Shown here: positions 1 to 26,600 of the stretch, piece after piece
How the letters are laid out: every line of letters begins with the position of its first letter
Numbering within the stretch: the stretch's first letter is position 1
Source of the DNA: a virus
Taxonomy: Duplodnaviria > Heunggongvirae > Uroviricota > Caudoviricetes
DNA length: 26,600 nt
Direction: 5' to 3' (one strand)
Virus record (IMG/VR): IMGVR_UViG_2671180740_000004
Span: 1-26,600 of that record
Notes under the pieces: generated by a model
Seen by the model: the letters and a program-made list of their open reading frames with translations, nothing else
Databases searched by the model: none
Told to the model about the DNA's origin: nothing
Made by a program: the position numbers and the translations under genes

Positions 1-60
1 GCCACGCAAGCACCTTAAAATCACCATCATACACTAAATCAGTAAGTTGGCAGCATTACC
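1..60 (-). mobile_element. IS1-family insertion sequence, left end (IRL plus leader up to the insA start); the body lies off-window to the left
   Basis: The reverse complement of 1-60 reads GGTAATGCTGCCAACTTACTGATTTAGTGTATGATGGTGATTTTAAGGTGCTTGCGTGGC. This is near-identical to the IS1 left end as I remember it (GGTGATGCTGCCAACTTACTGATTTAGTGTATGATGGTG...GTGGC, with the GTG being the insA start). The terminal IR is at about 38-60. Confidence 0.85.
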
Positions 61-75
61 TAGAAGGAGTTGATA

Positions 76-303
76 ATGTACAAATGTGTTTTAGCTGTAT
101 TGATATTATTATCTGGTTGCAAATCTTTGCCAACTCCGCTTTGCCATGGTAAAGCATATTTAGGTGGGGAAGAAACTATAATACCAATTTATGGGATTAA
201 GAAAAGCGGGAAGTATAAATTGTATCATGCAGGGCATCACTACAACTGGCGTTGGGTTGGTGCTGGAGCATTTGACAGCACAACCTGCTCTCAAATAATG
301 TAA
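76..303 (+). CDS. small lipoprotein (75 aa), function unknown
   Basis: AAGGAG at 64-69 lies 6 nt before ATG 76; the track's TTG 70 is too close to the SD. The N-terminus MYKCVLAVLILLSGC carries a lipobox (LLSG|C). The gene is AT-rich by eye and sits 3 nt from the IS1 end. Confidence 0.6.
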   Translation: MYKCVLAVLILLSGCKSLPTPLCHGKAYLGGEETIIPIYGIKKSGKYKLYHAGHHYNWRWVGAGAFDSTTCSQIM

Positions 304-444
304 ACCGTATACTATGTATAAAATGTTTAGCTAATGCTAATTGATAAATTGTCATGAAACAGGCAAATCTGAAATACGTAAAGAAGCGCTACACAGCAGG
401 AGATTTTTGTGTGGCTGGGTGCAGTGGCTGCCGTAATGATGCAA

Positions 445-469
445 TAAAAAGGGGAGCAACATGCTCCCC
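445..469 (-). terminator. rho-independent terminator read on the minus strand
   Basis: Stem GGGGAGC (451-457) / GCTCCCC (463-469) with a 5-nt loop. The plus-strand ATAAAAA (444-450) becomes a U-run after the hairpin only on the minus strand. Confidence 0.5.
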
Positions 470-625
470 GACCAGAAGAAAGAAGTTTGATAACAATTAG
501 TGAGTTGTTACGTCTCGTCCAGAATATCATAGCAACACTCTGTTGCAGTGATACCGATCGCGATTTTAGCGAATTCCACCATAAATCCCCTGATTTTTAA
601 GCCTGAAGCAGTCAAAGGAATTTCT

Positions 626-2251
626 ATGCCTTATATCGATATCACCACGATGCGTGGGATGATGCCGCGCGTCGTGACATCCATGCTGCCCGATCATTCC
701 GCTGTACTGGCGGAGGACTGCCATTTCCGGTTTGGTGTTATTACACCAGAACGTCAGATATCCGGGGTTGAGAAAACATTCACAATTAAGCCAAAAACAA
801 TTTTTCATTACCGTGATGATTTCTGGTTTGCGTGGCCGGATGTGGTGGATGTGATCCGTAGTCCCGTTGCTCAGGATAATTACGGGAGGATCTACTACAC
901 TGACGGAAAATTTCCAAAAGTCACGGCTGCTGAAATTGCCACCAAAGGAGAGGGTAATTTCCCTGCGGCATCATATCGTCTGGGGATCCCCGCACCGACA
1001 ACAGCACCTGTTTGTACCGTTCAGAAGGGAGAAGGTGCCACTGACGAAAATCCGAATGATGATGAAACCCGCTTTTATACCGAAACCTTTGTATCGGCGT
1101 ATGGTGAGGAAGGGCCTCCCGGACCTGAATCGCTGGAAGTCACCGTGGGGATCCCTGATACTCCGGTTCAGTTAACACTCTCTCCGGTTCCGTTGCAGGA
1201 CGCAAACATCAATCGTCGTCGTATTTATCGTTCTGTCTCAGGGGGCGGAGAAGCCGATTTTTTACTCGTGGCTGAGCTTGAAGCATCCGTGCTCAGTTAC
1301 ACGGACAACATACCGGCGAAAAACCTCGGACCTTCTCTTGCAACATGGGATTACCTGCCGCCGCCGGAGAATATGACAGGTCTTTGCCTGATGGCGAATG
1401 GTATTGCCGCCGGATTTGCCGGTAATGAGGTAATGTTTTCGGAAGCGTATCTGCCGTATGCATGGCCCGAAGTGAATCGTCACACAACGGCTGAAGATAT
1501 CGTGGCAGTCTGTCCGCTAGGAACATCACTGGTGGTGGCGACAAAGGGCGAGCCTTATTTGTTCAGTGGGGTTTCACCGTCCACAATTTCTGGTTCAAAA
1601 ATCCCGTCAATGCAGGCGTGTCTGAGCAGGCAAAGTATGGTTGCGATGGAGGGATTTGTGCTGTATGCGGGAACAAATGGTCTTGTGTCTGTTGATGCAA
1701 ACGGCAATGCCGCGCTGGCGACGGAACAGATTATTTCACCGGAGCAGTGGCAGACTCAGTTTAATCCGGCCTCCATTGTGGCTTATCCCTGGCGTGGTGA
1801 ATACATTGCCTGTTACACAAAACCGGATGGTGAGAAGGATGTGTTTGTCTTTAACCCGGCAGGTATGGATATCCGGCACCTGAGCACACCTTTTGACTGC
1901 GCATGTGTTGATCTGGTTAACGATGTTATGCGTGTAGTCTCAGGGCAAAACATGTCTGCGATGGCCGGTGGAAGATTGCCGTCATTAATACGATGGCATT
2001 CGAAAGTCTTTTCCCTTCCGGAAAGAACCTCGTTTTCCTGTCTCAGGGTGAAGTCTCCGACGCCAGAGCGGGTGGGCATTACAGTGCTGGCTGATGATGT
2101 TCCGGTGATTCACCTTGCTCCGGGAAGCCTTTCGGGAAGCGTGGTGAGATTACCTGCTGCAACCGGGCAAAACTGGCAGGTACTGGTTTCCGGTTTTGGT
2201 CAGGTTGAACGTATCACACTCAGTACATCAATGTCGGAGCTACCGATATGA
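626..2251 (+). CDS. virion structural protein, probably tail-associated (541 aa), family not recognised
   Basis: Long ORF. ATG 626 is preceded by AAGGA (615-619), whereas the track's GTG 548 has no RBS. It has an ATGA stop/start overlap with the downstream tail-fibre gene. Confidence 0.55.
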   Translation: MPYIDITTMRGMMPRVVTSMLPDHSAVLAEDCHFRFGVITPERQISGVEKTFTIKPKTIFHYRDDFWFAWPDVVDVIRSPVAQDNYGRIYYTDGKFPKVTAAEIATKGEGNFPAASYRLGIPAPTTAPVCTVQKGEGATDENPNDDETRFYTETFVSAYGEEGPPGPESLEVTVGIPDTPVQLTLSPVPLQDANINRRRIYRSVSGGGEADFLLVAELEASVLSYTDNIPAKNLGPSLATWDYLPPPENMTGLCLMANGIAAGFAGNEVMFSEAYLPYAWPEVNRHTTAEDIVAVCPLGTSLVVATKGEPYLFSGVSPSTISGSKIPSMQACLSRQSMVAMEGFVLYAGTNGLVSVDANGNAALATEQIISPEQWQTQFNPASIVAYPWRGEYIACYTKPDGEKDVFVFNPAGMDIRHLSTPFDCACVDLVNDVMRVVSGQNMSAMAGGRLPSLIRWHSKVFSLPERTSFSCLRVKSPTPERVGITVLADDVPVIHLAPGSLSGSVVRLPAATGQNWQVLVSGFGQVERITLSTSMSELPI

Positions 2252-3516
2252 CAAAAAAACCGTGGCGCGCAGGGAAGGATTTATCTGCGGTTGTGGAAAA
2301 TATGGAGATTGGCACAGGGCAGCGTGGTGACGGACGTCACGCCTTTGTGACCCGTGAAGAACTGGTTGGTCTGAAGCTGGCTCGTCGTCGTGCTTCTGGT
2401 GGTGGCTCATACGCCCTGAATCCGGGGGTAGAGATAGACAGTAGCCTGATGGTTGTGGATTTCCCCCCGAAGCCGCTGAATTTTAAGGCGACAGGAGGAT
2501 TTGGCTCGGTTCTTCTTGAATGGGATATGCCTAATTATCGCGGACATTCACTGACTGAAATCTGGCGGGGTACGGAGGATGACCTTGCTGATGCAGTGCT
2601 GGTTGCCACGACGCCGGGGCAGGTTTACGGCGATCCGGTTGACCCTGGCTGGTCGGGATTTTACTGGATACGTTTTGTTAACGCGGCAGGAGTGAAAGGT
2701 CCATGGAATGCTGAAAAAGGCACTCAGGCACAAACACAGATCGGCGTGAAGGCCATCATTGACCAGATCCGCGATGAGGCTGCAAAGTCGCCGGTTGTGT
2801 CCGAGCTGCGTAAAGAAATAAAAAACGCGCAGGGGCAGGCTGTAAAGGATGCTGCAATTAAGACAACCGAAGTTGTGGGGACTCTCAGGGAAGAAACGAC
2901 AAGAACGATTGGTGGTATTGAAACCCGCATTAGCACACTGGATTCGTCAACCAGTGAATCGCTTAATGAGGTCGACAAGCGCATCACTAAACTGGATAAA
3001 GAAGGCGGTGAGGCGTTTCTGGCAATGTGGTCAAAAAAAGCGGGAGTTGATGGTATCACTGCGGGGATCGGGATTGTCGCCGGAAAAGACAGTGAAGGCA
3101 GGCCTGTAAGTCAGGTTGCAATTTCTGCGTCGCAGTTGTTTGTCTTTGACCCGAACAACCCGGATAACACCGCCTATCCGTTTGCGGTATCAGGTGGCAA
3201 GGTTGTGATCCCGAAAGCGATGATTTATGACGCGGTGATTGAAACACTGGTGTCGCGGAAGGTTGTGGCGGATGAGGTAAAAGCCGGGGTAAGTATCACT
3301 TCGCCAGTTATCCGGAGTGCCGTTATTCAGAACGGAAACTTTCAGGTTGATTCTCAGGGTAACCTGAATATTGGAGGCCTTTTCAGTGTTACGTCACAAG
3401 GGCAACTGACAATTCGTTACTCTAATCAGAATGTAGGACTGGTGATCCGCAATGATAAAATTGAGGTTTATGATCAGAATGGACGACTGGCTGTTCGCAT
3501 AGGCAGATTACGCTGA
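2248..3516 (+). CDS. tail fibre / host-specificity protein with an FN3-like domain (422 aa)
   Basis: Translationally coupled to the upstream gene. Residues about 73-155 (nt about 2464-2715: PPKPLNFKATGGFGSVLLEWDMP...YWIRFVNAAGVKGPW) fit the fibronectin type III pattern seen in lambdoid J-type tail-tip proteins. The middle is coiled-coil-like and the C-terminus is beta-rich. Confidence 0.6.
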   Translation: MTKKPWRAGKDLSAVVENMEIGTGQRGDGRHAFVTREELVGLKLARRRASGGGSYALNPGVEIDSSLMVVDFPPKPLNFKATGGFGSVLLEWDMPNYRGHSLTEIWRGTEDDLADAVLVATTPGQVYGDPVDPGWSGFYWIRFVNAAGVKGPWNAEKGTQAQTQIGVKAIIDQIRDEAAKSPVVSELRKEIKNAQGQAVKDAAIKTTEVVGTLREETTRTIGGIETRISTLDSSTSESLNEVDKRITKLDKEGGEAFLAMWSKKAGVDGITAGIGIVAGKDSEGRPVSQVAISASQLFVFDPNNPDNTAYPFAVSGGKVVIPKAMIYDAVIETLVSRKVVADEVKAGVSITSPVIRSAVIQNGNFQVDSQGNLNIGGLFSVTSQGQLTIRYSNQNVGLVIRNDKIEVYDQNGRLAVRIGRLR

Positions 3517-3530
3517 TCAGGAGGTGAGTA

Positions 3531-3809
3531 TTGGAATACGGTTTTGCCATTTATAACAGAAATAACGTTAATGTTACGGGCGTGCTGACTCCGGTATTTT
3601 TCCTGGACAGATTTACAGCGGAGTCTGGCTCAAAGACGTACACGAATAAACCCGACGGGAAATCATTGCAGGCTGTATGTTGTTTATTTCCCTGGAATAA
3701 TGTATTTGCGGATCGGAAAGTACCGAAGATAACCATTAATGGCAATACGGTGACGTGGTCGAATCTTGAGCAGGGTATGGGATCTTATATTTATACATTC
3801 TGGGGATAA
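3531..3809 (+). CDS. hypothetical protein (92 aa) carrying one copy of a YG-x-x-I-x-N repeat domain
   Basis: AGGAGG at 3519-3524 lies 6 nt before TTG 3531. The N-terminal EYGFAIYNRNNVNV motif recurs twice in the next gene. Confidence 0.5.
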   Translation: MEYGFAIYNRNNVNVTGVLTPVFFLDRFTAESGSKTYTNKPDGKSLQAVCCLFPWNNVFADRKVPKITINGNTVTWSNLEQGMGSYIYTFWG

Positions 3810-3814
3810 GTGTC

Positions 3815-4432
3815 ATGTATGGTTTGAGCATTATGAAGCCGGATGGCAGCGTATGGATAAGTCCAGGTTTTACGCCGCAGTGTCTGATCAACAAAGGCAC
3901 CATACCGGCGACTGAAAAGTCTTTTTTTAAAACATCAATCCCGTCAGGCAAAAGTTGTTTTTTCTTTATCAGAACAGAGAAGAAGGCCGATGTCATGTAC
4001 ACGCATGAACAGATTGATGGATATCATGCACTAAGGCTTCATGTAATTGTCAGGGGAACGAACCCTGGTGTTACGACGGTTTATGCTTTCGCGAATATGG
4101 TTACTCCACCTTCTGAGTATGGTATCGCCATGTATAACCCGGACGGTGAGATGATTTATCATGGCGAAATGATGCTGCTTGACGCGAAGTTAATACCTGT
4201 TGATATCAAATTTGAAAAGGACCTTGGATATCCATGCGCAATCATGCCTGCACTGGTCGGGTATTATAACTGGAAAAGAACTCCTTATGATCGACCGATT
4301 TATACCACATCCACTGGTGCTACAGGAAATAAAATATATTCCTGTGAGCATTATTCCGGTGGTGCAACATGGGATATTCGAAAGCCGTATATAGATAAGG
4401 TCTTGGTTATTAATACAGCAATGTATGATTAA
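3815..4432 (+). CDS. hypothetical protein (205 aa) with two copies of the same repeat domain
   Basis: ATG 3815 follows GGGGA (3802-3806). The motifs are MYGLSIMKPDGSVWI at residue 1 and EYGIAMYNPDGEMIY near residue 110. Confidence 0.6.
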   Translation: MYGLSIMKPDGSVWISPGFTPQCLINKGTIPATEKSFFKTSIPSGKSCFFFIRTEKKADVMYTHEQIDGYHALRLHVIVRGTNPGVTTVYAFANMVTPPSEYGIAMYNPDGEMIYHGEMMLLDAKLIPVDIKFEKDLGYPCAIMPALVGYYNWKRTPYDRPIYTTSTGATGNKIYSCEHYSGGATWDIRKPYIDKVLVINTAMYD

Positions 4433-4549
4433 TAAGAAAATCTACATTAATAAAAACTTTTTATCATATCAATGCAATATATTTGATTTATATTAAATAA
4501 AGGAAAATCGCACATTACTGTACCTTTTAATAACAGGAATAATCTAAAG

Positions 4550-5284
4550 ATGAAAAATATTTATAAGATTATTGCGTGTGCAGTTATTGGGACGAGCATG
4601 GTAGCCATGCCAGCACATGCAGCAGAAGGAGACCATACAATTTCTCTGGGGTATGCGCACTTTCAGTTTCCGGGACTGAAGGATTTTGTAAAGGATGCGA
4701 CTGCTCATAACAGGGAGACTTTCAGTCATTTCGTCAACAGAAACTACTTTTCTTCATTGGGCGAATATACAGATGGTCGGGTCAGTGGATATGAAGGCAA
4801 GGATAAAAATCCACAGGGCATTAATATCAGGTATCGCTACGAGATAACGGATGATTTTGGCGTTATCACCTCTTTTACATGGACGCGTTCTCTCACTAAC
4901 TCACAGACATTTATTGATGTGCAGTCAGCCGATCATAGCAGGAAGATTAAGAATCCGGCAGCTTCTGCCAGAACGGATATCAGGGCGAATTACTGGAGTC
5001 TGTTAGCGGGGCCTTCATGGCGGGTTAATCAGTACATGAGTTTATATGCGATGGCAGGGATGGGCGTTGCTAAAGTTACCGCTGACCTGAAAATTAAGGA
5101 CAATATTAACAGTAGTGGTGGATTTTCTGAAAGCAACAGCACGAAAAAAACCTCCCTTGCGTGGGCTGCAGGTGCACAGTTTAACCTGAATGAGAGTGTT
5201 ACTCTGGATGTGGCTTACGAAGGTTCCGGCTCTGGCGACTGGCGCACGAGTGGCGTTACTGCTGGCATTGGCCTGAAATTCTGA
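4550..5284 (+). CDS. lom: Ail/Lom-family outer-membrane beta-barrel protein (244 aa)
   Basis: Signal peptide MKNIYKIIACAVIGTSMVAMPAHA|AEG. The C-terminus TSLAWAAGAQFNLNESVTLDVAYEGSGSGDWRTSGVTAGIGLKF closely matches the lambda Lom C-terminus (...DIAYEGSGSGDWRTDGFIVGVGYKF). The leader is AT-rich and the gene has its own terminator. Confidence 0.9.
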   Translation: MKNIYKIIACAVIGTSMVAMPAHAAEGDHTISLGYAHFQFPGLKDFVKDATAHNRETFSHFVNRNYFSSLGEYTDGRVSGYEGKDKNPQGINIRYRYEITDDFGVITSFTWTRSLTNSQTFIDVQSADHSRKIKNPAASARTDIRANYWSLLAGPSWRVNQYMSLYAMAGMGVAKVTADLKIKDNINSSGGFSESNSTKKTSLAWAAGAQFNLNESVTLDVAYEGSGSGDWRTSGVTAGIGLKF

Positions 5285-5308
5285 CCTGTATCCGGTAACC
5301 GTTTACTA

Positions 5309-5331
5309 CCCGCTGTGATGGCGGGTTTTTT
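5309..5331 (+). terminator. rho-independent terminator of lom
   Basis: CCCGC (5309-5313), loop TGTGATG, GCGGG (5321-5325), then T6 (5326-5331). Confidence 0.8.
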
Positions 5332-5332
5332 A

Positions 5333-5361
5333 TTGTCCGTACAGGGCAAAAATCGTAAATT
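5333..5361 (+). promoter_or_regulatory. candidate sigma70 promoter for the hok-like mRNA
   Basis: TTGTCC (5333-5338), 17-nt spacer, TAAATT (5356-5361). Confidence 0.35.
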
Positions 5362-5516
5362 ATGCGTGGGTGCCTTTCGGCTGATGGCTGGAGGGTGAAC
5401 CTGAAGGCCTGATGTGGAAAGGCCCCGAGTCAACCTAACGTTAACCCGAGGCCCTAACACTTCGTACCTTAAGCAAGTAGAAGGTTAGCGCCTCTCTGTA
5501 AAAGGAGTCAAGCGCT

Positions 5517-5657
5517 ATGTCGCAAAAATCGCTTATCACCGTCACAATTTGCATGACGGTTATCTTCACCATCTGGATGTTGCACGGTTCACTGTGTGAG
5601 TTCCGGCTGAATTTGTGGGGAGCGGAGTTTGCAGCGTTCTTACAGTGTAAGCAGTAG
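5517..5657 (+). CDS. hok: Hok/Gef-family type I toxin (46 aa); absent from the ORF track
   Basis: AAAGGAG (5501-5507) lies 9 nt before ATG 5517. The product is MSQKSLITVTICMTVIFTIWMLHGSLCEFRLNLWGAEFAAFLQCKQ: one TM helix followed by the SLCE-x-R...E-x-AAFL-x-CK signature of Hok proteins. Confidence 0.8.
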   Translation: MSQKSLITVTICMTVIFTIWMLHGSLCEFRLNLWGAEFAAFLQCKQ

Positions 5658-5666
5658 GAAAACCGC

Positions 5667-5688
5667 GACGGGGACGAAAGTCCCCGTC
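5667..5688 (+). promoter_or_regulatory. stable 3' stem-loop of the hok-like transcript
   Basis: GACGGGGAC / GTCCCCGTC form a 9-bp stem with a GAAA tetraloop, 10 nt after the hok stop. No U-run follows. Confidence 0.5.
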
Positions 5689-5713
5689 AACTGGTTGCTG
5701 AGGTTCAGCCGAT

Positions 5714-6115
5714 ATGGCACCCGTTTCAGGTGAGAGAATGAACGATAAAATTCTCCGGTATATGCAGCGTGTTGTGAGAAATTCCCGCAACCCTGAATTT
5801 ATGAATGAAGTTAAAGACGCCTGCCTTAAAAAGCAGGCGTTTTGTTTTGAGGCACCTGATGGCTTTCTGGTGCTGCGTTCTGTGCTCAGTGCTGATGGTA
5901 TCCCTTATGTTCTGGTGTTGCTGGGCGTGTGTACGGGGAGTAACAGCGTTGAGCGTTATCTGCCGGAGGTGAAGACATTAACCCGTCTGGCTGGCGGACG
6001 TTGGGCTGAATTTCATACGGCAAGGCGGGGATTTATCCGGCTGGGAAAACGTCTGGGCTTTGAGCGAATGCCGGATGATGAGGATGGCTTCATGGTGTTC
6101 AGGATAGCGGTCTGA
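5714..6115 (+). CDS. hypothetical protein (133 aa; 125 aa if ATG 5738 is used), possibly GNAT-like
   Basis: Clean ORF ending 50 nt before a strong terminator. The C-terminal pattern FHTARRGFIRLGKRLGFERMPDDEDGFMVF loosely resembles the tail of acetyltransferase folds. The functional assignment is weak. Confidence 0.55.
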   Translation: MAPVSGERMNDKILRYMQRVVRNSRNPEFMNEVKDACLKKQAFCFEAPDGFLVLRSVLSADGIPYVLVLLGVCTGSNSVERYLPEVKTLTRLAGGRWAEFHTARRGFIRLGKRLGFERMPDDEDGFMVFRIAV

Positions 6116-6166
6116 CTGCCACAGTATTCATTATCGTGTGTAAACCAATTGCAATTCACATTCTGA

Positions 6167-6188
6167 CCCTGCCCCGGCAGGGTTTTTT
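6167..6188 (+). terminator. rho-independent terminator
   Basis: CCCTGC (6167-6172) / GCAGGG (6177-6182) followed by T6 (6183-6188). Confidence 0.75.
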
Positions 6189-6208
6189 GTTATCCAGGGG
6201 GGGCCATT

Positions 6209-6865
6209 ATGGGTGGAAGTAAAGGCGGTGGTGATACCAAAGTAAAACCAACAGCAGCGCAAATAGCACAGGAAGAAGTGGCCTGGAAAGGGTGGCAGGA
6301 TTACAAAAATATCCTCCGCCCGGCTGAAGATAACTTCATGGAAAAGGTCGATGACCTTAACAGTGAGCAGCAGTACGACAATATCGCTGGCACAACAAAT
6401 CTGGGTTATCAGAAACAGTTTGGTGAAGCGCGAAGGGAGCTGGCGGGTAATCTTGCTCAGTCCGGTGTTGACCCGTCCAGTGGTCGCTTTAACGCGGTAA
6501 TGAATGCGAACCAGAGTGATCAGGTAACCGGGCAGATTGACACAACCACACGGGGGCAGGTATCGCAGGCAGATAAGTATGTTGCCGGGCTACAGGATGT
6601 TGCAGCTCTCGGTTCAGGTCAGAAGGCGGATGCGTTACAGAGTTTTAACTCGCTGGCAGACAGCAGTCTGGCAAAAGCTAAATCGGACGCACAGGCTGCG
6701 TTTACGAAACAGCAGGGGCGAGCCTCTCTTGTTGGCGCTGGTTTGGGTGCGGTAGGTGCATATGCGATGCATAAGGCTGGTGGTAGCGGAGGAAGTGGCG
6801 GTGCTAAAACACCTGGCACCGGCGCTAATGCCATTCAGCATCAGGCTCAGAACTGGAGACTGTGA
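6209..6865 (+). CDS. hypothetical Gly/Ala/Gln-rich protein (218 aa), putative internal virion protein
   Basis: ATG 6209 lies behind a G7 run (6197-6203) that serves as the SD. The composition is low-complexity, with a hydrophobic GAGLGAVGAYA segment and a GGSGGSGG tract. It is the first gene of a tightly packed cassette. Confidence 0.55.
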   Translation: MGGSKGGGDTKVKPTAAQIAQEEVAWKGWQDYKNILRPAEDNFMEKVDDLNSEQQYDNIAGTTNLGYQKQFGEARRELAGNLAQSGVDPSSGRFNAVMNANQSDQVTGQIDTTTRGQVSQADKYVAGLQDVAALGSGQKADALQSFNSLADSSLAKAKSDAQAAFTKQQGRASLVGAGLGAVGAYAMHKAGGSGGSGGAKTPGTGANAIQHQAQNWRL

Positions 6866-6867
6866 TT

Positions 6868-7314
6868 ATGGAGTACGGTAAATACGAAACACTTGCAAGA
6901 TACGGTTATACCGGAGCAGCCCGCCCTCAGGGGGACTGGCAGGCATCCGCAGCGCTGACCCGCCAGCAATACGACGACTGGCGCACCAGATATTTACCCC
7001 GTGTAGCAAGGCTGGCTGACCTTGGCGAGAACAACAGCCTGATGAATGCACAGCTTGCCCGGGTGGGCGGCCTTGCCACTTCCAGTCTCCGTACAGCGCA
7101 GATGGCGCAGGATAACCAGATGGCGAGATACGGGGTAAGCCGCCCGGATAATCCCGACAGTAATACGCTGGGGTTACGTAATGCCCTGGCAATTGCTGGT
7201 GCGAAAAATGGTATCCGTGAAGCCGAACAGGATCGCCAGATGAACATACTGACGGGGGCTTCTGCACCTGCAAGACAACAACTGAGTGTTGGCGGTCAAA
7301 TGATGACAGCGTAA
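6868..7314 (+). CDS. hypothetical protein (148 aa), putative internal virion protein
   Basis: GGAGA (6855-6859) lies 8 nt before ATG 6868; the track's GTG 6862 is only 2 nt from the SD. The gene overlaps the upstream stop. Confidence 0.55.
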   Translation: MEYGKYETLARYGYTGAARPQGDWQASAALTRQQYDDWRTRYLPRVARLADLGENNSLMNAQLARVGGLATSSLRTAQMAQDNQMARYGVSRPDNPDSNTLGLRNALAIAGAKNGIREAEQDRQMNILTGASAPARQQLSVGGQMMTA

Positions 7315-7324
7315 GGGGGAAGAT

Positions 7325-7576
7325 ATGGGGTACGGCTTACTGGATATTGCGAATCAGTCACGGCGTGAGGCATTACAGGGAATAAGTGACGCAGACCGAC
7401 GACGTGAAGAAATTGAGGCTGCGAACAAACAGATGGCGGCGCAACAGAAAGCGCAGAACAAGCAGAATATCGGTACGGGCATTGGTACGGGGGCGGCTAT
7501 TGGCGCATCCGTTGGTGGTCCTGTTGGTGCTGTTGCTGGTGCAGTAATTGGCGGCATTGCTGGTTCTTTGTTTTAA
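7325..7576 (+). CDS. small glycine-zipper membrane protein (83 aa)
   Basis: SD AGGGGGA. The C-terminal half GTGIGTGAAIGASVGGPVGAVAGAVIGGIAGSLF is a GxxxG-type glycine-zipper TM segment. Confidence 0.6.
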   Translation: MGYGLLDIANQSRREALQGISDADRRREEIEAANKQMAAQQKAQNKQNIGTGIGTGAAIGASVGGPVGAVAGAVIGGIAGSLF

Positions 7577-7586
7577 GGAGTGGTGA

Positions 7587-8852
7587 ATGAGCGGATTTGC
7601 ACAGGGGTTACTTGCCGGATTCAGCACCGTTGACCAGGCAATGACCCGTCGTAAGGAGCTTGGTCTGCGTGAAGCACAGCTTGCCCGGCAACAGAAAAAT
7701 AACGAGCGCGATTTTGAATTTGCGCAGTCTCAGTTTGAGCACCGGAAAGAGAATGATCAGCGTACATATGATCTTAATGTCAGGAATGCTGACCGTGAAT
7801 ATGCGCTGAAAGAGAGGGAACACAAAGCAGCGCAGAATTATCGAAATGCGTCACTGGGTATGGAGCAGCAGCGACTCCAGTTGCAGAAATACAACCAGCG
7901 ACGGCTTGAGTATAACGATATGCTGGCGCGCGATCAGCCTGTGATGGCTGCGCTTGGAAAGGCTGTGGATGCTGGTGATCGGGATGCGGCAATGCGTCTT
8001 TACGGGCAGTTGTCAGAGGGTAATCCGCTGAGGCTGATGGCGAATGATGGCTATGCAGCGAAAGCGGGGCAGGCCGTGAACAACCTGCAGAAAATCTTTG
8101 ATGATAAGCCGGACAGGGCGATTGCTTCGCTGAATACCCCGGAAAATCTCGATGTGCTTTCCGGCGTGTTTGCCCCGGAACTACAACAGCGTATTGGCAT
8201 GCCTGATTCAACCGGGGAAAAGACAATAAAAGAGGCCAGGATTGGCAGTATCGTACCGGCGCAGCAGGAAGGGTACGTACTTATTGGTCTTGATCTCACA
8301 TACAGCGATGGCTCCACCGCGCATAAACCTGTAACAGAATACGGCAGTGCACATCCTGATGATCAAACCGTGCTGGCGATACCCGTTGATAAGGCTGTCG
8401 CTCTTGTCAGGGATCGCAGTAAATTCGCGGAAATTTCGAAAAATTACGGTTATTTCATGCCGAAGCAGCAGGGACTTTCTCTGAAAGAGCTTCAGAAGGG
8501 GGCCAGCAACGTAGCGGCGGAGGCGATCAAGAATGGCGGTAATGCTCAGGCTGCGGTGGATGAATATTATGCTGCGACTGGTTCACAACCGCATCAACAG
8601 AAAATTCAGCAACAAAAACTTCAGCAACAGGTTATCAACTGGGCGGGAGATGATCCTGATAAGCTGTCATTTGCCAGAAATGTAGCGGCCCGTCAGCCTG
8701 AAATGCTGGAACCTCAGAATCAGAAATTGCTGGAGAACGGGTATGCGAATTTTCTCCGTATTCAAAAGGCCAGGGGGGAACAGGCCAGAGATGAAAGTGC
8801 TTCATCTGCATCTCAGTTTATCCGTGGACTGAAACAGAATTACGCCCAGTAA
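7587..8852 (+). CDS. coiled-coil protein (421 aa), putative internal virion protein
   Basis: AAGGAG at 7575-7580 precedes ATG 7587. The sequence has long Q/R/E-rich heptad-like stretches. No catalytic motif was recognised. Confidence 0.55.
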   Translation: MSGFAQGLLAGFSTVDQAMTRRKELGLREAQLARQQKNNERDFEFAQSQFEHRKENDQRTYDLNVRNADREYALKEREHKAAQNYRNASLGMEQQRLQLQKYNQRRLEYNDMLARDQPVMAALGKAVDAGDRDAAMRLYGQLSEGNPLRLMANDGYAAKAGQAVNNLQKIFDDKPDRAIASLNTPENLDVLSGVFAPELQQRIGMPDSTGEKTIKEARIGSIVPAQQEGYVLIGLDLTYSDGSTAHKPVTEYGSAHPDDQTVLAIPVDKAVALVRDRSKFAEISKNYGYFMPKQQGLSLKELQKGASNVAAEAIKNGGNAQAAVDEYYAATGSQPHQQKIQQQKLQQQVINWAGDDPDKLSFARNVAARQPEMLEPQNQKLLENGYANFLRIQKARGEQARDESASSASQFIRGLKQNYAQ

Positions 8853-8885
8853 TTCACGATATTCCATTAATACCATTTCCTGATG

Positions 8886-8910
8886 CCCGGCCATTGTGCC
8901 GGGTTTTTTT
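8886..8910 (+). terminator. rho-independent terminator between the 421-aa gene and the giant gene
   Basis: CCCGGC (8886-8891), loop CATTGT, GCCGGG (8898-8903), then T7 (8904-8910). Confidence 0.75.
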
Positions 8911-8921
8911 ATGGAGTCTGT

Positions 8922-11900
8922 ATGGCCTATTCAGAGGAACAGCGTCCTGAGGCGCAACTCGGTAACCAGAATCGTAACAGCCTGAACATTCAGCAACCCG
9001 GCGAAACTGACAGCTATGAAGCATTTTTCTCTGATCCGAATCGCTGGAAGGATAACAGTACGTCGTTCAGCCTGGGCGATGTATTGCCAACAATGGGTAA
9101 AGGTTTCGCCCAGTCCGTCCGGGGAACAGGGGAAATGGCCCGTGGACTCGGTGATGCGATGATTCAGAGCCCGGTAAAAACAGGGGTGCGTATTTTAAAT
9201 GAGTTCAGCCGTATGGGGCTGCCGGGTGTCGCAACTGTGCAGGATATTTTTGCCGGTGGCAGCAGGGGGGCTGATGAGGTCATCGATACCCTGCCTGATG
9301 GCAAAAACGCGGTTACTGATACTGTCGGTAAAGGTCTGAAGGCAACCGGTAAGGCTGTCAGTGATGGTGCTAAAGCCTCGGATGAATGGCTGACCGATAA
9401 TATGTCGCCGGGTGCTGTGCGTGCGCTGAATACGCCAATGAGTGAAGGCTATGATGATCCCGCAGTCTGGCTGACGAAGGGGATGAATTTTGTCGGTGCC
9501 GTTGCGGCAGATGTGTTTGCTGGCGGTGTGGCTAAAAAGGTGGGTGATGTCACACTGCGAAAAATGCTGACCGCCGGGCTGGAGAAAAAATACATCGCGG
9601 CAGGGATGCAGCCGGAAAGAGCCACGGCACTGGCAGCAGACGCTGTCGATAAAAAAATGCCGGATTTATTCCGGGCGGGCCTGATCACCCATTCCACAGT
9701 AAGTGCACAGGGGCAGAGTGCAATGGCGGCAGCAGATGCTGTTCTTAATGCGGATTACTCTGAGCTGGCGCAGTCACCGAAATTTCAGCAGACGTTTTTG
9801 TCCATTGACGCCGACCCGCAGCACGCACAGCTTACTGATCGCCAGAAAATGGACCTGGCAAAAGAGCGTGTGGCTGATGAGGTGCGTGCGCAACTGGCAA
9901 CCGATCCTCAGTTGCTGGCTGTGAATGCCATGGCGGCAAAACTGGGCGATGCTCAGTTGCTTAATCTGGCGATGCGGGGCACGGCGAATACCGTTAAAAG
10001 CGGCATGATCAGAAACGCCACTGAACAGGGGGCGATTAATGCGGCGCAGGGCGGCTATTCACGCTATCAGGAAAACATGGCACTGCGTGATACCGCCGGA
10101 ATGGATGTGTCGCCGTGGGAGGGCGTGGCTGACGCAACGATCGAAGGTGCAGCCCTTGGTGCTGCGATGGGGGCACCATTCGGTGCGGTTGCCGGATATC
10201 GTGGCAGACGTCAGGCGGCAGATGAAGCCGCCATGCGTGAGGCTGAAGTCGTACAGCAGGACGACGCAGCCCCGCAACCAGAATCTGTTGATCCGGTGGC
10301 GCAGCATCGTGAATCCATGCAGGGGATGAATCGCGAGCAGCTTCTGGAGCAGTATGCTGATGCGGATATGGCGACAGAGGGTGACGCATCCGCAACTCAT
10401 CGCCGGGAAGCCGCCAGCCAGCTGTTGAATGAACTGGACGAACAGGCGAAGCGACAGGCTGTGATGAATGAGCTGAAGGCGAAGCCGCGTTCTGAACTGC
10501 TTGAGGAATACCGCAGACTCAGCCAGAAAGAGGGGCGCACCGAGACTGAAGAACAACAGTTTCAGGCAATACGAGAAGTCATTCGCCCACAACAGGAAGT
10601 GACGCCGGAAGCACAGTCACAGTCTGAAAATGCGGAGGATGGTAACGGGAGCATTTACCCGACGGTGCGGTTCCGGGACCCGAATGAAGTCCGCATTGAA
10701 ATTAACGGGAATGGTGCGTCCAGACCAGCGGAACGCATTGAAAAGGTGCGCCCGGACAACCGTTATTTCACGGATGAGAAAAGCGCCATGGGGAGTGATG
10801 TTTTCCGTAATGCCGCCGCCACCGGCCTGAAACCGTCCGTAGTGAAGAAAGGCGAGAATCAGTATGCCGTTGAAATGGATAATCCTGCGTTCTCTGAAAA
10901 TGTGGCAACGGAAACCATTAACACCCTGGCTGACGGAGAGCGTATTGCTGATGCTGACCCGATGGAGCAGCCCGCGTTCATGCGTGACCCGCGATTCCGT
11001 GGTTTCACGGGGGATGATACGGAGGTACAGGCCCGCCTTGCCCGTGGCAACGCGCCGACGGCGGAGGAGCTTGTACGTTCACAGATGGCTGAAGGTGATG
11101 CCGGTCCGACAGCACAGGAGTTAACTGAGCGTCCGCGTCTGCCCGCCCCCGGCGATATTCATCCCGGACAGGGATATCCGTTACCGGGAGAGGTGGCGCG
11201 TACGCCGGATGAGAATCAGGCCGGACGTGGTGGTCGTTTTACCACAACCGGTGAGGTTAAGGGCCAGAGTTTCCAGAAAGGACGCGGCCCGGCACAGGAA
11301 AACGCCGCTGGTCGCCAGGGGGAAATACTGGAGGGCGAAACTGTTCGTCGTGGTCTGCCGTCACCGGATGAGCAGAGTGTTACCGCCCCGGTACGTGAAG
11401 GTCTACCGGCTCCTGACATTACACACAATGTCCGCATGCCTCAGCCTGAACAGCTTCCCCGAACTGTTCGCAACTCATTACCTGAGCTGGCACAGCAGGC
11501 AGAAGTACGCCGACAGACAGGAGAAGTTCGCGACATCCCGCATGCTGAAACAACAGCACATGAGTCTGAAACAGTTGCTGCTACTGATGGTGAAGGTGCC
11601 GCACGCGGAGGTGTTGCCGGGGGCAAAAAAATTGAAGACTTTGGCGAGGAAATTAAAGGGGCAGCCAAACACCGTTATGCACAGCTTGCTGAAACACTGG
11701 GTAAAACGCTGGAAGACAGGGATTATGCCACGCAGCCGCTGAGCAAACTGTTCCCGAAACCGGACTACGCAAAACTGGCGAACGAAGGTGCCGATGCTGA
11801 CACTCTGGCAATGATAGCTCTGTATCGTAGCGATATTCCGGCGAAGACGAAACACAATACGGCAGGCTGGGGGGAGAGCGTAAAAAAAGTACGACACAGT

Positions 11901-14900
11901 GTATCGGAAATGCTGAACGGAACGGTCAGCGCGAAACGCCTCGCAGAATGGATGGAAGGCAGAATGCCCTCCCGTTACGCGGATACCTGGCAACTGTTAC
12001 GCACTCTGCCACCCTCACAGATGGACAGGGCTTCTGCTTATCGGGTGGTATCGGGTGTGTATCAGGCGGCAGGAGGGAAGCGTTACGATCCGCCACAGAA
12101 ACTTTATTCACTGCGCAATAAGGACAATAAGGGTAGTAACCTCTTTTTCTCGGAAAGCAGGGATGAATTACTGACAAAGGCGAAAGTCTGGTTTGCAGAG
12201 CAGGAGGAAAAATCACAGGCGAAAGGTGATGAAAAAACAGCGCCTTCACCGGATGACAAAATCCGCTTTGACGTTTACCGGAATACCCGCAGTGGCGATA
12301 TTTTTATCGCTTACGGTAAAAACAAAATGCGGGTGAGAGGTGGCTTTAAGTCAGCCAGTGATGCGCGTAAGTACATTGATTCACATCGTGATGAGCTTGT
12401 TCGTCATGTGAAGGATATGCGGGAGATTTCGCGTGAGGAGCAGCGTAACGCCACCAACCGCGACCGTACCGGACCAGAACGCCGTAAAGGGGATGTTTCA
12501 CCGGAGCAGTTCAGTGATGCGTTTGGTTTCCGTGGTGTGCAGTTTGGTAACTACGTGGAAGGTCCGCGTCGTCAGGCTGATTTGAACCGGGCTTATGACT
12601 CGCTGCATGACCTTGCGGAAGTACTGAATGTACCGACAAAAGCGCTTTCCCTGAACGGTCGTCTTGGCCTGGCATTTGGTGCCCGTGGTAAGGGTAAGGC
12701 GGCGGCACACTATGAGTCAGGTGAGGTGGCAATCAACCTGACAAAAGGTAACGGACCGGGGGCGCTGGCGCACGAATGGTTCCATTCACTGGATAATTAT
12801 TTTGGTCGTTATGACGTTTCCACTGACGGGAAGATTACGTCAGGTGGCGACTTTATGACGGAAGCACAGCGTGCCAGGCGCGTATTTAAAGACGGCAGGT
12901 ATGTTGATGCTGAATATCCGGTACGTCAGGAGGTTTACGACGCTTTTAAAGGTGTGATTCAGGCCATTAAAAACAGTGACATGCCGCGTCGTTCAGCGCT
13001 TCTCGATGAGGTGCGCTCAAAACCGTACTGGTCAACGGATGTTGAAATGGCGGCACGTGCCTTTGAGCGTTATGTTCAGGATAAGGCGCGTATGGCTGGC
13101 GTGGAGAATGATTATCTGGTCAATATCCGTAAGGCACCTGAGCACAACACAGATAACACCTGGGCTTATCCGACGAATGCGGAACTGGATGGCGGTATTC
13201 GTGAGGCATTCGATCACCTGTTCCGCACCCTGAAAACCCGTGAGACGGACAAGGGCGTTGCGTTTTATTCCCGTAAGGGCGTTACCCGCACACCTGAAGG
13301 TAATCTCATTTCGGATGTTAACCGTAGTGCGGAAGCCAAAGGCAGCCCGGTCCCGCAGGTTGAAGCGGTTGCCCGTGGCGTGATGAGCGGCATTAAGGAC
13401 AGTGACCTGAAGGTCCGTGTGGTGAAGTCACAGAAAGAGGCTGAAGCGCTGGCGGGTGAATCGTTCGACGGTTACGGCAGGGTGCACGCATTCTATCGTC
13501 CGGATAAACGAGAAATTGTCCTGGTGGCGGATAACATCCCTGACGGGCGGACCGTACGCGAGAAGTTGCGTCACGAGATTATCCACCATGCCATGGAGCA
13601 TGTTGTCACGCCAGCGGAATATCAGACGATTATCAAAACCGTGCTGAAAACCCGCGACAGTGATAACGCCACCATCCGTGAAGCATGGCGTAAGGTTGAT
13701 GCGTCCTATGGTAAGGAATCACCGGAAGTACAGGCGGGTGAATTTCTGGCACATATGGCGGAGAAACAGCCGAATAAATTCGTGGCGGCATGGGAGCGTG
13801 TTGTTGCCCTGGTCAAAGGGGTACTGCGTCGTACGGGGTTACTGAAACCGACGGAACTGAACGATATCAGACTTGTTCGCGAGACCATCCGTACGTTAGG
13901 CCAGCGTGTGCGGGAAGGTTACACGCCGCGTGAGGATGGCGCGGGCGCATCGTCTCAGTACTCCCGTAGTGGTAAACCTGATCCGTTCAAAGTGCCGGAA
14001 GGTGAGGGTGAACGTTATCGCGATGACCTTGCCAGAATGATGAAATCTCTGCGTACCACAGATTTAACGGTAAACATCGGGCGTACGCCGCCGGTATTGC
14101 GTCACCTTGGTGCACCGGATTTGCCGCTGGTTATTTCCCGCGATACTGTGCGGAAGGCCACCAATGGTGTGAAACATGTGGTGCCGATGGATGTTATCGA
14201 GAGACTACCGGAACTGATGCACGATCCGGATGCAATTTACCGTTCCGCGACAGAAAGAAATGCGGTTGTGATGCTGCTTGATGCCGTGGATAAAAATGGT
14301 GATCCGGTAGTGTCTGCGGTGCATATGAAGGCAACCCAAAAACTTCTGGAAGTTAACCGTATTGCTTCTGTTTACGGAACGGAAAACGGGAAAAAACTGA
14401 AGAGTATGGAAATGGCTGGCTTAACATTATACAGGAGAGAAAAACTAAACCCTGATGGTTCTCTGTACAGAGGGCTCCAATTGCCCAAAGATGAGCACTC
14501 CCGTCAGGGTTCTGCGGATAAAATACTCTATCCTGAAGATATTCGCAAGGGGCCGTATTACTCCCGTACCAGCAGTCTGACACCGGAAGAGACAATTGCA
14601 TCGCGTTTTGTGCGCCAGATGCAGGATAAATTCCAGGTGCTGAAAGCTGTTCAGGAGAATATCCGTAAAACTGGTGGAAAAATAGACGACAGTAACAACG
14701 CTTATATGGCGGAAGAACTCTTCCACGGGAAGGCGGAAAACGACCTGAACGTGATGAAGGAGCGCTACGTTCAGCCACTGGCTAAATTACTGGCGGACTA
14801 CAAAATTGCGCAGGCCGATCTGGATGAGTACCTCTACGCCCGTCATGCACCGGAACGTAACGCGCATATCGCGAAAATCAACCCGAAAATGCCGGACGGC

Positions 14901-17303
14901 GGTTCGGGGATGAGCAACGCGGAAGCGGCGGAAATCATGCAGCGTGTGCGTAACAGCGGCAAACAGGCACAGTATGACCGTCTGGCAGGGATTATTGACG
15001 ATATGCTGGCCCGTCGCCGTGAGATTATCCGTGAGGCAGGACTGGAAGAGAGCGGCGTGGTGGATGCCTGGCAGAAAGCCTACCGTTACTACGTCCCCCT
15101 GAAAGGGCAGGATGTTGACGGTGTGGTGTCACTGCCACGTACAGGCAAGGGATTCACCATCGGCGGGCGTGAAAGTAAGCAGGCCATGGGGCGTGCATCC
15201 CGCGCACAGTCTCCTTCCACTCAGGCGATACAGGATTTGAGTGAATCGCTGATCCGCAATCGCAAAAATGAAGTGGGTAACGCCTTCCTGAAACTGGTAC
15301 AGGATAATCCCGACAAGGATTACTGGCAGGTATTCACTGATGACAGACCGGATACCATGCGTGTGATTGCAGAGCGCAAGGACCAGGAAACTGGTGAAAC
15401 CATTCGCGAAGTTGTCGAGCGTCCGGTGGCGATGGCAATGATGGCAGACCGGTACTTCACCACCAAAAAGAACGGCAAAACGTACTACATCAAACTCCAT
15501 GATCCGCGCCTGATGCGTGCGATGAAGAATATGGGACCGGAAACCAGTAACGCAGTAATCCGTACGCTGGGGAAAGTTAACCGCTTCCTGGCAACGGTGA
15601 ACACGTCGTATAACCCGGAATTCCTGGTCAGTAACTTCATCCGTGACGTGCAGACAGCGGTGATGAATCTGAAGGCGGAGCAGGGAAGGAGCGACGGCAA
15701 ACTGAAAGGGCTGGATAACTTATCCGCACTGGCTGTGGTGAAAGACAGCCGTTCTGCTATGTCAGCCGTATACGCCAGTCTGCGTGGCAAAAACCTCACG
15801 GGCAAAGGTGCGCAGTGGCAGAAGGTGTGGAAAGAGTTTGTTGAGGACGGAGGTAAAACCGGCTGGTTTAACATGGGTGACCTTGAAGGCCAGCAGAAGG
15901 AAATGGATCGCCTTGTATCGCTGGCGAAGGGAGGATGGAAAGGCCAGAGTATCGGTGCATGGAATTCGTTCCTGAACCTGGTCGAGGATGCCAACGGTGC
16001 GGTTGAAAACGCACTGCGTCTGTCAGCTTATAAACACGCCCGTGATGCCGGTTTGTCACGCCAGCAGGCGGCGTCTCTTGCCAAAAACATGACGGTGAAC
16101 TTTAACCGTCGTGGTGAGCAGGGGGCGCTGATGAACTCGCTGTACATGTTCGCCAACGCCAGTATTCAGGGAACGGCAAATCTGGTGAGAACGCTCGGAC
16201 ATCTTAATGGTGAGGGACCTTTACTGGAGCGTCTTCGCTGGAAGAATCTGAATGTTCCGCAGAAAATCGCGCTTGCCGCTGTGGGAGCGGGTTATCTGCT
16301 TGGCTCGCTTAACCGCAGCGTGGCGGGTGAGGATGATGACGGGGTTAACTGGTATGACAAAGTACCGTCTCATGTGAAAGAGCGTAACCTCGTCATTATG
16401 AAATCGGTGTTCGGGGGCAAGGCCGGAGAGTACTGGAGTATTCCTCTGCCTTACGGGTACAACGTTTTCTTCCTGCTTGGTCACACAGCCGAAGGGGTGG
16501 CAGCGGGCGACCTGACCGCTTCACGTGCTGCCGGTAATGTTGTTGGTGGTGTGCTTGGGGCATTCAGTCCTGTGGGCAGTGAAACGTCGGAAACACTGTC
16601 CGGGGCATTGCTGAAAAATGCAGCGCCGACCATTCTGCGTCCGTTTGCGAACCTTGCCATGAATGAAAACTTCATGGGGGCGCAGATTTACCAGGAGAAC
16701 ATGCCGTTTGGTACACCAAAACCTGACAGCCAGCTGGGAAGACGTTCAACGCCAGAAGCGTACAAGGCGTTTGCATCCTGGCTGAATGCGTTCTCAGGTG
16801 GCAGCCAGTACCGTCCCGGCGCGGTGGATATCACACCGGAATCGCTGAAATTCTGGATTGACTATATCTCCGGAGGGACAGGGCGCTTCATTTCCAAAAC
16901 CACGGATGCGGCGGTGAAATCGCTGAATGGTATTGATATACCGGAACAGCAGGTGCCCTTCCTGGGGAAAATTTCGGGGGAGGTGATGCCGTATGCAGAC
17001 CAGCAGAAGATGTACGACCGGATGACAGAGATTGCGCAGTATCACGCAGAGCTGAAGAGTCTGACCGGTGCAGAAAGAACGGCGTTCATTGACGAGAACA
17101 ACGGAAAATTGTCGATGAACGGGCTTATGCAGGATACCCGGAAGAGACTGAAGGATTTGCGTAAACAGCGTGATGCCATTTATGCCGACAGTTCTCTCAG
17201 TCTGGCGCAGCAGGCGGCGATAGTGAAATCGGTAGAGCGGGATATGAAGGTTGCCGTGGATCGCTTTAACCGCGAGTACAACAAAAAAGTGGGAGTGGAT
17301 TAA
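8922..17303 (+). CDS. giant polyvalent protein (2,793 aa) with two zincin-type HExxH motifs; probable virion-packaged/injected protein
   Basis: GGAG (8913-8916) lies 5 nt before the in-frame ATG 8922; the track start at 8883 lies inside the terminator hairpin. HEWFH is at 12771-12785, within FGFRGVQFGNY...GALAHEWFHSLDNY...ARAFERYV, which I recognise as the LPD1-type domain of polyvalent proteins. HEIIHH is at 12572+1000 = 13572-13589. The protein also has Gly/Ala hydrophobic segments near 9480-9545 and 10135-10200, a Pro/Glu-rich linker at about 10200-11650, hydrophobic helices at about 16250-16580, and a C-terminal coiled coil. Confidence 0.8.
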   Translation: MAYSEEQRPEAQLGNQNRNSLNIQQPGETDSYEAFFSDPNRWKDNSTSFSLGDVLPTMGKGFAQSVRGTGEMARGLGDAMIQSPVKTGVRILNEFSRMGLPGVATVQDIFAGGSRGADEVIDTLPDGKNAVTDTVGKGLKATGKAVSDGAKASDEWLTDNMSPGAVRALNTPMSEGYDDPAVWLTKGMNFVGAVAADVFAGGVAKKVGDVTLRKMLTAGLEKKYIAAGMQPERATALAADAVDKKMPDLFRAGLITHSTVSAQGQSAMAAADAVLNADYSELAQSPKFQQTFLSIDADPQHAQLTDRQKMDLAKERVADEVRAQLATDPQLLAVNAMAAKLGDAQLLNLAMRGTANTVKSGMIRNATEQGAINAAQGGYSRYQENMALRDTAGMDVSPWEGVADATIEGAALGAAMGAPFGAVAGYRGRRQAADEAAMREAEVVQQDDAAPQPESVDPVAQHRESMQGMNREQLLEQYADADMATEGDASATHRREAASQLLNELDEQAKRQAVMNELKAKPRSELLEEYRRLSQKEGRTETEEQQFQAIREVIRPQQEVTPEAQSQSENAEDGNGSIYPTVRFRDPNEVRIEINGNGASRPAERIEKVRPDNRYFTDEKSAMGSDVFRNAAATGLKPSVVKKGENQYAVEMDNPAFSENVATETINTLADGERIADADPMEQPAFMRDPRFRGFTGDDTEVQARLARGNAPTAEELVRSQMAEGDAGPTAQELTERPRLPAPGDIHPGQGYPLPGEVARTPDENQAGRGGRFTTTGEVKGQSFQKGRGPAQENAAGRQGEILEGETVRRGLPSPDEQSVTAPVREGLPAPDITHNVRMPQPEQLPRTVRNSLPELAQQAEVRRQTGEVRDIPHAETTAHESETVAATDGEGAARGGVAGGKKIEDFGEEIKGAAKHRYAQLAETLGKTLEDRDYATQPLSKLFPKPDYAKLANEGADADTLAMIALYRSDIPAKTKHNTAGWGESVKKVRHSVSEMLNGTVSAKRLAEWMEGRMPSRYADTWQLLRTLPPSQMDRASAYRVVSGVYQAAGGKRYDPPQKLYSLRNKDNKGSNLFFSESRDELLTKAKVWFAEQEEKSQAKGDEKTAPSPDDKIRFDVYRNTRSGDIFIAYGKNKMRVRGGFKSASDARKYIDSHRDELVRHVKDMREISREEQRNATNRDRTGPERRKGDVSPEQFSDAFGFRGVQFGNYVEGPRRQADLNRAYDSLHDLAEVLNVPTKALSLNGRLGLAFGARGKGKAAAHYESGEVAINLTKGNGPGALAHEWFHSLDNYFGRYDVSTDGKITSGGDFMTEAQRARRVFKDGRYVDAEYPVRQEVYDAFKGVIQAIKNSDMPRRSALLDEVRSKPYWSTDVEMAARAFERYVQDKARMAGVENDYLVNIRKAPEHNTDNTWAYPTNAELDGGIREAFDHLFRTLKTRETDKGVAFYSRKGVTRTPEGNLISDVNRSAEAKGSPVPQVEAVARGVMSGIKDSDLKVRVVKSQKEAEALAGESFDGYGRVHAFYRPDKREIVLVADNIPDGRTVREKLRHEIIHHAMEHVVTPAEYQTIIKTVLKTRDSDNATIREAWRKVDASYGKESPEVQAGEFLAHMAEKQPNKFVAAWERVVALVKGVLRRTGLLKPTELNDIRLVRETIRTLGQRVREGYTPREDGAGASSQYSRSGKPDPFKVPEGEGERYRDDLARMMKSLRTTDLTVNIGRTPPVLRHLGAPDLPLVISRDTVRKATNGVKHVVPMDVIERLPELMHDPDAIYRSATERNAVVMLLDAVDKNGDPVVSAVHMKATQKLLEVNRIASVYGTENGKKLKSMEMAGLTLYRREKLNPDGSLYRGLQLPKDEHSRQGSADKILYPEDIRKGPYYSRTSSLTPEETIASRFVRQMQDKFQVLKAVQENIRKTGGKIDDSNNAYMAEELFHGKAENDLNVMKERYVQPLAKLLADYKIAQADLDEYLYARHAPERNAHIAKINPKMPDGGSGMSNAEAAEIMQRVRNSGKQAQYDRLAGIIDDMLARRREIIREAGLEESGVVDAWQKAYRYYVPLKGQDVDGVVSLPRTGKGFTIGGRESKQAMGRASRAQSPSTQAIQDLSESLIRNRKNEVGNAFLKLVQDNPDKDYWQVFTDDRPDTMRVIAERKDQETGETIREVVERPVAMAMMADRYFTTKKNGKTYYIKLHDPRLMRAMKNMGPETSNAVIRTLGKVNRFLATVNTSYNPEFLVSNFIRDVQTAVMNLKAEQGRSDGKLKGLDNLSALAVVKDSRSAMSAVYASLRGKNLTGKGAQWQKVWKEFVEDGGKTGWFNMGDLEGQQKEMDRLVSLAKGGWKGQSIGAWNSFLNLVEDANGAVENALRLSAYKHARDAGLSRQQAASLAKNMTVNFNRRGEQGALMNSLYMFANASIQGTANLVRTLGHLNGEGPLLERLRWKNLNVPQKIALAAVGAGYLLGSLNRSVAGEDDDGVNWYDKVPSHVKERNLVIMKSVFGGKAGEYWSIPLPYGYNVFFLLGHTAEGVAAGDLTASRAAGNVVGGVLGAFSPVGSETSETLSGALLKNAAPTILRPFANLAMNENFMGAQIYQENMPFGTPKPDSQLGRRSTPEAYKAFASWLNAFSGGSQYRPGAVDITPESLKFWIDYISGGTGRFISKTTDAAVKSLNGIDIPEQQVPFLGKISGEVMPYADQQKMYDRMTEIAQYHAELKSLTGAERTAFIDENNGKLSMNGLMQDTRKRLKDLRKQRDAIYADSSLSLAQQAAIVKSVERDMKVAVDRFNREYNKKVGVD

Positions 17304-17311
17304 CAGAAATG

Positions 17312-17333
17312 GCCCCGTACGGAAGTGCGGGGC
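17312..17333 (+). other. stem-loop after the giant gene (no U-run)
   Basis: GCCCCGTAC / GTGCGGGGC form a 9-bp stem (one G-T pair) with a GGAA tetraloop. Confidence 0.45.
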
Positions 17334-17426
17334 TGATTAAGGAATAAACACACATTAACCTGTAATAACCGGAGCTATTAACATATAGTCAGAAAGAGTA
17401 TTTCATGTGAGACAGAGAGCCGATTT

Positions 17427-17609
17427 ATGTTTAATGAAGAAAAAGTTGCGCAAATGGCAGCGTATTTGCTGAAAAAGCATGGCGGATCTATGCGTTTCAT
17501 TAAGCTGATGTATCTCTCTGACCGCAAAGCAATGGAGTCTTTAACCGGGAAGGGGAGAGGTTTGAATGCTCCCCCACAATTCCCCGGCATCAAATCTCCA
17601 TGCAGGTGA
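17427..17609 (+). pseudogene. truncated Panacea/DUF4065-domain (PanA/SocA-like) antitoxin gene; only about the first 37 codons are family-like
   Basis: MFNEEKVAQMAAYLLKKHGGSMRFIKLMYLSDRKAME matches the N-terminus of DUF4065/Panacea proteins as I remember them. The rest (SLTGKGRGLNAPPQFPGIKSPCR*) is unrelated, and the ORF is about a third of the usual length. Confidence 0.5.
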
Positions 17610-17695
17610 ACTATTTTACCCCCAGCGGCAAATCGCAAAAACAATCAGTGCGATCGAAATGGCAGCCACTACAATTGCAAATGCTTCAGGCTAGG

Positions 17696-18622
17696 TCATT
17701 GGCGTACCTCCTTCGGCGGTTCTGGTAGCGGCATCCAGTGGGTTACTTCTTTGAGATGCAGGTCTTCGCCATCACCGTCATCCCAAGTGGGATTGCCATC
17801 ATTAAACCAGTCGCCATATACGCCGACCTGAGTGTTGGGGATGCTTGGTGGGTAGTTGTTTTTAAAGTCAGCTGCTAACACATAGTATTGTCGCTCTCCC
17901 ATTTCTGGCATTCGATCACTACAGCTTATCCAACCATCCGGAGTTACCGGAACTGGCGGAACGGCTGTTTGCTCTCGAACGTCATTAGTCGCTATCGGTT
18001 CTGCTGCCAACTGACTGGCATATTTGTTAATGGTAACGATAAGCTCTTGCTCAGCCTCATCCAGACAATCACCGATACCTCGCCTGTCACCGTCAAAATC
18101 ATCGAAATCGGCACGAATCTTGGCAACCTTCTGGATTGCGGACAACACCTCACTAGGAATTACCGGATAGTTGGTTGACGTTTCCGCGATTTCCCGAAAA
18201 TTATTGGTTGACGAATTCTTGTTTTCCCGAAAGTTTCCGGACTGAAGCATGGCGGCGCGGCAGGCATTCCAGCCTCTTACCTCTGCAATAGCGGCAACCG
18301 CATCAACCGCGTACATGCTAAGAGGATTAGGCATTGGTTTTTCTTCCGGTACTACTGGTGCTGGAGGGGCGGCGTAAATGCCCTCTATCACTAAATGTTT
18401 GCGCTCAAAATCATCTGGCTCTCGATGATATACGTAACTCCAATCACCAAGGTTATCATTGCGCCTGCAACGGAAACCTATCGGCTCGGCTTCCAGCGCT
18501 GCCAGAGCAATTCGTGCCAGTTCTTCCGCTTCTTCTGCTGGCAGTACAACGTTGCTACCAGGTCCGTATGTTTCGCGCCACTGCTTGATTGTCAGTAGTC
18601 GCTCTTTGGTAATAGTGATCAT
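17696..18622 (-). CDS. DUF551-domain prophage protein (308 aa)
   Basis: The C-terminal WISCSDRMPE...VTHWMPLPEPP is the DUF551 signature common in lambdoid early regions. The gene has an ATGA overlap with the upstream gene. Confidence 0.75.
   Translation of the reverse strand: MITITKERLLTIKQWRETYGPGSNVVLPAEEAEELARIALAALEAEPIGFRCRRNDNLGDWSYVYHREPDDFERKHLVIEGIYAAPPAPVVPEEKPMPNPLSMYAVDAVAAIAEVRGWNACRAAMLQSGNFRENKNSSTNNFREIAETSTNYPVIPSEVLSAIQKVAKIRADFDDFDGDRRGIGDCLDEAEQELIVTINKYASQLAAEPIATNDVREQTAVPPVPVTPDGWISCSDRMPEMGERQYYVLAADFKNNYPPSIPNTQVGVYGDWFNDGNPTWDDGDGEDLHLKEVTHWMPLPEPPKEVRQ
18171..18236. repeat. imperfect 33-bp tandem duplication inside the DUF551 gene
   Basis: Units 18171-18203 and 18204-18236 both begin TTGGTTGACG and contain TTCCCGAAA (25/33 identical). 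They encode NFRENKNSSTN / NFREIAETSTN. Confidence 0.7.
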
Positions 18623-19134
18623 GCCGCGTTTCCTTCTTTCTTATTAACAATTACACCGTCATATATTTCATTAAGGTGCCCTCTCAACTCCATGCGCCTT
18701 AATGCAGATAACATGTAATCGCATTCAACCTGCTTATTCCCAATAAAAGGTTTATCTTCAGGGTTACCCCAACAGCAATTCCCCTTGGGCCATCCATGTA
18801 CTTTCCGTACTCTTCCGTTAACAACGTGAAGTAATCCCCAGCCAGGTGGTAAATCCTCAATTGAAATAATTCCCGGCGCACTAATAAAGAATCGCCAGTC
18901 GCCCATTCCAAGAGACGGATTTTTACGAAAACGCTTTTTTCTATCTGCCAACAAGTCAGCACGAGAACATTTCGCCTCTATCAGGCATGATGCTGAATTT
19001 CTGAATCCCATAGCATCTGGCTGTTCTCCGGTACTGGTTACAGCTATAAAGCGGTCATGAAAACAAACCTTGAACCCGTTGCGCTTAAGGAACTTGTACG
19101 CAATCTGACAGAGTTCGCGGTGTGTTAACGCCAT
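18619..19134 (-). CDS. PD-(D/E)xK nuclease-superfamily-like protein (171 aa)
   Basis: AAGGAG (19146-19141) lies 6 nt before ATG 19134. The motif is ...EQPDAMGF-x7-LIEAKCSRADL (D...E-x-K). Confidence 0.5.
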   Translation of the reverse strand: MALTHRELCQIAYKFLKRNGFKVCFHDRFIAVTSTGEQPDAMGFRNSASCLIEAKCSRADLLADRKKRFRKNPSLGMGDWRFFISAPGIISIEDLPPGWGLLHVVNGRVRKVHGWPKGNCCWGNPEDKPFIGNKQVECDYMLSALRRMELRGHLNEIYDGVIVNKKEGNAA

Positions 19135-19135
19135 A

Positions 19136-20086
19136 TCACTCTCCTTTGATGCGAATGCCAGCAAGCCAGTTTCTTATGCCGATATATTCAGCGTTCCGGA
19201 AACCGCTTTTTACATATATAAATGGCAAGCGAAGATTGTGACCATTGACTGCCAGGTAGTCTTTACAACCCTGTTCGGTGAAACAGCAGGTAACGAATTC
19301 ATCAATATCTTTCACAGCAACGCGCCGCCATTTTTCTGGTGGCTCTCGAAAGTTTTCATGAAGTAGCTCGAGACGACGACTATGGCGTTTATTGGCTTCA
19401 TTGCCATCTTCGTCAACCCAGACAATCCGGTCATGGTCATAATCAGCATCAACAACGATTTCGCGCTTTTGATACACACAAAACATGGGATCTGACGTTA
19501 TTCGATTGTCCTGTGTTCGAATATTTTCACCGATGATGCCAAACGAATCTGGTGCAGATTTTGTCTGCATCTCTTCGATACGTTCAGCCATCGCAGCACA
19601 CTCTTCAAAGTTGCTTAATGCTTTTCGCTCCCATTCGGCGCATTGTTTTTCCAGTTCTGCTATGCGCTTACTTCCATCCGCGATTACTCCCTCGTAATAT
19701 TCACGCTGCTCGTTGAGTTTTGATTTTGCTGCTTCAAGCTCAACGCGCAGCTTCCCTACCGTAAGCGCAATATCCTCGTTCTCCTGGTCGCGGCGTTTGA
19801 TGTATTGCTGGTTTCTTTCCCGTTCATCCAGCAGTGCCAGCACGGTAGCCGGATTGGCTGCGGCGATGAATTCAGCATTGGCCTGCTGTTCCATTTGGAA
19901 ATCTTCATCGAAACCGCTTTCAGGATGTGCTCCTTCAATTCTGCAAATGGGAATATATCCAGCAGCCTCGCGATGAATTAGTGCATCATCACCATCAAAT
20001 CGGTTCTCTCCATATTCGAGCGACCACTCACCACGCGTTGCTTTTTCTGCCTTTTCACGCAGTACCTGATAGTTAATCTCGCTCAT
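19136..20086 (-). CDS. Ead/Ea22-like protein (316 aa) with an extra C-terminal domain
   Basis: The N-terminus SEINYQVLREKAEKATRGEW...ANAEFIAAANPATVLALLDE is typical of Ea22-like proteins, followed by a central coiled coil. ATG 20086 is preferred over the track's TTG 20110. Confidence 0.7.
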   Translation of the reverse strand: MSEINYQVLREKAEKATRGEWSLEYGENRFDGDDALIHREAAGYIPICRIEGAHPESGFDEDFQMEQQANAEFIAAANPATVLALLDERERNQQYIKRRDQENEDIALTVGKLRVELEAAKSKLNEQREYYEGVIADGSKRIAELEKQCAEWERKALSNFEECAAMAERIEEMQTKSAPDSFGIIGENIRTQDNRITSDPMFCVYQKREIVVDADYDHDRIVWVDEDGNEANKRHSRRLELLHENFREPPEKWRRVAVKDIDEFVTCCFTEQGCKDYLAVNGHNLRLPFIYVKSGFRNAEYIGIRNWLAGIRIKGE

Positions 20087-20357
20087 TTTTCTCTTCGCTC
20101 CGGTATACAAGAATTACAACGTCACCTCTGCTAATTACGCGAGCTGGATCTCCTGGCTCCATGCTGTCAATCCCGAAGGCTTCGGAAAACGCATTCATTG
20201 CCTTCTGGCGTTGATCCTGCTTACGGCATTTATTCCATTTTTTCAGTAACAACAGCGATAGCCACCGCCCGGCGCAGAACATAATGTAAAAATAACCAAG
20301 AAGCGCCAGACCTGTGTTGAGGGCCGTATCGATCGTTATAGTGGTGTCTATGCTCAC
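20073..20357 (-). CDS. small membrane protein (94 aa)
   Basis: The GTG start forms a GTGA overlap with the TraR-like stop. It has one hydrophobic helix (LALLGYFYIMFCAGRWLSLLLL). Confidence 0.55.
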   Translation of the reverse strand: MSIDTTITIDTALNTGLALLGYFYIMFCAGRWLSLLLLKKWNKCRKQDQRQKAMNAFSEAFGIDSMEPGDPARVISRGDVVILVYRSEEKNERD

Positions 20358-20575
20358 TTCACACCTCTCTGTTTGTTGATAAGTTCAATATCCTGCTGGC
20401 AACTGGCGCAAGTTCGGCATCCGCGAACAGCCTGGCGTCGCCGCTCATCTATCGGATCGCCACACTCGCAACAATGAGTAGCAGATGGGGCATTACTTTC
20501 GGATTTGTATTTTTGCAGGGAGAGATTGCGCTGCAATTCTTCGATTTCAGCGGCATTGTCGATGATATCTGCCAT
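20354..20575 (-). CDS. TraR/DksA-family C4 zinc-finger protein (73 aa)
   Basis: Two Cys pairs (CCEC...CRTCASC) in the spacing and context typical of phage TraR-like proteins. The RBS is AAGGAAAGGAAA before ATG 20575. Confidence 0.8.
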   Translation of the reverse strand: MADIIDNAAEIEELQRNLSLQKYKSESNAPSATHCCECGDPIDERRRQAVRGCRTCASCQQDIELINKQRGVK

Positions 20576-20595
20576 TTTCCTTTCCTTCAGGCATG

Positions 20596-20618
20596 AAAAA
20601 AGGAGCCGAAGCTCCTTT
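20596..20618 (-). terminator. rho-independent terminator after antA
   Basis: AAAGGAGC (20599-20606) / GCTCCTTT (20611-20618) with a CGAA loop. A U-run follows on the minus strand. Confidence 0.75.
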
Positions 20619-20622
20619 GGTA

Positions 20623-21246
20623 TCAGAATTCAAATTGTCTTGCTCTTAGTTGCGCTAGCATACTTCTGGCCCTATGCACCATATAGTTGGCGGGATCAAG
20701 TTTTGCTGCTTCGCGGAGCAATGTGTCGCGAGTCCGGTTGGTTATATGACGAGTCTCGTAGGCCAGATCAAACAGTTTCCCGTAGTAATCAGAATTCAGT
20801 TCTCTCATGACGGGGTATAGCTGCTTACTGAGTTGTTGTGCTTTTTCCATCCAGAGTTGAACGTAGCAGAGCAGGATGATGTCTTCTGCTGTGAATTGCT
20901 GCTCAGTTTGTACTGGCTGAATGTTGCGAAGTTTCTTTTCGCACTCGATGAAGTATCGGCGTATCTGGCGGCCTTTTTCGTTACGTTCAACCATCGCAAG
21001 CTCTTTGGCTGTGTCGAGGGTGAGGTGGTAATCCTTGCGGCGGCGGCCTGGAGTTTTCGCCAAATTTGGCGAAAATAGAATGTAGTCTAAATTTTCTACG
21101 AATCCATACTCGTTTAGCTTGGCCCGTATCCAGTTAGAAAAATCTTTACCTACCTCTAAAAATCCATGCAAATCACGCGCGTTCACCAGAAGCGTAGGTT
21201 CATTTGAGATTGTACCTTCAAACACAGGGATGAGTTGAGTGGTCAT
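20623..21246 (-). CDS. antA: AntA/AntB-domain phage antirepressor (207 aa)
   Basis: AAGGAGG (21258-21252) precedes ATG 21246. The sequence MTTQLIPVFEGTI...ARDLHGFLEVGKDFSNWI...YGFVENLDY fits the AntA domain. The track's 54-codon extension from GTG 21408 covers a structured leader and is rejected. Confidence 0.8.
   Translation of the reverse strand: MTTQLIPVFEGTISNEPTLLVNARDLHGFLEVGKDFSNWIRAKLNEYGFVENLDYILFSPNLAKTPGRRRKDYHLTLDTAKELAMVERNEKGRQIRRYFIECEKKLRNIQPVQTEQQFTAEDIILLCYVQLWMEKAQQLSKQLYPVMRELNSDYYGKLFDLAYETRHITNRTRDTLLREAAKLDPANYMVHRARSMLAQLRARQFEF
21002..21040. repeat. 39-bp perfect direct repeat, copy 1 (inside antA)
   Basis: TCTTTGGCTGTGTCGAGGGTGAGGTGGTAATCCTTGCGG is identical to 21530-21568. 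Confidence 0.95.
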
Positions 21247-21421
21247 GATGACCTCCTTTGGCTTTTTTCGAGAAATGCCACCACAAAATGTGGTGCCGGG
21301 AGGCTCGAAACGGCCCAAAAGATACCGCGGACTTATTCCCCTTGCGGGTGTTGTATTCGTCGCCCTCCCGACATTGATCGGGGATGTGACCGCACACTGT
21401 GCTATCACTGAATAACAGGCA
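21247..21421 (-). promoter_or_regulatory. structured 5' leader of antA (module 1), candidate riboregulator
   Basis: RNA helices are CCCGA/UCGGG around AUCAAUG; CGGGAGG (from plus 21363-21370) / CCUCCCG (from plus 21296-21303); CCC-GCAA-GGG (21338-21348); and CACCACA/UGUGGUG (21279-21295). CCUCC is complementary to the SD GGAGG (21252-21256). Confidence 0.5.
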
Positions 21422-21482
21422 TAAAAAATCCAACACTGACGGGGTTGGTTTAATCCGCTTTTGGGAGGTTTTCGAGGCCTCG
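21422..21482 (-). ncRNA. candidate short promoter-proximal RNA ending at an intrinsic terminator (module 1)
   Basis: The predicted start is about 7 nt after TATACT. The RNA contains an A-flanked CCUCCC (plus-strand GGGAGG 21463-21468). The terminator is CCAAC/GUUGG (21448-21430) plus U6 (21428-21423). Confidence 0.4.
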
Positions 21483-21488
21483 GCGCGG

Positions 21489-21518
21489 AGTATAGTCAGT
21501 ATTGGACGCAGTCGTCAA
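21489..21518 (-). promoter_or_regulatory. sigma70-like promoter, module 1
   Basis: TTGACG (21518-21513), 18-nt spacer, TATACT (21494-21489). The -35 box is formed at the truncation point of antA'. Confidence 0.45.
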
Positions 21519-21783
21519 CCATCGCCGTTTCTTTGGCTGTGTCGAGGGTGAGGTGGTAATCCTTGCGGTTGTGACCGCCTCTACCAGATGTTTGCTTTCC
21601 CAAATTGGAAAGCAAAATATAGTCTTGATTTTCAATGAATTCGTATTCTGAAATGCGATTTGTAATCCATGCCGCAAACACCTTTTTCACGCCTAAAAAA
21701 GCATGCAGATCGCGGGCATTGCAGAGTAGGGCTGTTTCGTTGTCGATAGTGCCGTTGAATACGGGGATGAGTTGATTAGCCAT
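21496..21783 (-). pseudogene. truncated AntA-domain gene (95 aa; loses homology after ...TAKETAMV)
   Basis: AGGAG (21796-21792) precedes ATG 21783. MANQLIPVFNGTIDNE...ARDLHAFL... parallels antA, then ends DDCVQY* where antA continues ERNEKGRQIRRYF. Confidence 0.7.
21530..21568. repeat. 39-bp perfect direct repeat, copy 2 (inside antA')
   Basis: Identical to 21002-21040, with a 528-bp offset. Confidence 0.95.
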
Positions 21784-21937
21784 AATTATGACTCCTGACG
21801 TTTTAGTATTGACTGCCACCTTAGTGGGGTGGCGGGCTTCAACTACCGCGTCAGACGGCGGAGCGTATTTCCCGAAAGGGTATTGTATTAGGCTCTCTCG
21901 ACCCGCCATTGATATGGCGATACCTGTAAACAGGCAT
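21784..21937 (-). promoter_or_regulatory. structured 5' leader of antA' (module 2), same architecture as module 1
   Basis: RNA helices are CGCCAU/AUGGCG (21919-21904); GGCGGG (21907-21902) / CCCGCC (21836-21831); CCC-UUUC-GGG (21880-21871); and GCCACC/GGUGGC (21833-21815). CUCC..CUGACG (21863-21849) is complementary to the RBS CGUCAGGAG (21800-21792). Confidence 0.5.
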
Positions 21938-21985
21938 AAAAAAGCCGCAAAGCTATCGGGTGCGGTTGACCGCTGACGTTGTAGT
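21938..21985 (-). ncRNA. candidate short promoter-proximal RNA ending at an intrinsic terminator (module 2)
   Basis: The terminator is CCGCA/UGCGG (21965-21945) plus U6 (21943-21938). An alternative hairpin GCGG-UCAA-CCGC (21973-21962) shares the CCGC arm. The RNA contains ACGUCAG (21979-21973). Confidence 0.4.
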
Positions 21986-21991
21986 GCGGTC

Positions 21992-22021
21992 AGTATGCGA
22001 TAGCTCTGGCAGATTTGTCAA
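21992..22021 (-). promoter_or_regulatory. sigma70-like promoter, module 2
   Basis: TTGACA (22021-22016), 18-nt spacer, CATACT (21997-21992). Confidence 0.5.
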
Positions 22022-22110
22022 ATCGTGCAGTAACATCCTTTTCTTCCTTGCCATTTCTCAATGATGACAAAGGGTGGATTCGGATTGGTATTGGGACAAA
22101 AGTGAGACAC

Positions 22111-22144
22111 ACAAAGCTTTGCATCGGCTTACAAAGCTTTGCAT
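22111..22144. promoter_or_regulatory. two operator-like copies of ACAAAGCTTTGCAT spaced 20 bp apart
   Basis: Identical 14-mers at 22111-22124 and 22131-22144, each centred on the perfect 10-bp palindrome CAAAGCTTTG. Confidence 0.45.
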
Positions 22145-22218
22145 GTTTTTCAATGTTGGGACGTGTGAGCGCAGAAATGACGGGCTATCTAATTGATTTT
22201 AAACGATACGTAACCAAC

Positions 22219-22302
22219 TTTAAAATCTTTGCACGCCAGTTCGCAGGTTTTACAGCCAGTACAGCGGCTGGAATCGATAAAAAATCCATATTGTGTGGTC
22301 AT
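22219..22302 (-). pseudogene. ynfG: 5' fragment (28 codons) of the ynfG/dmsB-type 4Fe-4S subunit gene
   Basis: AGGAG precedes ATG 22302, 10 nt after the ynfF stop. The fragment encodes MTTQYGFFIDSSRCTGCKTCELACKDFK and then runs into unrelated DNA (VGYVSFKIN*, stop at 22189-22191). Confidence 0.75.
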
Positions 22303-22312
22303 GGGCTACTCC

Positions 22313-24354
22313 TTAAACCTTTTCGATCTGGACAAGATTGCTGTGCGACGGGTTTCCCTTTGCCAGCGGTGAAGGGCGGTGAGAGGTCAGAATATTGATA
22401 CTGCCGCCGTGATCGACCCGGTCACCAAACATATCCGCTTTAAGCCACGCACCTTGCCCGATGGCGGTAACGCCAGGCAGAATACGCGGAGTCACTTTTG
22501 CGGCAATCAGCATTTCTCCATTATTGTTAAATACCCGCACGGTATCGCCATGACGGATACCGCGTGCCTGAGCATCAATGGGGTTGATCCACACCTCTTG
22601 TGGGCAGGCCTGCTGTAACACATCAATATTGCCGTAGCTGGAGTGGGTACGCGCTTTGGTTTGGCGACTTCACTCAGCATCCAGTAGATGGGTTTGCGTT
22701 CAAATTTTGCTGAGGTTGCGGGTTGGGCGAGGATCACATAGCCCATATTCCCTGCAGATTCATGAGAGATAAGGTCTTCTTGCTCTGTTGGCATCAGGTC
22801 AGGCAACAGGATATCGCAATACTTAGCCGAGGCCGTCATGAAGTGGTCAATGCCAACAATCATCTCGCACTTGCTGTCATCCTGAAGCACCTCATGGGTG
22901 TGATTGATGTCGCCATGTTGATTGATCAATGTGTTACTGGCGTAGCACCATAAAAACTTGATGGGGACATCCAGTTTTTCTTTTCCACGAACACCATCAC
23001 GGGTCGCGGTCATTTTCGTACCATGGTCGATGGCATCTGTCCATGTAAAAACGGAAATCTGCGTTTTAACAGGATTCTCGAGCATCGGGAACCATTCTAC
23101 CCCCAGATCCCAGCTACCTTCGCGTACACCTGAGTTGCCGCCGTTTATGCCGACGTTACCGGTAAGAACGGAAAGCATGGCAATAGCGCGGGACGTTTGT
23201 TCGCCGTTGGAGTGTCGTTGTGGCCCCCAACCCTGACAAATATAAGCAGGTTTTGCTGAACCGATCTCTCGTGCCAACTGGATAATTTTTTCTGCCGGGA
23301 TGCTGGTGATTTTTGCTGCCCATTCCGGCGTTTTAGCTATGCCGTCAGGCCCTTCGCCCAGAATATAGGCTTTATAATGCGCGTTACGTGGTGCGTTGGC
23401 GGGCAGCGTTTTTTCATCGTAACCAACACAATATTTGTCGAGAAATGGCTGATCGACCATGTTTTCAGTAATCAGTACCCAGGCAATCGCACAGGCCAGT
23501 GCGCCATCGGTGCCAGGGCGAATGGGCAGCCATTCATCTTCACGCCCGGCAGCTGTGTCGTTATAGCGTGGATCGATGACGATCATGCGTGCGTTTGAAC
23601 GTTCGCGGGCTTGCTCGACGTAGTAAGTGACACCACCGCCGCTCATCCGCGTTTCTGCCGGGTTATTTCCGAACATAACGACCAGTTTCGTATTGGCGAT
23701 ATCATCCGGGCTGTTGCCATCATTGGCACCGAACATATAACTCATTGCGGCACTGATCTGTGCGGTACTGTAGCTGCCATAGCGACTGAGAAAACCCCCG
23801 CAAGAGTTCATCAGACGGTACGGGACGTTCGAGTTGGTGATATTTCCGCCATCTACGCCTGTTCCGTACAGGACATGTACAGCCTCATTGCCGTAATCTT
23901 TCAGGATCCGCCGAAGATTATCACTGATGGTATCCAGGGCTTCGTCCCAACTTATCCGTTCAAATTTACCTTCACCGCGCTCGCCGACGCGCTTCATGGG
24001 ATATTTCAACCTGTCAGGATGATTCATCCGTCGGCGGATAGAGCGCCCGCGTAAACATGCCCGAACCTGATGATTACCGTAAACGTCGTCACCTGTCGTA
24101 TCAGACTCCACCCAGTACACGGTGTCATCTTTCACATGCAAACGTAGCAGACAGCGGCTCCCGCAGTTAACGGTGCAGGAACTCCAGACCGTTTTCTCTT
24201 CTACCGGAGCCTCTGCCGCCCGGACCATTTGGGAAAATGGCAGAGTGAAAGCACTGCTTGCCAGCGCGAGACTGCCAAGTGCGGAGGTTTTCATCAGACT
24301 TCTATGGCTGATTTCAGCCTTCATGAGCGCCTCTGTGGTATGGATTTTCATCAT
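22313..24354 (-). pseudogene. ynfF: ynfF (Tat-dependent molybdoenzyme of the DmsA family) with an internal frameshifting deletion
   Basis: The N-terminal part (24354 to about 22660) and the C-terminal part (22621-22313) lie in different frames. The junction SEVAK|(P)KRV... is at about 22658-22660. The ynfE paralog in this same window has 130 codons (390 nt, 24754-25143) between the equivalent points. Confidence 0.8.
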
Positions 24355-24411
24355 TACTCACTTATTGCTTTTCAAACAAAATGTCATGCCAGAATTTATG
24401 GTTGTAGTGGG

Positions 24412-25437
24412 TTATATTTTTTCGATCTCGACCAGATTAGTGTGCTGCGGGTTTCCCTTCGCCAGTGGTGAAGGGCGCAGAGTGGTTAGCGTATTCACAC
24501 ATCCGCCATGGTCGATTTTATCGCCAGACATATTGGGCTCGTGCCAGGCTCCCTGGCCCATAGCGCTAACTCCAGGGAGAATGCGTGGTGTTACTTTGGC
24601 TGGTAGCCGAACTTCGCCACGATGGTTAAACACCCGCACCATATCGCCGTTGGCAATCCCACGTTTCTGTGCATCTATAGGGTTGATCCACACCTCCTGA
24701 CGGCAGGCTGCCTTCAGGACATCAATGTTGCCGTAGGTCGAGTGAGTACGGGATTTGTAATGGAAACCAAACAGTTGCAGTGGGAAGGTTCTACGTTCAG
24801 GGGAGTCCCAGCCTTCAAAGGTTGAGGCATAAACTGGCAGTGGGCTTATCACTTCATCTTTTTCCAGTTCCCAGGTACGGGCAATTTCCGCCAGCTTGCT
24901 GGAATAAATTTCAATCTTACCGGAAGGCGTTTTAAGTGGATTTGCCTCGGGGTCGTCACGAAATGCTTTGTAGGCGACAAAATGGCCATTGGGATCTTTA
25001 CGCTTATAGATACCCATTTTTTTCAGTTCGTCGTAAGACGGTAACGCCGGATCTTTGGCAAGCATTTTGGCGTACAGATGTTGTAACCATTGTTCCTGCG
25101 TGCGACCTTCTGTGAACTTTTGATAGACGTCAGGTCCAAGACGTTTCGCGACTTCACTCAGGATCCAGTAAATCGGTTTACGTTCGAATTTTTCGCTGGT
25201 GACTGGCTGGAGGAAAATGAGATATCCCATGTTACCGGCGTAGTCGTTAGGAATAATATCTTCCTGCTCAACGGTCATCAGGTCTTCCAGCAGAATGTCG
25301 GCATATTTTGCCGATGAGGTCATAAAGTTTTCGATGACCACAATCATTTCGCATTTCGATTCGTCCTGCAGAATTTCATGCGTTTTGTTGATGTCAGAAT
25401 GCTGATTAACGAGGGTATTTCCCGCGTAGTTCCAGAT
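24412..25437 (-). pseudogene. ynfE: 3' portion (about 342 codons) of ynfE; the 5' half is replaced by foreign DNA
   Basis: DmsA-family similarity starts at ...IWNYAGNTLVNQHSD (codon at 25437) and runs to the stop at 24412. The 47 upstream codons of the track ORF are unrelated. Confidence 0.75.
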
Positions 25438-25503
25438 GGACTCCATTGCCAGACGGATGGATGGACTTGAAGTAGTTGACTCAATGCTACTTAAGGTCCT
25501 GAT

Positions 25504-26541
25504 ATGACTGACATTAATCATGATAACACTGTATATCCATCCAGTTCTTTCTCTGGGTCTCCCTATCGGTATCAGCAAGTCTACACCTCAAGCCCTGACA
25601 CAAGGCTGACACAAATCAATCTACTCAGCGTAGCTAAGCCTCAGTTAGTCCGCAGAGCCAATGGTCGATATACTATCCGCTTCAGACTCAAGGGACAGAC
25701 CACACCGTTTCTTTCAGTATCGACCCGCAGCACAGACAGGAGAGTAGCCACAATGCGTCAGAGAGAGCTTGCAGCCACCGCTAAGGCCTTCATGTTGGAT
25801 AGGCCTGAAGTCTCACTACAGGAGCTTACAGAGCATCTCCGGTCTATGGCTGAGCAGTTCCTGACAGACGCTAGTGACGATTACTGGAATGGACTTGAGG
25901 TCGCTACTCTGGTCGACGAGAAGTCCAACCTGAAGGAGCTAGCCGCTACGCAAGCCTTGAGTCTGGACCAGCAGAAGGGCATAAGGTTAGCGCTGGAAGT
26001 CCTGACCGCAGCACAGCAGAGAGTCGACACTGGTGATACCTCTGGTCTGATTAAGCTGATTGATGATAATAACCTTACTGATGACTCAACTATAGGCGAC
26101 TCTACGTCAATTCTGAATAATGAGCAGGGGGATAGACCGGCAGTTTTCACACAGGAGCGCCAGTCATCTGTAGTTTTTTCAAGCCTAGTGTCCTCGCTGC
26201 TGGCTGAGAAGGTCCAGACCCTGAAGACATCCAGCTACAAGGACCTCTCGTCCTCACTCAATACTGTCTCCCGGTTCCTGCCTGAAGACATGGACCTGAT
26301 GTCCCGCTCTGGGTGGCTGGCTGTCAGGGACTCTATGCTGGCTTCTGAGGTGAGACCATCGACAATCAACAAGCTGCTGACCAAAGCGAAGATGTGTCTC
26401 GATTATGGCCTGATGAATGGGCAACTTGAGGGCCGCAACCCTATTGAACGGATGAAGCTGACCAAGGATATCGACTCCAAGCGCAGAGCGTTCACAGACG
26501 AGGAGCTGGAGAGACTTCTGGTCCGTGTTGAGTCTGAGTGA
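25504..26541 (+). pseudogene. tyrosine recombinase/integrase, N-terminal and core-binding parts only, truncated by an IS
   Basis: LVRRANGRYTIRFRLKG...SVSTRSTDRRVA resembles the N-terminal motif of one integrase class. ...TINKLLTKAKMCLDYGLMNGQLEGRNPIERMKL...KRRAFTDEELERLL marks the core-binding to catalytic transition. No R-H-R-Y catalytic region is present, because the stop TGA (26539-26541) is the first three bases of the IS end. Confidence 0.55.
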
Positions 26542-26600
26542 AGTGGCACACTGAATTTGGCCACCTGAACAGAGGTGATATGCTCACCTCAGAACAACAC
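26539..26600 (+). mobile_element. IS3-family (IS911-like) left end; the body lies off-window to the right
   Basis: TGAAGTGGCACACTGAATTTGGCCACC resembles the IS911 IRL pattern TGAAGTGG...TGGCCACC. GAGGTG followed by ATG 26579 looks like an orfA start. Only 62 bp are visible. Confidence 0.6.

Follow-up and report, generated by a model that had tools for sequence, protein, structure and literature searches.

We consider it probable that positions 5333–5722 of the window, i.e., the whole 26,600-nt stretch of Caudoviricetes DNA analyzed here (IMG/VR record IMGVR_UViG_2671180740_000004), constitute a self-contained hok/sok-type type I toxin–antitoxin cassette that has no mok frame and is carried as a moron in an Stx prophage. 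At the level of the gene, nothing is new, as the coding sequence (CDS) regularly receives a Hok/Gef annotation and its peptide is toxic according to a preprint; what appears to be new, judging from sequence comparison, is the mok-less variant of regulation. The RNA architecture of this hok subfamily is described here. The features of the cassette are listed in Table 1, and the RNA structures were compared among 25 distinct family loci.

Table 1. Positions of the genes, promoters, and RNA elements of the cassette in the window
Feature	Position	Strand	Description
lom intrinsic terminator	5308–5334	+	ACCCGCTGTGATGGCGGGT followed by a T-run; found by terminator scan; left boundary of the cassette
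Candidate hok-like mRNA promoter	5333–5361	+	−35 TTGTCC (5333–5338), 17-nt spacer, −10 TAAATT (5356–5361)
Predicted full-length hok-like mRNA (conserved RNA unit)	5368–5722	+	Approximately 355 nt, from GGGTGCC to GGCACCC
tac-like 5′ element	5368–5384	+	GGGUGCCUUUCGGCUGA; pairs with the 3′ end (full-length) or with 5417–5426 (3′-shortened)
Predicted Sok-like antisense RNA	5415–5475	−	Approximately 60 nt; 5′ tail, terminator hairpin (complement of 5421–5453), UUU; both ends inferred
ucb-like anti-SD element	5417–5427	+	GAAAGGCCCCG; pairs with CGAGGCC 5447–5453 (full-length) or with tac (shortened)
Vestigial mok Shine-Dalgarno homologue	5448–5452	+	GAGGC; Rfam covariance-model alignment against the annotated mokW AUG of 933W
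Candidate Sok-like RNA promoter	5482–5511	−	−35 TTGACT (5511–5506), 18-nt spacer, −10 TAACCT (5487–5482)
Hairpin enclosing the hok SD	5487–5516	+	Stem AGCGC (5487–5491) with GCGCU (5512–5516); SD AAGGAG (5502–5507)
dcb-like element	5490–5494	+	GCCUC; pairs with GAGGC when shortened; overlaps the 5′ arm of the SD hairpin; from consensus folding of the 3′-shortened alignment
hok-family toxin gene	5517–5657	+	46 codons, 46 aa; peptide MSQKSLITVTICMTVIFTIWMLHGSLCEFRLNLWGAEFAAFLQCKQ
Coding segment masking the start codon	5622–5637	+	GCGGAGUUUGCAGCGU; pairs with the start-codon region 5517–5532
3′ stem-loop	5661–5696	+	AACCG.GACGGGGAC-GAAA-GUCCCCGUC...UGGUU; five pairs changing on both sides, 99.6% of cells paired
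fbi-like 3′ element	5705–5722	+	UCAGCCGAUAUGGCACCC; overlaps ATG 5714, the annotated start of the next ORF

The toxin ORF is preceded by a Shine-Dalgarno (SD) sequence located 9 nt before the ATG, and a profile search with the 46-aa peptide matched Pfam PF01848 (HOK_GEF) over residues 8–44 with 33.2 bits (E = 4e−8), exceeding the curated gathering cut-off of 22 bits; PHROG 251 was matched with E = 2.8e−24. The original prediction of an SD-preceded ORF of the Hok/Gef family, for which it had suggested a profile search, was thereby borne out. The seven residues of the Hok logo that are more than 80% conserved in the 2026 catalogue (M1, C16, T18, L30, C31, E32, and E41; Escalera-Maurer et al. 2026, bioRxiv 10.1101/2025.08.07.668861) all have counterparts here (M1, C12, T14, L26, C27, E28, and E37), and C27 and C44 are invariant across 32 members in the protein family alignment. 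Homologous proteins form 56 clusters in E. coli, Shigella, and Salmonella, and E. albertii and Citrobacter also yielded DNA loci belonging to it. The median dN/dS of the peptide (0.23; 0.15 for the C-terminal half) indicates that it is under purifying selection. By its sequence, 5517–5657 encodes a Hok-family inner-membrane toxin, a small peptide whose N-terminal part forms a transmembrane helix. The nearest named Hok by profile is HokA of E. coli K-12 (NCBIfam NF007290), with a score of 38.4 bits that falls well short of the equivalog cut-off of 89, so that the peptide is not HokA; a HokA-like peptide of the 2026 catalogue (sequence 1397) shares approximately 41% identity and the common motif ...FTxWM..SLCE....E.AAFL.C with the peptide of the window. 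A frameshifted hok ORF is present in one related record (L014). A frameshift as a trait of the Stx2a phage group with 92% identity was considered and rejected, because it is confined to one record (LC616045), with LC645410 and the RefSeq copies intact.

A peptide identical to the ORF product, 72_1589, is listed as a member of the high-abundance Hok “cluster 72” and has been cloned as pAZ3-72_1589 (plasmid LRP157) for arabinose induction; 42 of 45 such constructs were toxic, and the three non-toxic ones that are named do not include 72_1589, which is therefore reported to be toxic in that preprint, with its expression driven by a foreign SD and promoter (bioRxiv 10.1101/2025.08.07.668861). Thus, a published result corresponding to the toxicity check that had been proposed for this ORF is positive. 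The locus had also been described as unannotated, which holds for the ORF track supplied with the window and does not hold for public records. Of 5,426 complete E. coli genomes, 714 carry the CDS under the RefSeq label WP_000078907 “Hok/Gef family protein”. The hok-like ORF is also marked in POCJ13, the source phage record, with 100% identity, and the annotators include PGAP, PHROG-based pipelines, and several GenBank submitters. Cluster 72, WP_000078907, and PHROG 251 correspond to the same peptide, and these resources cover the peptide or CDS only; the preprint states that mok, Sok, and mRNA structure were not analyzed (bioRxiv 10.1101/2025.08.07.668861).

The homology block common to family members in unrelated contexts starts just 3′ of the lom terminator. 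The sense promoter that had been predicted is present in the window and is supported by conservation: its −10 element is kept as TAnAnT (mostly TAGAAT or TAGATT), 5–7 nt before GGGTGCC, in most of the family loci that retain the 5′ end, and TTG at the −35 position is retained in most unrelated flanks. The minus-strand promoter predicted for a Sok-like RNA is likewise present and conserved, as described below; a generic sigma-70 consensus scan placed neither of the two above its threshold. The hok-like mRNA would start at G5368, and the ends of both this mRNA and the Sok-like RNA are predictions. The boundaries from GGGTGCC to GGCACCC hold in the loci that keep the 5′ end, this part being replaced in L019. 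The original extent of the locus, 5333–5712, was too short at its end, as the closure of the conserved RNA unit ends 10 nt past 5712.

The RNA at 5368–5712, for which folding had been suggested as a check, was more stable than its shuffles (z = −4.56). In the consensus structure of the full-length RNA, 98.1% of cells were paired, compared with 36–44% in slid controls and 93.5% in shuffles (0 of 500 reached 98.1%), and 16 pairs had changes on both sides. The main closure is formed by GGGUGCC..CGGC with GCCG..GGCACCC. The seven GGGUGCC/GGCACCC pairs in it persist when G-U is allowed as a pair, and another four have both partners changed in 10–12 of the 25 loci (alignment columns 44–47 covarying with columns 401–404). 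When the 5′ and 3′ ends were cofolded, almost every locus whose 5′ end is intact gave between −31 and −42 kcal/mol, with one at −26.7 kcal/mol. The fold-back proposed originally, between TGAACCT (5396–5402) and AGGTTCA (5701–5707), is indeed a perfect complement in the window, but it is not the main fbi/tac-like pairing: the minimized cofolds of almost all such loci prefer 5368–5384/5705–5722, and the TGAACCT/AGGTTCA pairing has 3–7 bp in relatives, with a few compensations as well as breaks, and shares 3 nt with the better helix. It is at best a secondary, possible alternative contact.

Within this closure lie several local structures. The 9-bp GAAA-loop hairpin that had been noted just after the stop codon (GACGGGGAC/GTCCCCGTC, 5667–5688) is present and is enclosed by an outer 5-bp stem (5661–5665 with 5692–5696); by analogy with the terminal stem of R1 hok mRNA, the entire stem-loop is likely to terminate the processed mRNA at its 3′ side and to block exonucleases there. 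The hairpin enclosing the hok SD has 99.2% of cells paired, and the only changes in it affect one side and produce G-U pairs, as would suit a helix of plus-strand RNA. The start-codon helix has 14 bp, and 98.3% of its cells are paired; the MLQKP lineages preserve its pairs despite U-to-C and C-to-U changes, and its one C.A mismatch occurs in the window alone. On these comparative grounds, the predicted mRNA of approximately 355 nt shows the architecture of hok, with tac/fbi pairing, ucb over GAGG, an SD hairpin, a masked start codon, and a 3′ stem-loop.

The candidate switch helices are 5368–5384/5705–5722, GGGUGCCUUUC/GAAAGGCCCC, and GAGGC/GCCUC. Columns 44 and 45 covary both with ucb partners 87 and 86 (11 sequences each) and with fbi partners 404 and 403, and in L022 three columns (92, 123, and 163) have changed in a coupled manner. 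The alternative helices of the 3′-shortened form had 96.1% of cells paired versus 33–58% in slid controls. This coupled covariation supports the alternative tac/ucb and SD element/dcb pairings predicted after 3′ shortening. The probability that the SD is unpaired was approximately 0.01–0.02 in the full-length form, 0.09 in the shortened form (0.31 in the window), and 0.02 in the shortened form with the Sok target blocked. However, the gain on shortening was small in most members (0.00–0.16) and local CUCC/GGAG pairing persisted, so that equilibrium folding alone does not explain mok-independent translation. SD accessibility at equilibrium was therefore set aside as a test of the switch; its direction is right, but the effect is small and not decisive.

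As had been claimed, no plus-strand ORF starting upstream reaches or overlaps hok in the window. The position homologous to the mok start reads GUA (5464–5466), there is no ATG, GTG, or TTG at that position in any of the 25 family loci, and no conserved upstream ORF was found among them. A 24-codon ORF from GTG 5414 was rejected as a truncated mok, because its start, frame, and end are not conserved. The alignments thus indicate that mok is missing throughout the subfamily. Literature searches for mok-less hok loci or for an association between lom and hok gave nothing relevant. The original prediction had regarded the well-spaced SD of the toxin gene as a second unusual point; however, R1 hok also has its own SD 9 nt upstream, and the missing mok is the only unusual point.

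The sequence features of a putative Sok-like antisense gene are present at the locus and conserved in the family. All 25 loci preserve the complement of its −10 element (AGGTTAG; AGGATAG in 3 loci), and TTG or TTT is retained at the −35 position. The terminator hairpin averaged −20.8 kcal/mol on the minus strand versus −12.8 kcal/mol on the plus strand. The minus-strand version had the greater stability in 25 of 25 loci, since each of its G.U pairs corresponds to a C.A mismatch in the plus-strand version; among the E. coli-type members, the U tail of the terminator is only 3 nt long. The position of the putative RNA corresponds to that of the annotated sokW of 933W. Furthermore, the Rfam sok model (RF01794) matched 5368–5530 in register with its structure, with 33.6 bits and E = 6.7e−6, below the gathering score of 59. 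Every family locus tested matched at the right place (33.6–55 bits, E = 1e−5 to 1e−10; relatives 38–55 bits), and these E-values, together with the register, indicate distant homology.

In the R1 hok/mok/sok (parB) system, whose element names and roles we follow as summarized in PMC9841398, a Hok/Gef toxin is likewise combined with a tac/fbi closure, alternative ucb and dcb pairings, and a protective 3′ stem-loop. The antisense gene of R1 is also laid out as predicted here, its promoter lying shortly before the start of hok and its terminator hairpin covering the GAGG element. Unlike R1, the window has no mok frame and no start codon after the GAGG homologue, and since there is no mok here, translation of Hok cannot be mok-coupled as in R1. 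R1 Hok has 52 aa as opposed to 46 aa here, with 34% identity. Another Hok-family type I cassette of the same kind of phage, hokW-mokW-sokW of 933W/Sp5, has been characterized experimentally as a prophage Hok that aids lysis (Takada et al. 2021, PMC8621323). It was rejected as the same locus, since the peptide, position, and strand differ and the hokW primer sequence is absent from the window. In 933W, hokW lies at 58.4–58.7 kb on the other strand, approximately 13 kb from the cluster-72-type locus; HokW has 51 aa (MKQQKAM...DYESEK), falls into the HokD-like cluster 35, and shares 36% identity with the 46-aa peptide. The hokW locus has an annotated mokW and a 71-nt sokW, and this locus scores 113.5 bits with the Rfam sok model, compared with 33.6 bits here.

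A resemblance in the way of working, and no more, exists with type I systems that have no leader ORF and an antitoxin binding far upstream of the SD, namely tisB/istR-1 and zorO/orzO (for zorO, PMC5397157). As predicted for this locus, the antitoxin target is approximately 30–90 nt upstream of an SD masked by structure, and an inert primary transcript is converted to an active processed form. However, neither tisB nor zorO has sequence or structural homology to this cassette, and both are activated by 5′ processing, whereas the hok-type layout here is suited to 3′ processing.

In the window, the cassette is flanked by lom on one side and by the following late gene of this 933W/POCJ13-type Stx prophage on the other; a moron in this sense is an autonomous gene inserted in a prophage. 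Elsewhere, the cassette follows gpD/ogr of P2-like prophages, lies on a relaxase plasmid, occurs as tandem duplicates, or is next to ykgM, which suggests that it is autonomous. In E. coli, Shigella, Salmonella, E. albertii, and Citrobacter, the unit has spread to Stx phages, P2-like prophages, plasmids, and chromosomes. Two different Hok loci, the cluster-72 cassette and hokW-sokW, coexist in 933W/Sp5, and POCJ13-type phages have the cluster-72-type cassette only and no hokW.

From the analogy with R1 hok/sok, the following mechanism can be proposed. The full-length mRNA would be inert. Exonucleolytic trimming from the 3′ end to the stem-loop at 5661–5696 would remove fbi, after which tac would pair with ucb, and GAGGC at 5448–5452 with GCCUC at 5490–5494. 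As there is no mok frame, we infer that in this subfamily the refolding must act on the ribosome-binding site (RBS) of hok itself. Because GCCUC shares nucleotides with the 5′ arm of the hairpin around the SD, its capture by GAGGC would loosen the hairpin and allow direct initiation of hok. Binding of the Sok-like RNA to the GAGGC side would return GCCUC to the SD hairpin and would probably trigger cleavage by RNase III, as in R1 and hokW. The role of the cassette may be addiction to and maintenance of its element, possibly with help in lysis after induction, as reported for hokW. We tentatively suggest, as a proposal that we would not yet rate at even odds, that the hok cluster 72 lineage has lost mok and keeps the entire tac/fbi/ucb/dcb switch and Sok, that the old “mok SD/dcb” helix has been re-used to open the hok RBS, and that Sok controls the toxin directly through an RNA switch and not through translational coupling.

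Translational coupling could nevertheless persist if a short remnant of mok were translated, with termination of the ORF from GTG 5414 melting the SD stem and handing the ribosome to the hok SD, and with Sok acting on this leader ORF as in R1. This GTG is preceded by GAAGG, its 24-codon ORF ends with TAG at 5486–5488 and abuts the stem AGCGC (5487–5491), and ATG or GTG is found at the equivalent site in E. coli-type members, from which E. albertii L007 (79 codons), PhiR5_2 L013 (61 codons), and Citrobacter L008 (34 codons, ending with UGAUG) have an open mok-like frame with overlap; moreover, what matters in R1 is the translation of mok up to the hok SD. However, the start codon is absent in the whole Salmonella-type group (...CAGAAAAGCGAAAG...), and small indels among the loci alter the length (8–79 codons), the frame, and the end (−81 to +136) of the leader ORF. 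GTG 5414 is also located where the predicted complementarity to Sok has its 3′ end, or past it, 45 nt upstream of the homologue of the mokW start, and conservation at this site is equally explained by the Sok terminator tail. We consider such coupling unlikely.

It is also unlikely that, in the phage, the gene mainly provides a late accessory lysis protein. In that case, its translation would depend on Q-antiterminated late transcripts coming through from lom, and the features of a toxin–antitoxin RNA would be inherited baggage. The cassette does lie in sense orientation in the late region, directly 3′ of lom, and the other Hok locus of Sp5 makes lysis faster and doubles phage release after mitomycin C. 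Nevertheless, the lom terminator is immediately upstream of the cassette, and its own promoter, 5′–3′ closure, and antisense promoter are kept under selection in non-phage and P2-like contexts; the two roles are also not exclusive, as hokW is both a toxin–antitoxin system and a lysis helper. The sense orientation inside the late operon is also a point against the reading that we prefer, as the relevant Hok might come from read-through late transcripts and not from the cassette promoter. A further reading, in which the locus has lost its function and is decaying, silenced by the loss of mok and comparable to the hok loci inactivated on the chromosome of E. coli K-12, is very improbable. Such decay would accord with the requirement for mok in R1, its absence at the cluster-72-type locus, and the frameshifted ORF of L014, but the frameshift is limited to one record, the unit is spread over phages, plasmids, and chromosomes of several genera, and at least five helices are maintained by compensatory changes, with conserved promoter elements. 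Purifying selection on the peptide (dN/dS 0.23; C-terminal half, 0.15) and its reported toxicity (bioRxiv 10.1101/2025.08.07.668861) also argue against decay.

Because 933W/Sp5-type phages carry two Hok cassettes, deletion of hokW-sokW alone, as in published work, leaves the prophage not free of Hok. In the R1 paradigm, translation of mok is treated as obligatory for the synthesis of Hok. A widespread and selectively maintained hok lineage that would lack mok and yet retain every element of the switch therefore offers a test of what mok is for, and it bears on how an antisense RNA that binds approximately 30–90 nt upstream of the SD may silence a toxin.

The 46-aa peptide encoded between lom and the next late gene matched the Pfam family HOK_GEF (PF01848; E = 4e-8, 33.2 bits against a curated cut-off of 22) and PHROG 251 (E = 2.8e-24), and the RNA from 5368 to 5712 folded 4.6 SD better than its own shuffles. 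The original prediction of a Hok/Gef-type locus was thus upheld by both the profile search and the folding that it proposed, and all the sequence elements it described were found where it had placed them. The locus is a real hok/sok-type cassette, in which neither the gene nor its toxicity is new. The ORF is named PI30_gp65 ("MokW-like host killing") in the RefSeq record of phage POCJ13, and "small toxic polypeptide" or "host toxic membrane protein" by other phage submitters; it has no annotation in the old GenBank entries for 933W and Sakai. The locus occurs in 714 of 5,426 complete RefSeq E. coli genomes, with the CDS called "Hok/Gef family protein" in the records sampled, and no RNA feature was annotated in the single RefSeq E. 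coli region inspected in detail. The identical peptide, 72_1589 of the "high-abundance cluster" 72, was cloned under an arabinose promoter by Escalera-Maurer et al. (bioRxiv 10.1101/2025.08.07.668861), who state that mok, Sok, and mRNA structure were not analysed. Because 42 of their 45 constructs were toxic and 72_1589 is not among the three exceptions named, the toxicity test suggested in the original prediction has in effect already been done, with a toxic outcome.

Identity with the characterised hokW-sokW was considered and rejected. The Sp5 locus encodes HokW (51 aa, MKQQKAM...DYESEK; Takada et al. 2021, PMC8621323), which shares 36% identity with the window peptide. In 933W, hokW lies at 58.4–58.7 kb on the strand opposite to the lom-side cassette, with mokW and sokW annotated, and scores 113.5 bits against the Rfam sok model (RF01794), whereas the lom-side family loci score 33.6–55 bits; hokW was not found within the window. 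Phages of the 933W/Sp5 type therefore carry two distinct Hok cassettes, and the window only the lom-side one.

The 429-bp interval from lom to the next gene (5285–5713) matches that of Shigella phage POCJ13 at 100% identity and that of 933W, VT2-Sakai (Sp5), and many Stx phages at 98.8%, and occurs in 198 phage records. In a protein search, the 46-aa subfamily comprised 56 protein clusters from E. coli, Shigella, and Salmonella; E. albertii and Citrobacter contributed further DNA loci of the family. We aligned 25 distinct family loci from ATG−160 to stop+75 and compared them; their sources were Stx phages, prophages of the P88-like and other P2-like kinds (after gpD/ogr), a relaxase plasmid, Salmonella tandem duplicates, E. 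albertii, and Citrobacter. Judged from these sequences, the cassette is a mobile unit. Two Salmonella enterica loci hold complete cluster-72 hok cassettes in tandem, ~490 bp apart (L016, 1501–1641 and 1991–2131; L017, 1501–1641 and 1995–2135), each copy carrying separate tac/fbi ends and a separate Sok promoter. In Salmonella locus L026, where a P2-like prophage ends, an Rfam STnc540 match (1795–1992, minus strand, 171.6 bits) lies directly 3' of a cluster-72 hok cassette. In a Salmonella locus beside lambdoid tail-fibre genes (L019), unrelated sequence (~1341–1400) replaces the promoter and tac region, with the Sok promoter, hok, and fbi retained; this is a 5'-truncated cassette in which the closing helix could not form. 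In Stx2a phage Stx2_481 (L014, LC616045, ~1709–1850), hok is frameshifted, the GGGG run that follows ..NLWG being one G longer; since the sister record LC645410 and RefSeq copies are intact, the change is either a mutation confined to that record or an error in sequencing the homopolymer. A divergent second paralogue from the same subfamily (MPQKTIIVGMLCLTMLLTVWVLHASPCEFRVSFMWSEIAAFLQCKP, ~78% DNA identity) adjoins ykgM (type B L31 gene) at a non-prophage site of the E. coli O157:H7 chromosome (L036, 1668–1808), and the best match of 261 complete E. coli genome records fell in its identity band of 60–80%.

No upstream-starting ORF reaching hok was found in the window. The mokW AUG of 933W aligns with the "gug" of the covariance model, where the window has GUA (5464–5466), and ATG, GTG, or TTG stood at this position in 0 of the 25 loci. 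The predicted absence of mok was right and extends to the subfamily; the other point called unusual, a toxin with its own SD, did not stand, as this is not unusual for a hok gene. R1, by contrast, needs both a mok start codon and translation that proceeds as far as the hok SD.

RNAalifold and explicit pair counting on the 25-locus alignment gave a consensus structure with 98.1% of cells paired, compared with 93.5% in column shuffles (0/500 reached 98.1%) and 36–44% in slid-partner controls, and with both-sided changes in 16 pairs. In loci with an intact 5' end, the transcribed block opens with GGGTGCC (5368) and conservation stops with GGCACCC (5716–5722); for almost all of these loci, cofolding of the two ends yielded −31 to −42 kcal/mol (one, −26.7). 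This closure (5368–5384 with 5705–5722, tac with fbi in R1 terms) is better supported than the fbi/tac pairing originally predicted and replaces it; it also moves the end of the locus from 5712 to 5722. The SD hairpin showed only one-sided changes, all giving G-U, consistent with a helix in plus-strand RNA. In the window (POCJ13 type) alone, an Ala codon is GCA, not GCG, at 5631 (alignment A2, column 310), leaving a single C·A mismatch in the helix masking the hok start codon; the pair is kept in 24/24 other loci.

Features of the hok-type cassette and of the antirepressor genes in the window
Feature	Position	Strand	Remarks
hok-family ORF	5517-5657	+	between lom (4550-5284) and next late gene; 46 aa MSQKSLITVTICMTVIFTIWMLHGSLCEFRLNLWGAEFAAFLQCKQ
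hok SD AAGGAG	5502-5507	+	9 nt 5' of ATG
5'-3' closure, part 1	GGGUGCC 5368-5374 with GGCACCC 5716-5722	+	consensus fold
5'-3' closure, part 2	(U)CGG(CUGA) 5377-5384 with (UCAG)CCG(A) 5705-5712	+	four/four core pairs covary
Anti-SD hairpin	GGCCCCG 5421-5427 with CGAGGCC 5447-5453	+	consensus fold
SD hairpin	AGCGC 5487-5491 with GCGCU 5512-5516	+	encloses hok SD
Start-codon helix	5517-5532 with 5622-5637	+	14 bp
3' stem-loop	5661-5696	+	five covarying pairs
Predicted Sok-like RNA	~5475 to ~5415	-	~60 nt; position and size match annotated 71-nt sokW
AntA/AntB antirepressor ORFs	~20623-21249, 21496-21783	-	Pfam PF08346, E=3e-26 and 2e-24

With its end at 5722, the unit takes in the ATG (5714) at which the next ORF (5714–6115) is annotated to begin; this ATG lies within the conserved fbi element (..GAUAUGGCACCC; AAGGCACCC in relatives outside the Stx phages). 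Because PHROG 610 aligns with this ORF from residue 9 only, and a shorter, 125-aa form is the one annotated for phi315 and P27, its true start is probably ATG 5738. Near the prophage end, minus-strand matches to Rfam sRNA-Xcc1 (RF02221; gathering score 53) at 21287–21372 (74.5 bits) and 21823–21907 (53.0 bits) each lie in the 5' leader of an antirepressor ORF; a structured RNA repeated ahead of two paralogous genes resembles a cis-regulatory leader more than an sRNA. Beyond that end, a molybdopterin oxidoreductase gene (DmsA/YnfE-like; PF00384, PF04879; 22313–24354, minus) is split into two ORFs (22507–24354 and 22313–22621), suggesting a frameshift or a junction made by prophage insertion.

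The minus-strand promoter originally proposed for a Sok-like RNA is conserved. The complement of its −10 is kept in 25/25 loci, as AGGATAG in three and AGGTTAG in the others, and a TTG or TTT remains at the −35. Neither this candidate promoter nor the sense one passes a generic consensus scan. The hairpin at 5421–5453 is more stable on the minus strand in all 25 loci (mean, −20.8 versus −12.8 kcal/mol), an asymmetry that corresponds to plus-strand C·A mismatches read as G·U on the minus strand, where a U-rich tail follows. Antisense promoter and terminator features are thus present, and a Sok-like RNA is predicted.

When the alignment was cut after the 3' stem-loop and the consensus refolded, tac (GGGUGCCUUUC) paired with GAAAGGCCCC (5417–5426), and GAGGC (5448–5452) with GCCUC (5490–5494). 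These alternative helices were 96.1% paired (slid control, 33–58%); columns 44 and 45 in tac covary with both their fbi partners (404 and 403) and their ucb partners (87 and 86), and in one lineage (L022) three alternately paired positions changed together. The Rfam sok model, which describes this leader, matched in register in every family locus tested, at sub-threshold scores (33.6–55 bits, E = 1e-5 to 1e-10). Comparative evidence thus indicates conserved alternative RNA structures with the same tac/fbi/ucb/dcb logic as R1 hok (PMC9841398).

By analogy, the full-length RNA would be inert, and 3' trimming would remove fbi, after which tac would pair with ucb, and GAGGC with GCCUC. Because part of GCCUC lies in the 5' arm of the SD hairpin, capture of GCCUC may loosen the hairpin and permit direct initiation at hok, a step particular to the subfamily; Sok binding to the GAGGC side would reverse this loosening, probably with RNase III cleavage. 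In partition-function calculations, the SD was unpaired with a probability of 0.02 in the full-length form, 0.09 in the shortened form (0.31 in the window), and 0.02 in the shortened form with the Sok target blocked. The modelled values agree in direction with the proposed switch; most members show a small effect, making the subfamily-specific step the weakest in the mechanism.

Translation of a short leader ORF could instead be coupled to hok. In the window, a 24-codon ORF starts from an ATG/GTG farther 5' (5412/5414) and stops at TAG 5486–5488. A mok-like overlapping frame from this site is open in three loci only (L007, L013, and L008); elsewhere the ORF varies in length and frame, and its start codon is missing throughout the Salmonella-type group. 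We consider such coupling unlikely. The position among late genes would suit a lysis helper made from the late transcript, a reading that seems rather improbable; conservation begins at the cassette's promoter, whatever the flanks, in loci with an intact 5' end. The locus might also be a decayed relic; the peptide is under purifying selection (median dN/dS of 0.23), and we give decay very little credence.

The gene was known beforehand, and the part that is undescribed, as far as could be found in the literature, is its regulation without mok. A hok switch that is maintained in full yet lacks mok is a variant in regulation.

Follow-up and report, generated by a model that had tools for sequence, protein, structure and literature searches.

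A giant polyvalent protein of Shiga-toxin phages combines a conserved carrier with exchangeable cargo and is probably packaged in the phage head

In the most widespread Shiga-toxin (Stx) phages the largest gene, about 14% of the genome, encodes a giant polyvalent protein that is probably packaged in the phage head and in which a conserved carrier is combined with exchangeable cargo domains of predicted effector role. The carrier would consist of an N-terminal domain (N-domain, aa 155-524), an HExxxH metallopeptidase (aa 1458-1688) and a helical C-terminal module (C-module, aa 1880-2793), and the cargo of the Stx phages would consist of LPD5 with a CLCA_X-type zincin (aa 1051-1440) and an RNase-like domain of the BECR fold (aa 1750-1837). 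A preliminary description of the analysed window (26,600 nucleotides of viral DNA) had interpreted the product as a capsid-packaged, co-injected multi-domain protein with an envelope-spanning part and possibly a counter-defence role. That interpretation is largely right and was already published in outline: its polyvalent nature, the conservation of its motifs and the virion presence stand, the co-injection, the spanning of the envelope and the counter-defence are putative, and its details concerning LPD1 and HExxH were imprecise.

The gene, its start and its occurrence

The coding sequence extends over positions 8922-17303 of the forward strand, on which all features given below are located. 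The single uninterrupted ORF of 2,793 aa described earlier is borne out by the ORF list, by the translation and by a RefSeq match, the protein being 100% identical to gp71 of Shigella phage POCJ13 (NC_025434, 49404-57785; labelled 'LPD5 domain-containing protein'). PHROG 616 (function unknown) also matches it over its full length. The frame is open over 8883-17303, and the ATG at 8922, which is preceded by GGAG 7 nt upstream and is also the start of POCJ13 gp71, is the likely true start, giving a product of about 308 kDa; the alternative ATG at 8883 falls within a terminator-like hairpin. This hairpin (8885-8904; consensus scan and sequence) is followed by a T-run and lies directly 5' of the start codon. 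Late transcription in lambdoid phages is carried out by a Q-modified polymerase that reads through terminators, and on the strength of this established biology it is assumed that such a polymerase would also pass the hairpin.

The gene terminates the late operon, after the genes for the tail fibre and the internal virion proteins, and phages of Vibrio, Burkholderia and Ralstonia as well as metagenomic phages have it in the same last place. Each of the seven alleles that were compared is intact, and intact copies are carried by 186 Stx-phage records and by 423 of the 5,426 complete genomes of E. coli (8%). Truncated and internally deleted copies are also present in the databases. Among them are in-frame deletion alleles without aa 380-1382 or 497-1692, which keep the first 379-496 aa and the C-terminal part; these alleles may derive from defective prophages or may be a sign of dispensable cargo.

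Predicted enzymatic domains

The earlier assignment to the phage polyvalent proteins was confirmed, as LPD5, LPD1, MuF_C and LPD38 all score above the Pfam cut-off. At least two unrelated effector-type domains are encoded among late/virion genes, and several unrelated domains, late-gene context and zincin-like peptidase hubs are what Iyer et al. (2017, PMC5512222) give for polyvalent proteins. Both metallopeptidase motifs that had been pointed out are present, HEWFH at aa 1284-1288 (12771-12785) and HEIIHH at aa 1551-1556 (13572-13589). By composition 0.04 HExxH motifs are expected in the giant protein and two are observed (P about 7e-4).

LPD5 (aa 1051-1200, 12072-12521; PF18799, E 5.6e-45), which is termed 'potentially enzymatic' in PMC5512222, is nearly always paired in homologues with the zincin/LPD1 that follows. 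This following domain (metallopeptidase domain 1, CLCA_X type; aa 1182-1440, 12465-13241) carries HEWFHSLD at 12771-12794, and His1284, Glu1285, His1288, Asp1291 and Glu1375 are 100% conserved among 65 distant homologues. Its order of elements (a helix, a three-stranded sheet, the HExxH helix and a Glu helix) is that of the zincin fold. The preliminary description had recognised here an LPD1-type zincin; the zincin stands and HEWFH is invariant, but LPD1 itself is not the zincin, because the Pfam match (aa 1361-1440, 13002-13241) covers only the last 80 residues, that is, the C-terminal third of the domain, and the motif lies 73 residues N-terminal of it, inside the larger conserved domain. 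The NCBIfam profile CLCA_X (NF041907) matches domain 1 over positions 3-245 of 250 with 150 bits (E 8e-44), a score below the curated cut-off of 260; from sequence comparison, domain 1 is therefore considered homologous to CLCA_X, though not a subfamily member by NCBI's rule, and a predicted peptidase. The CLCA_X proteins, to which the profile match is thus nearly full-length, were described as predicted zincins in which HExxH is conserved and an Asp comes after it; they occur for the most part in phages and plasmids, often in very long proteins (Lenart et al. 2013, PMC3650047). The spacing of the Asp differs, being HExxHxxD in domain 1 (three residues after the second His) and HExxHxxxD in PMC3650047.

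Metallopeptidase domain 2 (aa 1458-1688, 13293-13985) belongs to a family of which an exhaustive HMMER search recovered 406 cluster representatives. In 141 aligned members His1551 is conserved in 99% and Glu1552 in 100%, the column of His1555 is His in 100%, and two downstream Glu residues, Glu1607 and Glu1614, are conserved in 100% and 92%, respectively. HEIIHH had previously been taken for a second HExxH motif. The motif exists and is conserved, but the family signature is HExxxH: HE-x3-H is found in 133 of the 141 members and HE-x2-H in six, and His1551 and His1556 of the giant protein retain the five-residue spacing of the family, the sequence being readable as HExxH because of a one-residue deletion. 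The order of secondary-structure elements is compatible with a zincin. Both peptidase flavours found here are present in PMC5512222, one with a His at the end of strand 2 and an Asp three residues past HExxH, the other being the HEXXXH metallopeptidase variant. In 57 of 149 representatives the protein ends with a C-module, and domain 2 is located a median of 122 aa N-terminal of it; another 47 have tails of 700-1,400 aa, which align by hhalign to the core of the C-module (Prob 95.5%, E 1.5e-8). The HEAFH and HEMFH motifs that precede the C-module in the giants of phages BcepIL02 and GP4 were considered as possible counterparts of domain 2 and rejected, as the profile does not detect them.

The MuF_C/PBECR domain (aa 1750-1837, 14169-14432) scores 63 bits with Pfam MuF_C against a gathering score of 27.6 (E 3.1e-17). 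By structural modelling it appears to have a BECR RNase-like fold and not a peptidase fold, and it is predicted to be a metal-independent RNase. PBECR/MuF-C and the phage-only domain LPD38 are both described in PMC5512222.

The N-terminal part, the linker and the C-module

The N-domain (aa 155-524, 9384-10493) is homologous to aa 120-489 of the giant protein of Vibrio phage D121 (E 1.4e-33) and is weakly matched by PHROG 37568; no Pfam match was obtained with the N-terminal 1,039 aa even at E<=10. By hydropathy, the Gly/Ala-rich hydrophobic segments noticed earlier near the N-terminus were found at aa 190-208 and 402-425, and they are glycine-zipper-like. The N-domain is followed by an acidic, Pro-rich linker of low complexity (10494-12041; composition and motif search), in which the repeat R-x-GLP-[SA]-PD, also seen before, occurs in two copies, RRGLPSPD (11346-11369) and REGLPAPD (11394-11417).

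The C-module of about 910 aa (14559-17300) was delimited from its homologues and from an AlphaFold model (pLDDT 87, pTM 0.83). Pfam LPD38 (16347-16964) lies within it, and in the model the very C-terminus, earlier labelled a terminal coiled coil, forms four helices arranged in helical hairpins. The several hydrophobic helices previously placed at about 16250-16580 are weak; a moderately hydrophobic, Gly-rich segment lies at 16254-16322. The maximum Kyte-Doolittle value of a 19-mer in the hydrophobic segments of the giant protein is 1.22, below the usual transmembrane threshold of 1.6; these segments are too weak to be called transmembrane helices.

Homologues of the C-module align over 97-100% of its length with 33-58% identity and have different N-terminal domains ahead of it. 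Many phage polyvalent proteins have the same fold, over its whole extent, in their C-terminal part (TM 0.6-0.89), and sequence, profile and fold searches of the PDB returned no solved structural counterpart. By tblastn the module is present in 355 phage records, including the 'DarB-like' proteins of GP4 and BcepIL02. In the relatives it stands behind ART, methylase, LPD3, InPase, lytic transglycosylase or RelA/SpoT domains. Stand-alone C-modules are also found; the genomic context of one of them, in an Amphritea prophage remnant, proved uninformative.

Carrier, cargo and selection

Vibrio podophages share the N-domain, the HExxxH peptidase and the C-module, and these three are all that the D121 giant shares with that of the Stx phages. 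The C-module alone is shared with Burkholderia, Ralstonia and Bacillus podophages, in which it follows other cargo domains. Among the Stx-phage alleles, purifying selection is observed in all regions (dN/dS 0.06-0.21), with the lowest values in the carrier (0.06-0.07) and the lowest of all in the C-module (0.06). The cargo and the linker are mosaic among alleles, with dS up to about 1, and the linker is the most divergent region, in which dS as well as dN is high. A raw count of variable columns had suggested positive selection on LPD5 and PBECR; this was rejected, because dN/dS reaches only about 0.2 and dS is increased to the same degree, a sign of a mosaic of old alleles.

Upstream of the giant gene lies a cassette of five genes (5714-8852; 133, 218, ~150, 83 and 421 aa), all of which have homologues in colinear order immediately upstream of the D121 giant gene (E 8e-7 to 2e-16). 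For the 218-aa protein there are matches among the virion proteins of BcepIL02 and GP4, and the 83-aa protein has a strongly hydrophobic glycine zipper at its end.

Presence in virions

The closest experimental evidence comes from phage phi24B, in which the gene of gp47 has 92-97% DNA identity to the Stx-phage alleles, the same position and the same Pfam domains. In purified virions this orthologue (95% identical) was detected with 10,962 spectra, second only to the capsid protein, and the cryo-EM map has no density for it; mass spectrometry of the virions likewise detected the cassette orthologues gp48, gp50 and gp51 and, weakly, gp49 (bioRxiv 10.64898/2026.04.10.717836). In the sampled part of the peptide table of that preprint gp47 is represented by peptides of its N-terminal, central and C-terminal regions; therefore, removal of the cargo does not precede packaging. 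The earlier claim that the protein is packaged in the capsid is thus supported with regard to virion presence, and a location inside the head is the probable reading of these data. The preprint gives gp47 a length of 2,811 aa, corresponding to a six-frame ORF, so that its peptide numbers are 17-18 residues off those from the RefSeq ATG.

Length-normalised spectral counts give an estimate of about 23 copies of gp47 against 12 portal subunits; by the same method the hexameric nozzle gives 6 and the 18-copy fibre 22. In the gel slices 62% of the gp47 spectra are above the slice of the 80-kDa portal, with a long tail and no discrete products. Self-processing was considered as a reading of these slices and set aside, as all proteins smear and the sampled peptide table is not split by slice. 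A C-module of the same family is part of JC1 gp69, for which mass spectrometry likewise showed association with virions, and a 2025 proteomics paper on EHEC phages makes no mention of the giant protein.

Relation to known giant and ejection proteins

The proteins T7 gp14/15/16 and P22 gp7/16/20 are head-internal, co-encoded and required for bridging the envelope in short-tailed phages. The Stx giant is about ten times larger and is without a lytic transglycosylase domain. A closer parallel in size is the N4 virion RNA polymerase, a giant of ~3,500 aa that is packed in the T=9 head of a podophage and expelled into the cell, and which contains a zincin-like peptidase domain according to PMC5512222. 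The Stx giant is, however, without an RNA polymerase domain and has no detectable sequence or fold similarity to the N4 protein. No ejection protein of T7, P22 or N4 was among the matches listed in sequence and structure searches with the giant protein and the C-module, and neither the whole protein nor the two alignments found a match in the PDB by sequence or profile search.

The giants of Bcep22 (gp75), JC1 (gp69), BcepIL02 (gp70) and Ralstonia phage GP4 carry the label 'DarB-like antirestriction'. Their C-modules are homologous to that of the Stx giant (27% identity, 83-85% coverage, E 1e-51 to 1e-55), and they too are encoded by the last gene of the virion module, among structural genes related to those of the Stx phage. 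They differ in length (3,224-4,667 aa) and cargo, they are not detected by the HExxxH-peptidase profile, and only one of the five cassette proteins has a detectable counterpart in them. The label reaches the Stx giant only via the C-module shared with PHROG 10089. Pfam found none of the DNA methyltransferase/helicase domains of P1 DarB in the giant protein, and a rescan of aa 1-1039, 1200-1393, 1441-1750 and 1837-2476 at E<=10 returned no methyltransferase or helicase.

The preliminary description had stated that the role of such giants is not established. This is true experimentally, but the same hypothesis is in print for phi24B, where gp47 has been proposed as an ejection protein, and a general description of the family dates from 2017 (PMC5512222). 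In the searched text of that paper 933W is not mentioned, and the C-terminal unit of ~910 aa, its constant association with the HExxxH peptidase and the linked five-gene cassette were not found there.

Functional interpretation

What function could a protein of this composition perform? In the proposal that we favour, the giant protein would be made late, from the Q-antiterminated transcript, and roughly 10-40 copies would be packed in the T=9 head alongside the five upstream gene products. At infection it would exit through the tail, before or with the DNA, and the envelope would be bridged with the help of the carrier and the small glycine-zipper proteins. One or both metallopeptidases may then cleave the polypeptide, in line with the self-processing logic proposed for such peptidases in PMC5512222, so that the cargo would act in the cytoplasm, where its targets could be host RNA, host proteins or defence systems. 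Several observations count against this proposal: the smeared gel slices of gp47 without discrete products, the peptides from all regions in virions, the weak hydrophobic segments (maximum 1.22), the lack of similarity of the C-module to any solved structure, the absence of T7, P22 and N4 ejection proteins from the matches listed, and the in-frame deletion alleles.

A broader reading, which we put forward tentatively, is that the five cassette proteins and the carrier form a distinct DNA-delivery apparatus of podophages, a general-purpose injector unrelated to the ejection proteins of T7, P22 and N4. Any enzyme fused N-terminal of the HExxxH peptidase may enter the cell with it and be released there by cleavage, and the spare volume of the T=9 head, which holds a genome of only ~60 kb, may exist to accommodate roughly 10 MDa of this protein cargo. 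If true, this could account for the delivery of diverse enzymes by many unrelated podophages, and the injector could be used for protein delivery into bacteria.

Alternatively, the protein could be a dispensable, injected anti-defence accessory similar to the Dar proteins of P1, with the N- and C-terminal parts serving only to target it to the head and hold it there while other proteins deliver the DNA. The 'DarB-like' label of the virion-associated Bcep22-like and GP4 relatives, the mosaic cargo regions and the retention of both terminal parts in the deletion variants are in agreement with such a role. On the other hand, the methyltransferase/helicase domain of the P1 DarB type is absent, a carrier that takes up about 1,500 residues and has the strongest constraint of all regions (dN/dS 0.06) is much for a packaging tag, the carrier is conserved from Escherichia to Vibrio along with five small virion proteins, and the estimated ~20 copies are high for an accessory enzyme; we therefore regard this explanation as unlikely.

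Still less probable is a purely structural ejection protein, as suggested in the phi24B preprint, which would form a trans-periplasmic conduit and whose metallopeptidase would digest peptidoglycan toward the inner membrane. The abundance in virions combined with absence from the cryo-EM map would suit such a conduit, as would the glycine-zipper-like segments, and the lytic transglycosylase cargo of some family members implies that at least some of them act in the periplasm. However, the metallopeptidase of the preprint is MuF-C, which is RNase-like here, both peptidase domains mapping elsewhere, and the RNase-like cargo, as well as the ART, methylase and RelA/SpoT domains of the relatives, make sense only in the cytoplasm. 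That the gene is decaying or is not a virion gene at all, being a lysogenic-conversion moron or a pseudogene remnant whose motifs have no current function, could be suspected from its place downstream of the terminator-like hairpin and of lom and other morons, and from the truncated and internally deleted copies, but it is extremely improbable given the intact alleles, phage records and genomes counted above, and is effectively refuted by the purifying selection in every region and by the virion proteomics.

In the reading as head-packaged carrier and cargo, the residues whose mutation would be informative are Glu1285 and Glu1552 of the two predicted peptidases and His1752 of the RNase-like domain. 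Together with the boundary between carrier and cargo, they make it testable whether the giant protein is essential delivery machinery, a set of injected effectors, or both.

Gene, start codon and transcription

The giant protein is encoded in a single unbroken frame spanning window positions 8883-17303 in the ORF listing. The preliminary description began it at ATG 8922 (+ strand), a sensible start because a GGAG lies 7 nt 5' of it and ATG 8883 sits in a hairpin rich in GC with a T-run after it (8885-8904; consensus scan and sequence); the RefSeq start is identical. From this codon, to which the residue numbers refer, the product has 2,793 aa (about 308 kDa). Start-codon annotation varies: RefSeq uses ATG 8922 (2,793 aa), some records use the upstream ATG, the one in that terminator-like hairpin (2,806 aa), and the proteomics of phage phi24B (bioRxiv 10.64898/2026.04.10.717836) used a six-frame ORF of 2,811 aa, in which peptide numbers are shifted by 17-18 residues relative to ATG 8922. 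Three terminator-like hairpins on the plus strand interrupt the distal late operon, after lom (5308-5326), after a 133-aa gene (6165-6184) and before the giant gene (8885-8904). No plus-strand promoter-like site was found between window positions 5200 and 18000, and therefore the giant gene is probably expressed by way of late transcripts that have been antiterminated.

Domains and motifs

Pfam places LPD5 at aa 1051-1200, LPD1 at aa 1361-1440, MuF_C at aa 1750-1837 and LPD38 at aa 2476-2681, with no Pfam match in the first 1,039 residues. In PHROGs, family 616 (unknown function) matches over the full length, and the C-terminal part also matches a family labelled 'DarB-like antirestriction'. 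HEWFH (aa 1284-1288), HEIIHH (aa 1551-1556) and two copies of R-x-GLP-[SA]-PD were found where the preliminary description had located them, as were the Gly/Ala-rich N-terminal segments (aa 190-208 and 402-425). For the 'hydrophobic helices' that it proposed towards the C-terminus, the maximum on the 19-residue Kyte-Doolittle scale is 1.22, which is under transmembrane values. The protein's own composition predicts 0.04 HExxH motifs and two are observed (P ~7e-4), so that their presence by chance is unlikely.

HEWFH had been assigned to an LPD1-type zincin; it does lie in a zincin-family domain, but outside the Pfam LPD1 match. The NCBIfam model CLCA_X, which represents a family of predicted phage and plasmid zincins defined in 2013 (PMC3650047), matches aa 1182-1437 over nearly its whole length (E 8e-44, score under the subfamily cut-off). 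H1263, E1265, N1272, T1274, H1284, E1285, W1286, H1288, D1291, D1362, Y1369, E1375 and R1379 are invariant in 65 homologues (30-50% identity), and they fit the widespread phage-type peptidase in which a His closes strand 2 and an Asp follows HEXXH at a distance of three residues (PMC5512222). LPD1 is thus the C-terminal third of this first peptidase domain, including the helix bearing the conserved Glu.

With aa 1441-1740 as query, exhaustive HMMER searching recovered 406 cluster representatives of the second peptidase, mostly of 2,000-6,000 aa and a few stand-alone (210-270 aa). The motif LRHE-x3-H-[HY]-G-L is present in 133 of 141 aligned members and HE-x2-H in only six; conservation is complete at E1607 and exceeds 90% at Y1596 and E1614. 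The second HExxH is thus present as described, but the family signature is HExxxH, a peptidase variant also reported in PMC5512222: loss of one residue in the Stx/Salmonella branch gave HEIIHH, in which the H1551/H1556 spacing keeps the signature and H1555 creates the HExxH. In an AlphaFold model of aa 1040-1900 (mean pLDDT 77.8), both peptidase regions show a helix, three strands, the motif helix and a Glu helix, in that order.

MuF_C has been placed in the phage BECR (PBECR) RNase clade (PMC5512222), and BECR matches agree with this assignment. H1752 and S1816, conserved in all aligned homologues, form the active-type configuration described there. As these matches and residues fit the RNase clade, the 'Muf-C metallopeptidase domain' of the phi24B preprint is a mislabel.

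A recurrent carrier with exchangeable cargo

Homologues of the C-module (aa 1880-2793) cover 97-100% of it at 33-58% identity and carry different N-terminal domains, among them ART, methyltransferases, LPD3 and InPase; the module also occurs alone. Its model, a confident one (pLDDT 87, pTM 0.83), is mainly helical with one small beta domain. By tblastn it is present in 355 phage records, including Vibrio D-series phages (41% identity) and Bacillus phage Dartukuta (32%), and the 'DarB-like' giants of BcepIL02, BcepMigl and Ralstonia GP4 share 27% identity across 83-85% of it. Of 149 HExxxH-peptidase representatives, 57 end in the C-module, a median of 122 residues past the peptidase, and in a further 47 the tail, 700-1,400 residues long, matches its core when profiles are compared (Prob 95.5%, E 1.5e-8). 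In Vibrio phage D121 the giant protein, of 3,066 aa, has counterparts of the N-domain (aa 155-524), the HExxxH peptidase (aa 1458-1688) and the C-module, but lacks LPD5, the CLCA_X zincin and MuF_C.

In two metagenomic phages, L003 (3386-14251) and L004 (1-14473), equivalent content is divided between two adjacent giant ORFs (2,181 and 1,416 aa; >3,100 and 1,490 aa). The L003 break falls about 220 residues past the part that matches the HExxxH peptidase (aa 1714-1963 of 2,181), and its second ORF is followed by two small ORFs and an integrase; the L004 locus stops before any integrase position could be seen.

Distribution and selection

For the giant gene, identity is 100% with gp71 of the Shigella flexneri phage POCJ13 (Sepvirinae), which bears the annotation 'LPD5 domain-containing protein'. 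The phage records that match number 186, every one of them an Stx-type phage (coverage at least 80%, identity 92-97%), and 427 of 5,426 complete E. coli genomes carry the gene, nearly full length in 423. Each of seven compared Stx alleles is open (2,783-2,799 aa), with dN/dS of 0.06-0.21 in every region, that is, purifying selection throughout, strongest in the C-module (0.06) and the HExxxH peptidase (0.07). The linker, LPD5 and PBECR regions are much more divergent at synonymous and non-synonymous sites alike (dS up to ~1). Positive selection there was rejected, as dS is raised together with non-synonymous change; the sequences indicate swapping of old alleles instead.

In-frame deletion alleles retain aa 1-379 or 1-496 and the C-terminal 1,100-1,400 residues. 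In two proteins from E. coli genomes such natural deletions remove the cargo and keep both terminal parts: P0299 fuses aa 1-379 to 1383-2793, keeping the second peptidase, and P0127 fuses aa 1-496 to 1693-2793, losing it.

Upstream cassette and virion proteins

All five small genes at window positions 5714-8852 have colinear counterparts in Vibrio phage D121, immediately 5' of its giant gene (E 8e-7 to 2e-16). BcepIL02 and GP4 have virion proteins that match the 218-aa cassette protein, and their internal virion protein is matched by a 567-aa protein encoded at window positions 548-2251. In phi24B virions (bioRxiv 10.64898/2026.04.10.717836), gp47, the orthologue of the giant protein, gave 10,962 spectra, exceeded only by the capsid protein, with peptides from its N-terminal, central and C-terminal parts, and it is absent from the cryo-EM map. 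When the batch sample is normalised by length, with the portal set to 12 subunits, gp47 comes to about 23 copies. This figure is accurate within a factor of ~2, since the hexameric nozzle and the 18-copy fibre come out at 6 and 22, respectively. JC1 gp69, a Bcep22-type giant, is also virion-associated.

The same preprint reports the cassette orthologues gp51 (523 spectra), gp50 (129) and gp48 (1,634, peaking at the expected gel position; 'Transcription factor?'), the last at about 37 copies by our rough estimate. The gp48 counterpart here, a 421-aa protein adjoining the giant gene upstream (7587-8852, +), has no Pfam match; similar-sized proteins of unknown function (467-530 aa) precede the giant genes of D121, BcepIL02 and GP4. 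The weakly detected gp49 ('bacteriocin') was dismissed there as a contaminant. Its orthologue here, an 83-aa protein likewise annotated 'bacteriocin' whose C-terminus is a strongly hydrophobic glycine zipper (7325-7576, +), is more likely a true small virion or ejection protein, because it belongs to the cassette colinear with D121.

Proposed mechanism

The evidence best supports a protein packaged in the head and built as carrier plus cargo, in which the N-domain, HExxxH peptidase and C-module carry LPD5, the CLCA_X zincin (together aa 1051-1440) and MuF_C (aa 1750-1837). The protein would reside inside the head, exit through the tail and assist in bridging the envelope; one or both peptidases may cut the giant protein itself, and the RNase-like and LPD5/zincin cargo would act in the cytoplasm. 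That the HExxxH peptidase sits where cargo meets carrier suggests that it frees the cargo. There are two main rival readings. Against a solely structural, wall-degrading conduit, the view of the phi24B preprint, speak the kind of fold that the peptidases have and the cytoplasmic type of the cargo. Against a dispensable Dar-like accessory speak how large and how constrained the carrier is, and its copy number.

As first stated, the finding is already known, because the polyvalent family was outlined in general terms in 2017 (PMC5512222), RefSeq naming follows the LPD domains, and the 2026 preprint (bioRxiv 10.64898/2026.04.10.717836) reports the orthologue in virions with an identical ejection hypothesis. 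The present analysis adds to this by placing and typing two peptidase domains correctly, by recognising MuF_C as RNase-like, and by describing the three-part carrier with exchangeable cargo, the five-gene cassette in common with Vibrio phages, and the C-module, for which no solved counterpart was found.

Flanking region

Two Rfam sRNA-Xcc1 matches (21287-21372 and 21823-21907, both -; 74.5 and 53 bits) each lie inside the 5' part of one of two AntA-type antirepressor ORFs. The prophage/host junction falls at about 22200-25578, the POCJ13 record stopping near window position 22217. Past that end, on the minus strand, molybdopterin oxidoreductase genes are broken into a 615-aa ORF that lacks the C-terminal dinucleotide-binding domain and a 388-aa ORF that is the C-terminal part only, which suggests disrupted host genes and possibly the integration site.

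What the first reader, a model, noticed from the sequence alone, without database searches (positions are those of the whole stretch)
24412..26600. Nested insertions: ynfE cut by an integrase-bearing element whose integrase is cut by an IS3-family element
ynfE similarity begins abruptly at 25437. Only 66 bp further on, a plus-strand tyrosine-recombinase gene starts, which is the usual position of int next to an element end. That gene lacks its catalytic domain because its stop codon is supplied by the TGAAGTGG terminus of an IS911-like element at 26539. The target is a point inside a molybdoenzyme gene rather than a tRNA gene, which is unusual for integrase-type islands.
Basis: partly seen in the sequence, partly recalled or inferred. 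Interest (0 to 1): 0.45.

Follow-up and report, generated by a model that had tools for sequence, protein, structure and literature searches.

The report
Broken T7-phage satellite inside ynfE
A small mobile element sits by clean site-specific integration inside the Shigella flexneri ynfE gene and has been immobilised by an IS911 jump into its integrase; intact copies elsewhere carry a capsid gene and T7-type phage promoters, so it looks like an undescribed parasite ("satellite") of T7-like phages.

Summary
ynfE ends at window 25438, at a 13-bp attachment core (GTAGTTCCAGATG, 25426-25438). Intact ynfE has this core once. It flanks a 6.6-kb element in 144 of 5,426 complete E. coli genomes, with no ynfE sequence lost. 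The ORF at 25504-26541 is the first 344 residues of a 526-aa tyrosine recombinase. Its catalytic domain (residues 334-508) is cut off by a 1,249-bp IS911 that starts at 26539 and has a 3-bp GAG target duplication. The window is 100% identical to S. flexneri chromosomes, where the rest of the integrase and element follow the IS. The ynfE target was already catalogued by TIGER (Mageeney 2020).

The nature of the element appears to be new. Intact copies encode an HK97-fold capsid protein and a homologue of T7 gp7.3. They carry promoters identical to those of K1F-like (Kayfunavirus) phages. They also carry a copy of the phage's class II RNA-polymerase pause site, which lies just past the terminal repeat in K1F. 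They have no polymerase, portal, terminase or tail genes. The best reading is a satellite of virulent T7-like phages, decaying in Shigella. No description was found in the searchable literature. The nested insertion is near certain; the satellite reading is about 0.6-0.65.

The parts
24412..25438 (-). 3' fragment of ynfE (gene nt 1401-2427), cut off from its 5' half by the element
   Evidence: colinear with K-12 ynfE up to the core; annotated in E. coli EC2 as 'molybdopterin dinucleotide binding domain-containing protein, missing N-terminus'.
25426..25438 (+). attL core GTAGTTCCAGATG, the sequence shared by ynfE and the element (crossover region)
   Evidence: present once in K-12 ynfE and twice in EC2, 6,612 bp apart; two copies 7,743 bp apart in S. 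flexneri L008-L010; some copies have GAAGTTCCAGATG at the right end, which narrows the identity to AGTTCCAGATG.
25439..26538 (+). Left 1.1 kb of the integrative element (putative T7-like-phage satellite). The rest lies beyond the IS and outside the window.
   Evidence: 99.1% identical to EC2 and 143 other E. coli genomes; the element continues after the IS in S. flexneri genomes.
25463..25487 (+). GGACTTGAAG (25463-25472) is the inverted partner of CTTCAAGTCC next to the right-hand core. TTGACTCAATGC (25476-25487) is also repeated near the right end. These are probably core-type or accessory recombinase sites.
   Evidence: read directly from the sequence. Function is inferred.
25504..26541 (+). 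Truncated tyrosine-recombinase gene: 344 native residues plus one codon overlap, with the stop TGA supplied by the IS. The catalytic domain is missing.
   Evidence: The exact 345-aa product is on S. flexneri chromosomes (P0033).
25560..25575 (+). Mutated copy (TCCCTATCgGTATCAG) of a site conserved across the family (TCCCTATCTGTATCAG). The family version matches the class II pause/termination signal that lies just past the terminal repeat in Kayfunavirus.
   Evidence: The class II signal and its position at the concatemer junction in T7 are from 10.1101/2021.01.11.426313. Function here is inferred.
25596..25614 (+). Two TGACACAA repeats, 11 bp apart start to start. [quoted passage not shown] These are probably arm-type integrase binding sites.
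   Evidence: In EC2 there are five copies in 42 kb, four of them at the element's two ends. Function is inferred.
26166..26179 (+). ATCTGTAGTTTTTT, a second class II terminator-like signal for phage RNA polymerase, inside int
   Evidence: conserved in L001, L004, L005, L008 and L011, and in 20 of 41 metagenome copies. Function is inferred.
26536..26538 (+). GAG, the 3-bp target that IS911 duplicated on insertion
   Evidence: GAG is on both sides of the IS in L008 and occurs once in the uninterrupted EC2 gene.
26539..26600 (+). Left end of the IS911 (IS3 family): first 62 of 1,249 bp

Best explanation
Shown:
- A roughly 6.5-kb integrative element entered ynfE by tyrosine-recombinase recombination at a 13-bp core at gene nt 1401-1413. 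This split the molybdoenzyme gene without loss of sequence.
- An IS911 later transposed into codon 344/345 of the element's integrase gene. This separated the N-terminal DNA-binding part from the catalytic domain. The element can no longer supply its own recombinase and is fixed in place in this S. flexneri lineage.

Inferred (about 0.6-0.65): the element is a satellite of virulent T7-like phages of the K1F/Kayfunavirus type.
- When such a phage infects, its single-subunit RNA polymerase fires the element's phage-type promoters.
- These promoters drive a one-directional operon. It holds variable DNA-binding or accessory genes, a charged 163-aa protein placed where a scaffold gene would be, an HK97-fold capsid protein, a gp7.3-like virion protein and a small membrane protein.
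- The helper would supply replication, portal, terminase, core and tail functions.
- After excision and circularisation, transcription running across attP would meet the copy of the phage's class II pause site. In K1F that site lies just past the terminal repeat, so the element's copy may mark the DNA for maturation and packaging into particles built partly from the element's own capsid protein.

In the window's strain this life cycle is dead. int is split, and the pause-site copy carries a point mutation.
For: Integration:
- The core occurs once in K-12 ynfE and flanks the element in EC2 and S. flexneri.
- 144 of 5,426 E. coli genomes share the junction.
- ynfE was published as an IGE target.

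Integrase:
- Pfam PF00589 at residues 334-508 and phrog_1.
- The window ORF is the N-terminal 344 aa.

IS:
- 1,249 bp, 99% identical to annotated IS911, 3-bp duplication.
- The C-terminal int piece (186 aa, Phage_integrase) resumes directly after the IS.

Satellite reading:
- (b) Promoters.
  - The motif CTAAACTATCACTATAGGG(A/G) is conserved on the gene strand in every family member examined, and in 36 of 41 metagenome copies of at least 6 kb.
  - It is 25/25 identical to sites present 8-10 times per genome in about 39-kb T7-like phages, in 808 phage records.
  - In Bas105 and K1F these sites lie upstream of gene blocks, including the phi10 position.
  - In E. coli chromosomes the motif occurs in 270 of 5,426 genomes, always in unannotated DNA. 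The one such site inspected lies in another copy of the family.
- (c) gp7.3 homologue. The 75-aa ORF matches phrog_1320 (E 4.4e-9) and is 39% identical over its full length to K1F gp7.3.
- (d) Pause site.
  - GTCTCCCTATCTGTAT is conserved in divergent members.
  - It is identical over 16 nt to Bas105.
  - It is homologous to the K1F site that starts 2 nt after the 178-bp terminal repeat.
- (e) Hairpin. A 28-nt hairpin is shared with Bas105, downstream of that phage's last promoter.
- (f) Family features. No polymerase, portal, terminase or tail gene was found. Size is constant at 6.2-6.9 kb across members with 67-97% capsid-protein identity, at three different att sites.
Against: - No experiment or sequence read shows excision, replication or packaging.
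- The roughly 6.6-kb contigs found are integrated copies with host flanks, not circles.
- No copy was found in the phage genome collection.
- The only IMG/VR hits are predicted prophage regions of isolate genomes.
- Promoter activity is inferred from sequence identity only.
- The pause-site variant is ATCTGTA. For T7 polymerase, any change to ATCTGTT is reported to abolish termination. The argument therefore rests on the helper lineage having the same variant.
- No scaffold, excisionase or replication initiator could be identified by homology.
- A capsid protein alone is not known to be enough to redirect T7-type assembly.
- Only 1.1 kb of the element is in the window. The strain's own right-hand part was not seen, and S. 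flexneri genomes show two versions, one with a 3.6-kb deletion.
Confidence: 0.65

Rival explanations
1. The element is a phage-sensing defence island rather than a transmissible satellite. The phage-type promoters act as an infection sensor. The capsid-like and gp7.3-like proteins poison assembly of the invading T7-like phage, and the element spreads only by other routes.
For: - The same promoter, capsid-fold and gp7.3 data apply.
- The region after the promoters is variable and holds DUF4145, KilA-N/Rha-type and other small genes, as in defence hotspots.
- There is no evidence of packaging.
Against: - The conserved copy of the phage's pause site and the shared hairpin are cis-acting features with no obvious role in defence.
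- 99% identical integrases occur in Escherichia, Citrobacter and Enterobacter, which argues for efficient horizontal transfer.
- Known satellites interfere with their helpers as well, so interference and transfer are not exclusive.
Confidence: 0.17
2. The element is the decayed remnant of a temperate T7-like phage (a cryptic prophage stump), not a unit in its own right.
For: - It has T7-type promoters, a gp7.3 homologue and an HK97-fold capsid gene in T7-like order.
- Temperate T7 relatives with integrases exist (title of PMC10134795, seen).
Against: - Size (6.2-6.9 kb) and gene order are constant in members that differ by up to a third in capsid-protein sequence and sit at three different att sites. 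Independent decay would not converge like this.
- The ORFs are intact.
- The capsid protein has no sequence similarity to T7-group gp10 and no PHROG hit.
Confidence: 0.08
3. The element is mainly a reversible genetic switch for ynfE ('regulated gene integrity'). It excises to restore selenate-reductase function, and its cargo is incidental.
For: - The TIGER study lists ynfE among 19 new candidates, based on domain disruption and a tight integrase clade.
- Integration is exact, so excision would restore ynfE.
Against: - No regulatory link to anaerobic or selenate physiology was found.
- Close relatives of the element use a tRNA-Gly gene and other sites instead.
- ynfF is a functional paralogue in E. 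coli.
- In this window, ynfE, ynfF and ynfG are all broken and int is dead, so no switch can operate.
Confidence: 0.07
4. The ynfE break is an IS-mediated deletion or rearrangement endpoint rather than an element end.
For: IS elements are abundant in Shigella. One S. flexneri genome does show an IS911-adjacent deletion inside the element.
Against: - The junction lies 1.1 kb from the IS.
- The junction is identical in 144 E. coli genomes that have no IS there.
- Both ynfE halves are present and abut the same 13-bp core.
Confidence: 0.01

Closest known systems
TIGER-catalogued integrative genetic elements in ynfE (Eco892.7.ynfE, Sfl13.8.ynfE; Mageeney et al. 2020, PMC7192596)
   Same: Same target gene and same organisms. 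Sizes match: 7 kb in E. coli and 8 kb in S. flexneri, which equals 6.5 kb plus the 1.25-kb IS. This is almost certainly the same element.
   Different: In the passages and supplementary tables read, the paper lists it only as a gene-inactivating island ('regulated gene integrity' candidate). Nothing was seen there on cargo, promoters, capsid gene or phage dependence.
Capsid-forming PICIs (cf-PICIs) of Enterobacteria
   Different: From my own knowledge, cf-PICIs are about twice as large. They also encode portal, protease, head-tail connectors and small terminase, and they use tails of temperate siphophages. Here only a capsid protein and a gp7.3-like protein are recognisable. The regulatory signals are those of a virulent T7-like phage.
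PICMIs and marine VEIMEs (minimalist satellites of virulent phages; PMC10803314, PMC9618062)
   Same: Very small (about 5-7 kb) integrase-bearing elements dependent on virulent helpers.
   Different: According to the PICMI abstract, those elements encode no capsid-remodelling genes. They are from Vibrionaceae or marine hosts, and no use of phage RNA-polymerase promoters is reported there. This family is enterobacterial, encodes a capsid protein and carries T7-type promoters.
Plasmids carrying a T7 origin and concatemer junction that T7 packages into transducing particles (Chung and Hinkle 1990; recalled from memory, not read here)
   Same: A small DNA that carries T7-type promoters and concatemer-junction signals can be replicated and packaged by T7 functions supplied in trans.
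   Different: Those are laboratory constructs. This would be a natural element using the same logic, with its own integrase and capsid gene.
IS911 (IS3 family)
   Same: 1,249 bp, TGAAGTGG...CCACTTCA ends, 3-bp target duplication, 99% identity to annotated copies. The called product has HTH_Tnp_1 and rve domains.
   Different: Nothing of note. It is an ordinary copy of an IS that is abundant in Shigella.

Membership tests
Tyrosine recombinase / phage integrase | C-terminal catalytic domain (Pfam PF00589) with the R...HxxR...H/W...Y residues | tested here: met
   The full-length 526-aa homologue (99-100% identical over the window's 344 aa) has PF00589 at residues 334-508, E 7e-14. GARSAE, HSLRH, GH and ITYDLY motifs are read from the sequence. 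The window's own ORF lacks all of this. The missing 186-aa piece lies beyond the IS in S. flexneri genomes.
Site-specific integrative element (IGE) | Flanking direct repeat identical to a single copy in the empty site, with no loss of target sequence | tested here: met
   The 13-bp GTAGTTCCAGATG occurs once in K-12 ynfE. It flanks the 6,612-bp element in EC2 and the 7,743-bp element plus IS in S. flexneri.
IS3 family / IS911 | TG...CA inverted ends, 3-bp target duplication, about 1.25 kb, orfA-orfB transposase with an rve domain | tested here: met
   Only the first 62 bp lie in the window. The rest is read from 100%-identical S. flexneri genomes.
HK97-fold major capsid protein | HK97 fold (N-arm, E-loop hairpin, spine helix, P and A domains) | tested here: met
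Phage satellite (general) | Integrated element that lacks a full virion and replication gene set | tested here: met
   About nine ORFs in 6.6 kb. No polymerase, primase, portal, terminase or tail hit in Pfam, NCBIfam or PHROGs.
Phage satellite (general) | Induction, replication and packaging dependent on a helper phage | not testable with these tools
   Only indirect evidence: helper-type promoters, a pause site and a shared hairpin. No circular or encapsidated form was found in the sequence collections.
cf-PICI | Own capsid module including portal, protease, head-tail connectors and small terminase | tested here: not met
   Only a capsid protein is recognisable, plus a possible scaffold by position and composition. 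Do not file as a cf-PICI.
T7-group (Kayfunavirus) late-type promoter | About 23-nt consensus from -17 to +6 recognised by the phage's single-subunit RNA polymerase | tested here: met
   By sequence only. 25/25 nt are identical to sites present 8-10 times per phage genome. The consensus of nine Bas105 and ten K1F sites matches. Transcription itself was not tested.
Regulated gene integrity (Mageeney 2020) | Integration disrupts a conserved domain without restoring it, and excision is reversible | tested here: inconclusive
   Disruption is met: ynfE is split at codon 467-471, and the 5' half gains a 14-aa tail and a stop. Reversibility was not tested, and it is impossible in this strain because int is split.

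The most novel reading that the evidence does not exclude
The ynfE element belongs to an undescribed family of minimalist (6.2-6.9 kb) satellites of virulent T7-like phages in Enterobacteria. They are silent until the helper's own RNA polymerase transcribes them from copied phage promoters. They build or adulterate capsids with their own HK97-fold protein and a gp7.3 copy. They use a copied concatemer-junction pause signal for packaging. Copies are present in roughly 3-5% of complete E. coli genomes and in much of S. flexneri.
Probability: 0.55. Interest if true: 0.85.

Novelty: new variant of a known kind. Interest (0 to 1): 0.62.

Why it matters
The nested insertion by itself is routine Shigella genome decay. 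It only adds that ynfE, ynfF and ynfG are all dead in this strain.

The element is the interesting part. T7-like phages are the textbook 'simple' virulent phages and are favoured for phage therapy, and I found no satellite reported for them. If this family is a satellite:
- It would be the first satellite shown to be wired directly to a helper's single-subunit RNA polymerase.
- It would be a new route of gene transfer and of phage interference in E. coli, Shigella, Citrobacter and Enterobacter.
- It would be a very small natural system for studying T7-type replication and packaging signals and capsid-size control.

It is directly testable with strains and phages already in collections, for example E. 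coli EC2 or RM10410 with K1F or Bas105.

Tried and rejected
- IS identity. I first called the IS 'IS600' from the annotation of a composite locus.
- Circular forms. I looked for excised circles among the many roughly 6.6-kb contigs. All are integrated copies ending in 40-70 bp of host flank, or just inside the att sites, with no terminal overlaps. They are assembly 'bubbles' and give no evidence for excision.
- Capsid model. AlphaFold with a shallow alignment of 12 close homologues failed (pLDDT 36). It worked only after adding distant homologues from the exhaustive HMMER search.
- Sequence-only annotation of the 329-aa family. A profile search against PDB sequences found nothing. The Pfam and PHROG hits in the family come only from an Ig domain in one member.
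- Other collections. The element has no match in the phage genome collection. It has one partial match on an Enterobacter hormaechei plasmid, which was not followed up.
- Genome-end motif. A T7-like genome-end motif (CTCACAGTG) near the right end is present in the close relatives only, not in L005 or L006, so it was dropped.
- Second promoter type. The second promoter-like type (AATACCCCCTCACTATAGGGACA) has only 85-88% matches in known phages. Its cognate polymerase is unknown.
- tblastn of all element proteins against Bas105 gave only the gp7.3 hit.
- Literature. Ten searches found no description of satellites of T7-like phages. The library lacks most subscription-journal papers, so prior description cannot be excluded.
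Full report
**1. What is in the window**

The finding's coordinates hold four things.
- A minus-strand 3' fragment of ynfE at 24412-25438.
- A 65-bp spacer.
- A plus-strand 345-codon ORF at 25504-26541.
- From 26539 to the window end, the sequence TGAAGTGGCACACTGAATTTGGCCACC...

The whole stretch 22218-26600 is 100% identical to four Shigella flexneri chromosomes. The exact 345-aa product is annotated 'integrase [Shigella flexneri]' on complete chromosomes and on well over a thousand draft contigs. The window is therefore S. flexneri or something indistinguishable from it here.

**2. The ynfE break is an attachment site, not a deletion**

- K-12 ynfE contains GTAGTTCCAGATG once, at gene nt 1401-1413.
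- In E. coli EC2, which is 99.1% identical to window 24300-26539, the same 13-mer occurs twice, 6,612 bp apart. The two halves of ynfE abut it with no base missing.
- In S. flexneri L008-L010 the two cores are 7,743 bp apart.
- The window holds the left copy at 25426-25438.
- 144 of 5,426 complete E. coli genomes carry the same junction.
- In some metagenomic copies the right-hand core reads GAAGTTCCAGATG, so strict identity is AGTTCCAGATG.
- Next to the cores lie an inverted pair (GGACTTGAAG / CTTCAAGTCC) and a repeated TTGACTCAATGC. Two TGACACAA repeats sit at each end. These are plausible recombinase binding sites, which is inference.
- Integration cuts YnfE at residue about 471 and adds a 14-residue tail, so the gene is inactivated.
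- This target has been published. The TIGER study lists ynfE among new 'regulated gene integrity' candidates, with islands Eco892.7.ynfE and Sfl13.8.ynfE (PMC7192596). Their 7-kb and 8-kb sizes fit the element without and with the IS.

**3. The ORF is a beheaded tyrosine recombinase**

- Alone, it hits no recombinase model.
- It is 99-100% identical over its whole length to the N-terminus of 526-aa proteins from Escherichia, Citrobacter and Enterobacter.
- Those proteins carry PF00589 at residues 334-508 and match phrog_1 'integrase' at E 7.6e-40.
- Every catalytic motif lies beyond residue 344.

**4. The interrupting element is IS911**

- Extension through the identical S. flexneri genomes shows a 1,249-bp IS with TGAAGTGG...CCACTTCA ends.
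- It is flanked by a duplicated GAG that is single in the uninterrupted gene.
- It is 99% identical to copies annotated 'IS3-like element IS911 family'.
- My interim 'IS600' call was wrong.
- Directly after the IS the integrase resumes as a 186-aa piece with the Phage_integrase domain. The rest of the element follows, up to the second core.
- One S. flexneri genome (L007) has in addition a 3.58-kb deletion that starts exactly at the IS's right end.
- The window stops 62 bp into the IS, so which version this strain has is unknown.

**5. What the element is**

The intact EC2 copy is a one-directional set of ORFs: int, then ORFs of 166, 171, 166, 67, 163, 329, 75 and 51 aa. Two long non-coding stretches lie after int and after the first ORF. 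None of the cargo has a Pfam or NCBIfam hit. The element has no match among 50,697 phage records. Five observations identify it.

(a) Capsid protein.
- The 329-aa protein belongs to a small family: 62 representatives in 1.8 billion proteins.
- With a 37-sequence alignment, AlphaFold gives pLDDT 84.4 and pTM 0.79.
- One member is fused to a Big_2 Ig-like domain. From my own knowledge, such domains in phages are typical of virion proteins.

(b) Phage promoters.
- The non-coding region holds tandem look-alikes of T7-group promoters.
- The motif CTAAACTATCACTATAGGG(A/G) is conserved on the gene strand in every family member looked at, including ones at other att sites.
- It is present in 36 of 41 metagenomic copies of at least 6 kb and never on the opposite strand.
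- A 31-mer around it matches 808 phage genomes, mostly about 39-kb T7-like phages of Escherichia, Klebsiella, Salmonella, Enterobacter and Shigella.
- Many of those matches have 25/25 identity and 8-10 sites per genome.
- In Bas105 there are nine such sites and in K1F ten. All are on the coding strand and upstream of gene blocks, including the position before the capsid gene.
- In E. coli chromosomes the motif occurs in only 270 of 5,426 genomes, in unannotated DNA. The one such site inspected is in another copy of the family.

(c) gp7.3 homologue. The 75-aa ORF matches phrog_1320 at E 4.4e-9, is 39% identical end to end to K1F gp7.3, and hits Bas105 by tblastn at E 1e-5.

(d) Pause site.
- A 16-nt site, TCCCTATCTGTATCAG, lies about 135 bp inside the left end, within int.
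- It is conserved in divergent members and identical to a Bas105 sequence.
- In K1F the homologous site starts 2 nt after the 178-bp terminal repeat.
- In T7 that position holds the class II pause/termination signal of the concatemer junction (10.1101/2021.01.11.426313).
- A second signal, ATCTGTAGTTTTTT, is conserved further into int.

(e) Hairpin. A 28-nt hairpin (GGAGGGTGATAATAATCATAATCCCTCC) is shared with Bas105, where it lies about 120 bp downstream of the last promoter, after the large terminase gene. It is also present in the divergent member L005.

**6. Most likely mechanism**

Shown: the integration, the integrase truncation, the IS, the capsid fold, the gp7.3 homology and the sequence identity of the signals.

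Inferred:
- The element is silent in the lysogen-like state.
- On infection by a K1F-type phage, the phage RNA polymerase transcribes the operon.
- Helper functions replicate the element.
- Transcription crossing the re-joined ends reaches the pause site as it does at a T7 concatemer junction.
- The DNA is then packaged in particles containing the element's capsid and gp7.3 proteins, together with helper portal, core, terminase and tail.
- The 163-aa charged protein just upstream of the capsid gene is a scaffold candidate, by position and composition only.
- Interference with the helper is likely, by analogy with other satellites.

I put this satellite reading at about 0.6-0.65. The main rival is a defence island that uses the promoters as an infection sensor without being packaged (about 0.17). 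A decayed temperate T7-like prophage is unlikely, because size and gene order are constant across diverged members at three att sites.

**7. State in this strain**

- The element is dead. int is split by IS911.
- The pause-site copy carries a T-to-G change (25560-25575). By the T7 rule that any change abolishes the signal, this should inactivate it.
- The host operon around it is also ruined. ynfF has a 385-bp deletion at 22658/22659. ynfG is cut after 85 nt by a lambdoid prophage that fills window 1-22217.

**8. Novelty**

- The insertion event and its target are already known.
- The IS is ordinary.
- I did not find the identity of the cargo described: an HK97 capsid gene plus T7-type promoters and junction signals in a 6.6-kb integrase element. 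This was after ten full-text searches. The library omits most subscription-journal papers.
- It fails the cf-PICI definition, having no portal, protease, connector or terminase. It differs from PICMI/VEIME-type minimal satellites by encoding a capsid protein.
- I therefore class it as a new variant of a known kind (phage satellites).
- The window itself shows only the dead left end.

Noticed in passing
window 22218-22302 (ynfG remnant) and 1-22217: ynfG is cut after its first 85 nt by the end of a lambdoid prophage. Its genes include a tail-tip fibre, Lom, Ead/Ea22, DUF551 and two AntA/AntB antirepressors. The S. flexneri genomes that match the rest of the window have intact ynfG, so this prophage is strain-specific. 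E. coli EC2 and others have a related prophage at the same ynfG site.
   Followed up: partly
window 22313-24354, break at 22658/22659: ynfF carries a 385-bp internal deletion relative to E. coli, which gives the 615-aa and 102-aa ORFs. With ynfE and ynfG also broken, the whole ynfEFG selenate-reductase operon is dead in this strain.
   Followed up: partly
window 8883-17303: A single 2,806-aa ORF inside the prophage. Its E. coli homologue is annotated 'LPD38 domain-containing protein'. It is a giant cargo protein of unknown role.
   Followed up: no
L007 (S. flexneri CP058589) 12282 vs L008 12288-15866: A 3.58-kb deletion starts exactly at the right end of the IS911. It removes the int C-terminus through the 163-aa gene, and looks like an IS-mediated adjacent deletion.
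   Followed up: partly
L006, L038, L071, L074 (tRNA-Gly(CCC) 3' end); L005 (core TAGTTCAGATTGAAC, host gene unknown); L097 (EHEC-type chromosome): Relatives of the element use other attachment sites. The EHEC copy has an IS66-family element inside it and sits next to a second integrase broken by IS600. IS damage to this family is common; NCTC9966 (L004) has two IS3 copies in it.
   Followed up: partly
L001 23681-23737 and metagenome copies: Two flavours of phage-type promoter occur, often in tandem. One is the Kayfunavirus type (CTAAACTATCACTATAGGG). The other is a C-rich type (AATACCCCCTCACTATAGGGACA / AAACCCTCACTATAGGG), whose cognate phage is not in the collection at better than 88% identity. 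This could mean the element responds to more than one helper lineage.
   Followed up: partly
L001 22944-22976 and 22988-23020: Two 33-bp direct repeats (GTCTTATTTAAACTGGTTCCCTAACTCAGG[T/C]CC), 44 bp apart, lie in the non-coding region after int. They could be an iteron-like or regulator-binding site.
   Followed up: no
L001 24029-24116: A 20-nt inverted repeat (90% complementary, 48-nt loop) lies just upstream of the 171-aa ORF in the long leader after the promoters. It resembles an RNase III-type processing hairpin of T7 transcripts.
   Followed up: no
H58, Enterobacter hormaechei plasmid NZ_CP126871 20676-23391: One-third of the element (ORFs around the 163-aa and 329-aa genes) matches a 58.7-kb non-mobilizable plasmid at 75.7% identity.
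   Followed up: no
proteins P0055, P0072, P0091, P0093, P0117, P0141: Integrases 97-100% identical to the window's fragment occur in Citrobacter freundii, C. portucalensis, Enterobacter hormaechei and E. cloacae. This indicates recent transfer of the element between genera.
   Followed up: no
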